Shown: positions 1 through 40,997 of the stretch, one piece after another | Layout: every line of letters starts with the position of its first letter | How positions within the stretch are numbered: the first letter of the stretch is position 1 | DNA from: a virus | Length of the DNA: 40,997 nucleotides | Virus genome (UHGV): UHGV-0123923 | Strand: one strand, 5' to 3' | Made by a program: the position numbers and the translations under genes | Notes under the pieces: model-generated | The model's input: the letters and a program-made list of their open reading frames with translations, nothing else | The model's database searches: none | Told to the model about the DNA's origin: nothing

Positions 1-38
1 ACGGATTCAGCAATGGTTTTAATTAAAGAGGACTCTAT

Positions 39-1988
39 ATGTCAAGCGGATGCGGTGACGTTTTAAGCCTGGCGGATTTACAGACCGCCAAGAAACACCA
101 AATTTTTGAAGCCGAGGTTATCACTGGTAAATCCGGCGGCGTTGCTGGTGGCTCTGATATCGATTACGCGACAAATCAGGTTACTGGACAGACCCAGAAG
201 ACGTTACCCGCCGTGTTGCGCGACGCCGGCTTTTCCTCCGTGTCGTGGGACTTTTCCACGGGTGGTACATTAACAGTTAATGACCGCGACAAAGTAGTGT
301 ATGACCCTGTAAGTAAGACCTGGTACTCGTATGCGGGTACGTTGCCTGCTGTAATCCCCGCCAGTTTTAACCCAGTAGGAAACGCTAACTGGAAACCACG
401 GACCGATCCATATTTGAGGGACGATTTGTCTGGATTGGATGGTATATATAATATTGGTGCAGCAAACTACGCAGATATCCGCGCATATACAGGCCCAGCG
501 GACCGCATTAACTGCTACGGTAGAAGCTCTGTTTTTGATAATGCTTCTGGGTATTTCTTTGCGGATTCATCCGATACGACAACCCCAGACAATGACGGAA
601 CTGTGCTGGTCGATGCGTCCGGTCGTCGCTGGAAGCGCAGCTATACAGGGCCTGTCGACGCCCGCTGGTTCGGAGTTACGGCAAACGGGAGCACGGATGA
701 CACCGTTGCCGCTAACAAAGCGCTGGCAACACTACAACATGTAGTCTTCCCGGTAGGCACAATAATAATCAGTGCACCTCTTATCTTTGGTACTCAGACC
801 ATCGAAGGCGCCGGAACTTATCCAAATGGCGCCTACGGTACTATCATCCAGTGTACAGGCGACCATGCAGCATTTGAGCATGCTCCTACGGGGTATCAGC
901 CAGGAGGTATTATTCGTAACTTTTGGATTAATTATCAGGCGGGGAAACCAACTATAACCACTGGAAATGCAAAAGGTGTTAACTTCGGTACGTCCGACAC
1001 GTCTATTGATCCACTGGCTAATGGCGCGACCAAATTTATAGTAGAAAACGTCATTGTCCGTGGTGCTTATTGGGGCTTCTATGATGTAACGTCTACATAT
1101 TTAATGGAGTACAGGAACTGCTGGGCATGGGACTGCTATGTTGGGTTTAAAAAGCAGTACGGAACTACCGTAAAATACAGTTCTTGTTACGCACTGGACT
1201 GCTACGGCTCGTGGGATATGCAAGATAGTCACTGCGCCACCTTTGAGAACTGCGCCTACGACGGCACAAGCATCATCGGCAACATTAAACCTATTTACTT
1301 CAAAGGATGCCCAGGCGTCACAATTAATGGGATGCAGCATGAAGCCAGTAAAATTGACGTTTCAGGACGTGGGGATTTTGTTATTGAAAACTGCGTTGGG
1401 TTTGTGCTTAACGGCATGTCAATTCCGTCCTGGCTTAATACGTTAACTACCGGAGAAGCATATCTATTCGAGATTATAAACTCCACGGCAGACATAAAGG
1501 GAGTAGCCCTCTCTGCGGATGCCGCTAATGTGAAAAGCTCGGGTGCGAATACGTATTTATTTAACGCCAAGAGCGGAAGTATCGTCAATGTTTCGGCCAG
1601 CGGGCTACCGGCTGTGGCTGGGTCATCTTTCAATTACAGCATGTCGGCAGACAGTACCAGCAGAATCGACAGAACGCCAAGTGCGGTAATTGGCGGCTTG
1701 ACCGCCGGGGCGGTGTTCCGTAACGGCGTGTCCTCGCCTGTGTATGTGGATTACAATTCTGTTACGATTGCCGCTGGTGCGGTCGCATTGATTGGCACCG
1801 TAACCCTTCCTGGCGTGCAATATCAGGATTTCCTGATGGCTGACTCATCAACAGGGGTGAATGGTTGTACTATAGATGTTGTGCGGCCCGCAGGCGCAGC
1901 TGGGAGTGTTAATGTTTATATCAGGAACAACAATACCTCCCCTGTCACCCTCACAGGCCAGATCGCAATAAGATATCTTAGACCATAA
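39..1988 (+). CDS. tail spike / tail fibre protein, probable beta-helix (pectin-lyase-like) receptor-binding or depolymerase domain
   Basis: 649 aa ORF with AAGAGGA RBS 6 nt upstream of ATG; Gly/Asn/Thr/Val-rich repetitive middle region typical of right-handed beta-helix tailspikes; sits next to the tail genes if the window ends are joined. Confidence 0.55.
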   Translation: MSSGCGDVLSLADLQTAKKHQIFEAEVITGKSGGVAGGSDIDYATNQVTGQTQKTLPAVLRDAGFSSVSWDFSTGGTLTVNDRDKVVYDPVSKTWYSYAGTLPAVIPASFNPVGNANWKPRTDPYLRDDLSGLDGIYNIGAANYADIRAYTGPADRINCYGRSSVFDNASGYFFADSSDTTTPDNDGTVLVDASGRRWKRSYTGPVDARWFGVTANGSTDDTVAANKALATLQHVVFPVGTIIISAPLIFGTQTIEGAGTYPNGAYGTIIQCTGDHAAFEHAPTGYQPGGIIRNFWINYQAGKPTITTGNAKGVNFGTSDTSIDPLANGATKFIVENVIVRGAYWGFYDVTSTYLMEYRNCWAWDCYVGFKKQYGTTVKYSSCYALDCYGSWDMQDSHCATFENCAYDGTSIIGNIKPIYFKGCPGVTINGMQHEASKIDVSGRGDFVIENCVGFVLNGMSIPSWLNTLTTGEAYLFEIINSTADIKGVALSADAANVKSSGANTYLFNAKSGSIVNVSASGLPAVAGSSFNYSMSADSTSRIDRTPSAVIGGLTAGAVFRNGVSSPVYVDYNSVTIAAGAVALIGTVTLPGVQYQDFLMADSSTGVNGCTIDVVRPAGAAGSVNVYIRNNNTSPVTLTGQIAIRYLRP

Positions 1989-1992
1989 AACT

Positions 1993-2016
1993 AAGGCCCC
2001 AAACGGGGCCTTTTCT
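1993..2016. terminator. intrinsic terminator between converging genes
   Basis: AAGGCCCC-AAAC-GGGGCCTT hairpin followed by TTTTCTCT, between the + tail spike gene and the - helicase operon. Confidence 0.55.
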
Positions 2017-2154
2017 CTACTCTTCTGATAACTTCTCCAGTACAAACGCCAGTTGCGCATTAGCGGCGTCTCTCTGCTGCCGTAGCCGTAGAACTTCCTC
2101 CTCAAGTTCCTTGATACGTTTTTGCAATGCCGGAGTCGGGGCCATGATGTTCAT
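2017..2154 (-). CDS. small coiled-coil protein (45 aa), below the ORF-track length cutoff
   Basis: ATG overlaps helicase stop (ATGA); translation MNIMAPTPALQKRIKELEEEVLRLRQQRDAANAQLAFVLEKLSEE; heptad-like charged pattern. Confidence 0.3.
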   Translation of the reverse strand: MNIMAPTPALQKRIKELEEEVLRLRQQRDAANAQLAFVLEKLSEE

Positions 2155-3575
2155 TTCTTACCTCGTCTCTTCATGTAATTAAGCAACTCTTCCTGGACCG
2201 ATTTCTTCTCGTCAGTACGCGAGGCAACAACCTCGTCCAGCGTGTCTTTAGCAACGATGTGATAGATGAACACTGGTCGCTCGTGGCCCGCCTGCTTCTG
2301 GCGCACCGGGCCTATACGCTCGACAACCTGCAAATAGTGCTCAAGGTTCCAGCCTTGCGAAATAAACGCCAGATGATGTCCGCCGTCCTGTAAATTCAAG
2401 CCATGGCCGGCTGACGCGGGGTGCACGCATAGGATTTCGATTTCGCCACGGTTCCACGCTTCCATCTGCTTATTACCCTTGGCACCTTTGGCGAACGCCT
2501 GCGCCTGCGGGAATCGCTTAAGGATGCGCTCCAGTTCGTGCTTGAACTGATAGGCCACCAGTAACGGCGCGCCCTGTAACTCATCAACAATTGACTCCAG
2601 CGCATCCAGTTTCGTGTCGTGCACTTTCTCCCAGTCTTTGGTTGCTTCTCCGTCGTCACCCGTCACATACACGGCACCGGAAGCAATTTGCAAGCACTTT
2701 GACGTCTTTGCCGCCGCGTTAGCGGCTTCAACTTCTCCGCTCTCCAGTTCTGCGAATAACTTTTCCTCCATATCTATGTACGCCTGACGTGCTTTCTTCG
2801 GCAGGTCAATTTCAACAGGGACGATAATTGGCGCTTCGCAACCGAACCACTCAGCGGCGTCAATCGTGAGACTAATGTCCTTCATCTTCTGATGGATTTC
2901 ATTATCCGCACCAGGGCGCGCATGATACTCACGCGCCATCGCTGATTTGCCTTTCTGTACCGAGTTAAACCAGCGGTCGGTGAATGCTGTGTATGAAGAA
3001 CCGAGGCGCTCACCCGCGTCGATAAACCAGTTCTGGCCCCATAAGTCCTTGAGGCCGTTCGGCGACGGCGTACCAGTCAGGTTAATGAAACGCTTAACCT
3101 TACCGAACGCAACTTTACTTAGCGCCTTCGCCCTCTTGCTTCCACCTGAACGGCTGCGGAATGATTTCAGCTTCGTGCTTTCGTCGGCGACGATAACGGT
3201 AAAAGGCCAGTCGTCTTTGCCGTAGTAGTCAATCAGCCATTCGATAACTTCGTAGTTTGTACACACCACGTTAGCGTCTGATTCCAGCGCCGCGATGCGG
3301 CGCTTCTCTGAACCGGTTGCGTCAACGACACTCAGACAGGGAAAGTTCCATTTCTCTTGCTCTGCGGGCCACGTGCCAGACGCAACACGCAACGGGGCGA
3401 GGATTAACACGCGGTCGTCGTCATTAAGTTGCCCATTGCGGAACAGTCGGTTTAAAGCCCACAGGACACTGCCCGTCTTCCCGGCGCCCATGCTTGCCCA
3501 TATGTTGCAGCGATGGTGCCGCAACATGAACGAAGTCATGAGCTTCTGGTACTCGCGCCTTTGAAACTTACTCAT
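2151..3575 (-). CDS. SNF2/DEAD-like superfamily 2 helicase
   Basis: Walker A MGAGKTGS, DExx box VIVADEST, C-terminal helicase domain; 474 aa. Confidence 0.8.
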   Translation of the reverse strand: MSKFQRREYQKLMTSFMLRHHRCNIWASMGAGKTGSVLWALNRLFRNGQLNDDDRVLILAPLRVASGTWPAEQEKWNFPCLSVVDATGSEKRRIAALESDANVVCTNYEVIEWLIDYYGKDDWPFTVIVADESTKLKSFRSRSGGSKRAKALSKVAFGKVKRFINLTGTPSPNGLKDLWGQNWFIDAGERLGSSYTAFTDRWFNSVQKGKSAMAREYHARPGADNEIHQKMKDISLTIDAAEWFGCEAPIIVPVEIDLPKKARQAYIDMEEKLFAELESGEVEAANAAAKTSKCLQIASGAVYVTGDDGEATKDWEKVHDTKLDALESIVDELQGAPLLVAYQFKHELERILKRFPQAQAFAKGAKGNKQMEAWNRGEIEILCVHPASAGHGLNLQDGGHHLAFISQGWNLEHYLQVVERIGPVRQKQAGHERPVFIYHIVAKDTLDEVVASRTDEKKSVQEELLNYMKRRGKK

Positions 3576-3763
3576 TTCAGCACCAGAACTAACTCTTTAC
3601 GCCCGAACGCCGTAACGTTACCAGTTACATCTTCGATAACCAGTTTACCGTTCGACTCGACGAACACCGTATCAACGGCAACAGGCTGGCGTGTCTTAAC
3701 GTTGAAAATCATGTCACCCGGTACGATGTCACGTGCTGGTTTGCGGTCATATTCGTGTTTCAT
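3572..3763 (-). CDS. hypothetical protein (63 aa)
   Basis: AAGGA RBS; stop overlaps helicase start. Confidence 0.5.
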   Translation of the reverse strand: MKHEYDRKPARDIVPGDMIFNVKTRQPVAVDTVFVESNGKLVIEDVTGNVTAFGRKELVLVLK

Positions 3764-3793
3764 TTCTCAATTCCTTATATTGTTGGTGTAGGA

Positions 3794-4081
3794 CTAACTA
3801 TAATAGTTCGCTATTAGGTCGTCAACCTGTTTAAACGAACCAACGACAAAAACATTCGCACCACGTTTACGCATCCGCTCATGTTCCCGTAGCTGGTGCG
3901 GGTCTGGCTTCGTGTTCTCGTCTTTCTTAACCTCGACGAACCAGACTATGCCGCCGGGGATAATTACCAGCAGGTCGGGGGCGCCCGCTCTATTTTCGTA
4001 CGACAATTTGCGTACGAGGCCTCCCAGGGCCTCGAATCGCTCTTTTGCGTATTCCTGCACGCGCCCCTCAGGCGTACTCAT
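3794..4081 (-). CDS. VRR-NUC domain nuclease
   Basis: 95 aa; GGGAGGGG RBS; motifs PDLLVI...VEVK consistent with a PD-(D/E)XK VRR-NUC fold. Confidence 0.7.
   Translation of the reverse strand: MSTPEGRVQEYAKERFEALGGLVRKLSYENRAGAPDLLVIIPGGIVWFVEVKKDENTKPDPHQLREHERMRKRGANVFVVGSFKQVDDLIANYYS
3797..3825 (-). promoter_or_regulatory. sigma70-like promoter (TTGACG-N17-TATAGT) with operator motif, embedded in the 3' end of the VRR-NUC gene
   Basis: minus-strand -35 is the reverse complement of 3820..3825, -10 of 3797..3802; AATAG(3802..3806)-N4-CTATT(3811..3815) palindrome in the spacer. Confidence 0.45.
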
Positions 4082-4174
4082 CTATACACCCCTCCCGTTT
4101 CGTATGCGCGATACCGCAGCGAGGGCAGATTCGACAGTCTTCTTCATATAACCAGTAAATTTTCATTCCAGCAC

Positions 4175-4294
4175 CTACAGATAAATTGCGATGAACATGC
4201 TCAATATGGCAACCATCATGCCGTATTGACCCTCGTGACAGTAGACACCGGCAGCAAATCCCGCCAGTACCGCGATAATCAGTTTACTTGGCAT
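4175..4294 (-). CDS. possible small hydrophobic membrane protein (39 aa)
   Basis: ATG overlaps the DNA polymerase 3' end in another frame; MPSKLIIAVLAGFAAGVYCHEGQYGMMVAILSMFIAIYL; no clear RBS. Confidence 0.25.
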   Translation of the reverse strand: MPSKLIIAVLAGFAAGVYCHEGQYGMMVAILSMFIAIYL

Positions 4295-6464
4295 AACGCT
4301 TCATCTCCGCGCCTTCTGCTACAAGAGGGAACCCCTCGGCCCACTCTGGTAATTCGCACATCAATCGTTCCAGTTCTGCGACATTGTATTCTGGTAAATC
4401 TGGTGTCTCGCAGATAATCTCATCGTGAACATGAAGCACAATCGGGTAGCCGTTTGCTTCGACGTTCAGCAGTGCATTAGCCAACAAATCACGGCACAGC
4501 GCCTGAGTGCAGTTTTCCACCAGTTTACCAGAGTAGGTGTACTGGAAGCCCCACTGACGGGTTAACTGGTTTTCGCCCTGGTACTTGATGCGCACGTTGG
4601 TAGACACCTTCCCGTCTTCGTCTGTCTCTTTCGACACGCTTAACCCGACGCCAGGGTATGACATAACTCGACCAGACGGCAACGTCATACGCAACCACCA
4701 ACCGGCGACTTTGTTGCCGTTGTTGTCCGTTTCTACGTTGCGCGAAAACTTAACTCCCCGCGGCCCTGCGGTGAACTCTTTGCCCGGATTGCGGATAGCT
4801 GCCATAGCTGCGTCTTCAATATCCCGCCAGAAAGCTACTGTTTCCGGGTGTGACTCACGCCACATACGCTTGATAGCGTCGCAGGTACGCCACACTTTCT
4901 TATCAAGAATATAAGATGGTCGGTCATCATTTTCACCTGGACGTGGTGGTCGCTTGGCTTCCTGAATACGCGCCCACTCATATCCACGTGCGGTAGCAGC
5001 CCAGATGTGGTCGGGGAAAGTCCCGTCCATTGTTTTTGCCATATCAACAAGGTCAAGGCCGAGGTTCTTGGCGAACTGTACGAATGCGCCGACACCACCC
5101 GCGTAGCCAAGTCCAAGTTCGCATGCCTTACCAATCTGGCGTAAGTCTTTACGTTCTTTCTTAATGTAATCCGGCTCCATGCCGAACATCTTGCCTGCGG
5201 TTACGCAGTAAATATCCAGCCCGGCACGGAACGTATCAAGCGCGGTTTCTTCGCCAGCCAGCCACGCCAAACCGCGGCCTTCAACGTTCGAGTAGTCGGC
5301 GACGACAAACTTATACCCGGCTTCCGGGATAATGCAGCTGCGAACCGTAGATGCCGTTAGCTTGGCTACATCAAAACGGCGATGTGCTCGGCCCTTAAGT
5401 AATGCTGAAATACCTTTATCCAGTTCATCATCGTGATAGTACCCACGCGCCAGGTTCTGCGGCTGGAAGCCTTTACCCGCAAATCGTAACGTACGTTTAG
5501 CTCCACCATACTGGATGCAACCGCGACGGCGGTCGTCAGACGAGCGGCCTAACAGCAGCGGGTTATATTTCGTTGACGCAGTGGATGCCGCCCCGAGGCG
5601 CATTTCTATAATCGTGCGGGCGTCGTCCGGTAAATCATCGTCAGCAAGCAGGTCGTTAAGCGTAGACTTCTGCGCGTTGTGGATGCGATGCGCAGGCGCC
5701 AGTTCACGCAGAATCGGCAGGAAGTCCTTACCTGTAAGCGAGCCGCCGTATTTACGTTGGGCTTCTTCCTGTAACTGTGCCTTGTGTTTCTCCACAGCTT
5801 CAATTGCGGCTTCCGCCAGCGCAACGTCGACCTTAAACCCGCGGTCGTTAATTAACTGGTCCAGTTCCAGTACACGGTCTTCGAACTCGGAGTTACCCCA
5901 ACGCGGCAACTTATGGAACACTTCACGCATCGCGGTGATGTCGCTAACGGCGTACTTGATGAACAGCGCCCACTCATCCGGGTGCGTTTCAGCAGTGTAG
6001 CGGCGAATTTTGTAGTTCTTCGGCGTCGGTTTAGAGAAACGCTGAATAAGCGCTTTGCCTCGTTTGTCTTTCGCGTTGTCTGCAGACACGCCAAGCACTT
6101 CGCACAATGCGTCGAGTGAACCCGGCAGCGCGTGACGAAACGCCCAAATCATCGTATCAATGGTGTTGCTTACGGGAATATCAAAACCCCAGCAGTGCTT
6201 CATGATGAGTCTGTCGAACATTGAGCCGTTGTGCCACACCATCTTAATACGGCTGTTTGGTTTCACCAGACGGCGTAACGCGCGGTGCAAATCACCCGGC
6301 ATGTCGCTGCCGTTGGTGCAATCCCATACCTGCACAGGCTCGTCGTCAAAAGCATATGTGCAGATTAGAACTTCGGTGGTTGGATGTTCGGCGTAAGCGT
6401 AGGAGCCGACTTTCTTCAAATCGGCTTCTGAGAATGTTTCAAAGTCTAAGAACAGGTAACTCAT
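4284..6464 (-). CDS. family A DNA polymerase with N-terminal 3'-5' exonuclease domain
   Basis: 726 aa; exo motif FLDFETFS; polymerase motifs DYSNVEGRGLAWLAGE (A), RQIGKACELGLGYAGG (B), VLHVHDEIICE (C). Confidence 0.9.
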   Translation of the reverse strand: MSYLFLDFETFSEADLKKVGSYAYAEHPTTEVLICTYAFDDEPVQVWDCTNGSDMPGDLHRALRRLVKPNSRIKMVWHNGSMFDRLIMKHCWGFDIPVSNTIDTMIWAFRHALPGSLDALCEVLGVSADNAKDKRGKALIQRFSKPTPKNYKIRRYTAETHPDEWALFIKYAVSDITAMREVFHKLPRWGNSEFEDRVLELDQLINDRGFKVDVALAEAAIEAVEKHKAQLQEEAQRKYGGSLTGKDFLPILRELAPAHRIHNAQKSTLNDLLADDDLPDDARTIIEMRLGAASTASTKYNPLLLGRSSDDRRRGCIQYGGAKRTLRFAGKGFQPQNLARGYYHDDELDKGISALLKGRAHRRFDVAKLTASTVRSCIIPEAGYKFVVADYSNVEGRGLAWLAGEETALDTFRAGLDIYCVTAGKMFGMEPDYIKKERKDLRQIGKACELGLGYAGGVGAFVQFAKNLGLDLVDMAKTMDGTFPDHIWAATARGYEWARIQEAKRPPRPGENDDRPSYILDKKVWRTCDAIKRMWRESHPETVAFWRDIEDAAMAAIRNPGKEFTAGPRGVKFSRNVETDNNGNKVAGWWLRMTLPSGRVMSYPGVGLSVSKETDEDGKVSTNVRIKYQGENQLTRQWGFQYTYSGKLVENCTQALCRDLLANALLNVEANGYPIVLHVHDEIICETPDLPEYNVAELERLMCELPEWAEGFPLVAEGAEMKRYAK

Positions 6465-6481
6465 TATTTTTGACCCTTAGT

Positions 6482-6503
6482 AAAAAGGCCCAATGAAGGG
6501 CCT
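6482..6503 (-). terminator. intrinsic terminator/attenuator between the SSB-like gene and the DNA polymerase gene
   Basis: minus-strand GGCCC-TTCATT-GGGCC followed by TTTTTA, immediately upstream of the polymerase RBS. Confidence 0.5.
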
Positions 6504-6523
6504 TAGTTAAATTGATTCAGATA

Positions 6524-7150
6524 TTAGCGACGACGACGCTCGCGGCGCGGTGCTTCATCTTCTTCGTCGTCTTCCAGGTCATTTACGCTGGCAGCGACTT
6601 TAGAACCGCCAAACGCTTTGCCTTCGCCAATGTATTTAATCGCCAGCAGGTTAACGCCGAGGACTTTATATTTCTGACTGAACCAGATTTCAACGCTTAC
6701 GTTAGCGACGCAGCCGCTGTAAACCTGTTCACCTTCAATCTGTTCGCCGTCTACATTGAAGTCCTGTTCTACCTGAGTCTCGCCTTTTTTAGAGGTTACA
6801 ATCAGTGGCTGTTTCTGTGCCTTCGCCTTGAAGTAGAAGCCTTCCGGGAAGTCTTCAAACGGATTGTCGCGCTCGGCAATGTCTTTAATCGCACATTTAT
6901 CCATGTGCTTACCTTCGCCGTAGTTGGACTTCATCCACTTCTCAGCGGCAGCTGCGCCCAACGCTTCTTCAACCACAGCGTAAACGGTGTCGTAGAGCGC
7001 GTCGATTTGTGCGTGGTCAGACGGCAGGATGATAGTCGCGCTGTACTGGCCTTTAGTGATTGAGCCATCATCGTTTTCACGGTCTTTTTCGCGTTCGAAT
7101 ACGTTAACCCATGCAGTGTTTACTTTACGCAGATTCAGTTTAATACCCAT
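6524..7150 (-). CDS. putative ssDNA-binding protein (DUF2815-like)
   Basis: 208 aa; acidic patch DLEDDEEDEAP near the C-terminus followed by an Arg-rich tail; position between exonuclease and polymerase; family assignment from memory. Confidence 0.45.
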   Translation of the reverse strand: MGIKLNLRKVNTAWVNVFEREKDRENDDGSITKGQYSATIILPSDHAQIDALYDTVYAVVEEALGAAAAEKWMKSNYGEGKHMDKCAIKDIAERDNPFEDFPEGFYFKAKAQKQPLIVTSKKGETQVEQDFNVDGEQIEGEQVYSGCVANVSVEIWFSQKYKVLGVNLLAIKYIGEGKAFGGSKVAASVNDLEDDEEDEAPRRERRRR

Positions 7151-7203
7151 CGTGATTTCTCGCTTTTCAGTTTACTCCGGGAACTGCCCGGCCAGTGATT
7201 AGA

Positions 7204-7232
7204 ACTATAATAGCTAACTATTCGGGTGTCAA
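7204..7232 (-). promoter_or_regulatory. sigma70-like promoter (TTGACA-N17-TATAGT) with operator motif
   Basis: -35 is the reverse complement of 7227..7232, -10 of 7204..7209; AATAG(7209..7213)-CTAA-CTATT(7218..7222). Confidence 0.45.
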
Positions 7233-7236
7233 CACT

Positions 7237-8490
7237 TTATTCCAAATCTTCTTCACTAACCTGATTCCACTCAGGACGTTTGTCGTCTGCCGTTGCGACA
7301 CATGGTGCGCCTGGCTTACGGGTAATAAACGGCTCAAGCGCTGCCATCTCATCCGCCGAAAGAACTTTTGCTGCCTCCGTAGGGGTCATCAATACCTCTT
7401 TTTTGAGAATGTCGCCGTGTGACACTTCAATCGCATCGGCATCTTTCCACGCACGGTTGCCCATCTTACCTTCAACCAGCTTGTACCCAGGAACTTTCTT
7501 ACCGGAATGCAATGCGGCGGTCATCGCTTTCTCAACCTTGTCGATGTGCTGGCGTAACAGCGGCAACTTCTCATACTCAACTACGAGTTGCTCCGTCGTC
7601 AGTTCCAGCACAAAGTCGTCTTCAAGTTCTTCCGCCAGTACAGAATTAACCGTCTTTGTACGCGCGGCACACTGTTCAGAGAACCGGCACCACTGGCAAC
7701 CATCGACCGACGGTTTAAAGTCCGACGCTTTCAGGTTCTTCTTTCCACGGAAATAAGCATCAAGCGCTAACAGTGCCCGTTTCTGTGCGAACTTAGCGAA
7801 CAGTTCCAGACCTTCGACCGAGATGTCCCACTCTGACGCACCCCCCGCGTACGGCTGGAAGATGACCAGGCGCACTACTGTGATGTTATAACGTCTCTTG
7901 AGTCGGCGATAAACACCGAGAGCGTAAAGCATAAGCTGCTTGTTTTCTTTCGCTTCAACACGATGCCGTCCAGTTTTAAGGTCGCCAATAATGAGCATGT
8001 GCTCGTCGGTGTTCGCCAGTTCCTGGACAGCAACGAGGTCAGCCGTTCCGAACGTCTCGACACCTTCATACCCAGGATGCAATACCTCAGTAAGATTGAC
8101 TCGCATTTCCAGCTTGGCGTAAGTCGCTACGTCGATAATCGCTTTGCAGTAGTCGGTGTACTTGCGCACCTGCTCAATCATGTCCGCCGTAATCAGTACC
8201 GCGCCTTTCATTGGGCTGATTAGCGCCTTAATCTGGCCTTTACCTTCATCCAGCACGTAAGCGCCGACTTCACGCTCTAACGGCAGCGCAGCACCTTTGA
8301 TGTACTGGTTAAGATGCATCTCGGCTATGGTGTGCATAGCTGTGCCTAATACCGCGGCTTTACCGGACGTGTTAGGAATATCTTTTTCACAGGCCAGAGA
8401 AGCCGGGCAGGTTAGCCACTTTTTAGCGCCTGACGGTGATAGTAAGGCGTGTACATCGTTATTGCCGCCGCGCTCTTTTAGAATCATCAT
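7237..8490 (-). CDS. Cas4/RecB-like PD-(D/E)XK exonuclease with Fe-S cluster cysteines
   Basis: 417 aa; GGAGGG RBS; N-terminal Cys (LTCPASLAC), core IIGDLKTG, C-terminal C-x2-C-x5-C (CQWCRFSEQC). Confidence 0.7.
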   Translation of the reverse strand: MMILKERGGNNDVHALLSPSGAKKWLTCPASLACEKDIPNTSGKAAVLGTAMHTIAEMHLNQYIKGAALPLEREVGAYVLDEGKGQIKALISPMKGAVLITADMIEQVRKYTDYCKAIIDVATYAKLEMRVNLTEVLHPGYEGVETFGTADLVAVQELANTDEHMLIIGDLKTGRHRVEAKENKQLMLYALGVYRRLKRRYNITVVRLVIFQPYAGGASEWDISVEGLELFAKFAQKRALLALDAYFRGKKNLKASDFKPSVDGCQWCRFSEQCAARTKTVNSVLAEELEDDFVLELTTEQLVVEYEKLPLLRQHIDKVEKAMTAALHSGKKVPGYKLVEGKMGNRAWKDADAIEVSHGDILKKEVLMTPTEAAKVLSADEMAALEPFITRKPGAPCVATADDKRPEWNQVSEEDLE

Positions 8491-8744
8491 TTAGTGCCCT
8501 CCGGCAGTTCCGGTAAATACATCCAGTGAGTTATGCCCATCTCGATATACCGTTTCGTATATAGCTGATTTCCGTTCTCATCCAGCCCAGCCGTAATGTC
8601 GTCGAAATAGTCCTGTATATGTACAAAATCGATCCCACCTTCCGGGAACCCGTTATCGTCATATTTACCACCATCTACTGAGCAAACTAAAACAGAATCA
8701 TCTTTTGACTCCGGCAATGCTTCGTTTACACTAACCCAATTCAT
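8487..8744 (-). CDS. DUF551-like protein
   Basis: start moved to the ATG (MNWVSVNEALP) behind a GGGAGAA RBS; C-terminal THWMYLPELPE motif; paralog at 14096..14296. Confidence 0.5.
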   Translation of the reverse strand: MNWVSVNEALPESKDDSVLVCSVDGGKYDDNGFPEGGIDFVHIQDYFDDITAGLDENGNQLYTKRYIEMGITHWMYLPELPEGTK

Positions 8745-9013
8745 ACCCTGTTCTCCCACTGGTCAATTAAATGTCGCGTCTTATGGTCGCAATGCATAAC
8801 CCAACCATACATCGACTCGAAGACATAAAAGTCAGGTTTTGCGAAAGTCGTGCGCTTAATCTGCGACACGTGGCGGTCTATATCTTTAGGCCGTGGTACT
8901 TTGCCTAAGTACGCCATCTCTTCCATCTGGTGTGCCCCGGACGGCGCACGCAATAACCATAGCGCATCTGTGTTATCCCGCCTGTCCACGGCGCGGTAGA
9001 GTTGGTAAATCAT
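8741..9013 (-). CDS. hypothetical protein (90 aa)
   Basis: GAGGGT RBS; stop overlaps next start (ATGA). Confidence 0.5.
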   Translation of the reverse strand: MIYQLYRAVDRRDNTDALWLLRAPSGAHQMEEMAYLGKVPRPKDIDRHVSQIKRTTFAKPDFYVFESMYGWVMHCDHKTRHLIDQWENRV

Positions 9014-9056
9014 AATCCCGACCCTCGGTTAAAGCGGCCCGAAGGCCGCGGGATAG

Positions 9057-9578
9057 TTATTCTTCTTCGAAATACTTGTTCTTGATTGCTGTCAGGCGCT
9101 CCAGATACTCAGCCAGGTCTTCGTCTTTAATCGCTGCAATCTTCATCTTCTTACCGGTAAACTCTTCCAGCAGTTCGTCAGAATCGTCGCACGCAGCATC
9201 GCTTGGGCCTTCGTTAATCGCATCGTCGATAGCCTGAATCTGGTCGCGCAGAGACTGGTAATCGACTTCTTCTTTCTCTTCTTCCGGCTCTGGCGTTGGT
9301 TCCTCTACTTTGTCCTTACGCGGCTTGCGCTTCGGCTTCTCTTCTTCTGCTGGTTTAGTGTCGACGATGTCTTCACCTTCAACCGGGATTTCTTTCGCCT
9401 TCTCGACTTCTTCAAGTGCTTTAGCCAGTTCTTTTTTAACTGTCTCTACCCCAGTTACCGCGACGTCAACAGTCAATTCACCTACAGATTTGCTAGTCGG
9501 TTGTTTCACACTGTTTGCAGCAATCAGTTCGTGGGCGACTACGAAACGTTCCAGTAATACCAAGAATTTCTCTAACAT
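9057..9578 (-). CDS. highly acidic, low-complexity early protein (173 aa)
   Basis: AGAGGAGAG RBS; first gene after promoter 9609..9637; long Glu/Asp-rich stretches with a central Lys/Pro-rich patch. Confidence 0.55.
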   Translation of the reverse strand: MLEKFLVLLERFVVAHELIAANSVKQPTSKSVGELTVDVAVTGVETVKKELAKALEEVEKAKEIPVEGEDIVDTKPAEEEKPKRKPRKDKVEEPTPEPEEEKEEVDYQSLRDQIQAIDDAINEGPSDAACDDSDELLEEFTGKKMKIAAIKDEDLAEYLERLTAIKNKYFEEE

Positions 9579-9608
9579 TTGTTTCTCTCCTCTCGTTTGG
9601 TATGGGCT

Positions 9609-9637
9609 AACTATAATAGCGAACTATTCACTTGTCA
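9609..9637 (-). promoter_or_regulatory. sigma70-like promoter (TTGACA-N17-TATAGT) with operator motif
   Basis: -35 is the reverse complement of 9632..9637, -10 of 9609..9614; AATAG(9614..9618)-CGAA-CTATT(9623..9627). Confidence 0.5.
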
Positions 9638-9641
9638 ATGG

Positions 9642-9671
9642 GCTTTTCTAAAATAATTAATATGGTACTAT
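9642..9671 (+). promoter_or_regulatory. operator motif with weak promoter upstream of the Cro-like gene
   Basis: AATAT(9658..9662)-GGTA-CTATT(9667..9671); TACTAT -10 at 9665..9670; poor -35 (TTTTCT). Confidence 0.35.
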
Positions 9672-9702
9672 TCACATATCAACTGACTAAGGAGTAATTG
9701 GC

Positions 9703-9918
9703 ATGCAACCATCTGAACTAGGTATCCGTGTAGAGCAACGCCGTAAAGAACTCGGTATCTCCCAGCGCCATCTGGCTGTCCTGGCCGGTGTTTCCCAAGG
9801 CGCAATTAACCAGCTTGCACTCGGTGTAACTCAGGACGTCCGCCCGGCGACGCTGTTTAAACTGGCGGAAGTGCTTGAAGTAGACGCCAAGTGGCTGTCG
9901 TTCGGTGAAGGGGCTTAA
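9703..9918 (+). CDS. XRE-family helix-turn-helix regulator (Cro/CI-like)
   Basis: 71 aa; AAGGAG RBS; HTH signature LGISQRHLAVLAGVSQGAINQLALG. Confidence 0.8.
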   Translation: MQPSELGIRVEQRRKELGISQRHLAVLAGVSQGAINQLALGVTQDVRPATLFKLAEVLEVDAKWLSFGEGA

Positions 9919-9934
9919 CGCCCCTTTCTTTTTA
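9909..9934 (+). terminator. intrinsic terminator after the Cro-like gene
   Basis: AGGGGC-TTAA-CGCCCCT hairpin with the stop codon in the loop, followed by TTTCTTTTTATT. Confidence 0.55.
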
Positions 9935-10129
9935 TTGCACCTTTATCGGGTATCTTTTGCGAAACTTACCTAACCCGCAGTATACGCTGTAAGCCTCTGT
10001 GTAACTGTACACAACATGATACCCGCGCCCGTAAGGAACTACGTTAAGAACTTCCACTACTTCGCCTCTGTGGTTGGTGTATTTATTACCTTTAAGTTCG
10101 TCACTTACTTCTTTAAATTTACCGCTCAT
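9932..10129 (-). CDS. hypothetical protein (65 aa)
   Basis: start overlaps primase stop; no recognisable motif. Confidence 0.4.
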   Translation of the reverse strand: MSGKFKEVSDELKGNKYTNHRGEVVEVLNVVPYGRGYHVVYSYTEAYSVYCGLGKFRKRYPIKVQ

Positions 10130-12393
10130 TCCAAATCCTCCTCTGTCACTGTCAGCATCTCATTCGGTTCATATATTGTCTTCGGAATCTTGTTATCAGT
10201 TATCCGGGTGTTCAGCCTGTAACGGCCAGGGATTATCTGATTGTTTTCGTCAGTCCCCGGAACAAGATACCCAGCCTCAACCATTTTCTTAATCTTCCCG
10301 CGTTCTATGGCTTCTTTGGAGTTAAACGCCTTTGCATTGGGGTCAGACTGTGCGAGCTTATTAGCGGCGGCGACTGTGATGCCTTCGTTGCCGTTGTAGG
10401 TTCCTTCCGCCAGTTCAAACGCCGCCAGTATCGTGGCTTCTGAACTGTTGACGGCGTTCTCTATGGTTTTACGTACGTTTTCTTTACCTTCTTTCGTCAA
10501 CCCTTCTTCCCGCTCTTTCTCCTCGTCAGTCTTGAACGGCTCGAAACCCCACGGCATTAACACAAGTGCCTTATGCGGCTCCGGCAGGTCGAGGTTTACG
10601 ATTGTGCCGTATTCCTCCGTGCTACCGAGGAACTCAACCGCACGGTACTCTTTCGGCGGCGGCGCTTCACGGAACTGTACCGACTCCAGCACCATGCCAA
10701 CCGTCTTCTGTTGCGGCCCGTGCTTAAATTTCGAGTGGTATACATTTATCTGACGGTCGGTAGCTCGTTCGATTGTCAGTTCCACGTCGACGCCAGCATA
10801 CAGCGCCCCACTGCCGCGGGCTTTCTTTCCGCCCTTCGGCGTATGGTGGACAACGCCTACCGCAGCTTTAGTCGCGTCACGTACTTCTTTCAGGATGGCG
10901 ATAACCTTACCCATGCCGATTGCCGTTGATGAACTGTTCTCGTCGAACTTATCAATCGTCAGGGCTAGCGTCTGGTTGAGGGTGTCGAACGCAACCATGC
11001 CGATGGGTTCGTCACCCGCAGTTTCACGCATCAACTTAATCAGGCTTTTCAGTTTTCCGACTTCGCCCATGTCGATGACATGTACATAATCTTTACCTTC
11101 CTCGCCATATTTAGCCGCGAGCGCATCGATACGGGTGCGTGTAGCTGCGCCGCCCTCACCGTCGATATAGAAATGGTGGCAACGCTGGGTGTCAGCACCC
11201 GCAAACCGGTATCCGGCGGCGCTCAGGTACATCATCCCCAGCGTATAGAAGGATTTATACGTACCGGACTCCCCGACGATATCCCATATGCAATCCGACG
11301 GCATGTACCCTTCAACGACGAAATCAGCCTTTACCGGTTCCGGTAACTCGTCCTCCTCTGAGTCCTCGTCGTCTTCAAGGTCGTCCAGGCTGCAAGAAAC
11401 AGATTCACGTGCACCCCATCCGATGGCCTCTGCGACTTCACTGAACGGCAGCCCCGTCGCATCGCACGCATACTTCCACACCTCTTTCGGTGACATGCCT
11501 TCGGTCGCCGTAATGTCAGTGTCGTGAATCATGGTTACGTTCGGCGCCTCATATCCCTCTCGCGGGAAGCACAGCAGGAAGTCATCCGGGCGCGGCGTCG
11601 GGTCGCTGTAGTTTTCTGCGTGTTCTGGCGTAGCTGGCATCTTAAGGCCTCGTGGCGTCATGATACCGCCATACTCGAACGCCAGTGCCTCGAACGCGTC
11701 GGTAAACGCGGTGCGCAGTTCTTCCGGTATCTGGTAATCCGATGCGCTGCTAACGTCAACGGCGGGGATGCCTTCCAGTAACTCGTCCGGGTCAATCAGG
11801 TCGTTGCGGCGTGACCAGATAACGGTAGAGCCAACCGGAGGCAGGTACATCGGTTGCGAAAGAGTGAACCCGCTGCGGTCAGCACCCATGCTTTTGAAGA
11901 AGTGTTCCAGCAATCCATGGCGAACACGGATGATGTCACCACCTTCGACCGGACGGGCCAGCGGCATGACGACGCGAAAGCGCGGGGCCTCGTCGGTATG
12001 TGATGCCGTGGTATAGATACACATGCCCCGGCGGCTGCGTTTAACTAAGCGCACCGCTTCCTGATACTCTTCTGGTGTTGCGCTGTCGAAGTCCAGATAC
12101 GCCAGCGACGATTTGCTTACAGACGCGTCACAGCGATAGAAAAAGCCTTTACGCGCTTGCTTAAAGTCGCCGGTTTCCGGGTCTTTTACAGTGCTGTGCG
12201 TCGAGTCGCACGCGGCGGTGATATAACCGGGCGCGGTCTTCGGGTTAATTCCGTCACGGACAGCATCGAGTGGCTGGATTAACTCTTTCAGGTCGTCCAG
12301 TGTTGCCGTGTGTGTGGTTCTGACGTTTATATCCTTTTTCTCAGCCCGCGCGTTGCGACGCGACCACGAGTAGGATAAAATTACATCGGACAT
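10126..12393 (-). CDS. primase-polymerase (AEP-like) fused to a RecA-like ATPase (primase/helicase)
   Basis: 755 aa; GAAGGAAAT RBS; N-terminal LAYLDFD and SHTDE motifs; C-terminal Walker A GESGTYKS in a DnaB/RepA-like ATPase domain. Confidence 0.7.
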   Translation of the reverse strand: MSDVILSYSWSRRNARAEKKDINVRTTHTATLDDLKELIQPLDAVRDGINPKTAPGYITAACDSTHSTVKDPETGDFKQARKGFFYRCDASVSKSSLAYLDFDSATPEEYQEAVRLVKRSRRGMCIYTTASHTDEAPRFRVVMPLARPVEGGDIIRVRHGLLEHFFKSMGADRSGFTLSQPMYLPPVGSTVIWSRRNDLIDPDELLEGIPAVDVSSASDYQIPEELRTAFTDAFEALAFEYGGIMTPRGLKMPATPEHAENYSDPTPRPDDFLLCFPREGYEAPNVTMIHDTDITATEGMSPKEVWKYACDATGLPFSEVAEAIGWGARESVSCSLDDLEDDEDSEEDELPEPVKADFVVEGYMPSDCIWDIVGESGTYKSFYTLGMMYLSAAGYRFAGADTQRCHHFYIDGEGGAATRTRIDALAAKYGEEGKDYVHVIDMGEVGKLKSLIKLMRETAGDEPIGMVAFDTLNQTLALTIDKFDENSSSTAIGMGKVIAILKEVRDATKAAVGVVHHTPKGGKKARGSGALYAGVDVELTIERATDRQINVYHSKFKHGPQQKTVGMVLESVQFREAPPPKEYRAVEFLGSTEEYGTIVNLDLPEPHKALVLMPWGFEPFKTDEEKEREEGLTKEGKENVRKTIENAVNSSEATILAAFELAEGTYNGNEGITVAAANKLAQSDPNAKAFNSKEAIERGKIKKMVEAGYLVPGTDENNQIIPGRYRLNTRITDNKIPKTIYEPNEMLTVTEEDLE

Positions 12394-12451
12394 GTTATAT
12401 TTCCTTCAGCAAGTAATTTGGCCTCGGCGTTCACCGCGTCGGGGCTTTCTT

Positions 12452-12727
12452 TTATTCCAGGTCGCGGGAGATATTACCCTCGGGCACCAACACTTTTCCA
12501 ATACTTCTCGCTTTCTCTGTAATAGGCGTCGCTCTTGTTGCCCGATAAAACTTTCCTTTATTAAGAATCTCACCATGTCGCTCGAGCACATCTAAAGCAT
12601 GTTTGATCGGGTTTACACCGTAATTATCCAACCGGTATCTCCGAAGCCCGTCTACCGTAAAAGCGCCGTTCGCTTCGGTCAGTCTGCGTGCACACATTAA
12701 TATGTGTTTCTGGAATTTAGTTAGCAT
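12452..12727 (-). CDS. hypothetical protein (~91 aa)
   Basis: start placed at the ATG behind a TAAGGAGA RBS; the longer upstream extension in the ORF track is likely spurious. Confidence 0.4.
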   Translation of the reverse strand: MLTKFQKHILMCARRLTEANGAFTVDGLRRYRLDNYGVNPIKHALDVLERHGEILNKGKFYRATRATPITEKARSIGKVLVPEGNISRDLE

Positions 12728-12896
12728 CTTTAACGTTCTCCTTAATCCACGCCTCCACAGTAGCGCGGTCAAAGGTACCTGGCTGACGGTAGCCGTTGAT
12801 AACGCGGCAACACTCCGGGAACTTTCCTGACCGAAGCCAGCGATTAAGAGTCATAGGGGAAACCCCGATTAAGTCTGCTACTTCTTTCTGTGTCAT
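12717..12896 (-). CDS. AlpA/excisionase-like small HTH DNA-binding protein
   Basis: start placed at ATG (MTQKEVADLIGVSPMTLNRWL) behind a GAGAGGG RBS; first gene of the primase operon. Confidence 0.55.
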   Translation of the reverse strand: MTQKEVADLIGVSPMTLNRWLRSGKFPECCRVINGYRQPGTFDRATVEAWIKENVKDAN

Positions 12897-12925
12897 TTTA
12901 CGCGCCCTCTCTATCAAGTGAAACA

Positions 12926-12954
12926 ACTATAACACCTACAATAGACAAACACAA
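12926..12954 (-). promoter_or_regulatory. candidate promoter of the primase operon (TTGTGT-N17-TATAGT)
   Basis: -10 is the reverse complement of 12926..12931; AATAG(12940..12944) and CTATT(12956..12960) arms flank the -35. Confidence 0.3.
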
Positions 12955-12958
12955 CCTA

Positions 12959-12986
12959 TTGACAAAATAAAATGTAGCTGTAAAAT
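12959..12986 (+). promoter_or_regulatory. candidate rightward promoter (TTGACA-N16-TAAAAT)
   Basis: TTGACA 12959..12964, TAAAAT 12981..12986 preceded by TG; AT-rich surroundings. Confidence 0.4.
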
Positions 12987-13053
12987 CAACGTATCGAATG
13001 GCTTTAGTTAAGAATTACTTAGAAACAATATTCTTAAGTCTCGGGTACTTAAA

Positions 13054-13073
13054 GCCCCGCCATAAAGCGGGGC
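13054..13073. other. conserved GC hairpin element, copy 1 (GCCCCGC-CATAAA-GCGGGGC)
   Basis: 7 bp perfect stem; same stem and flanks recur inverted at 24547..24566. Confidence 0.5.
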
Positions 13074-13317
13074 GCTAAATAGTACTCTTGGTAACGTTAG
13101 TATCTAAGTTTCCTCAAAGTAACAGCAAGTGGCAAGAAAGCCCCCGTCTATTTAAATTTTACCCTCCTTCATAAGCCACTGATAATTAAAAGTTTCTATA
13201 GTTGCCGTAAACGTGGAAGAGAGTACTTCACTTCGCTGGGGTGGGCTAACGCCCACCCACTGCGTTGCGTACTCTTTTAAGAAACGAAAGAATCACAACG
13301 GCAACGTAACTATTCTC

Positions 13318-13346
13318 TTGCACACCCCAACATAATAGGATACTAT
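13318..13346 (+). promoter_or_regulatory. promoter (TTGCAC-N17-TACTAT) with operator motif, for the rightward small-gene block
   Basis: TTGCAC 13318..13323, TACTAT 13341..13346; AATAG(13334..13338)-GATA-CTATT(13343..13347); ~36/39 nt identical to the reverse-strand promoter at 33012..33040. Confidence 0.55.
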
Positions 13347-13380
13347 TCACTTATCGAAACGAGACAGAGGAGTGAGGGTT

Positions 13381-13572
13381 ATGTTTAAACGTGGTCAGTT
13401 GGTTAAATACTCCGACGATAAACACGGCATAATTGAATTAAAATCTGCTTTATTTCCAGGAAAGTACGTAGTTACCGTGCAAAATGTGAGAGGAGTAAAT
13501 TCACAAATATACGTAGCGGAGGAGAACTTAAAACTCATCGGCAACAATTTTAAATTTAAAGGGGCGAAGTGA
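13381..13572 (+). CDS. hypothetical protein (63 aa)
   Basis: ATG behind GAGGAGTGAGGG RBS; the ORF track's upstream GTG start is unlikely. Confidence 0.5.
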   Translation: MFKRGQLVKYSDDKHGIIELKSALFPGKYVVTVQNVRGVNSQIYVAEENLKLIGNNFKFKGAK

Positions 13573-13772
13573 TGGAAGAATTATTTGAAGAACTGAAACA
13601 TCATGATTTCGAGGAAATATATTTCGTAGCTGAACGCTACGAGGTGCATTTATCGGACGGGATTACAATTATTACGATGGATAGCCAGCAAATGCTAAAT
13701 AGCTTACAGGCAATCAAAACGGCATCGAATCGTGATGCTTGTGCCGACGACTCTGAGGGAGGTTGCCGTTAA
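13569..13772 (+). CDS. hypothetical acidic protein (67 aa)
   Basis: ATGA start/stop overlap with the upstream gene. Confidence 0.5.
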   Translation: MMEELFEELKHHDFEEIYFVAERYEVHLSDGITIITMDSQQMLNSLQAIKTASNRDACADDSEGGCR

Positions 13773-13951
13773 TGCGAATCCGTATAACTGACCGCAGGCT
13801 TGTCCGTATAACTGACCGCAGGCTTATAGATTTCGGTATCTCGGTAGGTGATGTTTTTCCGGCGTTCAGCATCAACCATTATGGTTTTATGATTGAGTAC
13901 AAAGGGTCGTTATTGTTCGTGTATCGGGATGAATGTGAGGTTCTGGTATGA
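13772..13951 (+). CDS. hypothetical protein containing an 8-residue tandem peptide repeat
   Basis: ATG behind GAGGGAGG RBS; 24 bp tandem duplication encodes RITDRRLV-RITDRRLI. Confidence 0.45.
   Translation: MRIRITDRRLVRITDRRLIDFGISVGDVFPAFSINHYGFMIEYKGSLLFVYRDECEVLV
13780..13827. repeat. 24 bp tandem direct repeat, 2 copies, 23/24 identical
   Basis: CCGTATAACTGACCGCAGGCTTGT then CCGTATAACTGACCGCAGGCTTAT, read directly. Confidence 0.85.
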
Positions 13952-14103
13952 GAGAAGCATTTGAACGGTGGGCTGTGGTCGAGGGTCTGCCGGTTAACAA
14001 GGGTTCAAAGAAAGAGTACCTGAACGTTAAGACGCGTCTCGCGTGGCGGGCGTGGAAAGCTGGTGTGCAATCCTTGATTGAAAGAGGTGTGAGGTATGGG
14101 TGA
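13948..14103 (+). CDS. hypothetical small protein (51 aa), below the ORF-track cutoff
   Basis: ATGA overlap with the upstream stop; stop overlaps the next gene start. Confidence 0.3.
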   Translation: MREAFERWAVVEGLPVNKGSKKEYLNVKTRLAWRAWKAGVQSLIERGVRYG

Positions 14104-14296
14104 GTGGATTAAGTGTAGCGAGATGCTGCCGGGTAATGGGTATACGGATAAAGAGTTCCTGGTGTATGAAACGTTAAATAACGCAGTTCAGCACGATTAT
14201 TACATAGTTCCTGATGACGGGAGAAAGCCTTTCTGGAATCACTACGATAAGTACGTGACGCACTGGATGCCGTTACCCGAGCCGCCAGAAGTGTGA
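14096..14296 (+). CDS. DUF551-like protein
   Basis: MGEWIKCSEMLP N-terminus and THWMPLPEPPEV C-terminus; paralog of 8487..8744. Confidence 0.5.
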   Translation: MGEWIKCSEMLPGNGYTDKEFLVYETLNNAVQHDYYIVPDDGRKPFWNHYDKYVTHWMPLPEPPEV

Positions 14297-14430
14297 TGTT
14301 CAATAGTTTGGGATTTTACTGAGTGACTTACGCTGCTACACAGCAGCGTACAACTTTAACTTAGTGTCGTCAAAAGGCGACACTTTCATCAAACGCAACA
14401 ATCGAAGCGACTATTGCAGGAGATGCAACA

Positions 14431-14604
14431 ATGATTACTAAAGAACAGGCTGAACGACTAATCACGTTAATCGACACGATGGTTGATGCGAAAACCGATT
14501 TAGCAACGGCAACAGAGGAATCCGCTACCTGGTCGCTTGAAGAAAGAGAGGCAGAAGCGGAAAGGGAGTTACTGGCGTTCATCGACTCTATAACACACCA
14601 ATAA
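14431..14604 (+). CDS. hypothetical small acidic protein (57 aa)
   Basis: ATG behind GGAG; the antisense ORF 14370..14582 in the track is probably its shadow. Confidence 0.3.
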   Translation: MITKEQAERLITLIDTMVDAKTDLATATEESATWSLEEREAEAERELLAFIDSITHQ

Positions 14605-14611
14605 AATTTAC

Positions 14612-14640
14612 TTGCACACTGGGATAGAATAGGCTACTAT
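14612..14640 (+). promoter_or_regulatory. promoter (TTGCAC-N17-TACTAT) with operator motif
   Basis: TTGCAC 14612..14617, TACTAT 14635..14640; AATAG(14628..14632)-GCTA-CTATT(14637..14641). Confidence 0.55.
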
Positions 14641-14670
14641 TCATTTACACGAGCGAGAGGAGAGACAGAG

Positions 14671-14808
14671 ATGGGCTGGTATGGTAGCTGGACTTTAGGC
14701 GAACTGGTAGACGCTTACGAAATAATTAGTAGCACTTCGGTGTGTGACGGCGACACTAAATCGCTGCTAGTCGGGGTGGATGCGAAAAGGGGTGAAGCTG
14801 ATGAGTAA
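14671..14808 (+). CDS. hypothetical small protein (45 aa)
   Basis: strong GAGAGGAGAGA RBS; stop overlaps the next ATG. Confidence 0.3.
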   Translation: MGWYGSWTLGELVDAYEIISSTSVCDGDTKSLLVGVDAKRGEADE

Positions 14809-15346
14809 CAAAAACGAAATATTCGAGTACCTGATCGACCAGCTACGGCAGCAGGTAAATAACAGCCGGAGCGAAGACCCGGCGCATGAGGTGCAGTCAC
14901 TTAAGAATCAGTTACGTGATGCGTCGGCGAAGATTAAGGAGTTGCGGGAAGACAACATTAAGAAATCTGAGCACATATCGCACCTGACAGGGCAAGTTAA
15001 GGAGTTGCATCTGGCATTGGTCGAGGCTACTGGTGACGTGGAGGCATACAAACTTATCCGCAAAGGTGCGTACGGTTCGGAGCAATCTGGTTGCCGAAAA
15101 GAAGATACGCAGGAATGTGACCACAATTGGATTATCGCTCCCGGATTGTTTATTGCCGAAGGCCACAAGGACAACGTGCCCGGTAGCCGGTTTTGCTGCG
15201 AATGCGGCAAGCGTGAGTGGGACGGACTTGAGTATGGGGCAACAGCCTGTACACAGGAGTGCAAACACAGTTTCTATTATGTAATAACAGATGGCTCCGC
15301 GCCGTTCGGTACGAAAGTATGTAAAACGTGCGGGGAATACTTCTGA
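14801..15346 (+). CDS. coiled-coil protein with C-terminal Cys-rich (zinc-binding-like) domain
   Basis: start chosen at the ATG coupled to the upstream stop; C-terminal CDHNW...CCECGK...CTQECKH...CKTCGEYF. Confidence 0.45.
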   Translation: MSNKNEIFEYLIDQLRQQVNNSRSEDPAHEVQSLKNQLRDASAKIKELREDNIKKSEHISHLTGQVKELHLALVEATGDVEAYKLIRKGAYGSEQSGCRKEDTQECDHNWIIAPGLFIAEGHKDNVPGSRFCCECGKREWDGLEYGATACTQECKHSFYYVITDGSAPFGTKVCKTCGEYF

Positions 15347-15549
15347 TGACCAGCATCTTATTTATCTGGGTACTGTCGGCGGGCCAGATGCAACTAGCGG
15401 CATCGGAAACGTTTTATTCGACGGAGGCGTGCCAGTCCGCGGCACGCGCCGCAGAGAACGCACACTTCCTGTTTCAGGGCGACAAGCCCAACGATTCAGA
15501 GGTACGCGCTATCTGCTCACCTAAGCGACTTGGCAATCAGGAGAAGTGA
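15346..15549 (+). CDS. small protein with hydrophobic N-terminus (possible membrane or exported protein)
   Basis: ATG overlaps the upstream stop; MTSILFIWVLSAGQMQLAAS; start uncertain. Confidence 0.4.
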   Translation: MTSILFIWVLSAGQMQLAASETFYSTEACQSAARAAENAHFLFQGDKPNDSEVRAICSPKRLGNQEK

Positions 15550-15731
15550 TTATGGTACAGAGATATTTATTACAAGGCGGTTTTGTCGCCCCGTATGATG
15601 AAGGACACTGGGTATTATATAACGATTATGTAAAACTCGAAGCTGAGTTACAGAAATACAAAGACCAGTTCCCGGATTACGTAGAGTGCGCGAACTGCGG
15701 GTCAATTACACATGTGGAAGGGGTGGAGTGA
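15546..15731 (+). CDS. hypothetical protein, paralog A (MVQRY family)
   Basis: shares MVQRY..G.WVLY.DY..LE..L pattern with the next gene. Confidence 0.45.
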   Translation: MIMVQRYLLQGGFVAPYDEGHWVLYNDYVKLEAELQKYKDQFPDYVECANCGSITHVEGVE

Positions 15732-15910
15732 TGGTGCAGAGATACGAAAACTACCACGGCGATATGTTTCAGGGCGCGGAAGGGCGCTGGGTCCTATACG
15801 AAGACTACGCGGAGCTTGAACGTAAACTGCGTGAGCTTGCTAAGCAGGTAGTAAACAGTCCGTGCGACTGGAAGACGGATGAATTGGCGCGCGAGATTCT
15901 GGACCTATGA
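15731..15910 (+). CDS. hypothetical protein, paralog B (MVQRY family)
   Basis: start moved to internal ATG (MVQRYENYHGDMF) overlapping the upstream stop. Confidence 0.45.
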   Translation: MVQRYENYHGDMFQGAEGRWVLYEDYAELERKLRELAKQVVNSPCDWKTDELAREILDL

Positions 15911-16200
15911 GCCTGGCAACTGACATCCTGAAACGAAGCGGCCTTGCGCCGCTGTCACCGAGAGCTAAAACACAGATATACAAGCGCCGCCGTAACGCGC
16001 TGTACCCTGAGATTCAGGCCCGACGCAAAGCTATCCGCGCCTGTGGCTTCCAGAACGGGAAGGCCGTGAATCTCGGTGAGTTCAAAACACAGGAACGTGC
16101 AGCTATAGCTAATCGGTTATTTAATTACTGGAAATCGCTTGGATACGATGATATTCCGACGAAACCACAGAGACGACAATACATCTGGAGACATAAATAA
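15907..16200 (+). CDS. hypothetical basic protein (97 aa)
   Basis: ATGA overlap with upstream gene; Arg/Lys-rich. Confidence 0.5.
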   Translation: MSLATDILKRSGLAPLSPRAKTQIYKRRRNALYPEIQARRKAIRACGFQNGKAVNLGEFKTQERAAIANRLFNYWKSLGYDDIPTKPQRRQYIWRHK

Positions 16201-16275
16201 ACCGTTATTAAGATAATTCCTAACCGTGCTATCCTCCAGTTACTGCATACTTAATACGCACCTGGAGGATTCATC

Positions 16276-16584
16276 TTGGATAAATTTACTGAAACAGTGA
16301 CGGGGTGGCTTCTCGCTGCCGCACTAGCCGGAGGGGTTATCGGACTACGACAACATAAGTCCGTTATTTCCGGCCCTATCGACGGCTTCTGCTTCATTGC
16401 AACTGGCTTCACTTGCGCCGTATTTGGTGCGCCTCTCGCGGCTCAATGGTTCGGTATTACCGGTGAGCGCGAGATAGCTGGCCTCGGATTCATCATCGCC
16501 ATTCTCTGGATGCCTATCTATTCCCGTCTCTCTGGTATCGTCGCCGGAGAATACATCTCACGTCGAGGAGGCCCGGATGAATGA
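16276..16584 (+). CDS. holin-like membrane protein (about three predicted TM segments)
   Basis: TTG start behind GGAGGA; hydrophobic segments; two genes upstream of the endolysin. Confidence 0.45.
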   Translation: MDKFTETVTGWLLAAALAGGVIGLRQHKSVISGPIDGFCFIATGFTCAVFGAPLAAQWFGITGEREIAGLGFIIAILWMPIYSRLSGIVAGEYISRRGGPDE

Positions 16585-16849
16585 ATTATTCTGGTTCGGC
16601 GGTATGCTGGCAATTGGGGGCACATCGCTGTTTAATGTATATCATCCCAGCGTGGACGACGGGCTATTTGGCCGGGTGCTCTATATCCTGACTGCTATAG
16701 TCTGCGCCGCCGGATGTATCCACCTGTTACAGGGCAGCATGTCACCGACGCTGCCTGAGACATTAATCACATTAGTCGCGCTGCGTCAGATTCGTCAGGC
16801 GTGGTTGTCATACGGAGGATATAAGCGTGTCTCGAAATATTTCAGATAA
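16577..16849 (+). CDS. small membrane protein (two TM; holin/antiholin partner candidate)
   Basis: overlaps neighbours; hydrophobic segments LFWFGGMLAIGGTSLF and VLYILTAIVCAAGCIHLL. Confidence 0.4.
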   Translation: MNELFWFGGMLAIGGTSLFNVYHPSVDDGLFGRVLYILTAIVCAAGCIHLLQGSMSPTLPETLITLVALRQIRQAWLSYGGYKRVSKYFR

Positions 16850-17312
16850 TGGATTGCATTTTACCGCTGCATTTGAGGGATTCCGCGGAACTGCGTATCG
16901 TGCTACGCCGAACGAGAAGTACCTGACTATTGGCTACGGGCACTACGGACCGGACGTAACCCCGGGTAAGACCATCACCCCGGGGCAAGGCCTCCTGTTA
17001 CTGAATCGCGATATGTCTAAAGCCGTAGCTGCGGTTGATGCCGCGGCGCACCATTCGCTTACACAGGCACAGTTCGATGCGGTATGTGACCTGGTGTATA
17101 ACGCAGGTGCTGGCGTGATTGCGTCTACTACGGGCACAGGCAAGGCACTGCGTTCTGGTGATACTGCAACACTGCGGGCTAAGCTGGCGCTGTTCATCAA
17201 CCAGAACGGCAAAACACTACTTGGCCTGCGTCGCCGTACCGCCGGGCGTCTGGCGCTGTTCGAAGGTAAGCCGTGGCAAGAGGCTGAGGCTATTGGGAGG
17301 GCTGTTAAATGA
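16827..17312 (+). CDS. endolysin, glycoside hydrolase family 24 lysozyme
   Basis: GTG start behind GGAGGA; motif TAAFEGFRGTAYRATPNEKYLTIGYGHYG typical of T4/lambda-R type lysozymes. Confidence 0.8.
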   Translation: MSRNISDNGLHFTAAFEGFRGTAYRATPNEKYLTIGYGHYGPDVTPGKTITPGQGLLLLNRDMSKAVAAVDAAAHHSLTQAQFDAVCDLVYNAGAGVIASTTGTGKALRSGDTATLRAKLALFINQNGKTLLGLRRRTAGRLALFEGKPWQEAEAIGRAVK

Positions 17313-17525
17313 TGGGCGAATACGAAGGCGTTTAGTATTCTGGTTAGGCCAAGTTTTTCGTATTTGCCAATGGAGGCCGTTATGGCACTGCAAGAGTTCA
17401 CCAACCCAGTTAAATCTCGTGACGATATTGACGAGCAGGTCGGTTACGGCGAAGGTTGACACCTAAGACTAATCCGACGATACTTAAATCACCTCCTGTT
17501 CCATCCCTCTGCTCTCCAGTTTTAT

Positions 17526-17556
17526 CCCGGCCCTGACCCAGCCGGGATTTTTTTTA
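17526..17556 (+). terminator. intrinsic terminator after the lysis genes
   Basis: CCCGGC-CCTGACCCA-GCCGGG followed by ATTTTTTTTATC. Confidence 0.65.
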
Positions 17557-17577
17557 TCTATCTTCCGCAATGACTAG

Positions 17578-17606
17578 TTGACTATTACTCTCACACCAAT
17601 TATATT
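17578..17606 (+). promoter_or_regulatory. promoter (TTGACT-N17-TATATT)
   Basis: TTGACT 17578..17583, TATATT 17601..17606; ACTATT half-site overlaps the -35. Confidence 0.5.
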
Positions 17607-17639
17607 TACTCCATCGACAACGAGAACGGAGTAGAGAAA

Positions 17640-17780
17640 ATGAAAATCACAGACATCGAAGCATTCAAAGACGCACAACTGATGGCACGCATCGCCGTTA
17701 GTAACCTGAGCAACAGCATTCCAGCGGACGCGTTCTGGTTCGCTGCGATGCAGACACTTAAAGCAGCTTACGCAGGAGAG
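17640..17780 (+). CDS. hypothetical small protein (46 aa)
   Basis: GGAG RBS; ATGA coupling to the next gene. Confidence 0.3.
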
Positions 17781-17944
17781 AAGAAATGAGCGAGTCAGAA
17801 GGAAATATCACGACACCATCCGCCGGGAAGAAAGTCAACCGCACCCCGTTCCCGACACGAGAGGAACTGATGAAACGTAACAGTTTCCCTGGGCCGGACA
17901 AGAACAAGTATCTTAATCGCATGTGGGGAGAGCGTAAAGAATGA
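17777..17944 (+). CDS. hypothetical small protein (55 aa)
   Basis: ATGA overlaps at both ends. Confidence 0.3.
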   Translation, partial: REEMSESEGNITTPSAGKKVNRTPFPTREELMKRNSFPGPDKNKYLNRMWGERKE

Positions 17945-18186
17945 CTGACCGCGAATATGAAAAGATGATGGTAGAGGCTGTTAACGGCGGCGTAGACATC
18001 GGACACGTGATGCACGTCCTGAATACTAAAATCGCGGTAGCTGAGCAAATGGTTGAGTCGCTTTATGAGACGCGCCGTGAACTGATTAACCGCTTCAACC
18101 TGAACAAGTGCGAACATGAGTTCGACTACAATCCGAAGGATATGTGTGGGCAGTGTATTAAATGCGGGGTACAGCGTCATGCCTAA
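17941..18186 (+). CDS. small protein with C-terminal zinc-ribbon-like motif
   Basis: CEHEF...CGQCIKCG. Confidence 0.45.
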   Translation: MTDREYEKMMVEAVNGGVDIGHVMHVLNTKIAVAEQMVESLYETRRELINRFNLNKCEHEFDYNPKDMCGQCIKCGVQRHA

Positions 18187-18427
18187 AATCACAATCGCAT
18201 CGCTCGAGCGCCGTATTCTGGTGCTTGAGTCGGAGAAACAGACGTTAGGCGGGCAACTGTCGATTAACGGTGAGTACCAGTTAGCCGCATTTAAGGTTCT
18301 TCTCATGTTGTTGAGAGGAGAAGAGGAAAAGATGAACGCCTGCGAGCATGATTACCGCCTGCATTTAGTTGATGGGGAGCATCGAGTCACATGCTTAAAA
18401 TGCGGTAAAGCGTATGAAAGCGCCTGA
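18179..18427 (+). CDS. small protein with C-terminal zinc-ribbon-like motif
   Basis: start moved to ATG (MPKITIAS) overlapping the upstream stop; CEHDY...CLKCGK. Confidence 0.45.
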   Translation: MPKITIASLERRILVLESEKQTLGGQLSINGEYQLAAFKVLLMLLRGEEEKMNACEHDYRLHLVDGEHRVTCLKCGKAYESA

Positions 18428-18596
18428 ACCCGTAGTTATCGATGGCGTCCTGTGGAAACCATACTCGGTTAACCACATCGACGCCGACGGGAAGAAGTTT
18501 AGTTTCTACATTTTTGCAATTAGCCGTGAGCACGCCGCCTGTGTGGTCGATGATATACGAGAAACGGCGTGGCTTGGCGATGAGATAGTGGGGTAA
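18414..18596 (+). CDS. hypothetical protein (60 aa)
   Basis: overlapping start; no motif. Confidence 0.45.
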   Translation: MKAPEPVVIDGVLWKPYSVNHIDADGKKFSFYIFAISREHAACVVDDIRETAWLGDEIVG

Positions 18597-18598
18597 GT

Positions 18599-18769
18599 AT
18601 GTTCAGTGACATTAACGCGGCAATCGAAGAAGCAATCTGGCGTCGCTACAACGGCGAGCAACAACGGCACTTCTGCCTGGTGCAGCGCGGTAACGTGATT
18701 GCCGTGGTACAGGACCGCGATAGTAAATATCCGAATGCGATGTGGACAACGAGGAATTTCTTAGGATGA
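18599..18769 (+). CDS. hypothetical small protein (56 aa)
   Basis: ATG 3 nt after the previous stop; stop overlaps the next ATG. Confidence 0.3.
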   Translation: MFSDINAAIEEAIWRRYNGEQQRHFCLVQRGNVIAVVQDRDSKYPNAMWTTRNFLG

Positions 18770-19002
18770 TTACCAGCATTCCGAACCTGATTAAAGAATT
18801 CGGCACGATGGCGGAGACATGCCGACAAACCGGCATCAACGAGATGACGATTGCCAAGTACAGCAAAGACGTTAACTGCGAGCGCCATGTAATTTATAAC
18901 AACCGTCTGATGACGCACGTTAAGACAAGCCCGGTGTTATTCACGCGCCGGGGTATCACTAAAACGGAGCAACGTATTGCTAAAGAGGAGAGTGGGGGAT
19001 GA
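18766..19002 (+). CDS. hypothetical protein, possible HTH
   Basis: start moved to the internal ATG; segment ETCRQTGINEMTIAKYSK resembles an HTH. Confidence 0.4.
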   Translation: MITSIPNLIKEFGTMAETCRQTGINEMTIAKYSKDVNCERHVIYNNRLMTHVKTSPVLFTRRGITKTEQRIAKEESGG

Positions 19003-19157
19003 TTAGTATTCTGGAGTTCATCGACAACCAAGTTTGGTACGAGCCAGAGTTAAATAAGTATTCAGTTAATGGGAAAATATTTCGGCGCAAAGGCCAGGCA
19101 GAGCGTTACGCAGCTAAACTATACCGTCAGCTTGTCAAGGATGGTTTCTTCAAATGA
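18999..19157 (+). CDS. hypothetical small protein (52 aa)
   Basis: ATGA overlap; below the ORF-track cutoff. Confidence 0.3.
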   Translation: MISILEFIDNQVWYEPELNKYSVNGKIFRRKGQAERYAAKLYRQLVKDGFFK

Positions 19158-19259
19158 GACTACTAATCATCCCTAACGCCCGGGCCATTCCCGTAGCTAA
19201 CGACCATTACGGCGGCGACGGTAAAAGAGCACCACGCCACGGCCTATACAACTGATACA

Positions 19260-19284
19260 AGCCCTCTACCGAGGGCTTTTCTGT
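19260..19284 (+). terminator. intrinsic terminator before the packaging genes
   Basis: GCCCTC-TACC-GAGGGC followed by TTTTCTGT. Confidence 0.6.
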
Positions 19285-19376
19285 ACATCCTGCCCAATCA
19301 CCCTATATAATCCCTTTAGACGCGTAGGGCGCGTCTGGTGCGCTCTGATGGTCAGACGCATATGCAAGGGGATTAT

Positions 19377-19922
19377 ATGAAGCTGAAACTCAAGCAGCCA
19401 TCGCCAGAGGTGGTGCAAGCTGCACATGAAGAAGCTGTTAGTGCAAACCGCCGACGTAAACGACCGCGTGGGAAACAGAGCCTTTATCAATCGTCCCGTA
19501 ATTCCGCCGCGTTGTGGGACCCGGACTATTGCGACGCGTTAATCGAGTTCTTCGACCGTACGTCGTGGGAACTTGTGCCTACGTCCAAGGGTGACGAACG
19601 TCCGCTGATTCAGGATAAACCGCCGTCACTGGCCCGCTTCGCCTCACACATCGGCGTAACTATCCCGATTATTAAGCTGTGGCTGCGTGAGATTCCCGCA
19701 TTTGCAGAAGCCTATGAAACAGCACAGGCGCTGGAAGAGGCATATTTCACTGAGACAGGGGCCGCGGGCATCTCTGCTACGTTCGCCGCAGCTAAACTGG
19801 GCCTCGGTAAAGAGAAACCAGTCGAATCCACCGAAGAAACGGCACCGACTGAGATTATTTTTAGTGTTGCAGAGCCTGTAGGTAAAATTGTAACAACGAA
19901 TATGGGTGAGGTAGAGGAATGA
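19377..19922 (+). CDS. terminase small subunit candidate
   Basis: ATG behind AAGGGGA; immediately upstream of and overlapping (ATGA) the large terminase; basic N-terminus. Confidence 0.5.
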   Translation: MKLKLKQPSPEVVQAAHEEAVSANRRRKRPRGKQSLYQSSRNSAALWDPDYCDALIEFFDRTSWELVPTSKGDERPLIQDKPPSLARFASHIGVTIPIIKLWLREIPAFAEAYETAQALEEAYFTETGAAGISATFAAAKLGLGKEKPVESTEETAPTEIIFSVAEPVGKIVTTNMGEVEE

Positions 19923-21169
19923 GTATTCAGCTATCCGCACCGCAGGCACTGTTCCTGAATTGCGGTAACAAATACAAAGCCTATGTCGGCGGCTTCGGCA
20001 GCGGAAAGACATTTGTTGGCTGCCTTGACCTGCTTACGTTTATGCTCAAGCATCCAGGTACGCGCCTGGGTTACTTCGGCCCGACATACCCGGCTATCCG
20101 TGACATCTTCTACCCAACATTTGAGGAAGCCGCTAACCTGCTCGGCCTCGATGTGCTGGTTAAATCTGGCGACAAAGAAGTCGTGGTTACTCGCGGTAAG
20201 ACGGTGCTCGGTACAGTTATCTGCCGTTCTATGGATAACCCAGGCTCGATAGTCGGCTTCAAAATCGCTGCTGCGGTCGTGGATGAGCTTGATGTATTGA
20301 GCCGTGAGAAAGCTGAGCTGGCGTGGAACAAAATAGTCGCCCGTATGCGTCTGGTTATCCCCGGCGTAACTAACCACATCTCTGTCACCACGACACCGGA
20401 AGGGTTCAAGTTCGTCTACGCCAAGTTCAAAGAGAACCCGACGCCGAGTTACTCGATGGTGCAGGCTTCTACACACGAGAACGCGCGATTCCTGCCGCCT
20501 GACTACATTAGCTCACTGACCGAGACTTACCCCGCGCAACTGATTAACGCGTACCTGAACGGTGAGTTCGTTAACCTGACATCCGGCAGCGTGTATTATG
20601 CGTATGACCGTCGCAAGCACCGCAGCAAAGAGACAATTCAACCGGGCGATACACTGTACATCGGGCAGGACTTCAACGTTACGAAGAACGCCAGCGCCGT
20701 GTATGTGCAACGTAAAGACGGCTGGCACGCGGTGGCAGAACTGAAAGGTCTGTTTGATACGCCGGACACCGTGCGTGTAATTACTGAGAAGTGGAAGTCG
20801 CAGGGCCACCGCATAGTCGTTTACCCGGACGCCAGCGGCAAGAACCGCAAGACCAACTCGGCGTCAATCTCAGATATTGCGTTACTCCAGCAGGCCGGTT
20901 TCGATGTTCGCGCTAAATCCGCCAACCCTCCGGTTAAAGACCGTGTTTTAGCCGTGAATACCGCACTGGAAAAAGGTAAGCTGTGGGTTAATGACCACTT
21001 ATGCCCCGAGATAGCGAAGACGCTGGAGCAGCAGGCATACGATGATAACGGAGAGCCAGCTAAAGACGGCATCATTGACCATATGGCGGATGCTCTCGGC
21101 TATCCTGTAGTTTACGAGATGCCGGTGGTTAAACCAGTAATCAACATCCCGGTGACTTTCGCACTTTAA
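19919..21169 (+). CDS. terminase large subunit
   Basis: 416 aa; Walker A GGFGSGKT, Walker B VVDELD; GAGGTAGAGG RBS. Confidence 0.85.
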   Translation: MSIQLSAPQALFLNCGNKYKAYVGGFGSGKTFVGCLDLLTFMLKHPGTRLGYFGPTYPAIRDIFYPTFEEAANLLGLDVLVKSGDKEVVVTRGKTVLGTVICRSMDNPGSIVGFKIAAAVVDELDVLSREKAELAWNKIVARMRLVIPGVTNHISVTTTPEGFKFVYAKFKENPTPSYSMVQASTHENARFLPPDYISSLTETYPAQLINAYLNGEFVNLTSGSVYYAYDRRKHRSKETIQPGDTLYIGQDFNVTKNASAVYVQRKDGWHAVAELKGLFDTPDTVRVITEKWKSQGHRIVVYPDASGKNRKTNSASISDIALLQQAGFDVRAKSANPPVKDRVLAVNTALEKGKLWVNDHLCPEIAKTLEQQAYDDNGEPAKDGIIDHMADALGYPVVYEMPVVKPVINIPVTFAL

Positions 21170-21180
21170 GAGGACAACAA

Positions 21181-22674
21181 ATGGTTTCCGCAAACATTAA
21201 CGCAGGGCAAGGGCAGAACGTTAAAACCCGCCACCGCCAGTACGAAGAGTATTTCCCTAAGTGGCAGAAGGTGCGACATGCGCTTTCTGGCGACCTGACA
21301 TCGTATCTACGTGACGTCAGTAAGAACGAGCCGGACCCGGTTTACGGTCGCCAGCGTCAGGCTGAATACGAAGCGGGGGCAATTTGCTACAACTTCACCA
21401 AGCGAACGCTTTCAGGCATGGTCGGCAGCGTAATGCGCAAAGACCCCGAGATGATTATTCCGTCTCAGATGGAATACCTGACCACTAACTGTGACGGGTC
21501 GGGCGTTGGCCTGTGGCAGCACGCACAGGATACTCTGTATGAGATTGATGCTGTTGGTCGCGGTGGGTTGCTGGTTGACGCCCCCGCGGTAGAAGTAGCT
21601 ACCATGGCAGAGCAAAACGAGGGTTTACTAAACCCAACAATCGCTTTCTACACCGCAGAGAATATCATCAACTGGCGTCTCCAGCGCGTCGGGTCTGTTA
21701 ATCGTGTGGTTATGGTTGTATTGCGTGAGGAATACGAGTACACCGATGGCGCGGATGAGTTCAGCCCCAACTACGGCGAGCAATACCGAGTCCTTGATAT
21801 TTTCGAAGGCCAGTATCGCCAGCGTCTGTACCGCTTTAACCAGAAAGGTGCACTGACGGAAGGTGGCTATATCGAAATATTCCCGAAACTCGGTAATATT
21901 CCGGTCGGGGTGATTCCGTTCACGTTCATCGGCGCGGGAAATAACGACTCAACCCCTGACGATGCACCTTTGCTGCCGTTGGCTGAACTTAATATCGGGC
22001 ACTTCCGCAACAGCGCGGACAATGAGGAGTCCAGCTTCGTCGTAGGCCAGCCTACTCTGTTCATCGCCCCCGGTGAGAACATGAGCATGGGACAATGGAA
22101 AGAAGCCAACCCTCACGGAGTGCGTATGGGGTCACGTTCTGGCCATAACATCGGTTACGGCGGCAATGCGTTTCTGGTCCAGGCCAGTGAGAACAACCTA
22201 GCCAAGCAGAACATGTTGGATAAAGAGAACCAGGCAATCCAGATTGGTGCACAGCTTATTACCCCGACGCAGCAAATCACCGCGGAATCGGCACGCCTGC
22301 AACGCGGCGCTGATACGTCCGTTATGGCAACAATCGCACGTAACGTAAGCATGGCGTATACCGATGCGTTGCGCTGGGTCGCGGGTATGCTTGGGATTAG
22401 CGACAGCACTGAAATTGAGTTCAAACTGAACATGGAGTTCTTCCTGCAACCAATGACCGCTCAGGACCGCGCGCAGTGGATGGCGGATATTAACGCGGGC
22501 CTGTTACCGGCTACCGCTTACTATGCTGCGTTGCGTAAGGCGGGGGTAACTGACTGGACAGACGAGGACATTCAGAACGCTATCGAGGATGCGCCTCTGC
22601 CATTAGGTGCTGTTGCTCAGGTGGCTGGGGAGATTCCGCAGTCGGCGCAGCAAAAAGACCCCACCCAGCAGTAA
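21181..22674 (+). CDS. portal protein
   Basis: 497 aa directly after the terminase; AAGAGGA RBS; size and position. Confidence 0.75.
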   Translation: MVSANINAGQGQNVKTRHRQYEEYFPKWQKVRHALSGDLTSYLRDVSKNEPDPVYGRQRQAEYEAGAICYNFTKRTLSGMVGSVMRKDPEMIIPSQMEYLTTNCDGSGVGLWQHAQDTLYEIDAVGRGGLLVDAPAVEVATMAEQNEGLLNPTIAFYTAENIINWRLQRVGSVNRVVMVVLREEYEYTDGADEFSPNYGEQYRVLDIFEGQYRQRLYRFNQKGALTEGGYIEIFPKLGNIPVGVIPFTFIGAGNNDSTPDDAPLLPLAELNIGHFRNSADNEESSFVVGQPTLFIAPGENMSMGQWKEANPHGVRMGSRSGHNIGYGGNAFLVQASENNLAKQNMLDKENQAIQIGAQLITPTQQITAESARLQRGADTSVMATIARNVSMAYTDALRWVAGMLGISDSTEIEFKLNMEFFLQPMTAQDRAQWMADINAGLLPATAYYAALRKAGVTDWTDEDIQNAIEDAPLPLGAVAQVAGEIPQSAQQKDPTQQ

Positions 22675-22684
22675 GTTCACATAT

Positions 22685-22705
22685 AGCCCCGAAAGGGGCT
22701 TTCTT
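22685..22705 (+). terminator. hairpin/weak terminator after the portal gene
   Basis: AGCCCC-GAAA-GGGGCT followed by TTCTT. Confidence 0.45.
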
Positions 22706-22710
22706 ATAGT

Positions 22711-23787
22711 ATGCTATTAACTTTAGCGCCACAGGGTTTATCTATGAGCTTACTTACATCACTAATCAGCCACCAGATATGGCTGCAACGCACCGCATCC
22801 GGTGAGGTGAAAGACCTCGCGCCGTTCATTAAGGAGATGCGGGACGAAATCAAACGGCAGGTGCTGCTATTCAGCGACGACGGTCGCAGCACTGCGCGAC
22901 TGAATAAACTGTTACGTGACCTTGAAGAAGCACTGACAGGACTTACTGGTGACTGGCAAACAAAGCTGGCAGAAGACCTCAAGGAACTGGCGGTGTATGA
23001 AGCTGAGTGGAACGTAAAGACCCTGTCCGCCAACGTAGATGCGGAATTTGTTACGCCCACCGCCGAACAGGTGTGGGCCGCTGCTGAGTTTCAGCCATTA
23101 TCATTGAGTGGCAAGCCAGTTGATTTCACTAAACTGATGTCAGGTTGGGGTGAAACGGAAGTAGCACGTCTTGTAACCGGCGTTAAGATGGGCTTTGTAC
23201 AAGGTCAAACAACACGGCAGATTGTTAAGAATGTAGTAGGCGCCGGTGGGCTGGCTGACATCTCTGAGCGTAACGCCGCTACCGTCATCCGCACCGCGCT
23301 GTCTCACGTGTCCAACGAAGCCCGTAACGAGACGTACCGCCAGAACGACGACATCATCGAGAAGTACGAGTGGGTGTCAACGCTTGACAGCCGCACCAGT
23401 ACGATTTGCAGGGTCAGAGACGGGATGACGTGGGAAATTGGTAAGGGGCCGATGCCCCCTGCCCATCCGAACTGCCGGTCGTGCACGGCTCCGGTAATCA
23501 GTTCCGAGTTCGACTTCCTTGATAAAGGCGCAAAACGCGCGGCTAAAGGCGCGGAAGGTGGCACTCAGGTAAGCGTAGACACCACTTACTACGAGTTCCT
23601 TAAACAACAACCGGCGTGGTTTCAGGACCAGGCGCTCGGCCCGGTGCGAGGTAAGATTTTCCGTAACAGCGGTATATCGCCGGAAGAGTTTCGCGTAATA
23701 TCTGTAGATGGTTTCGGGAATCCGCTCACGCTTAAGCAGATGGCGGAACTCGATAAACGTGTTGCTGATTATCTGAAAGGGGAATAA
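22711..23787 (+). CDS. head morphogenesis / minor head protein (Mu F-like, SPP1 gp7-like)
   Basis: 358 aa downstream of the portal; no RBS at the annotated ATG, so start is uncertain. Confidence 0.55.
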   Translation: MLLTLAPQGLSMSLLTSLISHQIWLQRTASGEVKDLAPFIKEMRDEIKRQVLLFSDDGRSTARLNKLLRDLEEALTGLTGDWQTKLAEDLKELAVYEAEWNVKTLSANVDAEFVTPTAEQVWAAAEFQPLSLSGKPVDFTKLMSGWGETEVARLVTGVKMGFVQGQTTRQIVKNVVGAGGLADISERNAATVIRTALSHVSNEARNETYRQNDDIIEKYEWVSTLDSRTSTICRVRDGMTWEIGKGPMPPAHPNCRSCTAPVISSEFDFLDKGAKRAAKGAEGGTQVSVDTTYYEFLKQQPAWFQDQALGPVRGKIFRNSGISPEEFRVISVDGFGNPLTLKQMAELDKRVADYLKGE

Positions 23788-24248
23788 TGATGGGCTTTTT
23801 CAAAGTAACTGACGTACCGTCTCGTCGCGTAGTCCAGTACGCCCGCGTGTCTGGCTCTGGCGAGAACGTGGTGTTTATTGAAGACGAAAGTGTACTCGGA
23901 ACACCAGTGGACGATATGCCGTTTGCGGACAAGACCGGTATTGCGCTGCCAGCGGCAGGTATGCTTTATGAGATTCAGTACCTGGCGGATGCTGGTGATG
24001 TGTATTTCTCCGTACAACCGCAGGACGCTGAACTGGCAGACGGCAGCGCAAATATCGCTGTCGAAGTTAAGGCGGGCAAAGCACCATATGCGCTGACCTG
24101 GTACAAAGACGGGAAGGAAGTGGTAAACGCCCCGGAAGAGGCTCTGTCTCTGACGGTTAACGCAGTTGGTGAATACTTCGTTAAAGTCACTGATGCCGAC
24201 GGTATAGAGGCCGTAAGTAAAGCAGCGAAGGTTACTAAGCCAGAATAA
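23787..24248 (+). CDS. virion-associated protein with probable C-terminal Ig-like domain
   Basis: 153 aa; AAAGGGGAA RBS; motifs YALTWYKDGKEV...GEYFVKVTDADG resemble bacterial Ig-like domains. Confidence 0.4.
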   Translation: MMGFFKVTDVPSRRVVQYARVSGSGENVVFIEDESVLGTPVDDMPFADKTGIALPAAGMLYEIQYLADAGDVYFSVQPQDAELADGSANIAVEVKAGKAPYALTWYKDGKEVVNAPEEALSLTVNAVGEYFVKVTDADGIEAVSKAAKVTKPE

Positions 24249-24253
24249 ACTGA

Positions 24254-24275
24254 AGCCCCGAAAGGGGCTTTTTAG
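24254..24275 (+). terminator. intrinsic terminator
   Basis: AGCCCC-GAAA-GGGGCT followed by TTTTTAG. Confidence 0.7.
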
Positions 24276-24323
24276 TGCCTGTGATTATTCCAGTTATTCC
24301 ACTCAATTGTAAATGTTGGAATA

Positions 24324-24366
24324 AACTATTCGAATAGTTGACTTTTCACCAAAAATGTGCTAAGCT
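24324..24366 (+). promoter_or_regulatory. promoter (TTGACT-N17-TAAGCT) preceded by a perfect 16 bp palindrome AACTATTCGAATAGTT
   Basis: palindrome 24324..24339 overlaps the -35 (24338..24343); -10 at 24361..24366 preceded by TG. Confidence 0.45.
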
Positions 24367-24546
24367 CCACCTGAGCTTGTGAAGTATGAACAAGCGACCG
24401 CGGCGCGGGCAGGTAACGGAGCGGGACGTAAGTCCTGAGTGTAGTTACGCTGACGCGTTCGGAAGGGCCATACTCTATTGCTTGTGTAAAAAGTAACTTG
24501 TTTACTGAGATTACGCCGTTTCTATGTTTAAATGATAAGGACTAGC

Positions 24547-24566
24547 GCCCCGCTTTAAGGCGGGGC
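24547..24566. other. conserved GC hairpin element, copy 2 (GCCCCGC-TTTAAG-GCGGGGC), terminator-like on the + strand
   Basis: same stem and flanks as 13054..13073 in inverted orientation; followed by TTTACTT; 24 nt upstream of the Rz start. Confidence 0.5.
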
Positions 24567-24590
24567 TTTACTTATCGAGAAAGGGGAAAC

Positions 24591-24977
24591 ATGAATCTTA
24601 AAGCAACTGTCGTAGCGGGAGCATGTTTCATCATCCTGGCTTACGCACACGGCATCTACCAGTATCGCAGCGGCTGGAACGGAGGCCGGGCGAATCTCGT
24701 TTCGCAGCAACAGCAGAAAGCACAGGCTGAGTTAGCTAAGAAAACACAACGGCAGCAGCAGGATGAATCGAAGGCCGCCGCCGCTGATAACGAAGGCAAG
24801 ACGAAATCAGAGGTAATCACCCGTGAAGTCGTTAAGTACATTAAAACGCCTGGCCGCAGCGTGTGCACTTTTGACCCTGAGCGCGTGCAGCTCAAGTCCC
24901 GCGCCGTCGCAAACGCCAATTCCATCCCCGGATACGACGATGATGCAGCCGCCGTGCAAACTGGCACTGCCAAGTAA
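24591..24977 (+). CDS. i-spanin (Rz-like)
   Basis: AAAGGGGAAAC RBS; N-terminal TM segment followed by a Gln/Lys/Ala-rich helical region; overlapped by a lipoprotein gene in another frame. Confidence 0.6.
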   Translation: MNLKATVVAGACFIILAYAHGIYQYRSGWNGGRANLVSQQQQKAQAELAKKTQRQQQDESKAAAADNEGKTKSEVITREVVKYIKTPGRSVCTFDPERVQLKSRAVANANSIPGYDDDAAAVQTGTAK

Positions 24978-25086
24978 CGACGCGGACGAGGATTTAGCTA
25001 TTGACGTCCAGAACGCAGAATGTGTACGGCAACTGAGACTTAAAGTGTTCATGTTGCAGGATTACGTGAGGAATATTCTGGAATAG
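24823..25086 (+). CDS. o-spanin (Rz1-like outer-membrane lipoprotein)
   Basis: GTG start inside Rz in a different frame; lipobox LSAC after a signal-like segment, then a Pro-rich region; extends beyond the Rz stop. Confidence 0.6.
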   Translation: MKSLSTLKRLAAACALLTLSACSSSPAPSQTPIPSPDTTMMQPPCKLALPSNDADEDLAIDVQNAECVRQLRLKVFMLQDYVRNILE

Positions 25087-25165
25087 TTGCCTTGTATGTT
25101 GGAATAATTTATTCTTGACATGTAAATCCGGGTGGCCCGGATTCCAACGTCCAGGGGACATACTG

Positions 25166-25792
25166 ATGAGCGAAGAAGTGAAAGACGAAACTATCGAACA
25201 ACAAGAGACTAAGACCACGTTTACCAAAGAAGAAGTTGACGCGCTGGTATCCGGTCTTAAAGCTAACAACGAGAAGCTCTTGTCTGAAAAGAAAGCTGCT
25301 GCCGCTGCTGCGAAAGAAGCCGCAGATGCGAAGCTGAAAGCCGAACAGGAACGCGCAAAACAGAACGGCGAACTTGAGGCATTCGAGAAAACGTTGCGCA
25401 GTCAGTATGAGCCAGTACTCGCCGAGAAAGACGGTAAGATTAGCAAAATGGCTGAGCGTATCCTCGGCGCAGAACGTAAATCAGTTATCAGCCAGTTGTC
25501 TGGCATGTTGATTGATGAGAGCGCAGCGGATATTATCGCTATGATGGTCAAGACCGAATTTGACGGCGATGACGTTGTGACCAAGTTCACAGGTGCAGAT
25601 GGTAATGTCATCACCACCGACGCAGAGCAATTTAAAAAGTATCTGCGTGAGCACAAAGCATTTTCGCATCTGATTAAAGCAGATGCAGCAACCGGCGGCG
25701 GGGCTTCCGGTAACAAAAATTCTACTGGCGGGGCCGGTGGTGCGGACGTAATCCAGCAAAAACTTAACGCCAAATACGGCAAACGAGGATAA
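25166..25792 (+). CDS. scaffolding protein
   Basis: start moved to ATG (MSEEVKDET) behind AGGGGA; helical, charged, Ala/Lys/Glu-rich; immediately upstream of the major capsid gene. Confidence 0.6.
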   Translation: MSEEVKDETIEQQETKTTFTKEEVDALVSGLKANNEKLLSEKKAAAAAAKEAADAKLKAEQERAKQNGELEAFEKTLRSQYEPVLAEKDGKISKMAERILGAERKSVISQLSGMLIDESAADIIAMMVKTEFDGDDVVTKFTGADGNVITTDAEQFKKYLREHKAFSHLIKADAATGGGASGNKNSTGGAGGADVIQQKLNAKYGKRG

Positions 25793-25798
25793 CAGAAT

Positions 25799-26767
25799 AT
25801 GTCTCTGTCAGATATGAAGGTTTATAACGACGATATCGTCGGTACCACTATCGAACTGCTTGGCCAGAAAACTGACCAGTTTAACGCAGCCTCCGGTGGC
25901 GCAATTGTACTGTCTACCGCTTCATGGCGCGGTGACTTCTCCCGTGAGTCTTTCTTTAACCAGATTGCCTCCGCTAAACGCCGCGTTGACCGTTACGCCG
26001 CTATCGCGTCTCAGGCAGCTACCGCGCTGACTCAGGGCGAGCGTGTAGGCGTTAAAGTCGCTGGCGGCTTCGGACCGGTACTGTTCGAGCCTGCGCAAAT
26101 GACCTGGCTGAACGAAGACCCGGCGAGCGCGATTCGTGCTATCTCCGAAGGGTTCTCTGACGCACTGTTAGCTGACCAGCTTAACACCGCTGTTGGTGCC
26201 GCCGTTGCCGCGGTATCAGGTCAGGCTGCACTGGTTAACGATGTATCCGCGACCGCTGGCTTGTCCCTGAACGTGCTGAACAACAGCCACGCTAAATTCG
26301 GCGACCAGTCTCAGTTGTTGGTCACTGACATCATGACCGGCGCGGCATACCACACTCTGGTGGACAAAGCGCTGACCAACGCAAACCAGTTGTTCGTTGC
26401 TGGCAACGTTATGGTTGTCGATGTTCTCGGCAAGCGTTACGTAATTTCCGACATCCCTGCGCTGTACGAAGCTGGCACCCCGAACAAGACTAAGGTTCTG
26501 TCCGTAGTTGCGAACGGCATCATCGTTGATAATGCTTCTGATATTATCAGCAACATTGACACCAGCAACGGTAACACCCGCATCCAGACCACCTGGCAGG
26601 CGGACTACAGCTTCGGCCTGAAACTGAAAGGCTACAGCTGGGACGTTACCAACGGCGGTAAATCTCCGCTGGACGCAGAACTGTTCACCGCGACTAACTG
26701 GGACAAAGCTGTTGCCGAGAACAAGCACACCCTCGGTACTCTGGCAATCGCCGACGCAGACCTGTAA
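25799..26767 (+). CDS. major capsid protein
   Basis: 322 aa after the scaffold; GAGGATAA RBS; strong terminator immediately downstream. Confidence 0.75.
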   Translation: MSLSDMKVYNDDIVGTTIELLGQKTDQFNAASGGAIVLSTASWRGDFSRESFFNQIASAKRRVDRYAAIASQAATALTQGERVGVKVAGGFGPVLFEPAQMTWLNEDPASAIRAISEGFSDALLADQLNTAVGAAVAAVSGQAALVNDVSATAGLSLNVLNNSHAKFGDQSQLLVTDIMTGAAYHTLVDKALTNANQLFVAGNVMVVDVLGKRYVISDIPALYEAGTPNKTKVLSVVANGIIVDNASDIISNIDTSNGNTRIQTTWQADYSFGLKLKGYSWDVTNGGKSPLDAELFTATNWDKAVAENKHTLGTLAIADADL

Positions 26768-26789
26768 CACGGTTAGTAGTAAAAACAAA

Positions 26790-26810
26790 GGGGCTTCGGC
26801 CCCTTTTTAC
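26790..26810 (+). terminator. intrinsic terminator after the major capsid gene
   Basis: GGGGC-TTCG-GCCCC followed by TTTTTAC. Confidence 0.7.
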
Positions 26811-26824
26811 TAGGAGAAATTAAA

Positions 26825-26992
26825 GTGGAAATTAAATACGTACCAATGCCAATTACCATCGAGCAGAAGCGCGAGTATAACCGTCAGGGGTTCCGTGTGG
26901 TAGATGCTCGTTTCGCACCAGAAGGCACCGTGGTAGAATCGGCTAAAGAAGAGACACCACGCCGCCAGCGCCGGGCGAAATCAGAGGAATAA
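26825..26992 (+). CDS. hypothetical small protein (55 aa), GTG start
   Basis: TAGGAGA RBS 7 nt before GTG; translation VEIKYVPMPITIEQKREYNRQGFRVVDARFAPEGTVVESAKEETPRRQRRAKSEE. Confidence 0.35.
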   Translation: MEIKYVPMPITIEQKREYNRQGFRVVDARFAPEGTVVESAKEETPRRQRRAKSEE

Positions 26993-26995
26993 TTT

Positions 26996-27508
26996 ATGCC
27001 GCTAATCGTGGAAGATGGGTCGATAGTACCTGATGCCGACAGTTACGTTAGTCTGGCCGACGCCCGCGCGTTAGCGGCTAATTACGGTCTTGTGTTGCCG
27101 GCAGACGATACCGCCGCAGAGGTGGCCCTGCGCAACGGTGCTACTTATGTTGGGCTTGCAGAACCTCAGATGTGCGGGCGTCGCGTATCCGCTGAACAGT
27201 CTCTGGCGTACCCACGTACAGGAACAACACTAAACGGCTTCACCGTAGCGGATAATGTTATCCCGTCGCAGATAATCCGGGCACAAGTAATCGCTGCTGT
27301 TACGTATGGTGCGGGTACTGATGTTCGGGCTAACTCAGATGGGCGTTCCGTGCAGACTGAGCGTGTTGAGGGTGCTGTGACAGTGACATACTTCAACAAC
27401 GGCAACAGTGGCGCCACAACCGCTATTACCGCTGCGGACGACGCATTACGCCCGTTACTGTGTGGTGGTCTTAACAATGGCTTCTCGTTTAACGTGTACC
27501 GGGGTTAA
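26996..27508 (+). CDS. head-tail connector/adaptor protein candidate
   Basis: GAGGAATAA RBS; position after the capsid gene; N-terminal MPLIVEDGSIVPDADSYVSLADA resembles gp6-like connector proteins (from memory). Confidence 0.45.
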   Translation: MPLIVEDGSIVPDADSYVSLADARALAANYGLVLPADDTAAEVALRNGATYVGLAEPQMCGRRVSAEQSLAYPRTGTTLNGFTVADNVIPSQIIRAQVIAAVTYGAGTDVRANSDGRSVQTERVEGAVTVTYFNNGNSGATTAITAADDALRPLLCGGLNNGFSFNVYRG

Positions 27509-27510
27509 AA

Positions 27511-28125
27511 ATGGCAAAGACCAAAACAGAGATGTTTGCCCTTATCGGCGCTAACCTTCCCGATAACACCACCGGGCTTATCACACCCGAGAAGTTACGC
27601 GAAGTAATGACGCAGATGGCAGATTCGCCTATCTATGCCACTCCCGGGGTGAAAGAGGTTGAAGTTCTCCGTGCCGCGTCCACTGTAATACTAGCACCAT
27701 CCGCAGTGGACACAGCATTGCAAATAACTTTCGGTGCTGCCCAGGGAGGCGCGTCTAACCCGGTAATGATTAATGCCGCAGGGCTTGTTACATTCAACAC
27801 CGCGGGTAACTACGCCGTTCGCATCAAGTTACAGGCGGGGCGTACTGGCGCTAGTGGGACATCAATCCTGCTATCACGTATTTTAGTAAACGGTGCTCAG
27901 TACGGCTCTCCCGCAGCAACTAAGCTGGTAAGCGCGGACGTGACCATCCCGATTGAATCTCGCGTCGTTATTAACACAACCGCAGGCCAGACGTTTGCCG
28001 TTCAGATTATGCGGGATAGTGCCGGGACCAACTTCGGCGGCGTATATCCGCAAGTTGCTACCGTAACCGCATGGGGTACAGCACCATCCGCATTACTGGT
28101 TATTTCGAGACTGGAGGCCGCTTGA
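27511..28125 (+). CDS. virion structural protein, function unknown
   Basis: position in the head-tail joining block. Confidence 0.4.
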   Translation: MAKTKTEMFALIGANLPDNTTGLITPEKLREVMTQMADSPIYATPGVKEVEVLRAASTVILAPSAVDTALQITFGAAQGGASNPVMINAAGLVTFNTAGNYAVRIKLQAGRTGASGTSILLSRILVNGAQYGSPAATKLVSADVTIPIESRVVINTTAGQTFAVQIMRDSAGTNFGGVYPQVATVTAWGTAPSALLVISRLEAA

Positions 28126-28219
28126 TGAATAAGTTCACATGTGGTGTAGTTTTTGGTTTTCTTACCGCGGTAGTCTTGCACAGTTACGGTGTTCTTTTGA
28201 CGCTGCAAGAGGTGCTAAA

Positions 28220-28579
28220 ATGAGCACCGCTTTCAGTAAACGTATGCAAGGCGTGGGTACGCGCCTGCTAACCAAATTCGGTAGCACGGTATCTCTGATT
28301 CGCGCTGGTTCAAAAGTATGGGATGAAGTTCTCGGTGAGTACGTCTGGTCTGCGGATGAAGTGTTGCCGTTGAAGGCCGTTCCGGTTCCGGTAAACGCGG
28401 GACTGGTAAACGGTACGACGATTCAGGCTGGCGACATGATTGTTAAAGCCGATTACAGCGTCGTTCCGAAGATGGAAGACAAGGTGCAATTCGGCGGCGA
28501 GCAATGGTCCATCGTAGCTATTGAGAAGAAGATGGTTAACGATGACGTCGTGGCATACTTTATTCAGGTGAGAAAATGA
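28220..28579 (+). CDS. head-tail joining protein candidate
   Basis: start moved to ATG (MSTAFSKRMQ) behind GAGGTG; position. Confidence 0.4.
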   Translation: MSTAFSKRMQGVGTRLLTKFGSTVSLIRAGSKVWDEVLGEYVWSADEVLPLKAVPVPVNAGLVNGTTIQAGDMIVKADYSVVPKMEDKVQFGGEQWSIVAIEKKMVNDDVVAYFIQVRK

Positions 28580-28971
28580 GTTTCGCGCTCGATGTCTCTA
28601 AGTTCGTGGAAAAGGCGAAGAAGAACCCTGAGAAGGTGATGCGTCAGGTGTCTATCAAGCTGTTTTCCGCTATTATAAAGGCGAGTCCGGTAGACACGGG
28701 CCGCTTTCGTATGAACTGGATGGCATCTGGCGGTACTCCTGCTTCCGGGATTACGGACGCTACGGATAAATCAGGAAGCACAGCAACCGGAAACGCTACG
28801 AGTTTCGTGCTGAAAGCCGCTGACTGGCATGAGTTCACGCTGACAAATAATCTGCCGTATGCGCAACGGCTGGAGTATGGTTGGTCGCAACAGGCGCCAG
28901 CCGGGGTTGTCAGGACTAATGTGTCTCGCTTCCAGCAACTCATTAACGAAGAAGCCAACAAGGTGAAATGA
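28576..28971 (+). CDS. HK97 gp10-like tail component candidate
   Basis: motif SPVDTGRFRMNW; ATGA overlap with the upstream gene. Confidence 0.45.
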   Translation: MSFALDVSKFVEKAKKNPEKVMRQVSIKLFSAIIKASPVDTGRFRMNWMASGGTPASGITDATDKSGSTATGNATSFVLKAADWHEFTLTNNLPYAQRLEYGWSQQAPAGVVRTNVSRFQQLINEEANKVK

Positions 28972-29384
28972 TGGGCTACTTTGAGGACTTAACAAAAGCG
29001 TTCGATGTTCCGCTGGTAGCCTTCGGAACCGCCAACGGCATCAAGGTCGCGCTTGAAAACATCGACGCGCCGACGTCAACCGATACGCCATATCTGGCAA
29101 GTTACATGTTACTGGCGGATACCGAGCAAGCAGATTTGTTCTTCACGGAACAACGCGCGGGTGTTTATCAGGTCGACATTAACTACGCATCGGTGAAAGG
29201 TAGCGCGCCAATCAATAAAATGGCAGACTTACTTAACACGGCATTCAAAGCAGGTAAGTCATTTTCTCGTAACGACATCTGCGCCGAGGTTCAATCGGTT
29301 AGCCTGGGGCCGCTGATTGTAGAAAACGGATGGGCCAAACGACCATTGTCAATTAACTTTATCGCATTCACCAAGAGGCTGTGA
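28968..29384 (+). CDS. tail completion/terminator protein candidate
   Basis: position immediately upstream of the major tail gene; overlapping starts. Confidence 0.4.
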   Translation: MMGYFEDLTKAFDVPLVAFGTANGIKVALENIDAPTSTDTPYLASYMLLADTEQADLFFTEQRAGVYQVDINYASVKGSAPINKMADLLNTAFKAGKSFSRNDICAEVQSVSLGPLIVENGWAKRPLSINFIAFTKRL

Positions 29385-30553
29385 ATATGGCTACAACTCC
29401 TTTTAAGGGCGCGAATACTGCGCAATTCTATGTGGCAGAAACTACCCCTGGCGTAACACCGACTAACCCGGTCTGGTCGCCATTGCGTAACACAGGTGGC
29501 GTTCCTGCCATTACCCGCGACACGCTGACCTCCAACGAACTGGACGGCAGCCGTGAAACTACGTCAATACGCACCGGTAACAAGCAGGTTAGCGGAGAAT
29601 ACGCTATTGAGCTTAGCTCGAAAAGCCAGGACGACTGGCTGGCGGGAGCTTTAGGCTCTACATGGCAATCCGGTAGTTCTCTGACCGGGCTATCAATTAC
29701 CGTCGCGCCCGCAGGCAAGACCTTTACCCGTGCCGAAGGTAGCTTTATTTCTGACGGCGTTGAAGTGGGCGACCTGATTGCGTTTACCGACTTAACCGGT
29801 GACAACGCAAAACCGTTTATCGTAACTGCAGTAGAGGCGCTGGTAGTGACCGGGGCGGGTATCCAGCATACCCTGACCACAGAGACAGTAACTACCGCCG
29901 CTAAGACAGGGGATAAACTGGAAACGGGAAGCCAGTGCAAGACGTTCTCTATTCTCACCTGGTACAAAGGCCAGTGCGGCGGGACTGACGCGTACACACT
30001 AACCAAAGGCGTGGAAGTTTCTGGTTTTACCATCGAACAGGCTGTTAACGCTATGGTAACTGGCAGCTTCCCGTTCATCGGTCGCAGTCAGGAGATTCTC
30101 ACCACGCAGCCGTCTGGTTCTGATTTCTCCTCTGTTACGTTTGGTGACGAGCCATTCTCCTCGGTCGATGTTTCTGTGTTCGACGGTTCTACGCCGTTGC
30201 GTTGCGACAGCCTGACCATCACCAACGACAACAGCGCGTCCGCACAGTTCGAACTCGGCAACACTAACGTAGCGTTTGTGGAGCGTAGCCGAGCAGCTAA
30301 CACCTTCTCCATCTCCGGTAAGCTGTACGACATGGCGATGATTCAGAAGTTTATCAACGAGCAGCAGGTGGAGATTAACTCTATTCTGGCTGGGGTAAAC
30401 GGGGCTATGTCTTTCAGTTTGAAACGTGCAGAACTTACAGCGGTTACGCCTGAGATTGGCGGGCCTGAGTCAATCACTCAGTCCATTGAAGGCCAGGCTA
30501 CTGGCAACCAGTACCAGTCATCTATTGTTATTCAGCGTATCACCTACGCTTAA
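29381..30553 (+). CDS. major tail protein
   Basis: 390 aa, Thr/Gly/Ser-rich; last gene before the tail chaperone block; strong terminator downstream. Confidence 0.5.
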   Translation: MNMATTPFKGANTAQFYVAETTPGVTPTNPVWSPLRNTGGVPAITRDTLTSNELDGSRETTSIRTGNKQVSGEYAIELSSKSQDDWLAGALGSTWQSGSSLTGLSITVAPAGKTFTRAEGSFISDGVEVGDLIAFTDLTGDNAKPFIVTAVEALVVTGAGIQHTLTTETVTTAAKTGDKLETGSQCKTFSILTWYKGQCGGTDAYTLTKGVEVSGFTIEQAVNAMVTGSFPFIGRSQEILTTQPSGSDFSSVTFGDEPFSSVDVSVFDGSTPLRCDSLTITNDNSASAQFELGNTNVAFVERSRAANTFSISGKLYDMAMIQKFINEQQVEINSILAGVNGAMSFSLKRAELTAVTPEIGGPESITQSIEGQATGNQYQSSIVIQRITYA

Positions 30554-30558
30554 AACTA

Positions 30559-30581
30559 AGGCCCCGAAAGGGGCCTTTTTC
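30559..30581. terminator. bidirectional intrinsic terminator
   Basis: AGGCCCC-GAAA-GGGGCCT flanked by A-run upstream and TTTTT downstream, between converging + and - genes. Confidence 0.65.
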
Positions 30582-31136
30582 TTACAAACCTAATTTTAAA
30601 GCAATGTCTACAACGTTCGATTTAACGTCACCCGGTATGATGTATGTGTCGTAATCTTTTACACCGCTAACATCATACAGATACTCCCTGCTATCGCCGA
30701 TGAACGTATAGCCGTCTCGGTGCAAGCGAACGATTCTTACATCATGACCTGCGGCGACGATAGGGGCTACTTCGCTGGCGAACCCGCCATCCGACACTAC
30801 AAAAACGTCATCGCCGTCGGGCAAGTTTTCAGCAAGATACTTACCGAAATAATCGCTGCCGAGAACCGGTTTAATGAATTGCTCAGATATAGCAATCATG
30901 AACTGACGCCGCGACAAGCCATTAAGGAAGCCTTCTGGCTTTTCTTTCCGCGCCCGGTCGTCGTAGCCGTCGAGAAACTCGTGGTAAGCATCCGGGCCTA
31001 ACGCCGCCAGAGCGATATTGAACATTGGATTCTTGAAACTGGTAGTTCCTTTCGCAAAGCCCATTTCTACCAGCGCCATAGCAAGTGTGTCTTTCCCACA
31101 ACCCGCCGGGCCATTAAGAATAATTACCTTAGCCAT
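30582..31136 (-). CDS. P-loop kinase, dNMP-kinase-like (GKDT Walker A)
   Basis: 184 aa; ILNGPAGCGKDT resembles the T4 gp1-type dNMP kinase P-loop (from memory); start overlaps the upstream stop (TAATG). Confidence 0.55.
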   Translation of the reverse strand: MAKVIILNGPAGCGKDTLAMALVEMGFAKGTTSFKNPMFNIALAALGPDAYHEFLDGYDDRARKEKPEGFLNGLSRRQFMIAISEQFIKPVLGSDYFGKYLAENLPDGDDVFVVSDGGFASEVAPIVAAGHDVRIVRLHRDGYTFIGDSREYLYDVSGVKDYDTYIIPGDVKSNVVDIALKLGL

Positions 31137-31624
31137 TATTTATCGCTCCCGTGTGATTTTAAGTGTGTAGAGTTCCCGTTACAGTCGTATTCAGTAACCG
31201 CGTGGGTGGTTATACCGAGTCCGCGGAAATGCTTTATTACCGCTGGAGAGTCGTCGAATGCGCACAAGATTCTCTCCAGCCCAATAGCACGCAACACCTC
31301 TTCTTTAATTACGATGTCTTTTCTGATGTCGTGTTTGCTGCGCATTAACAGAACGTCGAACTTGACATTGTTTTTACGTAACCACTCACGAGTTTCTTCC
31401 TCGGCGTCGTCGCTTCGCCCGGTAAGGATGATTATGGTAATCCCGGTATGCCACAGCGTGTTGCACAAGTGAATGTTGTCATATATCGGCGCATCATCTT
31501 TGCACGCCATGTTAAAAGGCTTCCACGCCCATGTTTCGTTGTAGTTATCTTTCGGCAGCAGGTGTAAACGATGTGTACCATCCGCCAATGTTCCATCTAA
31601 ATCGAAAATCACAATATCTTTCAT
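31136..31624 (-). CDS. HAD-family phosphatase, polynucleotide-kinase 3'-phosphatase-like
   Basis: 162 aa; catalytic FDLDGTL, then TGR and DIRKDIVIKEE...AFDD motifs in the order I recall for the T4 Pnk phosphatase domain. Confidence 0.55.
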   Translation of the reverse strand: MKDIVIFDLDGTLADGTHRLHLLPKDNYNETWAWKPFNMACKDDAPIYDNIHLCNTLWHTGITIIILTGRSDDAEEETREWLRKNNVKFDVLLMRSKHDIRKDIVIKEEVLRAIGLERILCAFDDSPAVIKHFRGLGITTHAVTEYDCNGNSTHLKSHGSDK

Positions 31625-32751
31625 CCCAGCATCTCCGGTGAAATAGTTAAACGTGCGACCTCGCCATATTCGGCGCTATAAGTAATTACATTTGCACTAC
31701 GGCCTGACATCCATCCGCCGCGAGAGGCATATGCATCTTTAGCCGCTAGGGTGCGGTGTTGCTCAACAATCATGTTACGGCTTTCTACAATCTTCTGATG
31801 GTGCAGGTGGCCTACGTGAGCGTAACTGTAAACGCTCTCGCCGAACGCTTTACGGAACTTGGCAATCATAACCGGTTCGATAGCGTCGAATCGCGCCTTA
31901 TGCCCGTGGTGAAAGAACAACGTAGTTTTGCCGTGTTGGACCATCTTGTAAACATCCGGCGACGTATCGACGAACACACGAGGCTCATTGTCGTACAGCG
32001 TACTGAACATCTCAGCTAACCAAATCATTCCGCTTTCGTCATGGTTCCCTTGCACAATAAGCAAGCGAACATTTTTATGCTTAACCAGCGCCATATCAAT
32101 AACACGGCGGACCATACGAATCATGTAGCGTACAAGTTTCTGATAGCGCGTGTCGGCGTCAAGAACATGACCGCTTGCGGGTGTAACTGCATCCAGACTA
32201 TCGAAGTGAGCGAGGTCGCCCAGCAGATTAATAACTCCTGTTCCTGCATCCGGAGCTTTCTGGAACGCAGCATCGAACCACCGAGAGAACAGGTCTTCTG
32301 CAATCTTCATATCCCAGTCGTCGCCGCTCTCGTCGGCCCAGGCCAGCATACCGAGATGGAAATCAGATACCGTGTAAAGATTGAGTAGCTTGTCGTCACG
32401 TTTGTCCCGTGCAGGTTTAACAGGTGCAACTGGCGTAATCTCTGACTTCATGCCTTCGATTACGGCTTTCATCAACTCGACCTGACGTTCTGCATCGGTG
32501 TCGGTCTTAACCCATTGCAGTTTAGTGTTGCCAAACTCATCAACCAGTGACGACGTTCCTTTAATCTTGTAGCCATCCGGCACAAGGTGACTAACGTCAC
32601 GCCCGTGACCTACGCCTTTCTTTGCCAATTTCGCTTTACGGATACGAATTACGCGGTCTGAGATGCCGTATTTACGGGCGATGTCTACATTCTTCATCCC
32701 GGCGTTCAATTCTTCCTGTAACTGTTCGTCGGTTATTTTCTTCTGGGCCAT
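31621..32751 (-). CDS. calcineurin-like metallophosphoesterase with N-terminal HTH domain
   Basis: start moved to ATG (MAQKKITDEQ) behind GAGGAAG; metallophosphatase motifs DFH, GDLAH, GNHDE, HHGH, GHLHH; HTH-like N-terminus KNVDIARKYGISDRVIRIRKAKL. Confidence 0.6.
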   Translation of the reverse strand: MAQKKITDEQLQEELNAGMKNVDIARKYGISDRVIRIRKAKLAKKGVGHGRDVSHLVPDGYKIKGTSSLVDEFGNTKLQWVKTDTDAERQVELMKAVIEGMKSEITPVAPVKPARDKRDDKLLNLYTVSDFHLGMLAWADESGDDWDMKIAEDLFSRWFDAAFQKAPDAGTGVINLLGDLAHFDSLDAVTPASGHVLDADTRYQKLVRYMIRMVRRVIDMALVKHKNVRLLIVQGNHDESGMIWLAEMFSTLYDNEPRVFVDTSPDVYKMVQHGKTTLFFHHGHKARFDAIEPVMIAKFRKAFGESVYSYAHVGHLHHQKIVESRNMIVEQHRTLAAKDAYASRGGWMSGRSANVITYSAEYGEVARLTISPEMLG

Positions 32752-32789
32752 GCTTACTTCCTCGTGTTTAGGATTTGTCTTATAGTAGC

Positions 32790-32981
32790 CTACTTCTCTT
32801 TCACGTTCGAGTTGCAAGCCCAGATTAAAATAAATACCCACGGCAGCAGAACCCAACCAAGAAACAGATTAGCCATGAATATTGCCAACTTCGCTTTATG
32901 GTTACGGAAGTACGCAACCAGGAAAGGCGCGAAATAAGCGAGCAGCGCAAACAGAATTAAAGAAACCGGTAAACTGGACAT
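32790..32981 (-). CDS. small two-TM membrane protein resembling superinfection immunity (T4 Imm-like) proteins
   Basis: start at second ATG behind AAGGGG; PFLVAYFRNHKAKLAIFMANLFLGWVLLPWVFILIWA matches the pattern I recall for the Imm_superinfect family. Confidence 0.45.
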   Translation of the reverse strand: MSSLPVSLILFALLAYFAPFLVAYFRNHKAKLAIFMANLFLGWVLLPWVFILIWACNSNVKEK

Positions 32982-33011
32982 TTTAAACCCCTTCATTGTT
33001 GGTGTAAGTGA

Positions 33012-33040
33012 ATAGTACCCTATTATATTGGGGTGCGCAA
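33012..33040 (-). promoter_or_regulatory. promoter (TTGCGC-N17-TACTAT) with operator motif, driving the reverse-strand accessory cassette
   Basis: -35 is the reverse complement of 33035..33040, -10 of 33012..33017; AATAG(33011..33015)-TACC-CTATT(33020..33024); near-identical to promoter 13318..13346. Confidence 0.5.
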
Positions 33041-33148
33041 GTAATGTGATAGAATAATTTTGCGCCTAGTGTCGCACACGAAAAGCGGGTGGTTCCCGTC
33101 TGGCGCATTTATCGTTAACCTGTAACCTCTTAACCAAAGGATTAAAGA

Positions 33149-33565
33149 ATGAAACTTTCTGATTTCTATTTCGAAGAGAAAGCGCTGGTAGGCAAGAAGA
33201 TGCCGATTCTGCTACCAAACGGTGAAGACTCCGGTGAGTGGCTTAATGTGGTAAGCCCTGACGCGGATGTCGCCGTTAAAGCAGGGCGTGCTTTCATTAT
33301 CGCGTACCGCCGCGGGCTGGCGCGTTTTGAAGAACTGGAAAAAGCTGCCAAAGAATCCGGCGACTATACTGAATATAACCTGGCGGTTAACGAACTGGCG
33401 GAAGACCTCAACCGACAACTCGCGGCAGAAGTCGTAAACGGCTGGAGCTTTGATGAGCCTTTCTCTAAGGAAGCGTTTAACAAATTGCTTGACCAGTTCA
33501 AAGCATTAGGTACACAGGTAGCTGCGTTCCATAACGCCGAGCGCAAAGCATTACAGGAAAAGTAG
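33149..33565 (+). CDS. tail assembly chaperone (lambda gpG-like)
   Basis: 138 aa acidic protein immediately upstream of the tape measure; AAAGGA RBS. Confidence 0.6.
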   Translation: MKLSDFYFEEKALVGKKMPILLPNGEDSGEWLNVVSPDADVAVKAGRAFIIAYRRGLARFEELEKAAKESGDYTEYNLAVNELAEDLNRQLAAEVVNGWSFDEPFSKEAFNKLLDQFKALGTQVAAFHNAERKALQEK

Positions 33566-33930
33566 ACGCGCTGTACAGGTTCGCCACCTACGAGTTCGTT
33601 GATAAGCATAAAATCAGAGAGTTTGATTCTATAGCTGACGGACACGAACAGGCGCTTATCGCGATGGGTGTAATCGATAAGAAAAAACGTGCAGCGCGAC
33701 GGGGTGGGCCAGAATGCCCGCCCCTTTTTATATCCACCTTTGAGACGTACTGCGACATTAAGTTTACGCGACACGTGCGCGAGGACGCTGTAGTATTGTT
33801 TGCAAGAGAATCCGTTACGTGGCAAGACCTGAAAGCCTATCTCGATGTTACGCAAAAACAGCTTAGCTTGTTCGAGATAGACATTATCATGGGCTTAGAA
33901 GCAATCTTTGAAGGTAGAAATCATGGCTGA
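33535..33930 (+). CDS. -1 frame extension of the tail assembly chaperone (gpT-like, expressed by frameshift)
   Basis: -1 frame is open from 33535 to a TGA at 33928..33930, overlapping the chaperone 3' end and the tape measure start; candidate slip site CAGGAAAAG at 33554..33562. Confidence 0.4.
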   Translation, partial: RRAQSITGKVDALYRFATYEFVDKHKIREFDSIADGHEQALIAMGVIDKKKRAARRGGPECPPLFISTFETYCDIKFTRHVREDAVVLFARESVTWQDLKAYLDVTQKQLSLFEIDIIMGLEAIFEGRNHG

Positions 33931-36196
33931 TACCGCTAGCTTGATCGTACGAGTATCATCGACCGGCGTCGATAAAACCACATCACAACTGAACGGGCTT
34001 ACCAAAGCCGCGGGGGCCGCCGCCGCTGCCGTTGTCAGTCTGGAAACTGCCAAACAGGTGTTCAGTGCGCTGGTGGACTCCCAGCGCAACTTCGATAAGC
34101 TGAACTCCGGCCTCATCACAATGACCGGGAGCGCCGAGAACGCTGCTAAGGCATTCAGCGTCCTGCAACAGTTCGCAAAAGAAACTCCGTATGGCCTCAA
34201 TCAGGCGGTAGAGGGGTTTACCAAGCTCGTGGCGCTAGGTCTTAACCCCAGCAAAGAGGCGTTAATATCCTACGGCAACACCGCCGCAGCTATGGGCAAA
34301 GACCTTAACCAAATGATTGAGGCAGTTGCCGACGCCAGTACATTTGAATTTGAGCGCTTAAAAGAGTTCGGTATCAAGTCTTCCCAACAGGCGGATACAG
34401 TTTCGTTTACGTTCCGTGGCGTAACGACCACGGTTAAAAAGAACTCCGAAGAGATTCAGAAATACCTGCTAAATATCGGTAACACTGATTTCGCCGGAGC
34501 GATGGAGACGCGCTCGAAGACCTTAGATGGTCAGTTATCTAGCCTGGCGGACTCCTTCGATGGTCTTGTTCTTGCGGTAGCGCAATCCGGTTTTGGCGAC
34601 GCGGTAGGCGAACAAGCGGCAACAGCGGAAGATGCTATCACCGCACTCACCGACGCCATCGCGTCCAATGAGATCTCCGCCACGCTCCAGGATTGGGTGA
34701 CACTGTTCAATGAGTCGTTCAAGTTTATTTCTGATGCCCTGAATGACCTGGCATTCGATACCGAGGACAAATCCGTTGATATGTCCGACTCGCTGGGGGA
34801 TATACCGGATGCCATCCGTGAGTGGTTGCCGGATATCCAGCAGACATTCCACGAGGTTATTGCGTGGTTCCAGCGCATTGACGACTACGCGGTAGCGTTA
34901 GGCCAGACCCTTGCTGATGTGTTTGACCCGAGCAAAACGGCAGCGCTCACATTTAAAAACCTGACCGCAGAGGCTGACGCCGCATACGCCGCCAGCATAA
35001 AACGTGCAGAGGCCGAATCCCAGGCCATTACCGACAGGTCTAAGCAGCGTAAGAAAGAAATTGAGGAACAGCGCAAGCAGTACGACGAGCGTAAGAAGCA
35101 AGAAATTGACTTAGCCAGCCTTGTTAATAAAAAGGGCGGAACTGGTGGGGTGGGGACAACCGACGATAAAGCAGCAAAAGCCTCCGCCAAGAAAGCAGAG
35201 CAATTGCGGAATCAGGCGCAAGATTACCTCGACACTTTGGCCCGTCAGAACAACGACGAGTTAAAGGCTATCGACGCGCAGGAACAGCAGAAACTGGCTA
35301 AGGCAAAAGAGTTCTACAGCCAGGGCGCGTTGTCCCTGAAAGAATATGAACAAGCTAAAACAGCTATCGTCCTCGAAGCCGGGCAAAAACGACAAGATGA
35401 ACTGGATAAACGCCGGAAAGAAGCCCAGGAAAAGCAGCAGAAAGGTGACGACTTCATGGCTCAGATTATGGGTCAGAACGCTACTGAGCTTGAGCTTCTC
35501 GACATCCAGGAACAGCAGAAACTGGCGGTAGCGGATAAGTACCGCGAGCAGGGTTTGATTAGCGAGAAGCAGTATCAGGCCGCTCTTAACGCCATCAACG
35601 AGCAATACGCAACCAAACGTGCCGATGCAACGGCAACGGCCTTTGGTAACATGGCCTCAAACATCGGGTCTGCGTTGGGTGAGGCTTCTGGCGCGTACAA
35701 GGCATTCGCTATCGTACAGGCCACTATCGCCACGTACACCGCAGCTATTGAGGCGTACAAGTCAACGGCAGCTATCCCTGTAGTTGGCCCGTTCCTGGCC
35801 CCTGTAGCCGCTGCCGCTGCCGTTGGTGCAGGTATGGCGCAGGTTTCCGCTATCCGGTCCGCGCGTGAACAGGGCGGACAGTTATCCGCAGGGCAGGCTT
35901 CCACCATCGCAGAACGCGGTAAACCAGAAGTTATTATGCCGGCTGGCGCATCTCGTGTTCGCACAGCACAGCAGATGAAAGAAATTATGGGGCAAAACGG
36001 GTCTTCTTCCGGCCCGTCTAATGTTACTATCGTAAACAACACGAGTTCTCAAATCGGCAACGTATCCACTGAGCAAGATGATGAAGGCCGTTTGCGAATC
36101 ATCATCGAGGAGCAGGTGGCTGCCTCTTTGCAGAACAGCAACAGCAAGATTAGCAAGGCCCGCAAAGCCACAAGAAATGCGCCGGGGTTTAAATAA
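33923..36196 (+). CDS. tail tape measure protein
   Basis: ~757 aa, helical and Ala/Gln/Glu/Lys-rich with Gly/Ala-rich hydrophobic segment; start at ATG behind GAAGGT (track start at 33908 is TTG). Confidence 0.85.
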   Translation: MADTASLIVRVSSTGVDKTTSQLNGLTKAAGAAAAAVVSLETAKQVFSALVDSQRNFDKLNSGLITMTGSAENAAKAFSVLQQFAKETPYGLNQAVEGFTKLVALGLNPSKEALISYGNTAAAMGKDLNQMIEAVADASTFEFERLKEFGIKSSQQADTVSFTFRGVTTTVKKNSEEIQKYLLNIGNTDFAGAMETRSKTLDGQLSSLADSFDGLVLAVAQSGFGDAVGEQAATAEDAITALTDAIASNEISATLQDWVTLFNESFKFISDALNDLAFDTEDKSVDMSDSLGDIPDAIREWLPDIQQTFHEVIAWFQRIDDYAVALGQTLADVFDPSKTAALTFKNLTAEADAAYAASIKRAEAESQAITDRSKQRKKEIEEQRKQYDERKKQEIDLASLVNKKGGTGGVGTTDDKAAKASAKKAEQLRNQAQDYLDTLARQNNDELKAIDAQEQQKLAKAKEFYSQGALSLKEYEQAKTAIVLEAGQKRQDELDKRRKEAQEKQQKGDDFMAQIMGQNATELELLDIQEQQKLAVADKYREQGLISEKQYQAALNAINEQYATKRADATATAFGNMASNIGSALGEASGAYKAFAIVQATIATYTAAIEAYKSTAAIPVVGPFLAPVAAAAAVGAGMAQVSAIRSAREQGGQLSAGQASTIAERGKPEVIMPAGASRVRTAQQMKEIMGQNGSSSGPSNVTIVNNTSSQIGNVSTEQDDEGRLRIIIEEQVAASLQNSNSKISKARKATRNAPGFK

Positions 36197-37596
36197 TGAG
36201 CGACTTATATTTCCCACGTAGCCTTAAGCCAATTGTATCGAAAGGCTACTCAATGACCAGACGTAACAACGTCTGGAGTGTAGATTTAGCCGGTGGCGGG
36301 GTGCGTCAGGGCCGTGACACGTATTACGACGTGTTCCCTGTTAGCGTAACCCTGATTACATCCGCAATGGGGCGACAGGCGTTTCTGTCGTTCCTCGAAA
36401 AAGTAGACGGCGGTGCGTCAAGTTTCTGGATGGCGCACGACTTCGGCATGGGCATCGAAGATTATCAGGTAACCATTACGTCCACTATCGCCGAGTCCAC
36501 CGAAGACGGGATTAACTGGACAATCACCTTCACGGCAACCGCCGAGAAATCGCCGTTCCAGGACCTTGAGAACCAGTGCCTGATTAACAATCTGCCAGAT
36601 TTGTACGGCTGTTACGGGGATTGTCTGGGTAGTTTCCTGAAAATATACGCGAACTATGAGACGACATTCCCTCGCATCTGGAGCGACGAAGGTCCTGCCG
36701 GATATCCGCCGATTAACATGCTGGCATCTACGCTTGATAGCCGCATTGTTTATGAGGGACCACAGGTTTATTACATCAACCGCAATGGTAATCTTGTACA
36801 GTCCGCCGCCAATGAATGGCCTCTTACGTTTATTGACGGGGTTGCCGCCGGGCGCGTGCCACCAGAGGTATCAGTAACTAACAGATTCCTATATTCAAGC
36901 AATTTCTCTTCGTCAAACTGGAACAAAGGTTTGGTTAGTGTATCAGTATCTGAAACAGGTGTTTTAACAGCCGCGGGCACGTACGACGTAACTGCTACCG
37001 CCACAAGCGGTAACCACCTAATAAACCAGACTGTAGATGTTAGCGTCGGTGTTGGCGACAAGGTGACTTTTAGTTTCTTCGCAAAAGCAAACGGATACAA
37101 TTTCATACGGATGTACGTGCGAGAACTTCCTACAGCATTAGGCTCAGCAGTTGTAGATTTGCGGGATGGTAGCATTTATTCCGGCCCAGGCGGTACAGAT
37201 GTAACCGACGTAGGCGGAGGGTGGTTCCGAATATCGGAGACGGTCAACGCGACAGAAGATAAAACAATGAGCATACGGATGGACGCATGGATATATTCAG
37301 ACGGAGTTACCGGGACATTTACGGGGGATGGCGTTTCAGGGATTAAATTATCCGCGGCTACTGTAGAGGTAAACCAAAATACAACATCACCAATAATTAC
37401 GGCGGCGTCTCCTGTAACACGCCCCGCGGCATCGGCAAAAGTAGTAATGAACGGCGCAACAAGCATCGGCATTACCTACTCCGACGGCTCTGTGGTAGAC
37501 GTTCAGGCTGTTGACGGTTACGCCACCATCCCACAGGCGGATTCTGCGTGGGGTAGTAAATACGTCACCCGTATTGATTTTAATGTGGACGGTTAA
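36196..37596 (+). CDS. distal tail protein candidate with large C-terminal extension
   Basis: 466 aa directly after the tape measure (ATGA overlap); Thr/Ser/Gly/Val-rich C-terminal region suggests beta-sandwich or carbohydrate-binding modules. Confidence 0.45.
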   Translation: MSDLYFPRSLKPIVSKGYSMTRRNNVWSVDLAGGGVRQGRDTYYDVFPVSVTLITSAMGRQAFLSFLEKVDGGASSFWMAHDFGMGIEDYQVTITSTIAESTEDGINWTITFTATAEKSPFQDLENQCLINNLPDLYGCYGDCLGSFLKIYANYETTFPRIWSDEGPAGYPPINMLASTLDSRIVYEGPQVYYINRNGNLVQSAANEWPLTFIDGVAAGRVPPEVSVTNRFLYSSNFSSSNWNKGLVSVSVSETGVLTAAGTYDVTATATSGNHLINQTVDVSVGVGDKVTFSFFAKANGYNFIRMYVRELPTALGSAVVDLRDGSIYSGPGGTDVTDVGGGWFRISETVNATEDKTMSIRMDAWIYSDGVTGTFTGDGVSGIKLSAATVEVNQNTTSPIITAASPVTRPAASAKVVMNGATSIGITYSDGSVVDVQAVDGYATIPQADSAWGSKYVTRIDFNVDG

Positions 37597-37599
37597 TTT

Positions 37600-38115
37600 A
37601 TGAGTCAGGAATCAGTAGAAGCTGCCTATCGCCGTAAGTTGGCATCAAATCCAGACGGCGAGATGGACTACGTAACGTTGCAAATCAGCCACCCGTTGCT
37701 GTCGAAGACGTACTATCTTGTGCGCGGGCTGCAGGAACTTACGGCGACACTGGAAACCGGCGAAACTATCACATTCGAACCCACCCCGATGGAAGCGTCG
37801 GGGGCCGCTAACAACAGTGATATGGACCAGACTACCACGTTTACTCTACCGGATATTCTCAATCAACTGGATGATGAGATGGATAAAATCCCGATGAGTA
37901 ACACCGAGTTGCCGAAATTCGTCTTCCGCCGTTATGTCAGTACCGACCTGTCTTATCCGGCGGACGGCCCGGTCGTGTACGAGTTACAGGCTATCAACCA
38001 GGAGAAAGGCGAGTTCTCCGCAGATGTCGGTACACCTATGCTGAACCAACGGAGCACTGGTATACTGATGACACCTAAAGAGATACCGTTATTGCGCGGC
38101 CTGTTGACCACATGA
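37600..38115 (+). CDS. minor tail protein
   Basis: 171 aa; position between distal tail and NlpC/P60-like genes. Confidence 0.45.
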   Translation: MSQESVEAAYRRKLASNPDGEMDYVTLQISHPLLSKTYYLVRGLQELTATLETGETITFEPTPMEASGAANNSDMDQTTTFTLPDILNQLDDEMDKIPMSNTELPKFVFRRYVSTDLSYPADGPVVYELQAINQEKGEFSADVGTPMLNQRSTGILMTPKEIPLLRGLLTT

Positions 38116-38477
38116 ATATTAACGACTACACGGGAATACCTTACGACTTTCGCAAACGTAATTGCTGGCACCATGTGCGCATTGTCCGCGCGGATGCCGG
38201 GTTAGAAACCCCGGCGTTCGACGTTACAAGCCCAACGGCAATTAACGACGCGTTTGACGAAGGCCACCGCAACACGAAGGGGCTTACGAAAATTGATAAG
38301 CCTGAAAACTTCTGTGCGGTGCTTATGGGGTATCGCCGTGGCGGTCGTATTGTGTGGCACGCGGGAGTTTACTTCGACGGGATGGTTAGCCATTGCGAAC
38401 TTGCTTCACGTCAGGTACGGCTGGACAGGCTGGCGGACCTCAGAGACACGTACACGGAGATTGAATTTTGGCGATAA
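38112..38477 (+). CDS. tail assembly protein with NlpC/P60-like Cys-His peptidase motif (lambda gpK-like)
   Basis: 121 aa; NCWHHV (Cys) and WHAGVYF (His). Confidence 0.55.
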   Translation: MNINDYTGIPYDFRKRNCWHHVRIVRADAGLETPAFDVTSPTAINDAFDEGHRNTKGLTKIDKPENFCAVLMGYRRGGRIVWHAGVYFDGMVSHCELASRQVRLDRLADLRDTYTEIEFWR

Positions 38478-38533
38478 TTCTGCACTACACGCGAAACGCT
38501 GATGGCGCTTTCGGCCGTACAAAACACGTCGGG

Positions 38534-40997
38534 ATGCCGATGGAGTTTGTCGTTAGTCGTATCCCTGACGGCGTGCCGGTGCGCGTCTACCTCGGTGAGA
38601 TTGGCGATGATACAGACGTAACGGACGACTTCGACGCGCTTAAAGATGAAGACGCTGTGTACCACATTATTGAGGGTGCGGGTAGCGGGGCGCTCGGTGC
38701 GGTTAGTAAGGTGTTTGGTTTTATCCTTAAGCCAATCGCCAAGTTGTTTGGCCTGAACACGGCCGCCAACGCCAACTACACGGCGACTAACAACCAGACA
38801 ACATCACCAAATAACAGCCTCACAGACCGCTCAAACAAACCACGCCCTTACGAGCGCTCCTATGACATCTGCGGGACTGTGCAGACAATCCCTAATGACC
38901 TGATGCAGACGTATAAGGCGTTCAACTCCACTGGTGCTTTGCTGGAGTATTCGTACTATGACGCAGGGCGCGGACATCTGCATATTGAGGCTGATGGCGT
39001 CACAGAGGGCGACACCCTGATAAGCGACATCACAGGTTCATCTGTTGCCGTATACGCGCCGTATACGTCACCGAACAACACCACATCGCCGCAACTACAA
39101 ATCGGCGACGTCATCGACCAGAAACTCTATGTGACGTACTCTAACGACGACGTTGACGGTATTGTACTGAAAGCGCCAAACGACATTGGAGCTAACCCAA
39201 GCGCCGACGGCACAGCTAAACGTATTTCAAACACCGGCTACATTTATGACCCGTCAGGGGACTCTGCTTTTTCTGAGTTTCTTAGCGTCGGGGATGTCGC
39301 GGTTCTGAGCAACTTCGACGTTGCTGATGTGACTAACCTGAATGGTTCGTTTGAGGTTTTATACGTTGACGACTTCGAAGTGAGATTAGCCGTAAACGGC
39401 GCGTCTAACTGGGCAGCGTTGACCAGCGGGCAAACGTACGCCCTAACAGAGCGTTCAGATACGTTTATCGGCCCGAGCAACACCTATGACGTATCTCTTA
39501 CGGACTGGTATTACATGGTGCGCGGAGAGGTTGACCGGGTACTTGCTAACGTTGCCGGGCAGAACGGCCTCTACAAATACGACGGAGGCTATAACCGCAC
39601 CAGTGTAACGGTGGAACTCCAGTACCAGATGATTGATTCTCAGCGTAACCCGTTGAGCGATATTTACACGGTACAGGCCACAATTACAGGCAACAATACG
39701 GATTACGTCGGTACGTCTATCTACGGGCAATTGCCGACCGCGTCCCGTTTCCGCGCCCGTATGCGTCGTGTAACTAATTTCGATAAAGACTACGACGGTA
39801 CGGTAAGCGACGAGATAACATTCATTAACCTGTATGGGCAGTCTCTGGACACCACTCCACACTACGGCAACAGAACTACCGTACATTGCGCCCGTAAACA
39901 GACGCCGCGTGCCGCCAGCATAGACAACCCGGAACTGCGCATGATTGCAACCGAGATGTGTTACAAATACCTCGGCAATGGGGTATTCGATACAGTAATG
40001 ACACCGAACACGCAAGCCGTACAATCTCTAATTCGACTGGCGCGCGACCCCGCAGTAGGCAATCTGGAACTGACAACGGCAAACATGGACAAGTTACTTG
40101 CTGTGCAGGAAGAAATTGAGTCCTATTTCGGAAGTGAATTAGCAGGGCAATTCTGCTACACGTTCGACGACTATGACACAACCATGCAGGACATCGTCCA
40201 GACCATAGCGGAAGCCGTTTTCTGTACTGCGTACCGTAAAGGTGCGGATATTATGCTGCGATTCGACCGTCCTGTCGCGGGGCCTGAAATGGTGTTCACC
40301 CACCGCAGCAAAACTACCGGTACAGAGAAATGGACCCGCACGTTCAACGATTCGACAACCTACGATAGCCTGTCGTTCTCATACATCGACCCGGATACTA
40401 ACGTACAGGAAACGATTTACATCCCGGAAGAACTGGGTGCAAATACGGAGGAATACGAATCAAAGGGCGTGCGTAACTACCAACAGGCATATTGGCTGGC
40501 GTGGCGTCGCTATCAGCGCAATGCGTTAAGTAAAGTTGTTGTAGAGTTCGAAGCTACGGAAGAAGGTGCGCTCGCTACGCCCGGTGGGGTAATCAGCGTA
40601 GTTAAAGGTTCACGTATCGCGCCACAGGACGGCTATGTTGTTGCCGTTAACGGGCTTACACTTACGCTATCCCAGCCTGTTACGTTTACTCCTGGCGACG
40701 ACCACTCCATCATTCTTAAGAAGCGCGATGGCTCAGTGCAGAGTATCTCTGTCATCAAAGGAAGACACGACCGCGAAGTGATTATGCTCTCCGCGCCGGA
40801 GGAGGCAATCTACACGGGGAATAGCGCACTAAAAACTGAGTTTTCATTCGGCAACGAAGCAAGGCATAATGCCCAGAAGATAGTTGTTTCTTCAATCGAC
40901 CCTGGCGACGACCGCACGGTCAAGATTACTGGCTACAACTATGACGACGGATTCTATAAATACGACGGCGTCGCGCCATACGGCAGCGGTTTCTCCG
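38534..40997 (+). CDS. tail tip / host specificity protein (lambda gpI/gpJ-like), 3' partial at window end
   Basis: I traced one frame codon by codon from ATG 38534 to the last base with no stop (at least 821 codons); absent from the ORF track, presumably because it lacks an in-window stop; start codon uncertain (TTG 38468 also possible). Confidence 0.6.
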   Translation, partial: MPMEFVVSRIPDGVPVRVYLGEIGDDTDVTDDFDALKDEDAVYHIIEGAGSGALGAVSKVFGFILKPIAKLFGLNTAANANYTATNNQTTSPNNSLTDRSNKPRPYERSYDICGTVQTIPNDLMQTYKAFNSTGALLEYSYYDAGRGHLHIEADGVTEGDTLISDITGSSVAVYAPYTSPNNTTSPQLQIGDVIDQKLYVTYSNDDVDGIVLKAPNDIGANPSADGTAKRISNTGYIYDPSGDSAFSEFLSVGDVAVLSNFDVADVTNLNGSFEVLYVDDFEVRLAVNGASNWAALTSGQTYALTERSDTFIGPSNTYDVSLTDWYYMVRGEVDRVLANVAGQNGLYKYDGGYNRTSVTVELQYQMIDSQRNPLSDIYTVQATITGNNTDYVGTSIYGQLPTASRFRARMRRVTNFDKDYDGTVSDEITFINLYGQSLDTTPHYGNRTTVHCARKQTPRAASIDNPELRMIATEMCYKYLGNGVFDTVMTPNTQAVQSLIRLARDPAVGNLELTTANMDKLLAVQEEIESYFGSELAGQFCYTFDDYDTTMQDIVQTIAEAVFCTAYRKGADIMLRFDRPVAGPEMVFTHRSKTTGTEKWTRTFNDSTTYDSLSFSYIDPDTNVQETIYIPEELGANTEEYESKGVRNYQQAYWLAWRRYQRNALSKVVVEFEATEEGALATPGGVISVVKGSRIAPQDGYVVAVNGLTLTLSQPVTFTPGDDHSIILKKRDGSVQSISVIKGRHDREVIMLSAPEEAIYTGNSALKTEFSFGNEARHNAQKIVVSSIDPGDDRTVKITGYNYDDGFYKYDGVAPYGSGFS

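Follow-up and report, generated by a model that had tools for sequence, protein, structure and literature searches.

What is the function of the short G+C-rich hairpin that separates the gene for a single-stranded DNA-binding protein (SSB) from the DNA polymerase gene in a coliphage genome, and how does the polymerase gene beyond it come to be expressed? The hairpin lies in the virus genome UHGV-0123923, the whole 40,997-nucleotide stretch of which was analysed and is referred to here as the window. The window represents a Kagunavirus (a K1H/K1G-like coliphage of the subfamily Guernseyvirinae), and its region 5800–7300 shares 99.5–99.9% identity with Escherichia phages K1H, K1G, fTaEco03 and their relatives. 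On the minus strand, a DUF2800/PD-(D/E)XK nuclease gene (7237–8490), the exonuclease gene of the initial annotation, precedes an Enc34-type (DUF2815, gp2.5-like) SSB gene (6524..7150; PF10991, E 5.8e-16), the product of which is named 'ssDNA binding and annealing protein' in the BASEL annotation of the close relative Bas74. The SSB gene is followed on the same strand by a family-A DNA polymerase gene with an N-terminal 3′–5′ exonuclease (4284..6464; PF00476). The SSB stop codon is located at 6526–6524 and the polymerase ATG at 6464–6462.

From the SSB stop codon to the polymerase start codon, the minus strand reads TAA tatctgaatcaatttaact AAGGCCC TTCATT GGGCCTT TTTAC TAAGGGTCAAAAATA ATG. Folding and terminator scoring both identified the stem-loop AAGGCCC-UUCAUU-GGGCCUU (6485..6504, minus strand), in which the 5′ arm occupies 6504–6498, the loop 6497–6492 and the 3′ arm 6491–6485, with the G-C core at 6502..6487. 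The adjoining U-rich tail UUUUUACU (6479..6486, minus strand; T score 3.89) consists of a run of five T (U5 in the transcript; 6486–6482), the first two of which can pair with the AA at the stem base, and continues as ACUAA; hairpin and U5 together span 6504..6482. Counted from the SSB stop codon, the stem begins after 20 nt and its G-C core after 22 nt, which places the element in sense orientation and outside the footprint of a terminating ribosome. The ribosome-binding site AAGGG (6474..6478, minus strand) of the gene 3′ of the terminator, here the polymerase gene, comes 8 nt after the end of the hairpin in this genome. Compared with the usual anatomy of an intrinsic terminator, a G+C-rich stem-loop of about 5–14 bp with a loop of 3–8 nt, the hairpin has five G-C and two A-U pairs and a 6-nt loop. 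A U-rich tract is present directly 3′ of the stem but is shorter than the canonical 7–9 nt, and only partial efficiency is therefore expected.

The isolated hairpin has a calculated folding energy of −13.0 kcal/mol with 7 bp or −11.7 kcal/mol with 6 bp (z about −3.4 against shuffles), and the core of five G-C pairs alone accounts for −10.0 kcal/mol. Folding prediction in nascent-RNA contexts gave the hairpin an ensemble probability of 0.98–1.0, and it scored d = 14.1 on a d'Aubenton-Carafa-style scale using ViennaRNA energies. Sequence, folding and scoring thus agree on the intrinsic-terminator anatomy, in sense orientation between the two genes, that had been proposed initially. The accompanying label of a strong terminator was not sustained, since the element has a core of only five G-C pairs, a hexaloop and a short U-run and ranks 11th among the 16 terminator candidates with d > 0 in the window. 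Twelve dinucleotide shuffles of the whole window, scanned on both strands, yielded a mean of about 1.8 candidates with d > 0 against these 16, and about 0.25 on average with d ≥ 14 against 11. Candidates as good as the hairpin are ~40-fold commoner in the window than in the shuffles, and this over-representation makes a chance hit in the 59-nt gap very unlikely. A generic terminator scan of the window did not list the hairpin at 6504..6482, presumably because the stem was extended into the A-U pairs, leaving fewer than five T in the tail. An Rfam search of 6000–7400 at a permissive E-value gave no family match at threshold; the sub-threshold chance matches were STnc40 (17.6 bits vs a 45-bit cut-off) and a trypanosomatid snoRNA.

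The initial annotation had also held that no promoter lies between the two genes. A relaxed sigma-70 scan of 6800..6440 confirmed this, finding no usable promoter between the SSB stop codon and the polymerase ATG; the −10 hexamer of the sole 8/12 match in the gap falls on the polymerase start codon. Further away on the minus strand, three promoters of a single family were identified, each reading TTGAC(A/G)-17-TATAGT and enclosing the palindrome AATAG-N4-CTATT. A sigma-70-type promoter (TTGACA-17-TATAGT; 7204..7232) occupies part of the 86 nt that separate the nuclease gene from the SSB gene. Another of the same sequence (9610..9638) lies further upstream, and its transcripts would cross the nuclease and SSB genes to reach the terminator. 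The next downstream member of the family (3797..3825) would end the read-through-dependent stretch. The genes downstream of the hairpin are co-directional and lack a promoter of their own, none being found in 6523–6465 or before 3825, so the polymerase gene, a 39-aa ORF, another small ORF and the VRR-NUC gene must depend on read-through, the sources of which are the promoters at 7232..7204 and 9638..9610. The 39-aa ORF (4175–4294, minus strand; MPSKLIIAVLAGFAAGVYCHEGQYGMMVAILSMFIAIYL) is hydrophobic and falls below the length cut-off of the ORF list. Its start overlaps the end of the polymerase gene (ATGCCAAGTAA), and it may encode a small membrane protein translationally coupled to the polymerase.

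This layout does not support the proposal that the hairpin would set polymerase levels below those of the exonuclease. The exonuclease gene is upstream of the SSB promoter at 7232 and therefore receives only transcripts from further upstream, for example from 9638..9610; the polymerase gene receives the read-through of such upstream transcripts and also of those initiated at 7232..7204. The hairpin is the only minus-strand terminator candidate between those at 13073..13054 and 2010..1995, the latter being a predicted two-way hairpin (1995..2010, minus strand) at the end of the leftward replication gene cluster.

The promoter at 7232..7204 has conserved counterparts ahead of the SSB gene in Jersey-, Cornell- and Tsm2-type phages, and the SETP3 record annotates it as a promoter. 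Comparative analysis located a further stem-loop in the 5′UTR of the SSB mRNA, CCGGG-CAGUU-CCCGG (7177..7191, minus strand). Jersey-, Cornell- and hz69-type phages share this conserved stem-loop, which recurs in covarying form as CCCGG/CCGGG in Tsm2 and locus L105 and as CUCGG/CCGAG in locus L092. It could be an mRNA stabiliser or, in the manner of T4 gene 32, a translational operator. As far as these predicted elements show, the SSB gene belongs to a conserved cassette composed of promoter, 5′ hairpin, gene and terminator.

We then compared loci carrying relatives of the SSB gene, drawn from IMG/VR and from phages in GenBank. Their SSBs range between 100% and ~35% identity, and the loci covered Kagunavirus, Jerseyvirus, hz69-like phages, Cornellvirus, Serratia phage Tsm2, Dhillonvirus and unclassified contigs. 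A hairpin with a T-run (d > 0) was present within 110 nt 3′ of the SSB stop codon in 82 of 83 loci and in none of 332 control windows of equal length taken from flanking coding DNA. In nearly all lineages the G-C core starts 18–22 nt after the SSB stop codon; the exceptions are three loci with a spacing of 7–11 nt (11 nt in Tsm2 and 7 nt in two L105-type loci). At least five unrelated stem sequences occupy this same position, namely GGCCC/GGGCC in Kagunavirus, GGCGGC/GUCGCC in Jerseyvirus, GCCCGC/GCGGGC in Cornell- and Dhillonvirus types, GGGGCC/GGCCCC in Tsm2 and CGGCCUC/GAGGCCG in locus L114, so that the structure is kept while the sequence changes. The loops vary as well (UUCAUU, UUCG, UGAU, GCAA, UUAAU and others), and every lineage has a T-run after its hairpin. 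Across the 39 Kagunavirus-type loci there is essentially no change in the G-C core or the T5 run, in contrast to third codon positions of the adjacent SSB gene, which vary heavily. The sole stem substitution seen in these loci, G-C to G-U in L035 and L083, preserves pairing. The spacer upstream of the hairpin is A/U-rich and differs between loci. A MAFFT alignment of 19 hairpin types revealed no single common pairing register, owing to the different loop and stem lengths. The genera may have acquired their hairpins independently instead of inheriting a single one that covaried, and the 'covariation' is therefore to be taken as positional rather than strictly phylogenetic. Judged from this comparison, a function of the hairpin at the RNA level is very likely.

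An alternative is that the palindrome works in DNA, as a protein-binding site or a joint for gene-cassette recombination, or is simply a chance inverted repeat. Gene content does differ between phages at a boundary located directly after the U-run or at the next ATG. The element is strongly asymmetric, however, with a coding-strand T-run that is invariably 3′ of the hairpin and nothing but AA before it, and stem sequences differ between genera while pairing is kept. A DNA-level role is accordingly very improbable, and a chance inverted repeat is excluded by the counts of 82/83 loci and 0/332 controls together with the shuffle control.

The initial description of the hairpin as lying directly upstream of the polymerase gene is accurate for this genome and fails in relatives, in which other ORFs come between while the element keeps its place after the SSB stop codon. 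The gene that starts ~20 nt after the U-run is the polymerase gene in 25 of the 39 Kagunavirus-type loci; in the others it is a ~50-aa Cys-rich ORF (8 loci), a ~110-aa CxxC ORF (4 loci) or an HNH-like ORF (2 loci), and in the two HNH-ORF loci similarity is lost straight after TTTTTAC. Elsewhere, the same slot is occupied by a Mom-like gene in VSiP, a small ORF in HK578 and an unannotated ORF in Tsm2. A displaced polymerase gene has a new ribosome-binding site and no hairpin at its start. In most Kagunavirus loci the sequence between the U-run and the ATG is preserved, even with another gene next in line. The hairpin remains next to the SSB gene where the polymerase gene has been moved away, which makes it a 3′ element of the SSB transcription unit and not a polymerase leader.

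This linkage bears directly on the idea that the hairpin is a translational operator of the polymerase gene, an RBS-adjacent structure bound by the polymerase in the style of T4/RB69 gp43. The hairpin resembles that operator in being short and placed just upstream of a DNA polymerase ribosome-binding site, 8 nt away, a likeness confined to this genome. In contrast to the gp43 operator, the element travels with the SSB gene, remaining 18–22 nt after its stop codon in relatives with other genes before the polymerase, and it carries a U-run. Neither a hairpin linked to the polymerase ribosome-binding site nor a conserved loop was found across the relatives: loop and stem sequences are not conserved between genera, the conserved feature being the T-run. 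The polymerase is moreover of family A and not of the family-B gp43 type. The linkage to the SSB gene already refutes a gp43-type operator for the most part, and we give this explanation hardly any weight.

The slot after the terminator (6462–6480 in the window, with homologous positions in loci L002–L037 and L040–L042) is a hotspot of gene insertion or replacement. The N-terminal exonuclease region of the polymerase likewise occurs as several mosaic alleles (MSYLFL, MPNLLY, MQDLLF and others). In the Serratia phage Tsm2 locus (L041; MW082583.1), 319 nt between the SSB and polymerase genes (2227–2545) are annotated as intergenic. By eye, this stretch appears to encode an unannotated homologue of the ~110-aa CxxC ORF of some Kagunavirus phages, with common stretches that include CATAAACATTTAATAGAAGA..GACCC and GAAGCAGACTATCAGACGTGGTA.

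Taken together, the element is probably a partial Rho-independent terminator at the end of the SSB cassette, by which read-through into the polymerase gene and the genes downstream is limited. In the proposed mechanism, host RNA polymerase would start at 9638 or 7232 and reach the U5 run, the GGCCC/GGGCC hairpin would form in the nascent RNA as U5 is transcribed, and a fraction of the transcripts would be released at about 6481–6478, just before the ribosome-binding site of the next gene. This would produce plenty of a monocistronic SSB mRNA that carries hairpins at its 5′ and 3′ ends. From the read-through remainder would come the DNA polymerase, the products of the small ORFs that follow and the VRR-NUC nuclease, and the catalytic proteins would thus be kept below the SSB, which is needed stoichiometrically. 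With a presumably essential, promoterless polymerase gene downstream and with a short stem, a hexaloop and five U, any termination here must be partial; given the 5-U run and only five G-C pairs, its efficiency could be low. We infer that transcription ends here, but only in part, and that the SSB:polymerase ratio is set in this way. SSB mRNA is likely to be much more plentiful than polymerase mRNA, as would suit a stoichiometric as against a catalytic protein.

Terminator hairpins generally both terminate transcription and protect mRNA 3′ ends. The hairpin might therefore act mainly as a 3′-end protector or processing barrier that stabilises the SSB segment of a polycistronic transcript, blocking 3′–5′ exonucleases after endonucleolytic cleavage and causing little termination. 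The short U-run and modest stem are compatible with such a role, and the conserved 5′ hairpin on the SSB mRNA would fit a design for stability. A mere exonuclease barrier needs no T-run, though, and one is found directly 3′ of the hairpin in every lineage, with U5 invariant in Kagunavirus. We consider protection as the main function unlikely.

The partial terminator could also be a regulated attenuator, with read-through adjusted, and polymerase expression thereby timed, either by a factor of the phage (an antiterminator, the SSB or the polymerase) or by the state of SSB translation. RNA-seq of phage K1B4 assigned the family-A polymerase gene and two downstream methylase genes to the 'late' class and most replication genes to the 'middle' class (PMC12645636). 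For the polymerase that study gives a temporal class only, without per-gene values, from a poorly synchronised infection in which phage reads peak at about 9% of the total (PMC12645636). Phage K1B4 carries an identical hairpin, and the later class of its polymerase gene is a weak, indirect hint of partial termination, regulated or not. K1B4 was the only transcriptome study that we found for the genus Kagunavirus, and its reads are public (PRJNA939978 / PRJCA028359); literature searches for transcript maps of Jerseyvirus, Dhillonvirus or DUF2815-gene phages returned nothing relevant.

Regulated attenuation would further be compatible with the many small early proteins that have no assigned function, and with an alternative pairing in Jerseyvirus SETP3 (locus L038, 2100–2170). 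There, in some truncated RNA contexts, the 5′ arm GGCGGC is predicted to pair instead with GCCGCC in the final SSB Arg codons, an interaction that could be a translation-sensitive competitor. No such pairing, and no other competing antiterminator fold, was predicted in the lineage of the window, where the upstream spacer is A/U-rich and varies between loci; as noted, Rfam gave no family match. PHROGs scans of 20 small ORFs and the curated BASEL annotation of Bas74 contained no Q-, N- or other antiterminator family, although two HTH regulators were seen, and this result amounts to absence of evidence only, many small proteins being functionally unassigned. Neither a phage antiterminator nor a recognisable RNA site of the lambda N/nut or Q/qut type, as processive antitermination entails, was identified. 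The initial suggestion that polymerase expression relies on read-through or antitermination is thus upheld in its first half by the missing promoter, and its second half found neither an antiterminator nor a competing fold to build on. A regulated attenuator is, in our judgement, distinctly unlikely. A more elaborate possibility, to which we attach only a slim chance, is that the cassette, conserved from Kagunavirus to Dhillonvirus, forms a feedback module in which the 5′ hairpin, terminator read-through or both would respond to free SSB or to SSB translation, and the block from the terminator to the ribosome-binding site would serve as a joint for swapping accessory genes. If so, expression of the polymerase and of the accessory gene in the slot would be coupled to the amount of ssDNA in the cell.

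A terminator at this position is an ordinary arrangement, and the hairpin is already known as a predicted terminator from close relatives. In Golestan (VB_EcoS-Golestan), also a Kagunavirus, terminator T10 is an ARNold-predicted Rho-independent terminator of −11.3 kcal/mol (PMC7203180, Table S5). Its sequence, GGCCCTTCATTGGGCCTTTTTACTAAGG, is identical to that of the window and lies on the same strand after the same SSB gene; unlike in the window, a ~110-aa CxxC ORF separates it from the polymerase gene (loci L019/L060). T10 was reported as a prediction only, without discussion of read-through. In vB_SenS-Ent1, of the sister genus Jerseyvirus, a 'putative rho-independent terminator' is annotated between gp38 (an SSB homologue) and gp37 (DNA polymerase) (HE775250.1, 31424–31447), matching the window in position and gene context. 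The Jerseyvirus element, as seen in SETP3, differs in having the stem GGCGGC/GUCGCC, a UUCG tetraloop and the tail UUUUCUAU, and it is weaker (d = 6.2).

Partial intrinsic terminators inside operons are textbook biology. Well-known internal examples are T1 between rpsU and dnaG in the E. coli rpsU-dnaG-rpoD operon and the rplL-rpoB attenuator. As in the window, an intrinsic terminator stands there between co-directional genes with no promoter after it, and a downstream catalytic enzyme is lowered relative to an abundant upstream protein, as would be the case here. Those are cellular operons with measured efficiencies, whereas termination in the window is predicted from sequence, and in the window the upstream gene also has a dedicated promoter. 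A stable mRNA of its own, structured at the ends, encodes the SSB of phage T4 (the gene 32 product), a fitting arrangement for a stoichiometric protein, and the predicted SSB transcript of the window resembles that mRNA in this respect. Unlike the Enc34-type SSB, to which it is unrelated, gp32 has a 5′ leader that is a proven translational operator.

Overall, the hairpin is a real, selected and ordinary regulatory element, probably an intrinsic terminator of moderate strength by which transcription into the polymerase gene is attenuated. We propose that this would explain a high SSB and low polymerase output with host RNA polymerase alone in Guernseyvirinae and Dhillonvirus, which are widespread coliphages and Salmonella phages and include therapeutic candidates. 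The importance is modest and no general concept is changed. For annotation, the hairpin helps by marking the true boundary of the SSB transcription unit. The position just after it is, as we propose, a natural and tolerated insertion slot with low expression, of possible use in phage engineering.

Two other features of the window were recorded. The two-way hairpin at 1995–2010 separates a convergent tail gene (39–1988, plus strand) from the leftward replication cluster, and it is one of three G+C-rich hairpins with T-runs on both strands (1995–2010, 26790–26803 and 30560–30575) that score as terminators in both directions. The palindrome AATAG-N4-CTATT has 11 matches at ≤1 mismatch, six of them exact, against 0.8 expected; sites were located at 3802–3815, 7209–7222, 9615–9628, 9659–9672, 13334–13347, 14628–14641 and 33011–33024, with weaker ones at 17573, 22705, 24333 and 40114. 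Those of the minus-strand promoters at 9638, 7232 and 3825 fall between the −35 and −10 elements of near-consensus sigma-70 promoters. The same palindrome is the PHIRE 'phage promoter' motif reported for Golestan and fBC-Eco01, and was attributed in the fBC-Eco01 paper to a phage RNA polymerase. An RNA polymerase gene is absent from the annotated relatives, and the palindrome more probably serves as the operator of one of the two HTH regulators of the phage (9703–9918, plus strand; 12717–12926, minus strand).

Follow-up and report, generated by a model that had tools for sequence, protein, structure and literature searches.

The locus and its genes

The window, a stretch of 40,997 nucleotides of viral DNA (UHGV-0123923), is the genome of a Kagunavirus, a K1G-like E. 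coli siphophage of the lytic type. We analysed the 417-amino-acid reading frame that the initial annotation had described as a Cas4-like Fe-S exonuclease, and found it exactly as called, at 7237–8490 on the minus strand with an ATG start (Table 1). This ATG overlaps the stop codon of the DUF551 gene (ATGA, 8487–8490), and a GGAGGG sequence lies a few bases upstream. The protein belongs to the DUF2800 family: it matched PF10926 over residues 14–406, covering the complete model (1–368 of 368), scoring 230.2 bits where the cut-off is 21 (E 5.7e-68), and the nuclease half and the C-terminal half each matched PF10926 separately in the Pfam scan. The match to PF12705 (PDDEXK_1) was likewise above cut-off (residues 17–274, 43.9 bits, E 3.5e-11), and phrog_69, ‘exonuclease’, was matched with E 3.7e-122. 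A search of NCBIfam gave zero matches, a search of the PDB with the single sequence gave one chance match and nothing else, and a word-indexed homologue search returned solely proteins at least 96% identical. An identical protein has already been deposited for phage vB_EcoS_fTaEco03, under the label "putative nuclease". The gene is an ordinary, already catalogued DUF2800 phage nuclease, a relative of AddB, AdnA and Cas4, in a well-sequenced phage genus, and its module was already known.

Table 1. Features of the nuclease locus and its surroundings (positions in the window)
Feature	Position	Strand	Basis or details
DUF2800-family nuclease gene	7237..8490	minus	ATG start; 417 aa + stop; ORF list, PF10926, PF12705, phrog_69
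RecB-like PD-(D/E)XK nuclease domain, residues about 14–280	7651..8451	minus	PDDEXK_1, AF2, Foldseek
Catalytic motifs	7924..8040	minus	D151 8038–8040; D170-L-K172 7975–7983; Q185-x3-Y189 7924–7938
Cys28 codon, N-terminal ligand of putative Fe-S ‘iron staple’	8407..8409	minus	invariant, 146/146
C265-x2-C268-x5-C274 (CQWCRFSEQC), three C-terminal putative cluster ligands	7669..7698	minus	conservation, alignment
DUF2800-specific conserved C-terminal domain, residues about 292–406	7273..7617	minus	DUF2800 HMM E 2.7e-16 alone
Acidic C-terminal tail (…PEWNQVSEEDLE), proposed replisome-docking peptide	7240..7272	minus	shared ending, co-variation
Gp2.5-like (DUF2815, Enc34-type) ssDNA-binding/annealing protein, nuclease partner	6524..7150	minus	PF10991 E 5.8e-16; phrog_112 E 1.2e-41
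Family A DNA polymerase (PolA), 3'-5' exonuclease domain	4284..6464	minus	PF00476, PF01612, phrog_17
VRR-NUC nuclease, annotated Holliday junction resolvase, module end	3794..4081	minus	phrog_93, phrog_5702; PF08774 weak
DUF551 gene	8487..8759	minus	stop overlaps nuclease start codon (ATGA)
Replicative primase-helicase, C-terminus …TVTEEDLE	10126..12393	minus	phrog_3228 E 1.4e-288
Sigma-70-like promoter with embedded inverted repeat, nuclease/SSB gap	7204..7232	minus	TTGACA-17-TATAGT, 11/12
Promoter copy, likely start of unit hyp173, hyp90, DUF551, DUF2800	9610..9638	minus	promoter match, K1G conservation

The order of nuclease, SSB-like protein and PolA on one strand (minus, 8490 to 4284) was correct in the initial annotation, and so was its placement of the gene in a replication/recombination module. 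Gene context elsewhere was read from GenBank phage records located by tblastn. Of the 22 further phage loci examined, which come from many genera, 20 have the order DUF2800, Gp2.5-like, PolA; the loci with the conserved order belong to phages of Proteobacteria, Firmicutes, Actinobacteria and Bacteroidetes. Two weak tblastn matches, Manatee Spring phage and Bcep781 (the latter covering the N-terminal part only), keep the CxxCx5C motif and lack an annotated Gp2.5-like or polymerase gene beside the nuclease. The combination DUF2800-Gp2.5-PolA has been named as a module (PMC8093625); it has been on record since 2010–2021 and is common to over a thousand phages.

The absence of a RecT/Erf-type annealase, which had been pointed out earlier, is real: neither PF03837 nor PF04404 was found in the replication-module proteins, in the other unassigned ORFs or in the K1G annotation. 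It is nevertheless misleading, because the adjoining "SSB" is itself a Gp2.5-family single-strand annealing protein (PF10991 and phrog_112, the latter labelled ‘Gp2.5-like ssDNA binding protein and ssDNA annealing protein’), so that a pair of nuclease and annealase is present. Gp2.5-like genes were detected through their linkage to this ‘RecE-like’ type of exonuclease (Lopes 2010), and the member from Staphylococcus phage phi12 anneals in vivo (PMC2896510; Lopes 2010). As in lambda Exo/Beta, RecE/RecT and T7 gp6/gp2.5, the nuclease gene thus adjoins that of a single-strand annealing protein within the replication module, and the annealase here is a member of the T7 gp2.5 superfamily; T7 gp6, however, is a FEN-type nuclease, whereas the protein here is of the PD-(D/E)XK type.

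The four genes from 9578 down to 7237 run in tandem on the minus strand. Three of them abut or overlap, with a 43-bp gap after the first. Three near-identical promoter copies occur in the window, a number reached in 0 of 100 shuffles, and they are kept at the same places in K1G. One of them lies in the 86-bp gap between the nuclease and SSB genes. Cotranscription of nuclease, SSB-like and PolA genes, as proposed earlier, agrees with their common strand and with the lack of any terminator-like site between them on that strand; given the strong promoter match at 7232–7204, between nuclease and SSB, it is a possible reading of the locus and not the sole one.

The nuclease domain and a putative iron–sulphur cluster

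Conservation was scored on 146 homologues from a representative library, at most ~50% identical to one another. H53, D151, D170, K172, Q185 and Y189 are invariant in all 146, and these residues (forming the motifs D151, D170-L-K172 and Q185-x3-Y189, besides H53) together with the PF12705 match uphold the PD-(D/E)XK core that had been proposed. The AF2 model of the nuclease (pLDDT 93.1, pTM 0.85) had AdnA, ACE1, MGME1, Dna2, AddB, RecE, Cas4 and EXO5 as its top Foldseek matches, with E from 7e-6 to 9e-4 for the Fe-S nucleases among them (AdnA, ACE1, Dna2, AddB, Cas4 and EXO5). RecE and lambda Exo were weaker fold matches and, unlike the protein here, are toroidal oligomers without the Fe-S cysteines.

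Four cysteines are retained almost throughout the 146 homologues (C28 in 146, C265 in 144, C268 in 146 and C274 in 146), whereas the three further cysteines, C34, C115 and C397, are non-conserved. The arrangement described in the initial annotation, one N-terminal cysteine and a C-x2-C-x5-C triad, is therefore real, but the triad is not at the C-terminus: it closes the nuclease domain, and another 143 residues follow it. The best PDB matches of the DUF2800 family profile were AdnA (E 9e-5) and ACE1 (E 1.4e-3), with cysteines and DxK aligned. In this alignment Cys28 pairs with the cysteine of ‘LSPSTLQMLTDCP’ in AdnA, and CxxCx5C aligns with CANCPVRSSC (AdnA) and CRYCPFTSIC (ACE1); D170 aligns with D934 of AdnA, a position occupied by Ala in the mutant sequence of 6PPJ. 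With these cysteines aligned and Fe-S nucleases among the top Foldseek matches, the searches did not lead to an unrelated nuclease family.

In the crystal structure of ACE1 an Fe4S4 cluster is held by four conserved cysteines, and AdnA, AddB and ACE1 bind Fe4S4 through the corresponding residues (PMC12094033). By analogy, the four cysteines here most likely hold an Fe-S cluster, as in AdnA, AddB, ACE1, Cas4 and Dna2, although they may instead form a structural zinc site. We found no report of an Fe-S cluster in a DUF2800 protein in the literature searched.

Relation to Cas4 and other iron-staple nucleases

The closest solved relative is the nuclease domain of AdnA, from mycobacterial AdnAB (PDB 6PPU, 6PPR, 7SJR), which was best both by profile (E 9e-5) and by fold (E 7e-6); the LSPS…CP motif, the catalytic DLK and CxxCx5C all align. 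AdnA is an Fe4S4 ‘iron staple’ nuclease, and the strand that it cleaves is the 5' one, which is threaded along a channel (PMC12094033). Unlike the phage protein, it is fused to a UvrD-like motor and acts as a heterodimer with AdnB, whereas the nuclease here is stand-alone, carries a different C-terminal domain and shares only 15–18% sequence identity with it. The AddB nuclease domain, Dna2 and EXO5, Fe-S RecB-like processors of 5' ssDNA ends, match in fold (E 1e-4 to 8e-4) but are distant in sequence (no profile match at E≤1), and AddB and Dna2 belong to large helicase-nuclease machines. To the broad Cas4 family (ACE1, PDB 9IAB and 9IAC; Cas4, 8D3L; PF12705) the protein is alike in fold (E 3e-5 to ACE1, 3e-4 to type I-C Cas4) and in the arrangement of D-DxK and four cysteines; it differs in ~140 additional C-terminal residues, in its linkage to replication genes and in having no CRISPR or Argonaute association.

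Cas4 proper (PF01930/COG1468, PF06023/Csa1) was considered and rejected, as the nuclease domain gave no profile match to it at E≤10; the Pfam scan at this threshold returned PF10926, PF12705 and a chance match to DUF6505 only. Among the three families proposed earlier for comparison, DUF2800 was matched with 230 bits, while Cas4 gave no Pfam match at E≤10 and AddB no profile match at E≤1. Since the closest solved relatives are iron-staple nucleases and the Cas4 Pfam model (PF01930) found no match, the label "Cas4/AddB-type Fe-S nuclease" given in the initial annotation holds at the level of the superfamily and not as Cas4 proper.

The initial annotation had also raised a link to CRISPR adaptation, in which the protein would act as a Cas4-like modulator, trimming prespacers and biasing spacer acquisition by Cas1-Cas2, as proposed for Campylobacter phages. 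The nuclease does fall within the broad iron-staple group, type I-C Cas4 is among its fold matches (E 3e-4), and it matches PF12705, the family in which the Cas4-like protein of Campylobacter phages was placed (PMC5704561). Hudaiberdiev et al. (2017), however, discarded proteins closer to another profile than to ‘Cas4-like’ PF12705, and the best match here is DUF2800 (230 bits for PF10926 versus 43.9 bits for PF12705). The scanned genes and the K1G annotation, which comprise genes for replication, lysis and structure, showed no cas1, cas2 or other cas gene and no CRISPR association, and the gene keeps its Gp2.5-like/PolA neighbourhood in phages of very different hosts from four phyla. The extra C-terminal domain and the replisome-like tail further argue against this function. 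We found no support for the link, and consider such a role highly improbable.

The C-terminal domain and an acidic tail ending like that of the primase-helicase

Beyond the nuclease domain lie about 125 residues that Cas4, AddB and AdnA do not have. Residues 292–417 matched PF10926 model positions 251–368 and were modelled with a pLDDT of 92.9; G330, G335, K337, V339, G341, G344, R346, W348, D403 and R405 are near-invariant in this domain. Against the PDB it gave no significant sequence match (best E 0.04) and no fold match (best E 2.2), while its fold matches in BFVD were other phage DUF2800 or PD-(D/E)XK proteins. Also in BFVD, small stand-alone phage proteins and ‘Siphovirus Gp157’ (probability 0.54) were matched weakly.

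The protein ends in an acidic tail, present in 123 of the 146 family members. Its last residues, …SEEDLE, resemble the …TEEDLE of the primase-helicase, and of the 269 long reading frames no other has this ending. Across phages, the nuclease tail resembles the SSB tail of its own phage (p about 8e-5 for 21 phages and about 0.04 for a 10-phage hold-out; the test did not include Manatee Spring phage or Bcep781). The co-variation is moderate, with JessA, TS6 and the VLCpiS11a SSB as misfits. As a copy of the primase-helicase tail that is also similar to the SSB tail, it probably recruits the nuclease to the site on the replisome where those proteins would dock. A wider and more tentative proposal, possible but rather doubtful as a whole, is that DUF2800 nucleases are tethered to the replisome in general, the C-terminal domain and SSB-like tail docking at a site on the phage polymerase (or in the SSB groove) shared with both the primase-helicase and the Gp2.5-like SSB.

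A homologue that triggers retron IX

The nuclease is 47% identical to its Dhillonvirus orthologue, whose numbering matches that of B14T (Bas14_0045 of phage Bas14); D177/K179 of B14T correspond to D170/K172 here. B14T triggers retron IX, and in vitro it cleaves the retron msDNA at the base of the stem-loop, an activity abolished by D177A/K179A (bioRxiv 10.64898/2026.07.14.737667). On msDNA it behaves as a structure-specific endonuclease, cutting at the ss/ds junction with the help of unpaired nucleotides, and escape mutants of Bas14 with truncated B14T are viable; iron and cysteines are unmentioned in the preprint (bioRxiv 10.64898/2026.07.14.737667). The viability of these mutants indicates that the nuclease is dispensable in the laboratory in the Bas14 lineage.

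Our protein shares with DUF2800 nucleases, including B14T, the length class, the invariant H, D, DxK and QxxxY, the four cysteines, the C-terminal domain and the gene neighbourhood. Two differences stand out. The Dhillonvirus protein has a basic low-complexity insertion of ~40 aa between the nuclease and C-terminal domains, unlike the protein here, and the C-terminal region of B14T is disordered according to the preprint, whereas residues 292–417 here were modelled as folded (pLDDT about 93).

T7 gp6, a functional analogue of the nuclease, degrades host DNA. It is thus conceivable that the protein serves host takeover, degrading host DNA for nucleotides, or anti-defence, destroying defence nucleic acids such as the retron msDNA that B14T cleaves. 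Cleavage of msDNA, however, activates the retron and does not defeat it; it looks like bait that the host exploits and not like the purpose of the enzyme, and the conserved linkage to annealase and polymerase favours a role on phage DNA. We regard this function as improbable.

A proposed role in recombination and replication

We consider it likely that the three-part nuclease (RecB-like domain, family-specific C-terminal domain and acidic tail) and the Gp2.5-like annealase form a two-component recombination system. The nuclease would take up a 5' end or flap in single-stranded form, thread it through an active site buried in the protein, and cut at DNA ends and ss/ds junctions, exposing 3' ssDNA. 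The Gp2.5-like protein would coat and then anneal the exposed strand, which PolA and the primase-helicase would extend, with recombination-dependent replication, concatemer formation and break repair being supported as the outcome. The logic would parallel that of T7 gp6 with gp2.5, or of lambda Exo with Beta.

A related reading places the main task at the fork, where the enzyme would clear Okazaki fragments of their RNA primers and 5' flaps in the manner of Dna2, FEN or T7 gp6, recombinogenic ends being secondary. In PolA, Pfam and PHROG profiles matched polymerase and 3'-5' exonuclease domains but no 5' nuclease domain, and neither the window nor the K1G annotation showed a gene for a 5' nuclease, FEN or RNase H. 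Cleavage by B14T at an ss/ds junction, helped by unpaired nucleotides, the presence of the flap- and end-processing enzymes Dna2 and MGME1 among the top fold matches, and the tail that the nuclease shares with primase-helicase and SSB all point in the same direction. On the other hand, host Pol I and RNase H could perform the task, Bas14 is viable with truncated B14T, and the tight linkage to an annealase is the classical signature of exonuclease-plus-annealase recombination. As the principal function we find fork maturation unlikely; it overlaps with the recombination role, and the two may be roles of one protein.

The near-invariant four-cysteine signature, for which an Fe-S cluster is unreported in the papers searched, bears on the purification and interpretation of DUF2800 proteins. 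As B14T triggers retron IX, Kagunaviruses, which carry an orthologue 47% identical, are predicted to be sensed by this retron. If the tethering proposal is true, processing of 5' flaps and ends would be coupled to fork progression, the nuclease would be a helicase-less phage counterpart of Dna2, and its tail would evolve in step with those of the other replisome proteins within each phage lineage. The shared tail, if the idea is true, would then offer an easy way into the question of how phage replisomes recruit accessory nucleases.

A DUF2800 family nuclease related to AdnA and ACE1

The initial annotation took the gene product for a Cas4-like Fe-S exonuclease. Its minus-strand reading frame (see table) was confirmed, with an ATG start and a product of 417 aa; the start codon overlaps the stop codon of the upstream DUF551 gene (ATGA, 8487-8490), and GGAGGG stands a few bases upstream of the ATG. 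In the replication region the window shares 98% identity with Escherichia phage K1G (genus Kagunavirus, subfamily Guernseyvirinae), whose counterpart gene, gp40, is annotated "exonuclease", and an identical protein is on deposit as "putative nuclease" of phage vB_EcoS_fTaEco03. In Pfam the protein matched PF10926 (DUF2800) over its full length (E 5.7e-68, 230 bits) and PF12705 (PDDEXK_1; E 3.5e-11), and in PHROGs it is phrog_69, "exonuclease"; an NCBIfam search gave no match. Homologues were detected by tblastn in 1,552 of 50,697 phage records. No Cas4 model was matched in the Pfam scan, even with the nuclease domain alone at E<=10. The label "Cas4-like" or "AddB-type" is thus right at the superfamily level, but misnames the family.

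To describe conservation, we aligned the protein with 145 of 150 representatives (146 sequences) taken from a homologue library (11,680 hits at E<=1e-3) clustered at 50% identity. H53, D151, D170, K172, G174, Q185 and Y189 are invariant, so that the proposed PD-(D/E)XK core (D…DxK…QxxxY) is borne out. Of the seven cysteines (28, 34, 115, 265, 268, 274 and 397), three never vary (C28, C268, C274), C265 is present in 144 of the 146 sequences, and C34, C115 and C397 are not conserved. The pattern Cys-(x236)-CxxCx5C is therefore conserved, but the triad is not C-terminal in the protein, as had been thought: it closes the nuclease domain (residues 265-274), and the C-terminus lies 143 residues beyond. 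This conservation indicates that both the core and the cysteine pattern are real hallmarks of the DUF2800 family.

The best PDB match of a family profile (101 members) was the nuclease domain of mycobacterial AdnA (E 9e-5), followed by ACE1, an Argonaute-associated Cas4-family enzyme (E 1.4e-3). The family motif "LSPS…W..CP" aligns with "LSPSTLQMLTDCP" of AdnA, the family DLK with AdnA DLK (ALK in the D934A mutant entry), and CxxCx5C with CANCPVRSSC of AdnA and CRYCPFTSIC of ACE1. From the profile alignment AlphaFold2 gave a confident model (pLDDT 93.1, pTM 0.85), and Foldseek matched it in the PDB to AdnA, ACE1, MGME1, Dna2, AddB, RecE, type I-C Cas4 and EXO5 (E 7e-6 to 9e-4), with lambda exonuclease ranking lower. 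In AdnA, AddB and ACE1 the corresponding four cysteines hold an Fe4S4 cluster, the "iron staple" (PMC12094033). Given these alignments, fold matches and clusters, the protein does not fall into an unrelated nuclease family lacking the Fe-S cysteines, and its own four cysteines are, judging from the homologues, probably clustered in space.

A July 2026 preprint reports that a homologue, B14T (Bas14_0045, the DUF2800 protein of Dhillonvirus Bas14), triggers retron type IX: the purified protein cuts the msDNA of this retron at the stem-loop base, a D177A/K179A double mutation abolishes cleavage and toxicity, and phages escaping retron IX carry missense or truncating B14T mutations (bioRxiv 10.64898/2026.07.14.737667). 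B14T is therefore dispensable in the laboratory. The preprint makes no mention of iron, cysteines or Gp2.5. A Dhillonvirus orthologue that we aligned is 47% identical to our protein and has D177 and K179 where ours has D170 and K172. A role of the nuclease in host takeover or anti-defence is unlikely, because cleavage of msDNA activates the retron.

The nuclease gene adjoins a single-strand annealing protein gene

Features of the window discussed in the text
Feature	Coordinates	Strand	Remark
Primase-helicase	10126-12393	-	
Hypothetical, 173 aa	9057-9578	-	
Hypothetical, 90 aa	8741-9013	-	
DUF551	8487-8759	-	
DUF2800 nuclease	7237-8490	-	
Gp2.5-like ssDNA-binding protein (SSB)	6524-7150	-	PF10991, Enc34 type; phrog_112 "ssDNA binding protein and ssDNA annealing protein"
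Family A polymerase with 3'-5' exonuclease	4284-6464	-	
VRR-NUC	3794-4081	-	
SF2 helicase	2151-3575	-	
Sigma-70-like promoter	9610-9638	-	upstream of 173-aa gene
Sigma-70-like promoter	7204-7232	-	in 86-bp nuclease-SSB gap
Sigma-70-like promoter	3797-3825	-	
HTH (Cro/cI-like) ORF, 71 aa	9703-9918	+	divergent from first promoter copy
Three-gene block among tail genes	30582-32856	-	on opposite strand to tail genes; DNA repair exonuclease (phrog_704, SbcD/Mre11-like), polynucleotide kinase, dNMP-kinase-like or ATP-binding protein
ORF, 182 aa	17758-18306	-	no PHROG match; may be spurious or an unannotated gene

RecT and Erf proteins were found neither among the window genes scanned nor in the K1G annotation, in line with the initial annotation, which nevertheless overlooked the adjoining Gp2.5-like annealase. 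The absence of RecT and Erf misses the point, because Gp2.5-like proteins are a recognised family of single-strand annealing proteins. It was the association with a "RecE-like" exonuclease gene, observed in 19 phages, that led to the discovery of Gp2.5-like recombinases, and the one from Staphylococcus phage phi12 anneals in vivo (Lopes et al. 2010, PMC2896510). We found a homologue of the nuclease directly upstream of the Gp2.5-like gene of Staphylococcus phage LH1. A "duf2800-gp2.5-polA module" was named explicitly in a 2021 paper (PMC8093625).

The order DUF2800, Gp2.5-like, PolA also occurs in 20 of 22 other phage loci inspected, their hosts being Escherichia, Salmonella, Klebsiella, Yersinia, Caulobacter, Ruegeria, Pseudoalteromonas, Achromobacter, Corynebacterium, Staphylococcus, Streptococcus, Paenibacillus, Brevibacillus, Bacteroides and gut Firmicutes. 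That replication synteny is kept in such different hosts, together with the lack of any Cas4 profile match and of a cas context among the genes scanned and in the K1G annotation, argues against the suggested Cas4-like role in CRISPR adaptation, which finds no support.

Distant homologues that keep CxxCx5C lie in other contexts in MW202879.1 (3977-5032) and phage Bcep781 (3938-5191); one adjoins a RepA-like primase-helicase, without a Gp2.5-like or polymerase gene, and the other an uncharacterised 235-aa protein and RusA. In K1G a DNA methyltransferase gene (26586-27410) stands between the SF2 helicase and VRR-NUC genes; only ~220 bp (3575-3794) separate these genes in the window, so the methyltransferase appears, by coordinates, to be absent. 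The three-gene block among the tail genes is a second DNA end-processing set of this phage.

Transcription of the module

A near-consensus sigma-70-type promoter, TTGACA-17-TATAGT, precedes the SSB gene, and near-identical copies occupy the two other sites listed, all of the form TTGAC(A/G)-N4-AATAG-N4-CTATTATAGT. As many copies were obtained in 0 of 100 shuffles. The sites are kept at the same three places in K1G; a search for this pattern did not find the three in one Dhillonvirus or phage TS6. An inverted repeat within the spacer and -10 region, AATAG-N4-CTATT, could serve as an operator. There are likely two transcription units, one starting from 9638 and ending with the nuclease, the other starting from 7232 and comprising SSB and polymerase. 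Cotranscription of the three genes, as initially proposed, is thus qualified by the internal promoter, although read-through is possible, since on the minus strand no terminator-like site lies between the nuclease gene and that of the SSB.

The C-terminal domain and acidic tail

Taken alone, residues 292-417 still match the DUF2800 HMM (E 2.7e-16), with G330, G335, K337, V339, G341, G344, R346, W348, D403 and R405 near-invariant. Whereas the preprint terms the C-terminal region of B14T disordered (bioRxiv 10.64898/2026.07.14.737667), the model of our nuclease gives this part a confident fold (pLDDT 92.9), by which it is not disordered; a basic, low-complexity insertion of ~40 aa ahead of the domain in the Dhillonvirus protein may explain the difference. 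The domain had no PDB match by sequence or by fold (best E 2.2). Its BFVD matches were to DUF2800 proteins from other phages and to a few small phage proteins that stand alone. The latter matches, over residues 292-406 (7273-7617), are weak, to proteins of 112-166 aa and 'Siphovirus Gp157', and suggest that the domain may also exist as a separate gene.

The nuclease ends in …QVSEEDLE (7240-7260) and the primase-helicase in …TVTEEDLE (10129-10149), sharing (T/S)EEDLE; among 269 long reading frames of the window only these two end in [DE][DE]DL. The SSB has …SVNDLEDDEEDE straight after its OB fold, and its C-terminus (6524-6600) carries NDLEDDEEDE. In related phages the tail of the nuclease varies along with that of the primase(-helicase) (ATDEDLSNE and ATDDDLKD in Dhillonvirus welsh, ASDEDLS and ASDEDLNS in Klebsiella phage VLCpiS11a, VTDDDLAN and SVEDDLEN in Salmonella phage TS6, DVDDLLG and SIEDLLG in Ruegeria phage V18, whose SSB ends in GDDDLLG), and all three tails change together in related and distant phages. 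The nuclease tail is closer to its own SSB tail than to those of other phages (n=21 phages; permutation p ~8e-5; p 0.0018 with one phage per lineage; p 0.04 in 10 phages added after the idea arose), and the last dodecamer is net acidic in 123 of 146 family representatives. The gp5 polymerase of T7 has sites that are bound by the acidic tail of gp2.5 and also by that of the gp4 primase-helicase. By analogy, and from sequence, we infer that the DUF2800 tail may dock the nuclease on the replisome, the tail effect being moderate. In the last SSB residues (6524-6547) the acidic tail is followed by an arginine-rich end, …DDEEDEAPRRERRRR, which SSB tails do not usually have; basic ends of this kind, or repeats alternating between acidic and basic, occur in Dhillonvirus welsh and phages TS6 and VLCpiS11a.

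We propose that the nuclease would act as a stand-alone iron-staple RecB-like enzyme, through whose buried active site 5' ends of single strands, or flaps, are threaded as in AdnA and ACE1. Held at the fork by its acidic tail, it would process DNA ends with the adjoining annealase and the replisome, serving single-strand annealing, recombination-dependent replication and repair. Removal of primers and flaps is a closely related alternative, or perhaps an additional role of this protein, consistent with a PolA in which no 5' nuclease domain was detected and with no FEN or RNase H gene being seen in the window or in the K1G annotation. Neither the gene nor the DUF2800 family nor the module is new, and a close homologue is characterised; only the C-terminal domain, which had no structural match, and the replisome-like tail that these proteins share may be worth more work.

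Follow-up and report, generated by a model that had tools for sequence, protein, structure and literature searches.

A palindrome repeated inside the core promoters of a lytic E. coli phage, most likely the site of a 434 Cro-like repressor

We found that, in a lytic phage of E. coli that belongs to the K1G/Kagunavirus group, a 14-bp palindrome, AATAG-N4-CTATT (AATAGNNNNCTATT), lies inside the core of nearly all early and middle promoters, where it is most likely the site of a 434 Cro-like repressor. The repeated occurrence of the palindrome at promoters is a real observation. We predict that it is the operator of a 71-aa 434 Cro-like HTH_3 protein encoded at 9703-9918, and we consider this assignment probable. 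The arrangement is most likely a familiar kind of switch, here used genome-wide; because a Cro/CI-type repressor acting on palindromic operators is a textbook mechanism, the surprise is moderate. All positions refer to the window, which is the whole 40,997-nt stretch of DNA that was analyzed.

The window contains six exact matches to the palindrome (starting at 3802, 7209, 9615, 13334, 14628 and 33011), compared to 0.04 expected, and none of 100 dinucleotide shuffles reached six. When up to one mismatch was allowed, the count rose to 11 matches against 0.8 expected, with the additional sites at 9659 (AATATGGTACTATT), 17573, 22705, 24333 and 40114. In a census of all 5-Nk-5 palindromes in the window, AATAG-N4 ranked first as the most over-represented, followed by GC-rich terminator stems. 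Five of the six exact copies are located in non-coding DNA, which makes up 7.0% of the window (binomial P ~1e-5). The sixth, at 3802, falls within the final 22 nt of an ORF (3794-4081), just upstream of the next gene; the label VRR-NUC previously given to this ORF was not reproduced by Pfam at E<=1e-5. The original prediction had proposed both a count against shuffled controls and an intergenic-versus-coding comparison, and both support enrichment. Its description of the right half-site as ACTATTC throughout does not extend to the 3802 copy, which reads GCTATTA.

On sigma70-type promoters, the palindrome occupies three registers (in the spacer, over the -10 and over the -35), rather than the single register that had been proposed. 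In class A promoters, the operator is positioned in the spacer with its centre at about -18.5 (sites 3802, 7209 and 9615), and a promoter scan of the first 20 kb placed these operator-bearing promoters as three of its top five matches. All three are on the minus strand. The promoter at 9610..9638 (TTGACA-17-TATAGT, an 11/12 match) leads into a leftward operon encoding an acidic 173-aa protein, a DUF551 protein and a PD-(D/E)XK nuclease, while the promoter at 7204..7232 (TTGACA-17-TATAGT, 11/12; operator 7209-7222) drives genes for a single-stranded DNA-binding protein and DNA polymerase A. These two carry the -35 and -10 sequences originally described for the minus-strand units, whereas the third, at 3797..3825 inside the 3′ end of ORF 3794-4081, reads TTGACG-17-TATAGT (10/12; operator 3802-3815) and drives a 63-aa ORF and a SNF2 helicase. 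MerR-type activation from the spacer site was considered and rejected, since the spacers are 17-18 bp and not 19.

In class B promoters, the operator lies over the -10 with its centre at about -12.5 (sites 9659, 13334, 14628 and 33011). On the TTGCAC-17-TACTAT units, it covers five of the six bases of the -10, instead of lying between the -35 and -10 as had been claimed. Two such promoters are on the plus strand, at 13318..13347 (operator 13334-13347), which drives the small rightward genes starting at 13372, and at 14612..14641 (operator 14628-14641), which drives rightward genes through the holins and endolysin. A third, on the minus strand at 33011..33040 (TTGCGC-17-TACTAT; operator 33011-33024), drives an operon of superinfection-immunity, nuclease and PNK-phosphatase genes. 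Because class B promoters match the sigma70 consensus at only ~7 of 12 positions, below the scan threshold, their activity is assumed. The single class C site is a one-mismatch operator (ACTAGTTGACTATT, 17573-17586) over the -35 of a plus-strand promoter, TTGACT-17-TATATT (17573..17606), with its centre at about -33.5 and directly after the endolysin terminator. This register is also kept in Jerseyvirus SE2 (AATAGTTGACTAGT) and Cornellvirus VSiP (AATAGTTGCATAAT).

The palindrome is not on every early or middle promoter, as the original prediction had it. The promoter of the HTH_17 and primase genes has AATAG-N11-CTATT (12940-12960) in place of a canonical copy, and promoter-like sites at 12959(+) and 19282(+), the latter before the terminase genes, also lack one.

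The control region at 9579-9702 contains two copies of the palindrome, each one base higher than originally placed. Operator O1 (AATAGCGAACTATT, 9615..9628) lies in the spacer of the leftward class A promoter and is a dyad of 14 bp without mismatches. Operator O2 (AATATGGTACTATT, 9659..9672), which had been taken for the same palindrome, matches it with one mismatch and is imperfect (AATAT). It is 44 bp from O1, centre to centre, and overlaps the -10 of the HTH_3 gene's own promoter. From the sequence, we read this promoter as a putative extended -10 element, TG-G-TACTAT, on the plus strand (9663..9671) without a good -35; its TGn is present in all Kagunavirus relatives compared. The HTH_3 gene follows on the plus strand (9703..9918), and a terminator-like hairpin with a T-run (9907..9927, plus strand) ends the monocistronic unit.

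Conservation among relatives separates the half-sites from the centre. Across 36 distinct Kagunavirus relatives, the half-sites of O1 are invariant and its centre varies (CGAA, CTAA, TGAA, CAAA, CGAG, CTAG), while O2 is nearly invariant. The same pattern holds in a comparison of distinct sequences from Kagunavirus relatives, 83 of class A and 55 of class B, which are near-invariant at the ten half-site positions and vary at the central four. The central 4 bp of the 3802 copy are inverted relative to O1 at 9615, with both promoters facing the same way; in SE2 the centre is likewise inverted between 6458 and 8814. Class A and class B promoters carry the flanked 18-mer TGAATAG-N4-CTATTAT in opposite orientations. 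The palindrome is a separate symmetric module, and not a directional part of the promoter. There is also a flanking asymmetry, consistent across sites, with TG on one side and AT on the other, which a simple symmetric dimer model leaves unexplained. At orthologous promoters, Jerseyvirus SE2 has TAATAG-N4-CTATTA. Cornellvirus VSiP has zero exact or one-mismatch copies of AATAG-N4-CTATT and instead has a modified form, AWTA-N6-TAWT, with nine copies compared to 2.4 expected for a motif defined post hoc; seven of these are intergenic and in the same registers.

The HTH_3 protein has the characteristics of a Cro-type repressor. Pfam assigns residues 11-65 to HTH_3 (E 2e-11), the five-helix lambda-repressor-like DNA-binding domain, and the protein is a single ~70-aa domain without a C-terminal oligomerisation domain or S24 peptidase domain. 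Phage 434 Cro is its closest solved relative by sequence (phmmer E 4e-7), and the top Foldseek match of its AF2 model (pLDDT 79.5) is 2CRO (40% identity, TM 0.73/0.79). The palindrome has the form of an operator for such a protein, with 14 bp, conserved symmetric outer bases and a non-conserved centre, although it differs from ACAA-N6-TTGT.

A homologue search with the HTH_3 protein returned 20 close relatives, all apparently Guernseyvirinae; more distant lineages were reached through a related-loci search with alignments. As an independent sample, we used 15 distinct non-Guernseyvirinae viral contigs that encode HTH_3 proteins with the helix signature GV[ST]QG.I.Q. In 8 of these 15 unrelated contigs, A[AT]TAG-N4/5-CTA[AT]T occurs within 160 nt upstream of the HTH_3 gene (expectation is 0.0012 per locus; P ~3e-20), at a density 52-fold above the rest of those loci. 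In the CI-like members of this clade, OR-like and OL-like pairs flank the gene. Calling the operator phage-specific was therefore too strong, because its half-site and geometry are common to a wider clade of 434-type repressors and occur with those of unrelated phages.

Within Kagunavirus, the recognition helix of HTH_3 (SQGAINQL) is invariant, as is the operator, and the helix of HTH_17 varies; this co-variation in sequence favours HTH_3 as the putative binder. Between genera, the co-variation is not clean, because the Jerseyvirus HTH_3 helix differs (SQSLITHL) while the operator still has the AATAG half-site. The Cornellvirus helix resembles that of Jerseyvirus, yet its site changes. The original prediction of one dimeric HTH protein, either Cro-like or AlpA-like, acting on a dyad reused on many sigma70-type promoters, stands up to each computational test that was run and narrows to the Cro-like candidate; the evidence points to HTH_3 and disfavours the AlpA-like HTH_17. 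Binding of the palindrome by HTH_3, the formation of dimers, repression and its timing are what the sequences lead us to expect. A search of the literature on Guernseyvirinae found only two genome papers with PHIRE tables, and no binding, footprint or transcript data.

We propose the following mechanism. On infection, the host sigma70 RNA polymerase would start at all operator-bearing promoters, including that of the HTH_3 gene, which would act as a small unit of its own, complete with extended -10 promoter, imperfect operator and terminator. As the HTH_3 product builds up, its dimers would fill the operators, and each of the three operator positions would exclude RNA polymerase and shut the promoter down. 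The replication, recombination and early small-gene units would thereby be turned down in a coordinated way and the repressor would regulate its own synthesis, while a promoter that lacks an operator, such as 19282(+) before the terminase genes, would remain active. The shut-off of transcription is what we infer from the position of the operators.

Several alternatives would place another protein on these sites. The 59-aa HTH_17 (AlpA/excisionase/BldC-like) protein, encoded on the minus strand at 12717..12896, could bind the palindrome, either as a repressor or as a promoter-loaded regulator. Across 444 records, it is found in exactly the two genera with exact palindromes, Kagunavirus and Jerseyvirus, between which it is 70% identical, and VSiP has no tblastn match to it, just as it has no exact or one-mismatch palindrome. 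However, the closest solved relatives of HTH_17 are 6AMA/6AMK (E 0.005), which we take to be BldC, a protein that binds direct repeats head-to-tail and not dyads; the palindrome is a dyad, and direct-repeat or single asymmetric sites are expected of HTH_17-type regulators. Its recognition helix varies within Kagunavirus (SPMTLNRW, TRQTINNW, TRRTLNNW) under an invariant operator, and its own promoter, with only the AATAG-N11-CTATT form, has no canonical site in any relative. Operator-like 14-mers stay in the same promoter registers in Cornellvirus, where HTH_17 is missing, and the operator family tracks HTH_3 homologues into unrelated phages. Because of its BldC-like relatives, its varying helix and the operator family at unrelated HTH_3 loci, we consider HTH_17 very unlikely to be the binder. 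The dyad could also be recognized by a host transcription factor, as half-sites of the ATAG...CTAT type recall the OxyR motif. That motif is ATAG-N7-CTAT, with a spacing unlike the one here. The palindrome also differs between Jerseyvirus and Cornellvirus, which both infect Salmonella; a cognate-looking phage HTH gene adjoins two copies; and HTH_3 homologues are accompanied by the operator family even in phages whose genomes are different and GC-rich. A host factor is therefore scarcely plausible.

Other alternatives assign the sequence or the protein a different function. PHIRE-predicted phage-specific promoters of the Kagunavirus phages Golestan and fBC-Eco01 are the same sequences (PMC7203180 Table S4; PMC9825357 Table S2). 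The published consensus is tgAATAGTa-ccTATTat-T, the Golestan 20-mers before the HTH gene include TAATAGCGAACTATTCACAT and TAATATGGTACTATTCACAT, and one of the two papers assigns the promoters to a phage-encoded RNA polymerase; dyad symmetry, embedding in sigma70 -35/-10 elements and the link to HTH_3 were not noted (PMC7203180; PMC9825357). Recognition of the 20-mer by a phage-encoded polymerase, or by a phage-modified host polymerase, agrees with PHIRE's finding of the same seven 20-mers in both phages, with their constant location upstream of transcription units and with the conservation of the TG...AT flanks beyond the dyad. Nevertheless, the annotations of K1G, SE2 and VSiP list neither an RNA polymerase nor a sigma factor, and all large ORFs are otherwise assigned (those scanned encode polymerase A, a SNF2 helicase, nucleases and an AAA protein of primase-helicase type; the K1G annotation supplied the assignments for tail and terminase). 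The motif sits within ordinary -35/-10 pairs whose spacers are 17 bp, and it occurs in three registers and in both orientations relative to transcription, rather than at one fixed orientation and distance. We reject a phage-polymerase promoter as highly improbable, because no polymerase is annotated and because register and orientation vary. Alternatively, HTH_3 could bind the sites with a main role other than temporal shut-off, by damping strong promoters, conferring superinfection immunity or supporting a carrier or pseudolysogenic state, and it could act positively at some class C sites. Its unit looks autoregulated, with O2 over its own -10, the putative regulon includes a superinfection-immunity gene and other members of the protein family come from the immunity regions of temperate phages. 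Because the operator is common to two genera, protein made by a resident phage could act on a related phage that infects later. Against such roles, the annotations contain neither an integrase nor a CI partner nor any further lysogeny function, and operators inside core promoters favour repression everywhere; the sequence itself favours none of these physiological roles over another, and, taken jointly, we regard them as unlikely.

Coordinated shut-off by the HTH_3 protein can be compared with known systems, of which phage 434 Cro/cI is the closest. The likeness extends from the 71-aa single domain, closest to 434 Cro by sequence and fold (2CRO), to the operators. Operators of 434 span 14 bp, of which the outer bases are conserved and the centre varies, and the sites here match OR/OL in length, conserved outer half-sites and variable central 4 bp. 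In both phages, the operators lie over core promoter elements, and the regulator's own promoter carries one of them. The recognition helix retains its first Gln and position 1 of the operator is A, as in ACAA, a correspondence that we draw from known 434 complexes. In contrast to 434, the half-site here is AATAG instead of ACAA, and both a cI partner and a tripartite OR are missing: the annotations of K1G, SE2 and VSiP contain no cI-like gene, and two local operators 44 bp apart are accompanied by dispersed ones. At least five further operators extend over a ~30-kb span, on replication, recombination, small early and lysis promoters, and the phage group is described as strictly lytic.

Lambda Cro is similarly a small early repressor that lowers early promoters once it has accumulated and limits its own synthesis, as we propose here, but it folds differently (winged, beta-rich) and has only two operator clusters to act on. 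The stoperators bound by gp71 of mycobacteriophage L5 and the conserved inverted repeats of phiC31 are systems in which one repressor uses many genome-wide sites for lysogeny maintenance; L5 stoperators are asymmetric, located inside transcription units, and block elongation. The phage here shares with them many copies of one putative repressor site across its genome. Unlike them, all 7-9 sites are dyads at core promoters and there is no lysogeny module, with no integrase or lysogeny genes annotated. The C proteins of restriction-modification systems (C.AhdI, C.BclI) are also small HTH_3 dimers with similar structures according to Foldseek, and they autoregulate through palindromic boxes on their own promoters. 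They differ in controlling one operon, in both activating and repressing, and in the sequences and spacing of their boxes.

It is possible, though we hold the idea with more doubt than conviction, that in the Guernseyvirinae one 434-Cro-like protein is the master temporal switch, a remnant of a temperate 434-type immunity region that has lost cI, and that its operator later came to occupy essentially all early and middle promoters. If so, operator quality would grade the shut-off, with perfect dyads on the strongest promoters, an imperfect one on the repressor's own promoter, and half-degenerate operators over the -35 of late-proximal promoters. Shut-off would then be graded and ordered without a phage sigma factor, polymerase or antiterminator. 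Supplied in trans, HTH_3 would confer cross-genus immunity to Kagunavirus and Jerseyvirus, and not to Cornellvirus.

Guernseyvirinae are lytic phages in wide use for biocontrol of Salmonella and E. coli, and a model in which a single small repressor acts through 7-9 operators on the units for replication, recombination, small early genes and lysis provides a testable account of regulation for a large, therapy-relevant subfamily (>440 sequenced relatives). It also corrects the annotation of phage RNA polymerase promoters in phages without an annotated polymerase. If confirmed, it flags a regulator gene left unannotated in reference genomes such as K1G, predicts that cells expressing the 71-aa protein resist these phages and offers a compact set of strong, repressible promoter-operator pairs. 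A[AT]TAG-N4/5-CTA[AT]T would then be the operator family of a broader clade of temperate-phage repressors of the 434 type, so far uncharacterised.

An Rfam scan of the whole window returned no family at threshold, and a candidate RNA at 24373-24572 has a fold z-score of only -1.94. Among the remaining one-mismatch copies, the one at 22705..22718 (TATAGTATGCTATT) is an uncertain candidate at the start of a head-morphogenesis gene; the same 20-mer is on the Golestan list, placed before ORF3. The copy at 24333-24346 (AATAGTTGACTTTT), a weaker candidate, lies across the -35 of TTGACT-17-TAAGCT on the plus strand (24325..24366). It is not conserved in SE2, and it is preceded by an everted repeat, ACTATTCGAATAGT.

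We found that the 14-bp dyad AATAG-N4-CTATT, written AATAGNNNNCTATT, occurs in six exact copies in the window (3802, 7209, 9615, 13334, 14628 and 33011), compared to an expectation of 0.04, and that none of 100 shuffled sequences reached six. In an unbiased census of all 5-Nk-5 palindromes it ranks first, followed by GC-rich terminator stems. When one mismatch was allowed, 11 sites were found (0.8 expected), the additional ones including 9659 (AATATGGTACTATT), 17573 and 24333. Five of the six exact sites fall within the 7.0% of the window that is non-coding according to a curated gene map (P about 10−5), while the sixth lies in the final 22 nt of the ORF at 3794–4081, directly upstream of the next gene. 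The enrichment over shuffled sequence and the intergenic bias expected by the original prediction are thus real. Its two copies ahead of the Cro-like gene are both present, at 9615–9628 (O1) and 9659–9672 (O2), but had been placed one base too low, and the second is imperfect (AATAT); its remaining site coordinates were correct. The ‘VRR-NUC’ label for ORF 3794–4081 was not reproduced. The claim that the palindrome overlaps every early or middle promoter was too broad, as promoter-like sites without the canonical dyad exist at 12959(+), at 19282(+) ahead of the terminase genes and at the promoter of the HTH_17 and primase genes (AATAG-N11-CTATT).

The dyad occupies distinct registers relative to sigma70-like promoters. 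At the minus-strand sites 3802, 7209 and 9615 (class A, TTGAC(A/G)-N4-AATAG-N4-CTATT-ATAGT), it fills the 17-bp spacer and overlaps the −10 by one base; these promoters match 10–11 of 12 consensus positions, and all three rank in the top five promoter matches of the first 20 kb. At 13334(+), 14628(+) and 33011(−) (class B, TTGC(A/G)C-N10-AATAG-nn-TACTATT), it spans five of six −10 bases, and we infer these promoters’ activity, because their consensus match is only about 7 of 12. Their −35 region (13318–13323, 14612–14617 and 33035–33040) is a conserved 9-mer, CTTGCACAC, with three of six matches to TTGACA, where an extra factor might conceivably act. At 9659(+), the promoter of the Cro-like gene carries the dyad over its −10 as in class B, and has no −35 and an extended −10 (TG-n-TACTAT), the T of this TG being the same base that breaks the left half-site. 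At 17573 (class C), just past the endolysin terminator, ACTAG-TTGA-CTATT covers the −35 of TTGACT-17-TATATT, a register retained in the Jerseyvirus SE2 (AATAGTTGACTAGT) and the Cornellvirus VSiP (AATAGTTGCATAAT). Weaker candidates are 22705 and 24333, the latter without conservation in SE2, and site 40114, inside a coding sequence, is probably a chance match. O1 and O2 are 44 bp apart, centre to centre, in Kagunavirus, and the SE2 sites 8814 and 8869 are 55 bp apart; each spacing exceeds an integral number of helical turns by close to 0.2, which would place the paired sites on roughly the same DNA face.

The repeat is already on record, since the papers on the Kagunavirus phages Golestan (PMC7203180) and fBC-Eco01 (PMC9825357) each list these 20-mers as seven PHIRE-predicted promoters, the former including both copies ‘before ORF48’ and the latter giving the consensus tgAATAGTa-ccTATTat-T and ascribing them to a ‘phage-encoded RNA polymerase’. 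Neither paper mentions a dyad, sigma70 embedding or an HTH protein. The K1G, SE2 and VSiP annotations contain neither an RNA polymerase or sigma factor nor an integrase or cI. In 37 Kagunavirus loci from IMG/VR, none of the ten half-site bases of the 9615 orthologue changes, while three of its four central positions vary (CGAA, CTAA, TGAA, CAAA, CGAG, CTAG) and an indel alters its distance to the −35. In a pool of distinct sequences, 83 of class A and 55 of class B, AATAG and CTATT reach maximal information content and the centre carries little. Sites 3802 and 9615 have inverted central tetranucleotides, yet their promoters face the same direction; the SE2 operators 6458 and 8814 are exact reverse complements with same-direction promoters; and, from class A to class B, the flanked 18-mer TGAATAG-N4-CTATTAT switches its orientation with respect to transcription. 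Therefore, a separate dyad-binding factor fits these inversions and variations, and a directional promoter element does not. The TG/AT flank asymmetry is consistent across sites and is not accounted for by a purely symmetric model.

The window encodes two HTH proteins, the 71-residue Cro-like HTH_3 (9703–9918(+), Pfam E = 2 × 10−11) and the 59-residue AlpA-like HTH_17 (12717–12896(−), E = 5 × 10−9), and the original prediction named either as the possible binder. The best solved relative of HTH_3 is 434 Cro, likewise of 71 residues (E = 4 × 10−7), and its AlphaFold2 model (pLDDT 79.5) has 2CRO as top Foldseek match (40% identity, TM 0.73/0.79). Phage 434 operators share the geometry of the dyad: they are 14 bp long, and their outer bases are conserved but their centre varies. 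The HTH_3 gene is flanked by two operators, of which one overlaps its own promoter. Within Kagunavirus, neither the operator nor the HTH_3 recognition helix, SQGAINQL, varies. Between genera the two do not co-vary cleanly, because the Jerseyvirus helix differs (SQSLITHL) and the half-site does not. HTH_17 was at first a serious rival, because it is confined to Kagunavirus and Jerseyvirus and has no match in VSiP, which is the distribution of the exact palindrome. However, Kagunavirus phages differ in the HTH_17 recognition helix and not in the operator, its own promoter lacks a site in every relative, and its closest solved relatives are 6AMA and 6AMK, which we take to be BldC, a protein that binds direct repeats.

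An alignment-based search with HTH_3 proteins reached distant relatives in unrelated, often GC-rich viral contigs, some of them CI-like with S24 peptidase domains and related to 434 cI. Immediately upstream of these genes we found ATTAG-N4-CTAAT, AATAG-N4-CTAAT and AATAG-N5-CTATT, with second site pairs 0.1–2.4 kb past their 3′ ends, an arrangement like that of OR and OL. With the pattern A[AT]TAG-N4/5-CTA[AT]T settled in advance, we fetched fresh loci whose proteins have the helix signature GV[ST]QG.I.Q. In 8 of 15 distinct non-Guernseyvirinae loci the pattern lies no more than 160 nt upstream of the gene (0.0012 expected per locus; P about 3 × 10−20), at 52 times its density in the remainder of the same loci. 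These phages have nothing else in common with the window. Consequently, the operator family travels with the HTH_3 clade into phages without HTH_17. We regard this computation as decisive and, together with the 434 Cro match, it favours HTH_3 over HTH_17, with its variable helix and site-less promoter, as the putative binder of the dyad. Six IMG/VR contigs (L094, L096, L098, L118, L120 and L158) encode CI-like S24 repressors about 31% identical to 434 cI, with ATTAG-N4-CTAAT-type pairs on both sides of the gene; these loci resemble OR/OL-type immunity regions that have yet to be characterised and whose operator can be defined.

Within the Guernseyvirinae, SE2 carries TAATAG-N4-CTATTA at the orthologous promoters, and 90% of its half-sites have a T at position −1. 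VSiP has no copies of the palindrome, even with one mismatch; the same registers hold AWTA-N6-TAWT 14-mers, such as TTGACA-ctga-ATTATTAAACTATT and TTGCAC-atcg-gATTAGTTTAGTATT-ATAGT. There are nine copies (2.4 expected), seven of them intergenic, statistics that are indicative only because the pattern was defined after seeing the data.

That HTH_3 binds the dyads, does so as a dimer, represses rather than activates and acts at the proposed stage of infection are all predictions. Upon phage entry, host sigma70 polymerase would start all operator-bearing promoters, and HTH_3 would build up from its own short autoregulated unit, made up of an extended −10, the imperfect O2 and a terminator at 9907–9927. 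Its dimers would fill the dyads and presumably occlude polymerase at the spacer, −10 or −35, turning down early and middle units jointly while sparing operator-less promoters. Speculatively, operator quality, perfect in class A and imperfect at its own promoter and class C, could order the response. The predicted regulon comprises the acidic protein/DUF551/PD-(D/E)XK nuclease unit, ssDNA-binding protein with DNA polymerase A, the SNF2 helicase, the superinfection-immunity/PNK-phosphatase unit, the small rightward genes up to and including the holins and lysozyme, as well as HTH_3. Our literature search turned up no work on transcripts or binding in Guernseyvirinae; the operator reading, the 434-Cro-like assignment and the definition of an operator family for a broader clade of repressors are new here, all as computational proposals. 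Systems of this type are well known, and the main peculiarity of this one would be its control over the majority of promoters in a phage considered strictly lytic.

Window positions 9000–13500 are 99% identical to Escherichia phage K1G (Kagunavirus, Guernseyvirinae) and match 445 phage records, the majority Salmonella Jerseyvirus and E. coli Kagunavirus. The DNA methyltransferase genes between helicase and ORF32 in K1G (26586–27410) are missing from the window (3572–3800), so this phage is a relative of K1G and not K1G itself. The HTH_3 gene (K1G 33428–33640) is absent from the K1G, K1ind1 and Raoultella phage RP180 reference annotations, and the HTH_17 gene overlaps an annotated K1G ORF of different frame.

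The 475-nt gap at 12897–13371 has no ORF, a rightward 11/12 sigma70 match (TTGACA-16-TAAAAT, 12959–12986) and a GC hairpin at about 13053–13078 without a T-run. Between the head-decoration gene and Rz, a gap of 342 nt (24249–24590) is poor in ORFs and holds a promoter-like TTGACT-17-TAAGCT, a terminator (24547–24566) and a GC-rich segment that SE2 conserves in part, some of the changes being compatible with a stem. This gap may represent a phage RNA, small or structured; it has no Rfam match, and its fold z-score is only −1.94. An extra AATAGGTTACTATT copy occurs near 11250 in one relative (L051, the same as L015) and in six others, with tandem GGTGTAACAGGT repeats ahead of it and the hairpin TACGCTGCTACACAGCAGCGTA behind it, an element that might be origin-like or regulatory. 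At 14300–14350 the window keeps this hairpin, with a decayed palindrome (AATAGTTTGGGATT) and without the repeats.

Follow-up and report, generated by a model that had tools for sequence, protein, structure and literature searches.

The gap between the divergent operons

The window, i.e., the whole stretch of 40,997 nucleotides analyzed here (UHGV-0123923), is a Kagunavirus (Guernseyvirinae) genome whose positions 12500 to 13800 are 97.9% identical to Escherichia phage K1G. A previous reading based on the letters alone (hereafter, the sequence-only reading) had singled out 445 bp at 12927-13371 as its largest region without a convincing ORF and as a candidate replication origin or small RNA locus. 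These 445 bp are 100% identical to positions 36652 to 37096 of K1G, where the stretch is unannotated. The lack of a convincing ORF was borne out, as the program-made ORF list gives just mechanical ORFs of 26 to 40 amino acids in this interval. With the likely true gene starts, the ORF-free gap comprises 484 bp (12897-13380): the leftward HTH gene (12717..12896), whose product is an HTH_17 protein, probably begins at ATG 12896, behind a GAGGG ribosome-binding site, and the first rightward gene at ATG 13381.

Among the eight ORFs of the window that were tested, the regulators recognized near the region were two HTH proteins. The helicase-primase of the leftward operon gave AAA_25 as its sole Pfam match; no relative with a solved structure was found for it, and the search gave no hint of an origin-binding mode. 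Most likely, the gap is the control region that separates the leftward replication operon from its rightward neighbor and is occupied for the most part by a noncoding RNA cassette. The features on which this view is built are listed in Table 1.

Table 1. Features of the gap and of the related unit RNA-2, with coordinates in the window
Feature	Coordinates	Strand	Basis or remark
Candidate leftward promoter of the HTH and helicase-primase operon, TTGTGT-17-TATAGT	12926..12954	-	Back-to-back with P1; by-eye reading
P1, near-consensus sigma-70 promoter, TTGACA-16-TAAAAT	12959..12986	+	11/12 matches; predicted start at ~12993
RNA-1, predicted noncoding RNA or leader of ~290 nt (5' type A plus 3' module i)	12993..13282	+	Fold z of -3.5; predicted ends
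5' hairpin, UUAAGAAU...AUUCUUAA	13008..13037	+	Perfect in the window and K1G only; one mismatch in other type A variants
Hairpin 1, two-tier: outer GGGUACU/AGUACUC, inner GCCCCGC/GCGGGGC at 13054-13073	13043..13087	+	z of -3.5
Conserved core of all module types: GUCUAUU, C/U-rich CCCUCCUUC (13163-13171), AAGCCACUGAU, UUUCUAUAG, UUGCCGU	13146..13208	+	Alignment of types
Hairpin 2, long: lower stem AAGAGAGUAC/GUACUCUUUU, GC top at 13238-13258, into UUUU	13217..13282	+	z of -6.0; terminator-like, atypical geometry
Invariant block, GAAGAATCACAACGGCAACGUAAC	13288..13311	.	Identical or nearly so in all 52 regions
P2, TTGCAC-17-TACTAT, with inverted-repeat putative operator (T/G)AATAG-N4-CTATTC at 13333-13348	13318..13349	+	Conservation; motif six times in the window
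5' UTR of the first rightward gene with its ribosome-binding site (GAGGAGUGAGGG), conserved	13353..13380	+	ATG at 13381; sequence reading and conservation
RNA-2: promoter TTGACT-17-TAAGCT (24338-24366), structured ~200-nt leader, core 24475-24519, terminator 24547-24566	24338..24575	+	Paralogy, scanner

Promoters and a repeated putative operator motif

Three outward-facing promoter candidates had been proposed in the gap, and the strongest of them was confirmed as P1. Only three sites in the window reach 11 of the 12 sigma-70 consensus matches, P1 among them. The other two are leftward TTGACA-17-TATAGT promoters that carry a putative phage operator motif in their spacers, so that P1 is the only one of the three without this motif. 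The AT-rich segment announced at 12960-13050 is equally real (GC of 0.297 versus 0.511 for the whole window) and coincides with P1 and the 5' hairpin. The minus-strand candidate at 12926-12954 is plausible: by eye it has 8 of 12 matches, which leaves it under the threshold of the scanner, but the equivalent place in other module types holds TTGATT-17-TATACT or TTGCTT-17-TATACT.

The third candidate, on the plus strand at 13318-13346, is present as P2, which is weak against the consensus (7/12) and belongs to a repeated motif. The window has six copies of ATAATAGGnTACTATTCA, the 18-nt center of the P2 block, where 0.04 would be expected, and the inverted repeat of this motif overlaps the -10 element of P2. 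Copies at 13332, 14626, 33026 (minus strand), and 9657 overlap a TACTAT -10 element, and those at 9613 and 7207 are the ones that sit in the spacers of the leftward promoters mentioned above. Two copies precede the lone plus-strand XRE-type HTH gene at 9703..9918. The same motif has been reported seven times in phage fBC-Eco01, where it was ascribed to a phage RNA polymerase (PMC9825357). From its sequence, the simpler reading is that the motif may be the operator of a dimeric phage repressor rather than a phage RNA polymerase site.

Conserved layout and exchange of modules

For comparison, we drew on IMG/VR, metagenomes, and GenBank, which yielded 52 distinct homologous regions. They follow a common plan: the divergent HTH gene, a promoter, 230 to 300 nt without a conserved ORF, a GC hairpin, and the invariant block. 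All 52 variants, and both genera, retain the length and the layout. The promoter, TTGAC(A/T)-17-TAAnnT (with a spacer of 16 in the type found in the window), is clear in at least 50 of the 52 regions despite unrelated spacers; in two type D variants, the spacing between the -35 and -10 elements is unclear. Across the relatives, the GC-rich hairpin is followed by a U-rich tail on the plus strand only. Between promoter and hairpin, the sequence belongs to one of four unrelated 5' modules (type A in the window), followed by one of three 3' modules (module i in the window), and 5' and 3' modules combine in nearly every pairing. They are joined by a shared core with the consensus (G)UCUAUU, C/U-rich stretch, yAAGynaCUGAU, UUUCUwwA, kUGCCGUA, whose UCUAUU element is mostly unpaired in the prediction (0.69 versus 0.40 overall).

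The invariant block, of about 24 bp, reads GAAGAAUCACAACGGCAACGUAAC in the relatives and lies 3' of the hairpin tail, usually followed by P2. It is part of an 84-bp stretch (13288-13371) whose identity among E. coli and Salmonella phages is 94 to 100%, including cases in which the protein encoded just downstream shares only 35 to 50%. P2 is present in nearly all 52 regions, being absent from L113 and degenerate in L020 and L039. In L113, a Jerseyvirus-like locus, P2 is replaced and the invariant block is kept at 23 of 24 positions; a promoter for the first rightward gene is always present 3' of the terminator, even where P2 has been replaced. The block could be a protein-binding site. In the predicted folds, its ACGGCAAC can also pair with GUUGCCGU (13202-13209) across hairpin 2.

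Several database records and contigs start near this locus, and a genome end or packaging site was therefore considered. It was rejected: the break points of these records vary in position by more than 1 kb, as would suit arbitrary or assembly breaks.

This layout also bears on whether the gap has any dedicated function. It could simply be the place where promoters meet terminators that insulate divergent operons from stray transcription, the rest being filler that recombination among mosaic phages maintains. Indeed, an inverted copy of hairpin 1 serves as a terminator elsewhere, phages exchange the modules, and the sequence between the conserved elements is wholly different between types. However, the constancy of length and layout argues against such filler, as do the covariation of internal stems that are not terminators and the recurrence of the core motif in all types and at a second locus (both described below). 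Furthermore, the noncoding stretch is conserved more strongly than the adjoining HTH gene, which retains about 70% nucleotide identity. We consider the absence of a dedicated function the least likely of the explanations weighed here.

In this subfamily, about 180 sequenced phages of E. coli and Salmonella leave this stretch unannotated or fill it with spurious small ORFs, and many of these phages have been proposed for therapy or used as engineering chassis. Read as a conserved RNA cassette, such "empty" gaps should not serve phage engineers as neutral insertion sites.

Evidence for RNA rather than protein

No ORF is kept in frame or position among the loci compared. The candidates for hidden genes, namely, the 34-amino-acid and 26- to 28-amino-acid ORFs of the window, the 35- to 36-amino-acid ORFs annotated in Snoke and Shashou, and a minus-strand frame of 88 to 98 amino acids, were rejected, as they are not conserved. 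The last of these, the longest frame on the minus strand and found in some type B loci, is interrupted by stop codons in 8 of 14 loci. Additionally, a (CTCA)n run in the region varies by units that are not triplets.

In contrast to reading frames, base pairing is maintained. The 5' domain of type B is a long hairpin of 35 pairs, 96.8% paired among the variants, with compensatory change at 9 pairs; none of 500 shuffles matched its score, and slid controls reached 33 to 45%. In type C, 21 pairs are 96.5% paired, the covariation score was likewise beaten by 0 of 500 shuffles, and one pair occurs as UA, CG, and AU. Owing to G.U pairs, both types fit the plus strand better than the minus strand (96.5% versus 82.5% paired in type C, 96.8% versus 91.6% in type B). 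The terminator stems tell the same strand: they are swapped or compensated while their tails are kept, as in the change from GGGCAGGC/GCCUGCCC to GGGCAGGU/GACCUGCCC or from GGUGCC-UUCG-GGCACC to GGCCCC-UGC-GGGGCC, and L019 has a G.U pair in the terminator stem that is compatible with the plus strand only. The covariation is strong for types B and C and thin for type A, the type of the window, which comprises only seven sequences. Their automatic alignment yielded no compensatory pair, and one internal helix shows one compensatory variant and two disruptions. When each variant was folded, the two-tier hairpin 1 was found in L084 and L095 as well, with different outer and inner stems.

The two strong GC hairpins of the sequence-only reading are both part of this predicted RNA. 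The first, at 13054-13073, was placed exactly and forms the inner part of hairpin 1, which has a 28-nt inverted twin at 24543-24570. The second was placed one base off (13240-13259) and lies inside a long stem at 13217-13278. Compared with shuffled controls, both fold much more stably (z scores in Table 1). This 3' hairpin of the window is a 62-nt compound stem with only four U residues, and it is not flagged by the terminator scanner. Two unrelated GC hairpins take its place in other phages, their tails being U-rich, again on the plus strand only; module ii is a canonical terminator, flagged by the scanner in L113, and the tail of module iii is U-rich but interrupted. A minus-strand GAAGGAGGG, which had been taken for a strong ribosome-binding site lacking a start codon, does occur at 13163-13171 with no start after it, but it reads as the C/U-rich CCCUCCUUC of the predicted plus-strand RNA.

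No match to a known RNA family was found. Rfam gave no match at gathering thresholds across the window. Under permissive settings, the best match of the region had an E value of 1.1 (about 15 to 20 bits, far under the cutoffs), and six loci of other module types gave no match with an E value of up to 1. ARAGORN detected no tRNA or tmRNA. The result is a candidate RNA family that is absent from Rfam.

A paralogous unit ahead of the structural genes

A second unit of the same kind, RNA-2, adjoins the i-spanin gene (24591) on its upstream side, with the capsid genes beyond. It separates the i-spanin, scaffold, and capsid genes from an Ig-like head gene with a terminator of its own. Over 129 nt of its promoter (TTGACTTTTCACCAAAAATGTGCTAAGCT) and 5' domain, it matches the early-locus RNA of L014, a type C locus, at 91.5% identity. 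Its core reads CTATT..ACTGAGAT..GCCGT, a composite motif that occurs in the window at just the RNA-1 and RNA-2 loci, and its terminator, flagged by the scanner, is the inverted twin of hairpin 1. RNA-2 is found in 179 of 181 matching phage records at 95 to 99% identity, and the 36-amino-acid ORF annotated there in Shashou is broken by one-base indels in several relatives.

RNA-1 and RNA-2 are both located between the promoter and the first terminator of an operon. In the scan of the window, no promoter was found between the RNA-2 terminator and the ATG of the spanin gene. Consequently, RNA-2 must be a 5' leader with a leaky or overridden terminator and, since it must act in cis, the family as a whole is favored as a promoter-leader-terminator cassette.

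Leader cassette or stand-alone small RNA

The proposal that the gap is an origin or a small RNA locus fared differently in its two halves. The RNA half draws support from the promoter, which at least 50 of 52 regions retain, from terminator-like hairpins oriented for the plus strand only, from the lack of a conserved ORF, from compensatory stems, and from a paralogue, whereas the origin half gained no specific support. To these observations of layout, conservation, lack of coding, strand, conserved folds, and paralogy, we add an interpretation. We infer, with a probability of about 0.5, that the gap is transcribed, with the predicted ends of Table 1, into a strongly promoted, folded, noncoding leader RNA that acts in cis and whose terminator is leaky or overridden.

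Under this leader model, host RNA polymerase would start at P1 and make a folded RNA of about 290 nt, composed of a 5' hairpin domain, a partly single-stranded core (UCUAUU ... ACUGAU ... GCCGU), a long GC hairpin, and a short U-run. Some polymerases would stop at hairpin 2 and release a short RNA as a by-product, and the remaining ones would continue past hairpin 2, the invariant block, and P2 to the rightward genes, for which P2 would be a separate, operator-controlled promoter. At the second locus, RNA-2 is the only visible promoter and leader for the spanin, capsid, and tail genes, which requires action in cis there. The cassette would then be a promoter-proximal leader that works by attenuation or antitermination, and a factor, or the polymerase itself, would act at the core. 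Neither an antiterminator protein nor an alternative antiterminator fold was found, and the free exchange of 5' and 3' modules argues against a long-range switch between them. A four-segment attenuator formed by the GTAC arms (13043-49, 13081-89, 13217-27, and 13269-78) was rejected, as the modules recombine freely and type C with module i is devoid of the upstream partners.

The position of P2 directly 3' of the terminator is equally compatible with an independent small RNA gene. In that case, an abundant early RNA of about 290 nt, running from P1 to hairpin 2, would act in trans, its core or C/U-rich stretch pairing with or sequestering a host or phage target, and P2 alone would drive the rightward genes. 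The architecture is typical of such genes, with a structured 5' domain, a conserved and partly unpaired core, and a terminator hairpin, which is canonical in module ii. Moreover, P2 or another promoter always stands 3' of the terminator, and a C/U-rich, anti-Shine-Dalgarno-like stretch recurs in several module types. However, no target was found: complementarity to the 5' UTR of P2 and its ribosome-binding site is at chance level (p of 0.1 to 0.5), antisense matches elsewhere in the phage are limited to 11- to 12-mers, and there is no similarity to E. coli genomes. Control of the P2 mRNA through its ribosome-binding site or by antisense pairing was rejected, as the RNAduplex and longest-complement tests were no better than shuffled sequences for the modules of the window (z of -0.2, p of ~0.5). 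The complementarity of module iii to the same 5' UTR (z of about -3 in one test, p of about 0.1 in the other) is suggestive only. RNA-2, in turn, cannot be solely a stand-alone RNA, the spanin gene having no other promoter. Weighing these points, a stand-alone small RNA is nearly as likely as a leader cassette, and an independent gene acting in trans as described is a tentative possibility.

Comparison with known phage systems

A close parallel to the leader cassette is the late region of lambda, where PR' is followed by the 194-nt "6S" RNA and tR', which is read through after modification by Q. As in lambda, a strong promoter for the host polymerase would give rise to a noncoding RNA a few hundred nucleotides long that stops at an intrinsic terminator, with a long operon beyond it, and RNA-2 precedes lysis and structural genes as the lambda cassette does. 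In contrast, no Q-like gene or qut-type site was identified in this phage. Here, the leader has conserved, covarying folds and a core, occurs as two paralogues, and is followed in its early copy by a second promoter, all in a virulent phage.

The putL/putR sites of HK022 and nutL/nutR of lambda are similar in being two related RNA elements located 3' of a promoter and 5' of the first terminator of the operon. In the case of HK022 put, the likeness extends to a function that would lie in the RNA fold and not in a protein product. Nevertheless, the elements described here have no sequence or Rfam-level similarity to put or nut, measure 200 to 290 nt instead of about 70 nt, and show neither boxA/boxB (by eye) nor the two-stem put architecture, and antitermination is in their case only proposed. 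Since the defining motifs were sought and not found, the cassette is not a member of the lambda PR', put, or nut families.

With regard to stand-alone RNAs, lambda OOP, P22 Sar, and the P4 CI RNA are likewise short, discrete noncoding transcription units in an early control region. They differ in being 70 to 200 nt long and antisense to, or processed from, a known target, whereas no target complementarity was found here.

A more speculative extension of the leader model, which we hold to be rather improbable as a whole, is that the Guernseyvirinae carry an undescribed modular family of cis-acting RNAs, two per genome, one for the early rightward genes and one for the spanin, capsid, and tail operon. 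Their core would drive read-through of the adjacent terminator in the manner of put or nut, with a new fold and possibly a new factor. If true, this would provide a virulent siphovirus that lacks a polymerase of its own with its early-to-late timing. Recognizing the gap as a conserved RNA cassette that recurs upstream of the structural genes would offer a concrete handle on how these phages time expression by the host polymerase alone. Our literature search found no publication on transcripts, noncoding RNAs, or origins in this phage group, the one RNA-seq paper being at the gene level, and no transcription start site or Term-seq data for the Guernseyvirinae.

The gap as a possible replication origin

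The other function proposed for the gap is that of a replication origin, at which transcription from P1 through the AT-rich, structured region would activate or prime synthesis by the phage helicase-primase and polymerase, with the invariant block or the TGCCGT/ACGGCA inverted repeat as the recognition site. The location is suitable, as the gap adjoins the replication operon at the point of divergent transcription and includes the AT-rich segment. Moreover, the invariant block stays even where P2 is lost, and ACGGCA/TGCCGT occurs three times within about 100 bp. An arrangement of this kind, with a promoter followed by an AT-rich or structured stretch, is known from the T7 primary origin, T4 oriF/oriG, and ColE1 RNA II; in the present phage, which encodes a helicase-primase and a polymerase of its own, it adjoins the replication genes.

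Cumulative GC skew, which the sequence-only reading had suggested as a check on the origin, does reach its minimum at 13355. However, the sign of the skew equals the gene strand in all five blocks of the window: it is -0.098 and -0.095 in the two leftward blocks, including the distant one at 30582-32996, and positive in all three rightward blocks. Since the skew follows gene orientation in every block, this test cannot discriminate an origin, and a GC-skew minimum located where transcription diverges is, in such genomes, no evidence for one.

The remaining observations argue against an origin at this site. The region holds no iterons, DnaA-box clusters, or repeat arrays; no repeat family in it exceeds two copies, and no k-mer cluster rises over background. 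Two variants are without TGCCGT. The left two-thirds of the region are swapped for unrelated sequence in relatives with the same helicase-primase, which is unexpected for the site of a conserved initiator and sets the region apart from the promoter-dependent origins named above, as its sequence is not conserved with the replication proteins. Furthermore, the extensive folding of the predicted RNA and the terminator-type hairpins at its end disfavor a persistent RNA-DNA hybrid; no unwinding element or cluster of primase sites was identified, and a homologous unit lies in the capsid gene cluster. An origin in the gap is therefore unlikely.

Elsewhere in the window, the motif CGTATAC forms a cluster at 38.8 to 39.1 kb, inside an apparent long ORF, absent from the ORF list, that runs off the window end.

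Putative inverted-repeat operators and the promoters that carry them

The inverted repeat GAATAG-N4-CTATTC is present in six copies in the window, at promoters of both strands, where it overlaps either the -10 element or the spacer (see the table). Two of these copies lie ahead of the lone + strand gene for an XRE-type HTH protein (9703..9918), which is located within the leftward operon. Another belongs to a promoter and operator at 33005-33041 of the same type as P2 (the operator-bearing promoter of the first rightward gene), and this promoter drives a gene at 32790-32981 (-) encoding a membrane protein of 63 aa with a superinfection-immunity domain (PF14373). The six sites probably constitute the regulon of a phage repressor. 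In published work, the motif has been named a phage-RNA-polymerase promoter (PMC9825357).

Copies of the putative operator in the window and elements (24285-24337) upstream of the second RNA unit
Element	Position	Strand
GAATAG-N4-CTATTC	7207-7224	+
GAATAG-N4-CTATTC	9613-9630	+
GAATAG-N4-CTATTC	9657-9674	+
GAATAG-N4-CTATTC	13332-13349	+
GAATAG-N4-CTATTC	14626-14643	+
GAATAG-N4-CTATTC	33009-33026	-
TTATTCCA, two copies	24285, 24294	
TGGAATAA	24317	
Palindrome CTATTCGAATAG	24326	

Related promoter-terminator arrangements

A paralogous second promoter-leader-terminator RNA unit (24338-24575, +) precedes the i-spanin, scaffold, and capsid genes and is 95-99% conserved in 179 of the 181 matching phage records. 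With repeats upstream and a palindrome that touches its -35 element, its promoter looks like a regulated late promoter.

At 17456-17640, some 65 nt rich in C and U, with CACCUCCU among them, separate a sigma-70-like promoter (TTGACA-17-GATACT) from a strong terminator (CCCGGC...GCCGGGAUUUUUUUU). Beyond the terminator, a second promoter at 17578 (TTGACT-17-TATATT) lies ahead of the gene at 17640, an arrangement that resembles the P1-RNA-terminator-P2 plan of the early locus. The 63 bp immediately ahead of the helicase-primase start (12401-12463), which match at 100% identity across many loci that diverge elsewhere, include a terminator-like hairpin (12420-12446 plus TTCTTTTATT) in + strand orientation, opposite to the direction of the replication operon.

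Repeats and source records

Among the homologous regions with 3' module iii, one of three exchangeable 3' segments of the early-locus RNA, a (CTCA)n run lies upstream of the GGUGCCUUCGGCACC hairpin in L029, L002, L009, and others, with three units in most loci and six in L029. The first rightward gene has GAGUGAG in its conserved ribosome-binding site, and the run could pair with this sequence by complementarity, a match of borderline significance (z about -3 in one test and p about 0.1 in another).

A further homologous region, L113, comes from a Jerseyvirus-like phage contig (NZ_JACVEL010000022.1) filed in the genome assembly of Taishania pollutisoli, a bacterium that has no close kinship with the enterobacteria that usually serve as hosts; this probably reflects contamination or a mis-binned phage.

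Within the small ORF 13763..13951 of the window, a perfect 24-bp tandem duplication (13779-13825; TCCGTATAACTGACCGCAGGCTTG twice) repeats eight codons.

Follow-up and report, generated by a model that had tools for sequence, protein, structure and literature searches.

A duplicated, bulged stem-loop in two non-coding regions of a Kagunavirus genome is a candidate leaky terminator

Two GC-rich hairpins of a Kagunavirus genome lie in non-coding regions and face opposite strands. We compared their sequences, folds and surroundings across the window, by which we mean the whole analysed stretch of 40,997 nucleotides. The hairpins are the two arms of a 28-nt inverted repeat, and each of them sits within a larger, bulged stem-loop. 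We tentatively favour, with somewhat less than even confidence, the reading that both are copies of one orientation-specific RNA stem-loop that acts as a leaky terminator or attenuator. The module would be active on one strand, plus for copy B (upstream of the spanin gene Rz) and minus for copy A (in the early control region), and it would consist of a GC stem of 7-8 bp, a 3-bp AU/GU extension, a 3-nt 5′ bulge, an outer helix of 5-6 bp and a short, interrupted U-tract. The promoters, the transcripts and termination itself at both hairpins are inferred throughout.

Kagunavirus and Jerseyvirus (Guernseyvirinae) are among the most often isolated E. coli and Salmonella therapy phages, and we know of no account of the transcriptional organisation of the subfamily.

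A 28-nt inverted repeat in a Kagunavirus genome

Megablast identified the window as a Kagunavirus: both hairpin loci match coliphages of the K1G, K1H and K1ind type and are also found in other Kagunavirus and Jerseyvirus genomes. The genome map was transferred from annotated relatives. At the end of the leftward replication arm are a helicase-primase gene and a small HTH regulator gene (start near 12896-12926), and the early control region (12927-13371) comprises ~445 non-coding nt. The rightward arm runs through small early genes, holins and endolysin, terminase, portal and head morphogenesis genes to a Hoc-like gene (stop at 24248); after a second non-coding region (24249-24590) come Rz/Rz1 (ATG at 24591) and then the genes for the scaffold, the major capsid protein and the tail. 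The Rz gene (24591..24977, plus strand), annotated as an i-spanin or Rz-like spanin in relatives, lies directly 3′ of hairpin B.

The arms of the repeat, 13050-13077 and 24543-24570, are identical at 27 of 28 positions (96% complementary), which makes the repeat the third-longest inverted one found by a repeat search of the window. The oriented unit that they share, TAGC-GCCCCGC-TTTAWG-GCGGGGC-TTTA, is read on the plus strand at 24543-24570 (copy B, TAGC followed by the hairpin and TTTA) and on the minus strand at 13077..13050 (copy A). Both hairpins lie where a sequence-only reading of the window had placed them, with GCCCCGC-CATAAA-GCGGGGC at 13054-13073 and GCCCCGC-TTTAAG-GCGGGGC at 24547-24566 on the plus strand, the second loop being CTTAAA on the minus strand. 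That reading had also assigned the U-tracts to the correct strands (TTTACTTATC on the plus strand at copy B, TTTAAGTACC on the minus strand at copy A), but its counts of about 30 conserved nt and four of six shared loop bases have to be revised to 28 nt and five of six. The contrast that it drew with the canonical terminators of the genome was borne out: those at 1994-2011, 22685-22700, 24253-24275 and 30558-30577 carry GAAA or AAAC loops and T-runs, and they form a family, AAGGCCCC-GAAA-GGGGCCTTTT, that is distinct from the repeated hairpin.

The bare stem pattern with up to two mismatches is expected 0.19 times by chance, and at least two matches arose in 2 of 100 shuffles; the 27/28 match, which includes the loop and the flanks, lies by our estimate far beyond chance (~1e-6 expected per 41 kb). 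Past the 28 nt, homology of the two copies is ruled out by local alignment of both flanks, which was no better than for shuffles (p = 0.7-0.8). REP/MITE-like palindromes occur in many dispersed copies, whereas there are exactly two copies here in the window. Neither a 42-mer of the hairpin nor a 196-nt segment of locus A had a match among 5,426 complete E. coli genomes, which rules out a host origin or a REP-like element. In IMG/VR, the 28-mer was confined to the Rz locus.

Conservation and fold of the two hairpins

Hairpin B (core 24547..24566, plus strand) has a 7-bp GC stem, GCCCCGC/GCGGGGC, and the loop TTTAAG (dG -15.8 kcal/mol for 20 nt), and it folds as 8 bp with a tetraloop. A 66-nt query around it matched ~180 Guernseyvirinae records, from both E. 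coli and Salmonella phages, at ≥95% identity, and positional, structure-preserving homologues were present in ~270 Jersey-type records. The sequence-only reading had described a conserved element, which holds for copy B on the strength of these records but not for copy A, which is restricted to one small sublineage of the K1G type. In a set of 21 distinct sequences, hairpin B has the stem GCCCCGC/GCGGGGC, GCCCAGC/GCTGGGC (Sciku) or, in Salmonella phages of the Jersey type, GCCCGAC/GTCGGGC or GCCCGGC/GCCGGGC, through changes from CG to GC in seven sequences, from CG to AU in one and from GC to AU in three. In this set, 99.3% of the cells are paired, double changes occur at two pairs, and the covariation score of the stem was reached by none of 500 shuffles, with slid controls nowhere near it.

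Because four different stems are tolerated provided that they pair, the pattern points to pairing of the nucleic acid rather than to a protein reading a DNA palindrome. The latter had been among the candidates of the sequence-only reading, and it is now disfavoured, whereas an attenuator or the end of a small RNA, which had stood beside it, is best supported. More generally, the palindrome might act as DNA, be it as the binding site of a dimeric protein, as a cruciform or as a recombination site, and a perfect 7+7 palindrome that is present twice would suit such a role in phage regulatory regions, which are rich in operators, for example AATAG/CTATT motifs. We regard this as very improbable: the acceptance of GCCCCGC, GCCCAGC, GCCCGAC and GCCCGGC so long as they pair is a base-pairing signature, the G:U pairs and the one-sided bulge described below indicate a strand-specific structure, the hairpin is absent from the 5,426 E. 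coli genomes, and mosaic junctions do not coincide with it.

Hairpin A (core 13054..13073, minus strand) reads GCCCCGC-TTTATG-GCGGGGC followed by its U-tract and has a dG of -16.5 kcal/mol. Its repeat unit (13050..13077, minus strand) differs from copy B of the window at one position, and it is 28/28 identical to the Rz-locus hairpin of many other Kagunaviruses, in which the loop is TTTATG. Together with its flanks, copy A was found among sequenced phages only in K1G, K1H, K1ind2, K1ind3, EC3-1 and LM02P1, and a flank-anchored metagenome scan added four contigs. Variation around it is confined to the loop and the flanks; with 0 of 14 stem sites variable in nine sequences, against a background of 16%, selection on the stem is not significant (P ~0.09). 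Judged from sequence distribution, copy B is old and conserved, and copy A is young and rare.

Local folding extended both hairpins. Extended stem-loop B (24534..24576, plus strand; dG -20.8, z -4.35) is closed by the outer helix GAUAAG/CUUAUC, followed inwards by the 3-nt 5′ bulge GAC, UAG:UUA, a CxU mismatch and the GC stem; its tail is UUUACUUAUC, and it ends 14 nt 5′ of the Rz ATG. Extended stem-loop A (13043..13087, minus strand; dG -22.0, z -4.4) has the outer helix GUACU/AGUAC and the 5′ bulge AUU, again followed by UAG:UUA, a CxU mismatch and the GC stem. The dot-bracket pattern is identical for B on the plus strand, A on the minus strand and the Jersey-type B: an outer helix of 5-6 bp, a 3-nt 5′ bulge, an AU/GU helix of 3-4 bp, a C mismatch or bulge, a GC stem of 7-8 bp and a tetraloop. 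The outer helices and bulges are unrelated in sequence, the Jersey-type helix being UAUACG/CGUAUA, and random flanks would give at least five Watson-Crick pairs with a chance of 0.001 in the register of copy B and of 0.02 in any nearby register. When the opposite strands are folded, mismatches replace the G:U pairs and the bulge lies on the 3′ side instead.

The same strands were singled out by a d'Aubenton-Carafa-type terminator score, which was +14.0 for B on the plus strand and +9.7 for A on the minus strand, as compared with -36 and -38 for the respective opposite strands and with +17 and +31.7 for canonical terminators of the window. Hairpin B is the top-ranked terminator-like site on the plus strand from 13300 to 31000; hairpin A falls short of the threshold of the terminator scan despite its positive score. 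Both have a stem of at least 5 bp and a loop of 3-8 nt, the stem criterion for an intrinsic terminator. The U-tracts are short and interrupted, with 5/8 T at copy B and 4/8 T at copy A, and the Jersey-type homologue, with the tail UUAGCGUAU / TTAGCGTAT, scores -14.5 although its hairpin architecture is conserved. Taken together, the covariation of the stem, the bulged fold common to three contexts, the one-strand score and the position of hairpin B at the 3′ end of a conserved unit argue for a stem-loop that works at the RNA level.

The non-coding unit upstream of Rz

Hairpin B closes a conserved non-coding unit of ~250 nt that comprises a putative promoter, a structured RNA, a linker and the hairpin. 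The surrounding block, 24288-24590, is conserved in every relative and contains a cluster of TTATTCC/GGAATAA and ACTATTC/GAATAGT motifs; insertions vary at a slot just before the block (~24276-24287). A canonical terminator with a GAAA loop and a T-run (24253..24275, plus strand) follows the Hoc-like head gene and sets the unit apart from the head genes that precede it; the annotation of phage Sciku lists it as a terminator.

The putative promoter (24338..24366, plus strand) combines the hexamers TTGACT and TAAGCT across a 17-nt spacer that includes a TGn extended -10. Its hexamers are invariant in 27 sequences, its spacer is variable, and its Jersey-type counterpart reads TAGACT / TACGCT; a stretch of ~200 nt runs from it to hairpin B. 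A second -10-like hexamer follows the first (TAAGCT..TGAGCT, or TACGCT-acc-TACGCT in the Jersey type), so that TGAGCT in Kagunavirus or TACGCT in the Jersey type is located 3-5 nt past the -10 and overlaps the P1 stem, the start site being a predicted one.

Directly downstream is a structured 5′ RNA domain (24367..24480, plus strand; 134.6 bits with our covariance model R1), which consists of the P1 hairpin and a long, irregular P2-P3 stem-loop and occurs as a single copy in the window by covariance-model search. The P1 and P2-P3 fold was recovered in every sequence type of the domain, P3 being represented by at least six different sequences and one P2 pair by C:G, U:A and A:U. In an alignment of 21 distinct sequences that was fitted to the model, 89% of the cells are paired, double changes are seen at nine pairs, and covariation scores 0.270, as compared with 0.105 for shuffles and at most 0.084 for slid controls. 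A known RNA family is ruled out for both the hairpin and the domain, as Rfam gave no hits at the gathering threshold in the whole window and only chance-level matches (E ≥ 0.9) around the two copies. Hidden copies of the domain at locus A of the window or at the loci of the BUCT825/Bas73 type were likewise rejected by covariance-model search, and ARAGORN found no tRNA. In phage wast, a 'tRNA-Ser' is annotated on the opposite strand, over the end of the Hoc-like gene.

Relatives annotate a 36-aa ORF over the RNA domain. In several genomes 1-nt indels break this ORF, many relatives have it either frameshifted or not at all, and a search of the Jersey type for a counterpart yielded none, so that, on sequence comparison, it is probably not a gene; the possibility that hairpin B is the terminator of a real small gene is thereby ruled out. 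We also rejected a long-range pairing of the 5′ end of the leader with the tail after hairpin B, which had been suggested by RNAalifold and the MFE fold, because the columns at the 5′ end are those of the P1 hairpin and lack structural homology from one genus to the other; as a partner, the local outer helix has the better support.

A conserved, AU-rich linker (24481..24533, plus strand), defined by alignment, connects the RNA domain to hairpin B. It holds a weak, sub-threshold promoter-like pair, TTTACT-16-TATGTT (24501-24528), which is our own reading of the sequence and whose start site would coincide with the first base of extended stem-loop B; a 'host promoter' is annotated in this region in fBC-Eco01.

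According to the leaky-terminator reading, some of the polymerases that start at the putative promoter would stop at the U-rich tail of copy B and release an RNA of ~200 nt, and the remaining ones would read through hairpin B into Rz/Rz1, the scaffold gene and the major capsid gene, yielding transcripts with the full extended hairpin in their 5′ UTR. This reading is favoured by a positive discriminant in one orientation only and by the location of the hairpin downstream of a conserved putative promoter and of a structured RNA, the ORF annotated over which has lost its frame in several genomes. It is also favoured by the layout in other Kagunaviruses, in which early-locus paralogues of the promoter and RNA are followed by a GC hairpin and then by a fresh promoter, suggesting a self-contained unit. 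As in the intrinsic terminators of E. coli and its phages, there is a GC-rich stem of 7-8 bp with a loop of 4-6 nt, a proximal UUU and a dependence on orientation, and the hairpin is intergenic and downstream of a putative promoter. ARNold called hairpin B a terminator in the published record of the relative fBC-Eco01, which is an in-silico prediction only; our literature search for transcript-end mapping in Guernseyvirinae found none. The sole RNA-seq study of a Kagunavirus is gene-level (PMC12645636).

Several features differ from intrinsic terminators and weaken the reading. The U-tracts are interrupted, including UUUAAGUACC, and almost gone in the Jersey type, which keeps the architecture, so that the function across the subfamily may not be termination. 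The conserved outer helix and 3-nt bulge are needless for an intrinsic terminator. Copy B stands before an operon rather than after one, and as it lies between its promoter and late genes that are essential, the phage would be harmed by efficient termination if there were no bypass.

Nearly as likely, and possible without being probable, is that the stem-loop serves RNA processing, RNA stability or recognition by a protein, with negligible termination. It might be an RNase III-type cleavage site, a hairpin that protects the Rz-capsid mRNA from within its 5′ UTR, or a site at which an RNA-binding protein of the phage attaches. Such a role would account for a three-part bulged fold that is kept in Kagunavirus B, in Jersey-type B despite a poor U-tract, and in copy A on the minus strand despite unrelated outer sequences, and for an outer helix that covaries between GAUAAG/CUUAUC and UAUACG/CGUAUA. 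The hairpin ends 4-5 nt 5′ of the Rz Shine-Dalgarno sequence in both Kagunavirus and the Jersey type, and the promoter-like pair of the linker would start RNAs at the first base of the extended hairpin. In these respects, namely an interrupted and bulged helix of ~17 bp in a 5′ UTR near a ribosome-binding site, with the fold conserved and the sequence not, it resembles T7 RNase III sites and the ompA 5′ stem-loop. However, such a helix is short for RNase III and shorter than its usual substrates, the putative internal promoter is weak and a poor match in the Jersey type, the Kagunavirus form has a proximal UUU and scores as a terminator, and copy A adjoins no ribosome-binding site and lies outside the 5′ UTR of any annotated gene.

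The organisation of the unit also recalls the PR'-6S RNA-tR' region of lambda, in which a promoter, a non-coding transcript of ~200 nt and a hairpin just upstream of lysis and morphogenesis genes are combined with a -10-like hexamer near the transcription start; here, in both genera, the putative promoter at 24338-24366 is followed by a leader to 24576 and by the Rz ATG at 24591. By this analogy, hairpin B might be the cognate terminator of a processive antitermination cassette, in which either the upstream structured RNA, as a put-like element, or a Q-like protein that acts at the promoter would enable polymerase to pass hairpin B and the terminators beyond it. The promoter, the ~200-nt non-coding leader and the hairpin directly 5′ of lysis and structural genes would fit this logic, as would the second -10-like hexamer in both Kagunavirus and the Jersey type, a candidate for a sigma70-dependent pause element, and further terminators are present within the downstream operon (26787-26806 and 30558-30577). 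The RNA domain of two stem-loops, which is supported by covariation and has two paralogous copies behind two promoters in ~50 Kagunavirus records, is moreover reminiscent of putL/putR of HK022, two-stem-loop RNAs that are located just past two promoters of one phage and upstream of terminators.

We nevertheless consider an antitermination cassette quite unlikely. A comparison of 20 small ORFs with PHROGs gave only families of unknown function and one HTH regulator, and the full Bas73 annotation contains no antiterminator gene, so that neither source provided a Q-like protein or a member of another antiterminator family, and a Q-like antiterminator was discarded as a candidate, although one from a family that such comparisons do not recognise might be present. 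A further promoter lies behind the paralogous unit of the early locus, which points less to a leader than to a self-contained RNA, and one RNA copy suffices in phages of the K1G and Bas73 types. Unlike in lambda, the terminator here is weak rather than strong and the leader is a conserved, covarying structured RNA. To our knowledge, lambda 6S RNA is not such an RNA. The likeness to HK022 is one of layout; the element here is larger (~114 nt), and the two copies of the ~50 records contrast with one only in the window, in Bas73 and at the Jersey-type loci.

A broader proposal, which we put forward by analogy and hold to be unlikely, is that the hairpin is the 3′ element of an undescribed RNA regulatory cassette of Guernseyvirinae, with put/Q-like control of read-through or a released small RNA. 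Its parts would be the extended -10 promoter, the covarying RNA of ~114 nt (one or two copies per genome) and the bulged stem-loop of fixed architecture, and read-through into the spanin and capsid genes might be controlled by the RNA itself or by a factor dedicated to recognition of the bulged hairpin.

Copy A in the early control region

Back-to-back promoter-like sites occupy 12938..12986 of the early control region: a putative rightward promoter, TTGACA-16-TAAAAT (12959-12986, 11/12 matches), and a putative leftward one, TTGTCA-16-TATTGT (12965..12938), upstream of the HTH regulator gene, whose product matches PHROG 66 and other regulator families. On the rightward side, the early non-coding region has another GC hairpin, GGGGTGGGC-TAAC-GCCCACCC, at 13226..13285 (plus strand), with the outer helix GAGAGTAC/GTACTCTT and then TTTAAG; it covaries, reading GGGCAGGC/GCCTGCCC in BUCT825 and Bas73, and a conserved promoter follows 3′ of it at 13317-13353. 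Locus A has at least three unrelated alleles, namely the K1G type of the window, an RNA-paralogue type and the BUCT825/Bas73 type, and each of them shares a strong TTGACA promoter, 250-300 non-coding nt, a GC hairpin and the conserved promoter at 13317-13353. In ~50 Kagunavirus records, a second, diverged promoter and RNA domain is found at this locus, facing the early genes.

Under the leaky-terminator reading, copy A would be an inverted duplicate that was gained by the K1G-type allele of this mosaic region, and antisense transcription, which runs leftward here, would be halted by it ~90 nt short of the divergent early promoters (12938-12986). A possible source of such transcription is a weak leftward promoter-like site, TTATCA-18-TAAAAT (13156..13185, minus strand; 9/12 matches), from which a transcript would reach hairpin A ~100 nt later; the fold of 13150..13040 on the minus strand has a z of -3.8. 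Two observations at this locus favour the leaky terminator: the same bulged fold as in copy B is built from unrelated outer sequence, at the chance of 0.001 given above, and in a metagenome variant, L141, altered flanks lengthen the U and A tracts. Against it count that copy A is not downstream of any annotated minus-strand gene but upstream instead, that the candidate promoter that would feed it is weak, whereas hairpin B lies ~200 nt past a putative promoter of its own strand, and that the invariance of its stem is indistinguishable from neutrality.

The rarity of copy A, the mosaic alleles of its locus and the exchange between the two loci suggest that it is best explained, from the sequence comparisons, as a short module that was transferred between, or homogenised across, two recombining regulatory regions. 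It might have no function of its own and be a by-product of ectopic recombination or gene conversion, leaving copy B as the only functional one. Its restriction to one allele of a highly mosaic locus would agree with this, as would another transferred segment (promoter and RNA domain) that the same two loci share in other phages, the non-significant stem invariance in nine sequences and flanks without homology to those of copy B. We think this improbable, however, as an outer helix in the 3-nt-bulge register of copy B was kept or built around copy A (p = 0.001), as variation spares the stem and hits only the loop and the flanks, and as L141 improves the A and U tracts. The T4-type PeSL cassettes offer a parallel in that a stem-loop is repeated at regulatory regions of a mosaic phage and its carrier loci exchange sequence; in contrast to them, there are only two copies here, copy B is followed by a ribosome-binding site rather than by a promoter, and the insertion hot spot (24276-24287) lies upstream of the unit, with the mosaic junctions not at the hairpin.

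By itself, the duplication of a terminator-like hairpin is nothing out of the ordinary. If hairpin B is a leaky terminator that closes a structured RNA, it would mark a control point for the expression of the spanin, the scaffold and the major capsid protein, and a 'hypothetical protein' annotated in hundreds of genomes would turn out to belong to a non-coding RNA. In that case, the identical copy of the early control region would be evidence that these mosaic genomes pass short regulatory RNA modules from one locus to another. The adjoining covarying RNA domain, which is unannotated and widespread in a therapeutically important subfamily, is a more interesting lead than the hairpin.

A structured RNA domain and the reading frame that overlaps it

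Immediately downstream of a conserved promoter, the plus strand encodes a structured RNA domain (24367-24480) that consists of the P1 hairpin and the long P2-P3 stem-loop and is supported by covariation; Rfam returned no match for it. The domain occurs once in the window, and about 50 other Kagunavirus records have, in addition, a paralogue of it at the early control locus, for example at 11808-11923 (minus strand) of L073 (contig IMGVR_UViG_3300045988_018086), at 788-903 of L121 and at 788-902 of L120.

Relatives carry the annotation of a 36-aa hypothetical protein (KE1_005, CPT_Sciku_007, Bas73_0007) whose reading frame, at 24386-24496 (+) in the window, overlaps the RNA domain. Because this frame is shifted in several genomes and has no equivalent in the Jersey type, the Salmonella-phage relatives, it is probably not a gene.

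Mosaicism of the early control region

The early control region (12927-13371) is a hot spot of mosaicism, and close relatives carry at least three alleles of it that are unrelated to one another. Their layout is the same throughout: divergent promoters come first, then a non-coding stretch of 250-300 nt, then a GC hairpin, and last the conserved promoter (13317-13353). A second hairpin on the plus strand (13226-13285) is formed by GGGGTGGGC-TAAC-GCCCACCC with the outer helix GAGAGTAC/GTACTCTT, followed by TTTAAG, and covaries with GGGCAGGC/GCCTGCCC in BUCT825 and Bas73. It probably marks where the rightward early non-coding transcript ends.

Between 20 and 50 nt downstream of the strong rightward promoter there is an inverted repeat, TTAAGAAT-N14-ATTCTTAA (13008-13041), which is a candidate operator or RNA hairpin; most K1G-type relatives have an imperfect left arm (TTCAGAAT). 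A small early ORF contains an exact 23-nt tandem duplication (13779-13825; two copies of TCCGTATAACTGACCGCAGGCTT with a 24-nt period).

Hairpin variants and other terminator-like sites

The hairpin of the early control region (copy A) has a variant with changed flanks, TAAAA-GCCCCGC-CCCAAA-GCGGGGC-TTTAAAAT, in the metagenome contig Ga0233370_1000312 (L141:1446-1513), where A and U tracts flank both sides, as in bidirectional terminators. For the hairpin upstream of Rz (copy B), TAAA takes the place of GAC-TAGC in the 143-256 region of L073, and the hairpin is thereby perfect over 18 bp (dG -31 kcal/mol).

Directly after the major capsid gene, the usual location of a partial terminator in the late operon, stands a canonical GC hairpin, AAAGGGGC-TTCG-GCCCCTTT, with an A-tract and a T-tract (26787-26806). 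In Salmonella phage wast (NC_073174.1; L039:570-647), a 'tRNA-Ser' annotated on the opposite strand covers the Hoc-like gene's 3′ end together with its terminator. Because ARAGORN detected no tRNA in the homologous region of the window, this annotation is probably false.

Promoter-associated motifs

The -10 element is followed within 3-5 nt by another -10-like hexamer, as TAAGCT-ccacc-TGAGCT in the window (24361-24377) and as TACGCT-acc-TACGCT in the Jersey type (L035, about 2196-2215). This arrangement is reminiscent of the sigma70-dependent pause elements found at lambdoid late promoters, but the second hexamer overlaps the P1 stem.

An AATAG/CTATT motif (TTATTCC, ACTATTCGAATAGT) recurs beside or within promoter-like sites on both strands, at 3791-3825, 7198-7232, 9604-9638, 9658-9678, 13317-13353, 24289-24337, 25096-25114 and 33005-33041. 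It is identical to the consensus published as a PHIRE 'phage promoter' in fBC-Eco01. Because these phages encode no RNA polymerase, it is more likely the operator of a phage transcription regulator than a phage promoter.

Follow-up and report, generated by a model that had tools for sequence, protein, structure and literature searches.

The stretch of DNA analyzed here (UHGV virus genome UHGV-0123923; 40,997 nt, referred to in its full length as the window) was compared with known phages by megablast of positions 12000-16000 and 31500-34500. About 300 phage records were matched, the closest being Escherichia phages K1ind2/3, K1G and K1H (93-98% identity), with Salmonella Jerseyvirus next. Since its gene order is that of complete Kagunavirus genomes and its megablast relatives agree, the window is, as judged from these comparisons, a permuted whole genome of a virulent Kagunavirus siphovirus of E. 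coli (Guernseyvirinae). Its gene blocks, along with the promoter and operator features discussed below, are collected in Table 1.

A preliminary description of this DNA had singled out two promoter-like sequences on opposite strands, at 13318 (+) and on the 33040 side (-), and had put their identity at 36 of 39 positions. A direct read of the sequence found both strings where they had been placed. Their near-identity is real, although the original count was not: a recount gave 33/39, composed of 33/36 from TTGC to CTTA followed by 0/3. The 33/36 matches are those between 13318-13353 (+) and 33005-33040 (-), with unrelated sequences on either side. A degenerate 36-mer derived from both copies matches these two places only (0 matches in 100 shuffles), a repeat search of the window recovers the pair as a 37-nt inverted repeat (92% complementary), and the number of 36-mer pairs with up to 3 mismatches expected by chance in 41 kb is ~3.6e-8. 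Significance was judged on this 36-mer with 3 mismatches rather than on the longest exact inverted k-mer, which is uninformative as a test (16 in the window vs. 14-18 in shuffles). Both copies look sigma-70-like (TTGCRC, 17 nt, TACTAT), and each faces the block assigned to it, namely the small-gene block from 13381 and the reverse-strand Imm/phosphoesterase/PNK cassette from 32981. The more diverged third member proposed at 14612 is real as well, with 28/39 positions identical to the 13318 copy and 31/39 to the 33040 copy; its spacer between the -35 hexamer and the operator is unlike that of the other two modules and variable between genomes.

All three copies belong to a larger family defined by the dyad AATAG-N4-CTATT, which is represented by about nine sites in the window. 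Perfect copies start at 3802, 7209, 9615, 13334, 14628 and 33011, and one-mismatch copies, conserved in relatives, start at 9659, 17573 and 24333. When all 5-N(0-8)-5 dyads were counted, this one ranked first in the window (6 copies vs. a maximum of 2 in shuffles) and top or joint-top in K1ind2, phiEc3, M01, Ent2, LSPA1 and wksl3, i.e., in 6/6 Kagunavirus/Jerseyvirus genomes counted. The runner-up dyads in the same count are terminator hairpins. Eight of the nine sites are intergenic (the non-coding share of the genome is 6.8%), and all nine face the next gene or genes. No Rfam family was matched in a scan of the window, so the sites are not part of a known RNA. A loose IMG/VR scan with TAATAG-N4-CTATTCAC returned mostly chance matches on unrelated contigs and was set aside in favor of whole related genomes.

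Table 1. Gene blocks, candidate regulators, and predicted promoters and operators of the window.
Feature	Position	Strand or direction	Details
Replication block	~2151-12926	leftward	assigned by gene order vs. Kagunavirus
Small genes, lysis genes, terminase, head and tail genes	13381-30553	rightward	
Four-gene Imm cassette, under the predicted 33040 promoter	30582-32981	- (leftward)	Imm superinfection-immunity protein, metallophosphoesterase, HAD-type PNKP phosphatase, P-loop kinase
Tail genes	from 33149, round to tailspike at 39-1988	rightward	
Gene of 71-aa Cro/C1-type HTH protein, favored candidate binder	9703-9918	+	Pfam HTH_3, E = 2e-11; PHROG transcriptional regulator/repressor families
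Gene of 69-aa HTH_17 (excisionase/MerR-like) protein, alternative candidate binder	12717-12926	-	palindrome-free predicted promoter 12965-12938
Class-A promoter, leftward gene 3572-3763 and helicase gene	3797-3825	-	TTGACG, 17 nt, TATAGT; operator 3802-3815
Class-A promoter, leftward ssDNA-binding and DNA polymerase genes	7204-7232	-	TTGACA, 17 nt, TATAGT; operator 7209-7222
Class-A promoter, leftward gene 9057-9578	9610-9638	-	TTGACA, 17 nt, TATAGT (11/12); operator 9615-9628 fills the spacer
Imperfect operator, directly upstream of the Cro-like gene	9659-9672	+	AATATGGTACTATT; overlaps TG-extended -10 TGgTACTAT, 9663-9671
Class-B module, before rightward small-gene block	13318-13353	+	-35 TTGCAC 13318-13323; operator AATAGGATACTATT 13334-13347; -10 TACTAT 13341-13346, inside right half-site; orthologous site kept in 31 distinct related sequences
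Class-B module, third copy	14612-14647	+	-35 TTGCAC 14612-14617; operator AATAGGCTACTATT 14628-14641; -10 14635-14640
Class-B module, reverse-strand cassette	33005-33040	-	-35 TTGCGC 33040-33035; operator 33011-33024; -10 TACTAT 33017-33012
Class-C promoter, before small genes upstream of terminase	17573-17606	+	TTGACT, 17 nt, TATATT
Its one-mismatch operator	17573-17586	+	ACTAGTTGACTATT; contains the -35 hexamer
Class-C site, second	24333-24366	+	AATAGTTGACTTTT, one mismatch, contains -35 TTGACT; -10 TGcTAAGCT 24358-24366
Perfect 16-bp palindrome preceding the second class-C site	24324-24339		AACTATTCGAATAGTT
Putative tail-operon promoter	33028-33055	+	TTGGGG 33028-33033, 16 nt, TGaTAGAAT 33047-33055; seen by eye, not called by a simple scan

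Every dyad site falls within -40..-6 of a predicted promoter. These promoters look like the host sigma-70 type, for which -35/-10-like hexamers 16-18 nt apart with A at -11 and T at -7 are characteristic; the spacer is 17 nt in classes A, B and C, and each promoter is located upstream of a gene block and faces it. By the register of the dyad, the sites in the window fall into class A (-25..-12), class B (-19..-6) and class C (-40..-27); a fourth register (-22..-9) is found in the Imm-cassette promoter of Jerseyvirus. Class A (3802, 7209 and 9615; all on the minus strand) has the form TTGAC(A/G)-N4-AATAGnnnnCTATT-ATAGT, i.e., a -35 hexamer, a 17-nt spacer and a -10 TATAGT, and its hexamers (10-11/12 to consensus) are among the best sigma-70 matches of the genome. 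The promoter at 3797-3825 falls within the final codons of the resolvase gene. Class B (13334 and 14628 on the plus strand, 33011 on the minus strand, and the diverged 9659 on the plus strand) has the form TTGCRC-N10-AATAGgnTACTATT, with the -10 TACTAT within the right half-site; its hexamers match the sigma-70 consensus at ~7/12 positions, below the scan threshold, with T-12, A-11 and T-7 kept. An alternative class-B -10 (TATAAT/CATAAT, 10 nt upstream) was rejected, as it has a matching -35 at 33050-33045 only and none at 13318 or 14612. At site 9659, which is nearly invariant in 40 distinct related sequences, a TG-extended -10 takes the place of a -35; with the alternative promoter 9627-9654, the operator 9659-9672 would overlap the predicted start site. 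In class C (17573 and 24333; plus strand), TTGA forms the dyad center, and the -35 hexamer TTGACT thus lies inside the dyad; there is one imperfect half-site at each of the two sites in both genera, and at 17573 it is exactly one that is kept in both. Strong recognizable promoters free of the dyad are confined to the divergent pair at 12938-12986.

The pattern of conservation was assessed in 46 genomes/contigs, namely the window, eight complete genomes of Kagunavirus and Jerseyvirus, and 37 loci from IMG/VR that surround the Cro-like gene. Orthologous sites show 90-100% conservation in their half-sites but vary in the central 4 nt, with at least 11 variants at site 3802 (e.g., TTCG, CTAG, CTCG, TGTT, CGTT, TTCA and TCCG) and 7 at site 9615 (e.g., CGAA, TGAA, CTGA, CTAA and CAAA). 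Both AATAG at -19..-15 and the C of TACTAT are fixed, though neither is a sigma-70 requirement. Operators of Cro/CI-type repressors are dyads of 14-18 bp; as in these, the 14-bp dyad seen here has conserved half-sites and a sequence-free center, and fixed half-sites 9 bp apart are the footprint that would be expected of a dimeric reader. The earlier suggestion that the pair shares more than its -35/-10 elements need is borne out: a part of this excess appears to be a recognition site for something other than sigma-70, and the remainder is best explained by module duplication.

Before a dedicated regulator is invoked, one has to consider plain promoter paralogy, in which a single ancestral sigma-70 promoter spread through the genome by copying; the dyad would then arise from the presence of -10-like hexamers (TATAAT/TATAGT/TACTAT) on the two strands and be conserved only as promoter sequence. 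Indeed, half-sites overlap -10-like hexamers in classes A and B, so that part of the CTATT/AATAG conservation could reflect promoter function alone; the class-A sites combine a TATAGT with a TATAAT that lies 2 nt away on the opposite strand; and the class-B flank CACTT is the reverse complement of the -35-proximal AAGTG of class-A site 9615, which suggests common descent with inversion. We nevertheless judge this account unlikely, as sigma-70 has no need of AATAG at -19..-15 in class B or of a dyad over the -35 in class C, yet both are kept across two genera while neighboring spacer positions vary. Moreover, the non-consensus C of TACTAT is invariant, and a fixed 4-nt free center is the signature of a dimeric reader.

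The preliminary description had also offered an extended site for a phage sigma-like factor or activator. A sigma factor needs a fixed register and the shared 14-bp dyad occurs in several, which speaks against the former; an activator would hardly be expected to act while bound over the -10 or -35 hexamer. A wider version, in which the dyad is the target of a phage positive factor (activator or RNA polymerase appropriator) that fires the weak class-B promoters, would make sense of their hexamers, which match at only ~7/12 positions, and of the predicted location of the operator center near -44.5 relative to the putative tail promoter, where activators classically bind. In addition, a strong promoter without a -35 consensus in the related Salmonella phage MB78, described in the 1990s, reportedly interacts with a phage-specific factor. 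We consider this version rather improbable: the near-consensus class-A promoters (10-11/12), which need no help, carry the same dyad, a protein bound over the -10 or -35 itself should exclude polymerase, and the register varies. A Pfam scan of 40 window proteins turned up no sigma, RNA polymerase or MotA/AsiA-like domain; many small ORFs have no assigned function. T4 middle promoters (MotA box, AsiA appropriation) are comparable in that a phage-specific element is added to host-type promoters for coordinated timing; however, the MotA box is not a dyad and replaces the -35 at a fixed position, whereas the element described here has no fixed position and no MotA/AsiA-like protein was detected among the 40 scanned.

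The repeat itself is already on record, as the same sequences are listed in PHIRE tables for two related phages. In the accessible parts of these papers, seven "phage-specific promoters" are given for VB_EcoS-Golestan (PMC7203180, Suppl. Table S4) and seven sites with the consensus tgAATAGTa-ccTATTat-T for fBC-Eco01 (PMC9825357, Suppl. Table S2), at the same genome positions as here, e.g., TAATAGGATACTATTCACTT "before ORF54" and TAATAGCGTACTATTCACTT "before ORF23"; both list 20-mers only, and the fBC-Eco01 paper assigns them to a phage-encoded RNA polymerase. Neither the dyad and its three registers, nor the -35/-10 context, nor a candidate regulator is mentioned in these same accessible parts, and a literature search for the motif string returned nothing relevant. 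That a phage polymerase reads these sites deserves practically no credence in our view. PHIRE does pick the 20-mers as the dominant repeat; against this, all window ORFs of at least 400 aa are accounted for by replication, packaging and virion functions, no RNA polymerase gene is annotated in ten related genomes, and canonical -35/-10 hexamers at 17-nt spacing are present. In class B, the asymmetric flank of the dyad (TG before AATAG, equivalent to CA following CTATT) is directed at the transcribed genes, and in class A it faces the opposite way; combined with the three registers, this leaves neither the fixed orientation nor the fixed distance of single-subunit polymerase promoters. Variable register and orientation thus disfavor a sigma-factor and a phage polymerase element alike. 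With no phage RNA polymerase in evidence, and with sigma-70-type promoters sharing a common dyad operator, the published "phage promoters" label would be an annotation error.

What might read the dyad is suggested by gene content. The favored candidate is the 71-aa Cro-like protein, whose best homologue of solved structure is the likewise 71-aa 434 Cro (E = 4e-7, 42% identity); a Gln opens the recognition helix in both. Its gene (9703-9918) is the sole rightward gene within the leftward replication block, with a terminator at 9907-9927 following, and it belongs to a region of divergent promoters, with site 9659 immediately upstream and site 9615 at a distance of 75 bp (the operators 9659-9672 and 9615-9628 are 44 bp apart, center to center). 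This phage therefore encodes a small HTH protein with a site at the protein's own promoter, as would be characteristic of an operator system. The protein is 94-97% identical within Kagunavirus, and tblastn matches were found in 502 phage records. The 69-aa HTH_17 protein is an alternative: it occurs in Kagunavirus and Jerseyvirus, with no copy detected in Cornellvirus, and since this distribution tracks that of AATAG-N4-CTATT, it is equally consistent with the lineages as a binder. 434 Cro binds 14-bp dyad operators as a dimer, whereas short excisionase-type HTH_17 proteins usually bind direct repeats, and on this ground the Cro-like product is most likely to be the candidate binder of the dyad.

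Comparison across genera adds some indications. The Cornellvirus orthologue of the Cro-like protein (PhiSTP1, GRNsp27) shows only 39-42% identity, and promoters at corresponding positions carry the box ATTAG-N4-GTA(T/A)T, a joint divergence of protein and box that is suggestive of co-evolution. Between Jerseyvirus (SQSLITH) and Kagunavirus (SQGAINQ), however, the recognition helix differs at 4/7 positions and the half-site is the same; covariation of protein and operator across genera is thus not clean and can be taken as only suggestive. The same comparison bears on the idea that the dyad is the site of an enterobacterial transcription factor exploited by the phage. All known hosts of motif-bearing phages are Enterobacterales, as this idea would have it; yet in Cornellvirus, with the same Salmonella hosts, the box has changed along with the phage protein set. 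Furthermore, a search of 5,426 complete E. coli genomes gave no match to the 47-nt promoter, which so appears neither host-derived nor prophage-borne, and we know of no E. coli regulator with an AATAG-N4-CTATT consensus. We regard a host factor as very unlikely.

Overall, the reading in which we place somewhat more belief than doubt is that the flagged pair represents paralogous ~36-bp modules, each a host sigma-70 promoter with an operator, at which a dimeric phage HTH protein, likeliest the Cro-like one, represses transcription via the dyad. Class A comprises three predicted leftward promoters of replication genes, with the dyad between the -35 and the -10. In class B the dyad covers the -10, and the predicted promoters are those of the small-gene block, the Imm cassette and the Cro-like gene; in class C, where it has one mismatch, it covers the -35 of two predicted promoters ahead of late genes. 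By binding these dyads, the dimeric protein, most likely the 434-Cro-like product of 9703-9918, would block RNA polymerase, and early transcription would be turned down coordinately as the repressor accumulates; through the weaker site before its own gene, the Cro-like protein may also autoregulate.

Such an arrangement resembles that of phage 434 Cro and its OR/OL (also P22 Cro/C2) in several respects: the HTH_3 protein is small and has a single domain, the outer bases of the 14-bp dyad are conserved around a free center, the operators overlap predicted sigma-70 promoters, and two of them lie in a divergent region beside the regulator gene. It differs in the strictly virulent nature of the phage, for which annotations show neither a CI partner nor an integrase or immunity region; the annotations of ten related genomes contain no CI-like, S24 peptidase or integrase genes, so that the partner CI and lysogeny module of a CI/Cro bistable switch were not found. 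Operators here are single and dispersed over about nine promoters, as opposed to clustered triplets, and the half-site is AATAG rather than ACAA. One regulator acting at many near-identical sites at or near promoters on both strands is also known from the "stoperators" of mycobacteriophage L5 gp71 and the conserved inverted repeats of Streptomyces phiC31. The L5 and phiC31 regulators are immunity repressors of temperate phages, and the L5 sites lack symmetry and are active within transcription units too; in the present phage, in contrast, which is virulent, every site is on a predicted promoter core.

The dyad accounts for 10/33 shared bases of the flagged pair and the hexamers for some more, which leaves the origin of the remaining identity to be explained. 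Its main parts, ACCCCAAYAT and CACTTA, are absent from the 14612 module and from Jerseyvirus promoters and are not general requirements. These segments are best explained as inherited from an old duplication of the module in the Kagunavirus lineage, and would not represent a second recognition element. Of the earlier proposal of a recent duplication, duplication of a promoter module is retained and recency is not: paralogue-specific bases (CAACAT..GGATAC at 13318 vs. CAATAT..GGGTAC at 33040) are stable in most Kagunavirus genomes examined, so the duplication is old and each copy has been maintained. A recent segmental duplication is further at odds with similarity that ends at the promoter edges and with the separate fixation of the paralogues. 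Promoter capture upon acquisition of the cassette, also proposed, is contradicted by the presence of the cassette throughout Kagunavirus and Jerseyvirus, the Jerseyvirus promoter being different with the same palindrome kept. Thus, the Jerseyvirus Imm-cassette promoter reads TTGCAT-N7-AATAGTGTCCTATT, with TTGACG mirrored on the other strand and the palindrome 3 nt closer, and the small-gene-block promoter reads TGGCRC-N10-dyad; as promoters at both places differ, the near-identity of the pair is specific to Kagunavirus. Jerseyvirus Ent2 has a decayed sequence of the 13318 type at the orthologous position, which suggests that 13318 is the older location.

The class-B module appears to have been used repeatedly. 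Its exact 32-nt pattern has 60 occurrences in IMG/VR, confined to 36 contigs (11.6-45 kb) with 1-3 copies each; 34/36 of these contigs are 24-45 kb long, and they are mostly the same contigs as the Kagunavirus relatives of the Cro-like gene loci. Extra copies of the 33040 type stand before other inserts on the reverse strand, located in the head module of phiEc3, Ro145c2, M01 and LSPA1 (endonuclease VII gene). As far as can be judged from these positions, the module acts like an early promoter that can be reused for genes running counter to late transcription.

At the Imm cassette, the predicted promoter lies back to back with the putative tail-operon promoter, which overlaps its -35 region and whose TGnTAGAAT is kept in four Kagunavirus genomes (K1ind2, K1G, phiEc3 and M01). 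The operator center would be located at about -44.5 of the predicted start of this tail promoter. This geometry invites a bolder scheme, offered with clearly more doubt than belief, in which the whole transcription program of a strictly virulent subfamily is run by one CI-less 434-Cro-like protein and a single 14-bp operator placed, in three registers, in all of its sigma-70 promoters. Perfect vs. one-mismatch sites would set the order of shut-off; a dimer between Imm and tail genes would close the early leftward promoter while occupying, at ~-44.5 of the tail promoter, the position from which lambda CI activates PRM, and would thereby switch early to late transcription; and a class-B plug would put inserted reverse-strand genes under the same clock. 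If this were true, the 32-36-bp class-B promoter-operator would be a portable plug for the Imm cassette, endonuclease VII and small head-module ORFs (phiEc3, M01, Ro145c2 and LSPA1).

The feature is thus real and non-random but of an ordinary sort, namely a family of promoter-operators in a virulent phage, of which the flagged copies are old paralogues; general understanding of phage regulation is unchanged by it. Guernseyvirinae (Kagunavirus, Jerseyvirus) are among the phages most frequently put forward for biocontrol or therapy directed at E. coli K1, urinary-tract infection and Salmonella, and their gene regulation is essentially unstudied. For this subfamily, the present analysis provides a compact testable model of early shut-off, as well as a defined promoter-operator part with its probable cognate repressor, which may be usable to engineer or time payload genes.

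A published RNA-seq time course of Kagunavirus K1B4 offers coarse gene-level time classes with no 5' ends; one HTH gene is early, and Imm falls in a class peaking after 100 min in an unsynchronized culture. The leftward neighbor of the Cro-like gene (9057-9578, 173 aa) has no Pfam match and at least 120 homologues, all those listed being at least 91% identical; one source names its product "13.88 kDa late protein."

Further promoter-operators of the 33040 type, i.e., copies of the reverse-strand promoter at 33040, whose operator is the AATAG-N4-CTATT palindrome, are present in related phages, each ahead of different reverse-strand genes (among them a 67-aa ORF and endonuclease VII), and are located between the head-decoration and spanin genes (see table), a locus that carries no insert in the window. 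At the orthologous place (37893-37970), the Jerseyvirus Ent2 retains TTGTATACCCCAACATAACAGGATGCTATTCACTTATCG, a decayed version of the 13318 promoter of Kagunavirus type; the functional-looking promoter of Ent2 itself lies ~500 bp downstream.

Within the window, the region ahead of the spanin gene (24324-24575) contains a perfect 16-bp palindrome, AACTATTCGAATAGTT, with the half-site order reversed, adjoining the promoter at 24338-24366 (class C, with the dyad over the -35 element). No ORF of at least 40 aa is found on that strand between this promoter and the terminator-like hairpin at 24547-24566, and a short non-coding transcript may span this interval. The non-coding stretch preceding the 13318 promoter (12927-13317), which has no match in Rfam, might serve as a leader or specify a small RNA; its AATAG (12940) and CTATT (12956) half-sites are separated by 11 nt vs. 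4 in the palindrome.

Coordinates of promoters, hairpins, terminators and promoter-operator copies
Feature	Position	Strand	Remarks
Extra 33040-type copy, phiEc3	4579		
Extra 33040-type copy, Ro145c2	10597		
Extra 33040-type copies, M01	4510; 6260		
Extra 33040-type copy, LSPA1	7279		
Non-coding stretch	12927-13317		390 nt; between HTH_17 gene and 13318 promoter
Strong promoter without palindrome	12959-12986	plus	TTGACA-16-TAAAAT, 11/12
Strong promoter without palindrome	12965-12938	minus	divergent from 12959-12986
Hairpin in non-coding stretch	13050-13077		96% inverted copy of terminator 24543-24570
Second hairpin in non-coding stretch	13240-13260		
Terminator-like hairpin	24547-24566		~190 nt downstream of class-C promoter, before spanin gene at 24591
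Terminator family AAGGCCCCGAAAGGGGCCTTTT	1986-2014; 22685-22702; 24245-24273; 30551-30579		

Relative to the Cro-like gene, the reverse-strand gene 9057-9578 holds the position of cI in Cro/cI phages. Its 173-aa product belongs to PHROG 3127 (unknown function) and has no Pfam domain; a homologue is called "13.88 kDa late protein" in one source, apparently a legacy name, which possibly traces to Salmonella phage MB78. The gene block that follows the lysis genes includes 18742-19002 (plus strand), whose product gives a weak, sub-threshold Pfam match (E = 1.8e-4) to phage NinH, a family of small DNA-binding proteins, and is a possible third candidate DNA binder.

Near-identical hairpin terminators rich in GC, AAGGCCCCGAAAGGGGCCTTTT, form a family positioned at module boundaries of the window; several of them are probably bidirectional, as T-runs flank them on both strands. 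Separately, the small ORF 13763-13951 contains two copies of a 23-nt perfect direct repeat, TCCGTATAACTGACCGCAGGCTT, at 24-nt spacing (13779-13825), representing an in-frame tandem duplication of eight codons.

Follow-up and report, generated by a model that had tools for sequence, protein, structure and literature searches.

A perfect tandem array opens a small Kagunavirus gene

The 40,997-bp stretch of DNA analyzed here, which we refer to as the window, is, judged from its sequence matches, a lytic E. coli siphophage of the genus Kagunavirus. The region studied was matched by 150 phage records, almost all of them Escherichia or Salmonella siphophages of the subfamily Guernseyvirinae, and its closest relatives were the Kagunavirus isolates vB_EcoS_fTaEco01, K1ind2, K1ind3, K1G, K1H, UTI-CM001, and vB_EcoS-UTI89UKE1. 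A megablast search of 5,426 complete E. coli genomes returned no match to the region, and we therefore rejected the idea that the window is a prophage element. The replication module (polymerase, helicases, helicase-primase) fills the minus strand as far as about 12.4 kb. It is followed by a minus-strand HTH gene (12717..12926) and an AT-rich divergent region, beyond which overlapping small ORFs, starting at 13372, are arrayed rightward in the direction of the packaging and structural genes. A candidate promoter at 12959..12986 (TTGACA-16-TAAAAT), recognized by consensus match only, fits rightward transcription of this small-ORF cluster.

Within the cluster, a plus-strand ORF extends from the ATG at 13772 to the TGA at 13951 and encodes a 59-aa protein (MRIRITDRRLVRITDRRLIDFGISVGDVF...; complete product MRIRITDRRLVRITDRRLIDFGISVGDVFPAFSINHYGFMIEYKGSLLFVYRDECEVLV) assigned to PHROG 30395. 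Its start codon is the one annotated in relatives (e.g., QNO11915.1). A Shine-Dalgarno-like GAGGGAGG (13755..13762, plus strand) lies 9 nt upstream of this ATG and is invariant in the alignment, and the stop codon of the upstream ORF overlaps the start codon (TAATG). At its other end the gene shares an ATGA overlap with a downstream 51-aa gene (13948..14103, plus strand; PHROG 15836), orthologues of which carry PF26207 Phage_phiTE_015, so that the repeat-bearing gene sits within a translationally coupled string of small ORFs. Its neighbors are small phage ORFs (PHROGs 12538, 30617, and 15836, DUF551, DUF7438) and an HTH regulator. Given the Shine-Dalgarno sequence, the overlapping stop and start codons, the PHROG 30395 assignment, and about 60 clusters of homologues in which the G/GD/E columns are invariant, sequence evidence identifies 13772..13951 as a genuine small accessory gene conserved in Kagunavirus phages. 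Early expression of this gene, which the first-pass annotation had called early, is plausible; in the one Kagunavirus time-course transcriptome that we found, only 4 of 57 genes were classed as early and the repeat-bearing gene was not identified (PMC12645636).

Directly 5′ of the repeat lies a conserved 57-nt junction (13718..13774, plus strand) that spans the final 17 codons of the upstream ORF, the Shine-Dalgarno sequence, and the start codon, all in invariant alignment columns. This junction is common to phages that otherwise have unrelated upstream genes, and 25 of 60 records among the matches listed aligned to nothing more than the junction and, in some cases, the opening codons of the repeat-bearing gene. 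It looks like a mosaic module boundary or a recombination linker.

Tandem Repeats Finder reported one strong array in the window, a plus-strand 24-bp tandem at 13779..13825 (2.0 copies, 100% matches, score 94); all other arrays scored 45 or less. The first unit, TCCGTATAACTGACCGCAGGCTTG (13779..13802), ends in a junction base, G13802, that is the first base of a Val codon (GTC), and the second (13803..13826), which runs on directly into the remainder of the domain, ends in A13826, the first base of an Ile codon (ATA). The two units are identical over 23 bases (13803..13825) and differ only at this final position, giving a perfect 47-bp array; by direct calculation, the chance of a 23-base tandem match in 41 kb is less than about 1e-7. 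In codon register the array encodes RITDRRLV (13781..13804) and RITDRRLI (13805..13828), beginning 7 nt past the ATG and occupying codons 4–19 in frame. The first-pass annotation, which had placed two adjacent 24-bp units differing at one base at 13780-13803 and 13804-13827 and had read RITDRRLV-RITDRRLI in the 59-aa product of 13772..13951, was borne out on both counts by the sequence and the ORF translation. The head-to-tail arrangement of near-identical units is that of a coding VNTR or minisatellite. A search with the 21-nt core of the unit found no further place in the 40,997-bp window with up to 3 mismatches allowed, and the same search in 100 shuffles gave 0 matches.

Relatives differ by whole repeat units

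We compared the orthologous locus in the window and in 41 fetched loci drawn from phage records, IMG/VR, JGI metagenomes, ENA, and Logan contigs; these loci were partly chosen by allele, and their counts are not allele frequencies. All array differences among the orthologous loci consisted of whole 24-bp units, and we designate alleles by the number of units and their junction bases. A single unit with junction base A (1A) was present in 16 loci, including LF7074P1, NTEC3, phiEc3, VIPECOTH07, EC3-1, fEg-Eco19, G AB-2017, and BUCT825, and encodes a 51-aa protein (MRIRITDRRLIDFG...). Two units occurred in two forms, both encoding 59 aa: 2GA, with RLV/RLI, in nine loci (among them the window, fTaEco01, K1ind3, and UTI89UKE1), and 2AA, with RLI/RLI, in eleven (L024 and L030–L039). 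Three units, encoding 67 aa, were found as 3GGA in UTI-CM001 only and as 3AAA in three loci, namely K1G, K1H, and L007, the last being the IMG/VR copy of K1H. The G junction base was common to the 2GA and 3GGA alleles. One unit was the most widespread state and the norm across Kagunavirus, and it also appeared within the multi-copy clade (L026–L029). Relatives were thus not fixed for two copies, the pattern that the first-pass annotation had said would count against a changeable array; instead, isolates and metagenomes carried 1, 2, or 3. In the records themselves, the repeat-bearing gene is left unannotated in K1G, K1H, and K1ind3, and the 51-aa protein is mislabelled 'glycosyl hydrolase' in several others.

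Protein database counts agreed with this picture. The two-copy, 59-aa protein was represented by 93 contigs with the Val junction (P0010) and 126 with the Ile junction (P0013), and a single-copy protein on the same 'PAFSIN' backbone by 19 (P0015). Two copies on the other, 'LAFSSN' backbone occurred in 2 contigs (P0023), and the three-copy, 67-aa protein in 1 (P0012). Among the cluster members listed, the clade comprised roughly 266 two-copy and 25 one-copy contigs with the same backbone, and of its isolate genomes, numbering about 11, 3 had three units. Arrays of four or more units were not found among 123 phage records, 6 IMG/VR loci, and 5 metagenome loci. De Bruijn assembly at k ≤47 can collapse three or more perfect units, so that their number in Logan and metagenome contigs is probably underestimated, and it may also hide arrays of four or more copies. 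A literature search found no paper combining Kagunavirus with tandem repeats.

Short-read assemblers can miscount short tandem repeats, and the array could in principle be a product of assembly or sequencing. We consider this explanation practically dismissed: k-mers longer than 23 suffice to resolve a two-copy array, collapse of three or more copies is likelier than the creation of two-copy arrays, and the repeat recurs in isolate genomes and in many independent assemblies that came from different laboratories and were made with different technologies, among them K1-phage genomes from 2010 and metagenomes assembled at k = 141.

The distribution of copy number also bears on whether the repeat acts in cis, as a duplicated binding site, an iteron, or a translation-initiation structure whose copy number matters. 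The repeat starts 7 nt past the ATG, where mRNA structure can affect initiation, and minimum-free-energy folds pair the Shine-Dalgarno region differently in the one-copy and two-copy mRNAs. Against this, folding of the DNA and RNA was no better than that of shuffles (z = +0.5, −1.4, +0.1, and +0.3), and mRNA structure around the start codon did not differ from shuffles for 1, 2, or 3 copies. Most relatives carry a single unit, the 41-kb window holds no further copy at up to 3 mismatches, and the 63-aa paralogous genes have an unrelated sequence at the repeat position. The units are strictly head-to-tail and identical, as for a duplication, rather than spaced sites, and we saw neither the several conserved copies nor the spacing of an iteron or repeated binding site. 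A cis-acting role is therefore very unlikely, and the earlier suggestion that the DNA doubles as a repeated protein-binding site found no support.

Array states change on identical flanks

We next asked how array states relate to the sequence around them. One identical flank haplotype, defined by 200 bp upstream and 300 bp downstream, carried four array states (2GA, 2AA, 3GGA, and 3AAA). With longer flanks (210 + 440 bp), two distinct haplotypes each carried both 2GA and 2AA, and K1G (3AAA) and a metagenomic contig (L039, 2AA) were identical over the entire 650 bp. With the repeat excised, UTI-CM001 (3GGA) and K1G (3AAA) differed by 1 flank substitution, and UTI89UKE1 (2GA) and the single-copy locus L026 (1A) by 6 substitutions in 840 bp. 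Because four array states share identical flanks, these sequence comparisons indicate that the array changes faster than point substitution, as expected under slipped-strand mispairing or template switching.

Fitch parsimony on a neighbor-joining tree of the flanks put the minimum at 6 changes of copy number, where 2 would be enough in the absence of homoplasy, and at 11 changes of allele state; these counts are soft and upper-biased given the very short internal branches of the tree and recombination. The homoplasy is compatible with reversible copy change. Since 3GGA can arise only from a G-junction unit and 3AAA only from an A-junction array, at least two independent expansions are required. 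Whole-unit copy differences on the same flanks, together with recurrent gains and losses (subject to the same caveat of branch length and recombination), are what is expected of a coding VNTR. The first-pass annotation had proposed a recent slippage event. The occurrence of 1, 2, or 3 whole units in close relatives and of differing arrays on identical flanks supports slippage; the notion of a single recent event did not hold, since the two-copy state dominates its clade (93 + 126 contigs) and has itself diversified, which points to a long-lived polymorphism.

Recombination is a second route to such patterns, and identical flanks with different arrays could partly reflect exchange between co-infecting phages in this highly mosaic region rather than de novo slippage. 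In its strongest form, this explanation holds that copy number changes mainly by homologous or unequal recombination, through phage or host recombinases, between co-infecting genomes or between tandem paralogues. The position of the 57-nt junction, shared by unrelated upstream modules and abutting the repeat, suggests a hotspot; 2GA and 2AA arrays each occur on two distinct flank haplotypes; and in E. coli, expansions and crossovers accompany template switching (PMC7145654). On the other hand, homology for unequal exchange amounts to only 23–47 bp, and exact single-unit changes in identical local haplotypes are most simply produced by intramolecular misalignment. We therefore view recombination as a possible but unlikely main source of the variation, noting that recombination and slippage are not exclusive and yield the same products.

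The encoded protein is predicted to be a small β-barrel

We then considered what additional units would do to the protein. Residues 11–59 matched positions 3–51 of the 51-position profile phrog_30395 (E = 9.7e-39), a full-length match to a family of unknown function. The profile corresponds to the one-copy form, and the first repeat unit falls outside it. Neither the 59-aa nor the 51-aa protein had a Pfam match at E up to 1. A profile search recovered about 60 homologue clusters, mostly of 63-aa proteins on 41–46-kb contigs, with invariant M1, RI of β1, G, GD, F, and E columns. A phmmer search of 1.84 billion representatives returned close relatives and one true 63-aa homologue; its other matches, to long cadherin-like, GW-repeat, and other repeat proteins, consisted of many weak stretches and were judged spurious.

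AlphaFold modeled the one-copy form at a pLDDT of 96.1, with strands at residues 2–5, 20–26, 30–35, 38–43, and 47–50 and a helix at 8–13. The protein is thus confidently predicted to be a small SH3-like, remotely FeoA-like β-barrel, in which the octapeptide that is duplicated would form the end of β1 and most of helix 1. The two-copy model (pLDDT 87.2) showed residues 1–8 as coil at a pLDDT of about 63, with β1 at 9–13 and the helix at 16–21. In this model, β1 and helix 1 derive from copy 2, and copy 1 is predicted to be a floppy basic N-terminal tail, although AlphaFold confidence is low in exactly the segment that decides whether the extra copy is placed as a tail or as a linker. Each octapeptide contributes R, D, R, and R, a net charge of +2.

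The 63-aa paralogues offer a natural comparison. These proteins, which match phrog_10916 weakly, resemble the window protein in locus, in start sequence (MRIRITD), and in fold (BFVD match, TM 0.85), and differ in that an unrelated 11-residue linker (DVDYVLPPGYG) is inserted at exactly the repeat position, where the window protein has its extra octapeptide. An insertion of this size in a protein of the same fold indicates that the position is structurally permissive, whether the added residues form a tail or a linker. In BUCT825 and fEg-Eco19 the two paralogues, of 63 aa and 51 aa, are tandem genes; ST20 and Bas71 have only the 63-aa form, at the same 57-nt junction.

Structure searches placed the fold in a broad class. 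Foldseek against the PDB gave nothing better than E 0.17, the matches being generic Hfq, ScaR C-terminal domain, SH3, and integrase C-terminal barrels, with FeoA at rank 50; against BFVD, apart from the protein itself and its paralogue, it returned uncharacterised proteins only. A PDB sequence profile search matched only designed double-psi barrel proteins, through a short 'GVSVGD..EV' motif at E 0.006 or worse, and this match was not used for assignment. The closest named family is FeoA/DtxR-C-terminal (PF04023), for which an annotator's record note cites an HHpred probability of 95.8. FeoA was the most frequent Pfam match within the family of the phage protein, at scores (8 of 54 members, best E 0.013) that did not reach the curated threshold. 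FeoA and the phage protein share a β1, short helix, four-strand order and a '...RL..(L/F)G(I/V).(V/P)GD...' motif; the model shows an SH3-like β-barrel in which a helix separates β1 from β2, a resemblance of fold class only, and FeoA and ScaR structures are among its fold matches. However, these matches are no better than those to Hfq, SH3, and integrase C-terminal barrels, FeoA is about 75 aa long against 51 aa for the one-copy phage protein, and the gene neighborhood contains no feoB or DtxR-type metalloregulator. With no Pfam match for the protein itself, sub-threshold scores in the family, and no feoB or metal-regulator context, we rejected membership of the FeoA family.

Strand misalignment with a tolerated tail as the probable explanation of the array

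Taken together, these results favor an in-frame VNTR generated by strand misalignment that leaves the barrel intact and drifts nearly neutrally among copy states, a reading to which we assign a probability of roughly 0.78. The ancestor would have been a single-copy gene beginning ATG MGA ATC CGT ATA ACT GAC CGC AGG CTT ATA GAT (M = A/C) and giving MRIRITDRRLID..., in which one founding duplication may have occurred between AT dinucleotides 24 bp apart (A-ATCCGT...GGCTT-AT-AG), which fits a microhomology-mediated event. The resulting 47-bp perfect repeat would then have offered ample substrate for strand misalignment in replication, with slipped-strand mispairing or RecA-independent template switching adding or removing whole units to yield the 1-, 2-, and 3-unit alleles. 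In E. coli, short direct repeats lying close together are established sites of deletion and expansion without RecA (PMC7145654). An A-to-G change at a unit junction would subsequently be copied or erased by later expansions and contractions: contraction of 2GA would necessarily give 1A, and re-expansion 2AA, so that the G could be lost without a point mutation. We considered a DNA hairpin as a promoter of slippage and rejected it; no hairpin was found at the repeat on either strand (folding z of about +0.5), and misalignment would not need one.

At the protein level, each extra unit would add an 8-residue N-terminal tail, RITDRRL[V/I], with a net charge of +2, or equivalently a linker at the site where the paralogues have their 11-residue insertion, and the barrel, formed with the unit that adjoins the remainder of the gene, would stay intact. 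Most likely, then, repeat variation does no more than give a small barrel protein, as modeled, a short arginine-rich tail. If the barrel does stay intact with extra units, copy changes would be tolerated and are probably nearly neutral, and the locus would drift among states. The dominance of the two-copy state in the clade is unlike what a strong deletion bias under pure neutrality predicts, and leaves room for selection.

Selection on length is the alternative that this dominance brings into view. Here, the number of N-terminal arginine-rich octapeptides would alter the activity or partner affinity of the barrel, and slippage would allow phage populations to sample 1, 2, or 3 copies, with two or more favored in the clade of K1 phages. 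The two-copy state predominates and persists there despite the expected ease of contraction, 3 of about 11 isolate genomes carry three copies, and each unit places a +2 charge beside a barrel of the SH3/Sm/FeoA fold class, whose members often bind partners via their termini. The 51-aa form, moreover, is without the 11-residue linker, and duplication restores a similar length (59 versus 63 aa). Yet one copy is the genus norm and occurs even inside the multi-copy clade (L026–L029), the frame is never altered, and the array spans only 1–3 copies and lacks the long tract that characterizes contingency loci; common descent alone could account for the prevalence. We regard adaptive tuning of length as improbable. 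A more specific version, in which octapeptide number acts as a selected dial on the binding of the mini-barrel to a host target, protein or nucleic acid, and in which two or more copies are favored because the 51-aa lineage lost the β1-helix linker kept by its 63-aa paralogue, is in our estimation a slim prospect. Were it true, the locus would count as a contingency locus for protein length, placed in an accessory gene of a lytic phage; and if copy number affects fitness at all, it would represent a rare case of repeat-mediated tuning of protein length in a phage host-takeover gene. The biological interest of the locus hinges on whether tail length matters.

The locus has several uses. A single flanking haplotype with four array states provides a clean natural example in a lytic phage, and the array is convenient as a PCR-sized typing marker for the K1G/K1H/K1ind/UTI89UKE1 clade, members of which are studied for phage therapy. 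The natural 51-, 59-, 63-, and 67-aa variants, which differ at one structural position, are useful for probing the role of a widespread accessory protein. The locus also carries a caution for assemblers and annotators, as three or more copies can collapse at k ≤47 and the gene may be unannotated or mislabelled.

The array compared with contingency loci and coding VNTRs

The first-pass annotation had raised the possibility of a contingency locus. Like such loci, the array mutates recurrently and probably reversibly through its repeats, at one defined position within a gene that likely acts in host interaction; unlike them, it is a short tract whose 24-bp unit never shifts the frame or promoter spacing. 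We observed neither on/off switching nor changes in promoter or Shine-Dalgarno spacing, and the 51-, 59-, and 67-aa ORFs are all intact. As the unit is 8 codons long and every allele is in frame, copy change cannot switch the gene on or off, which excludes the classical form of the claim.

The closer parallel is with bacterial and phage coding VNTRs, from which the Kagunavirus array differs in its very low copy range (1–3) and in its location in a 51–59-aa intracellular accessory protein rather than an adhesin, tail fibre, or tape-measure protein. It shares with them perfect head-to-tail units, gain and loss by entire units, a unit length divisible by 3, which preserves the frame, and copy number that varies between otherwise identical haplotypes. 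The locus is thus a genuine, recurrently changing in-frame VNTR of 1–3 copies, and a new example of a mechanism that is already well known.

A conserved junction precedes variable forms of the small barrel gene

The sequence immediately upstream of the repeat gene is a 57-nt conserved junction (13718..13774) that comprises the final 17 codons of the upstream ORF, the Shine-Dalgarno sequence GAGGGAGG and a TAATG overlap, and that encodes the upstream product's C-terminus, ...TASNxDAxADDSEGGCR*. This stretch is unchanged among Kagunaviruses even though the upstream genes are otherwise unrelated; in 25 of the 60 records listed, the match was confined to the junction, in some cases running on into the opening codons of the repeat gene. 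The junction resembles either the boundary of a mosaic module or a linker for recombination, or else a conserved translational-coupling element.

The small barrel gene itself occurs in two paralogous forms: the 63-aa form contains an 11-residue linker that the 51-aa form lacks. In some phages the two stand in tandem; in others a single form, either one, follows the same conserved junction. Pairs of small barrel genes lie at 461-652 and 656-811 of the BUCT825 locus and at 462-659 and 656-811 of the fEg-Eco19 locus; in ST20 and Bas71 a small barrel gene occupies 558-749 and 562-753 of the respective loci. The window holds the short form only, made longer by the 24-bp repeat. In EC3-1-like phages, an insertion of ~64 bp separates the junction from the small barrel gene, which has its own start (gene region at 458-671 of the EC3-1 locus). 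Protein P0007, a 77-aa call of this gene on a related contig, is extended at its N-terminus by a hydrophobic stretch (MNNYPFILIVSAVYVVHALWGVG-MRIRIT...) and could be either a membrane-anchored variant or a product whose start was miscalled.

Genomic surroundings and existing annotation

Downstream, an ORF at 13948..14103 overlaps the repeat gene at its 3' end and belongs to PHROG 15836, with orthologues matching PF26207 (Phage_phiTE_015). Nearby small ORFs at 14096..14296 and 14431..14604 match DUF551 (PF04448, E 6e-12) and DUF7438 (PF24219, E 4e-13), respectively. The entire small-ORF cluster is left without annotation in K1G, K1H and K1ind3. Elsewhere, 'glycosyl hydrolase', 'valyl-tRNA synthetase' and 'FeoA family protein' are among the labels that public records give to the 51-aa protein or to genes next to it, and the phiEc3 record of the 51-aa protein (QZI78322.1, 458-613 of its locus) is one of those concerned; on proteins of ~50-60 aa, the first two labels are clearly propagated errors.

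To the left, an AT-rich divergent region (12930..13370) separates leftward HTH and replication genes from the rightward small-ORF cluster, and GC content around it is 0.455 across 12-14 kb. This region, which contains a plus-strand promoter-like site at 12959..12986 (11/12 match to TTGACA-16-TAAAAT), is likely a control region. It possibly also lies near the replication origin; the minimum of the window's cumulative GC skew falls at ~12 kb.

Two weak tandem repeats, at 26548..26582 (15 bp x 2.3, 80% identity) and 39672..39697 (13 bp x 2.0, 92%), both fall in the half of the genome that holds the structural genes.
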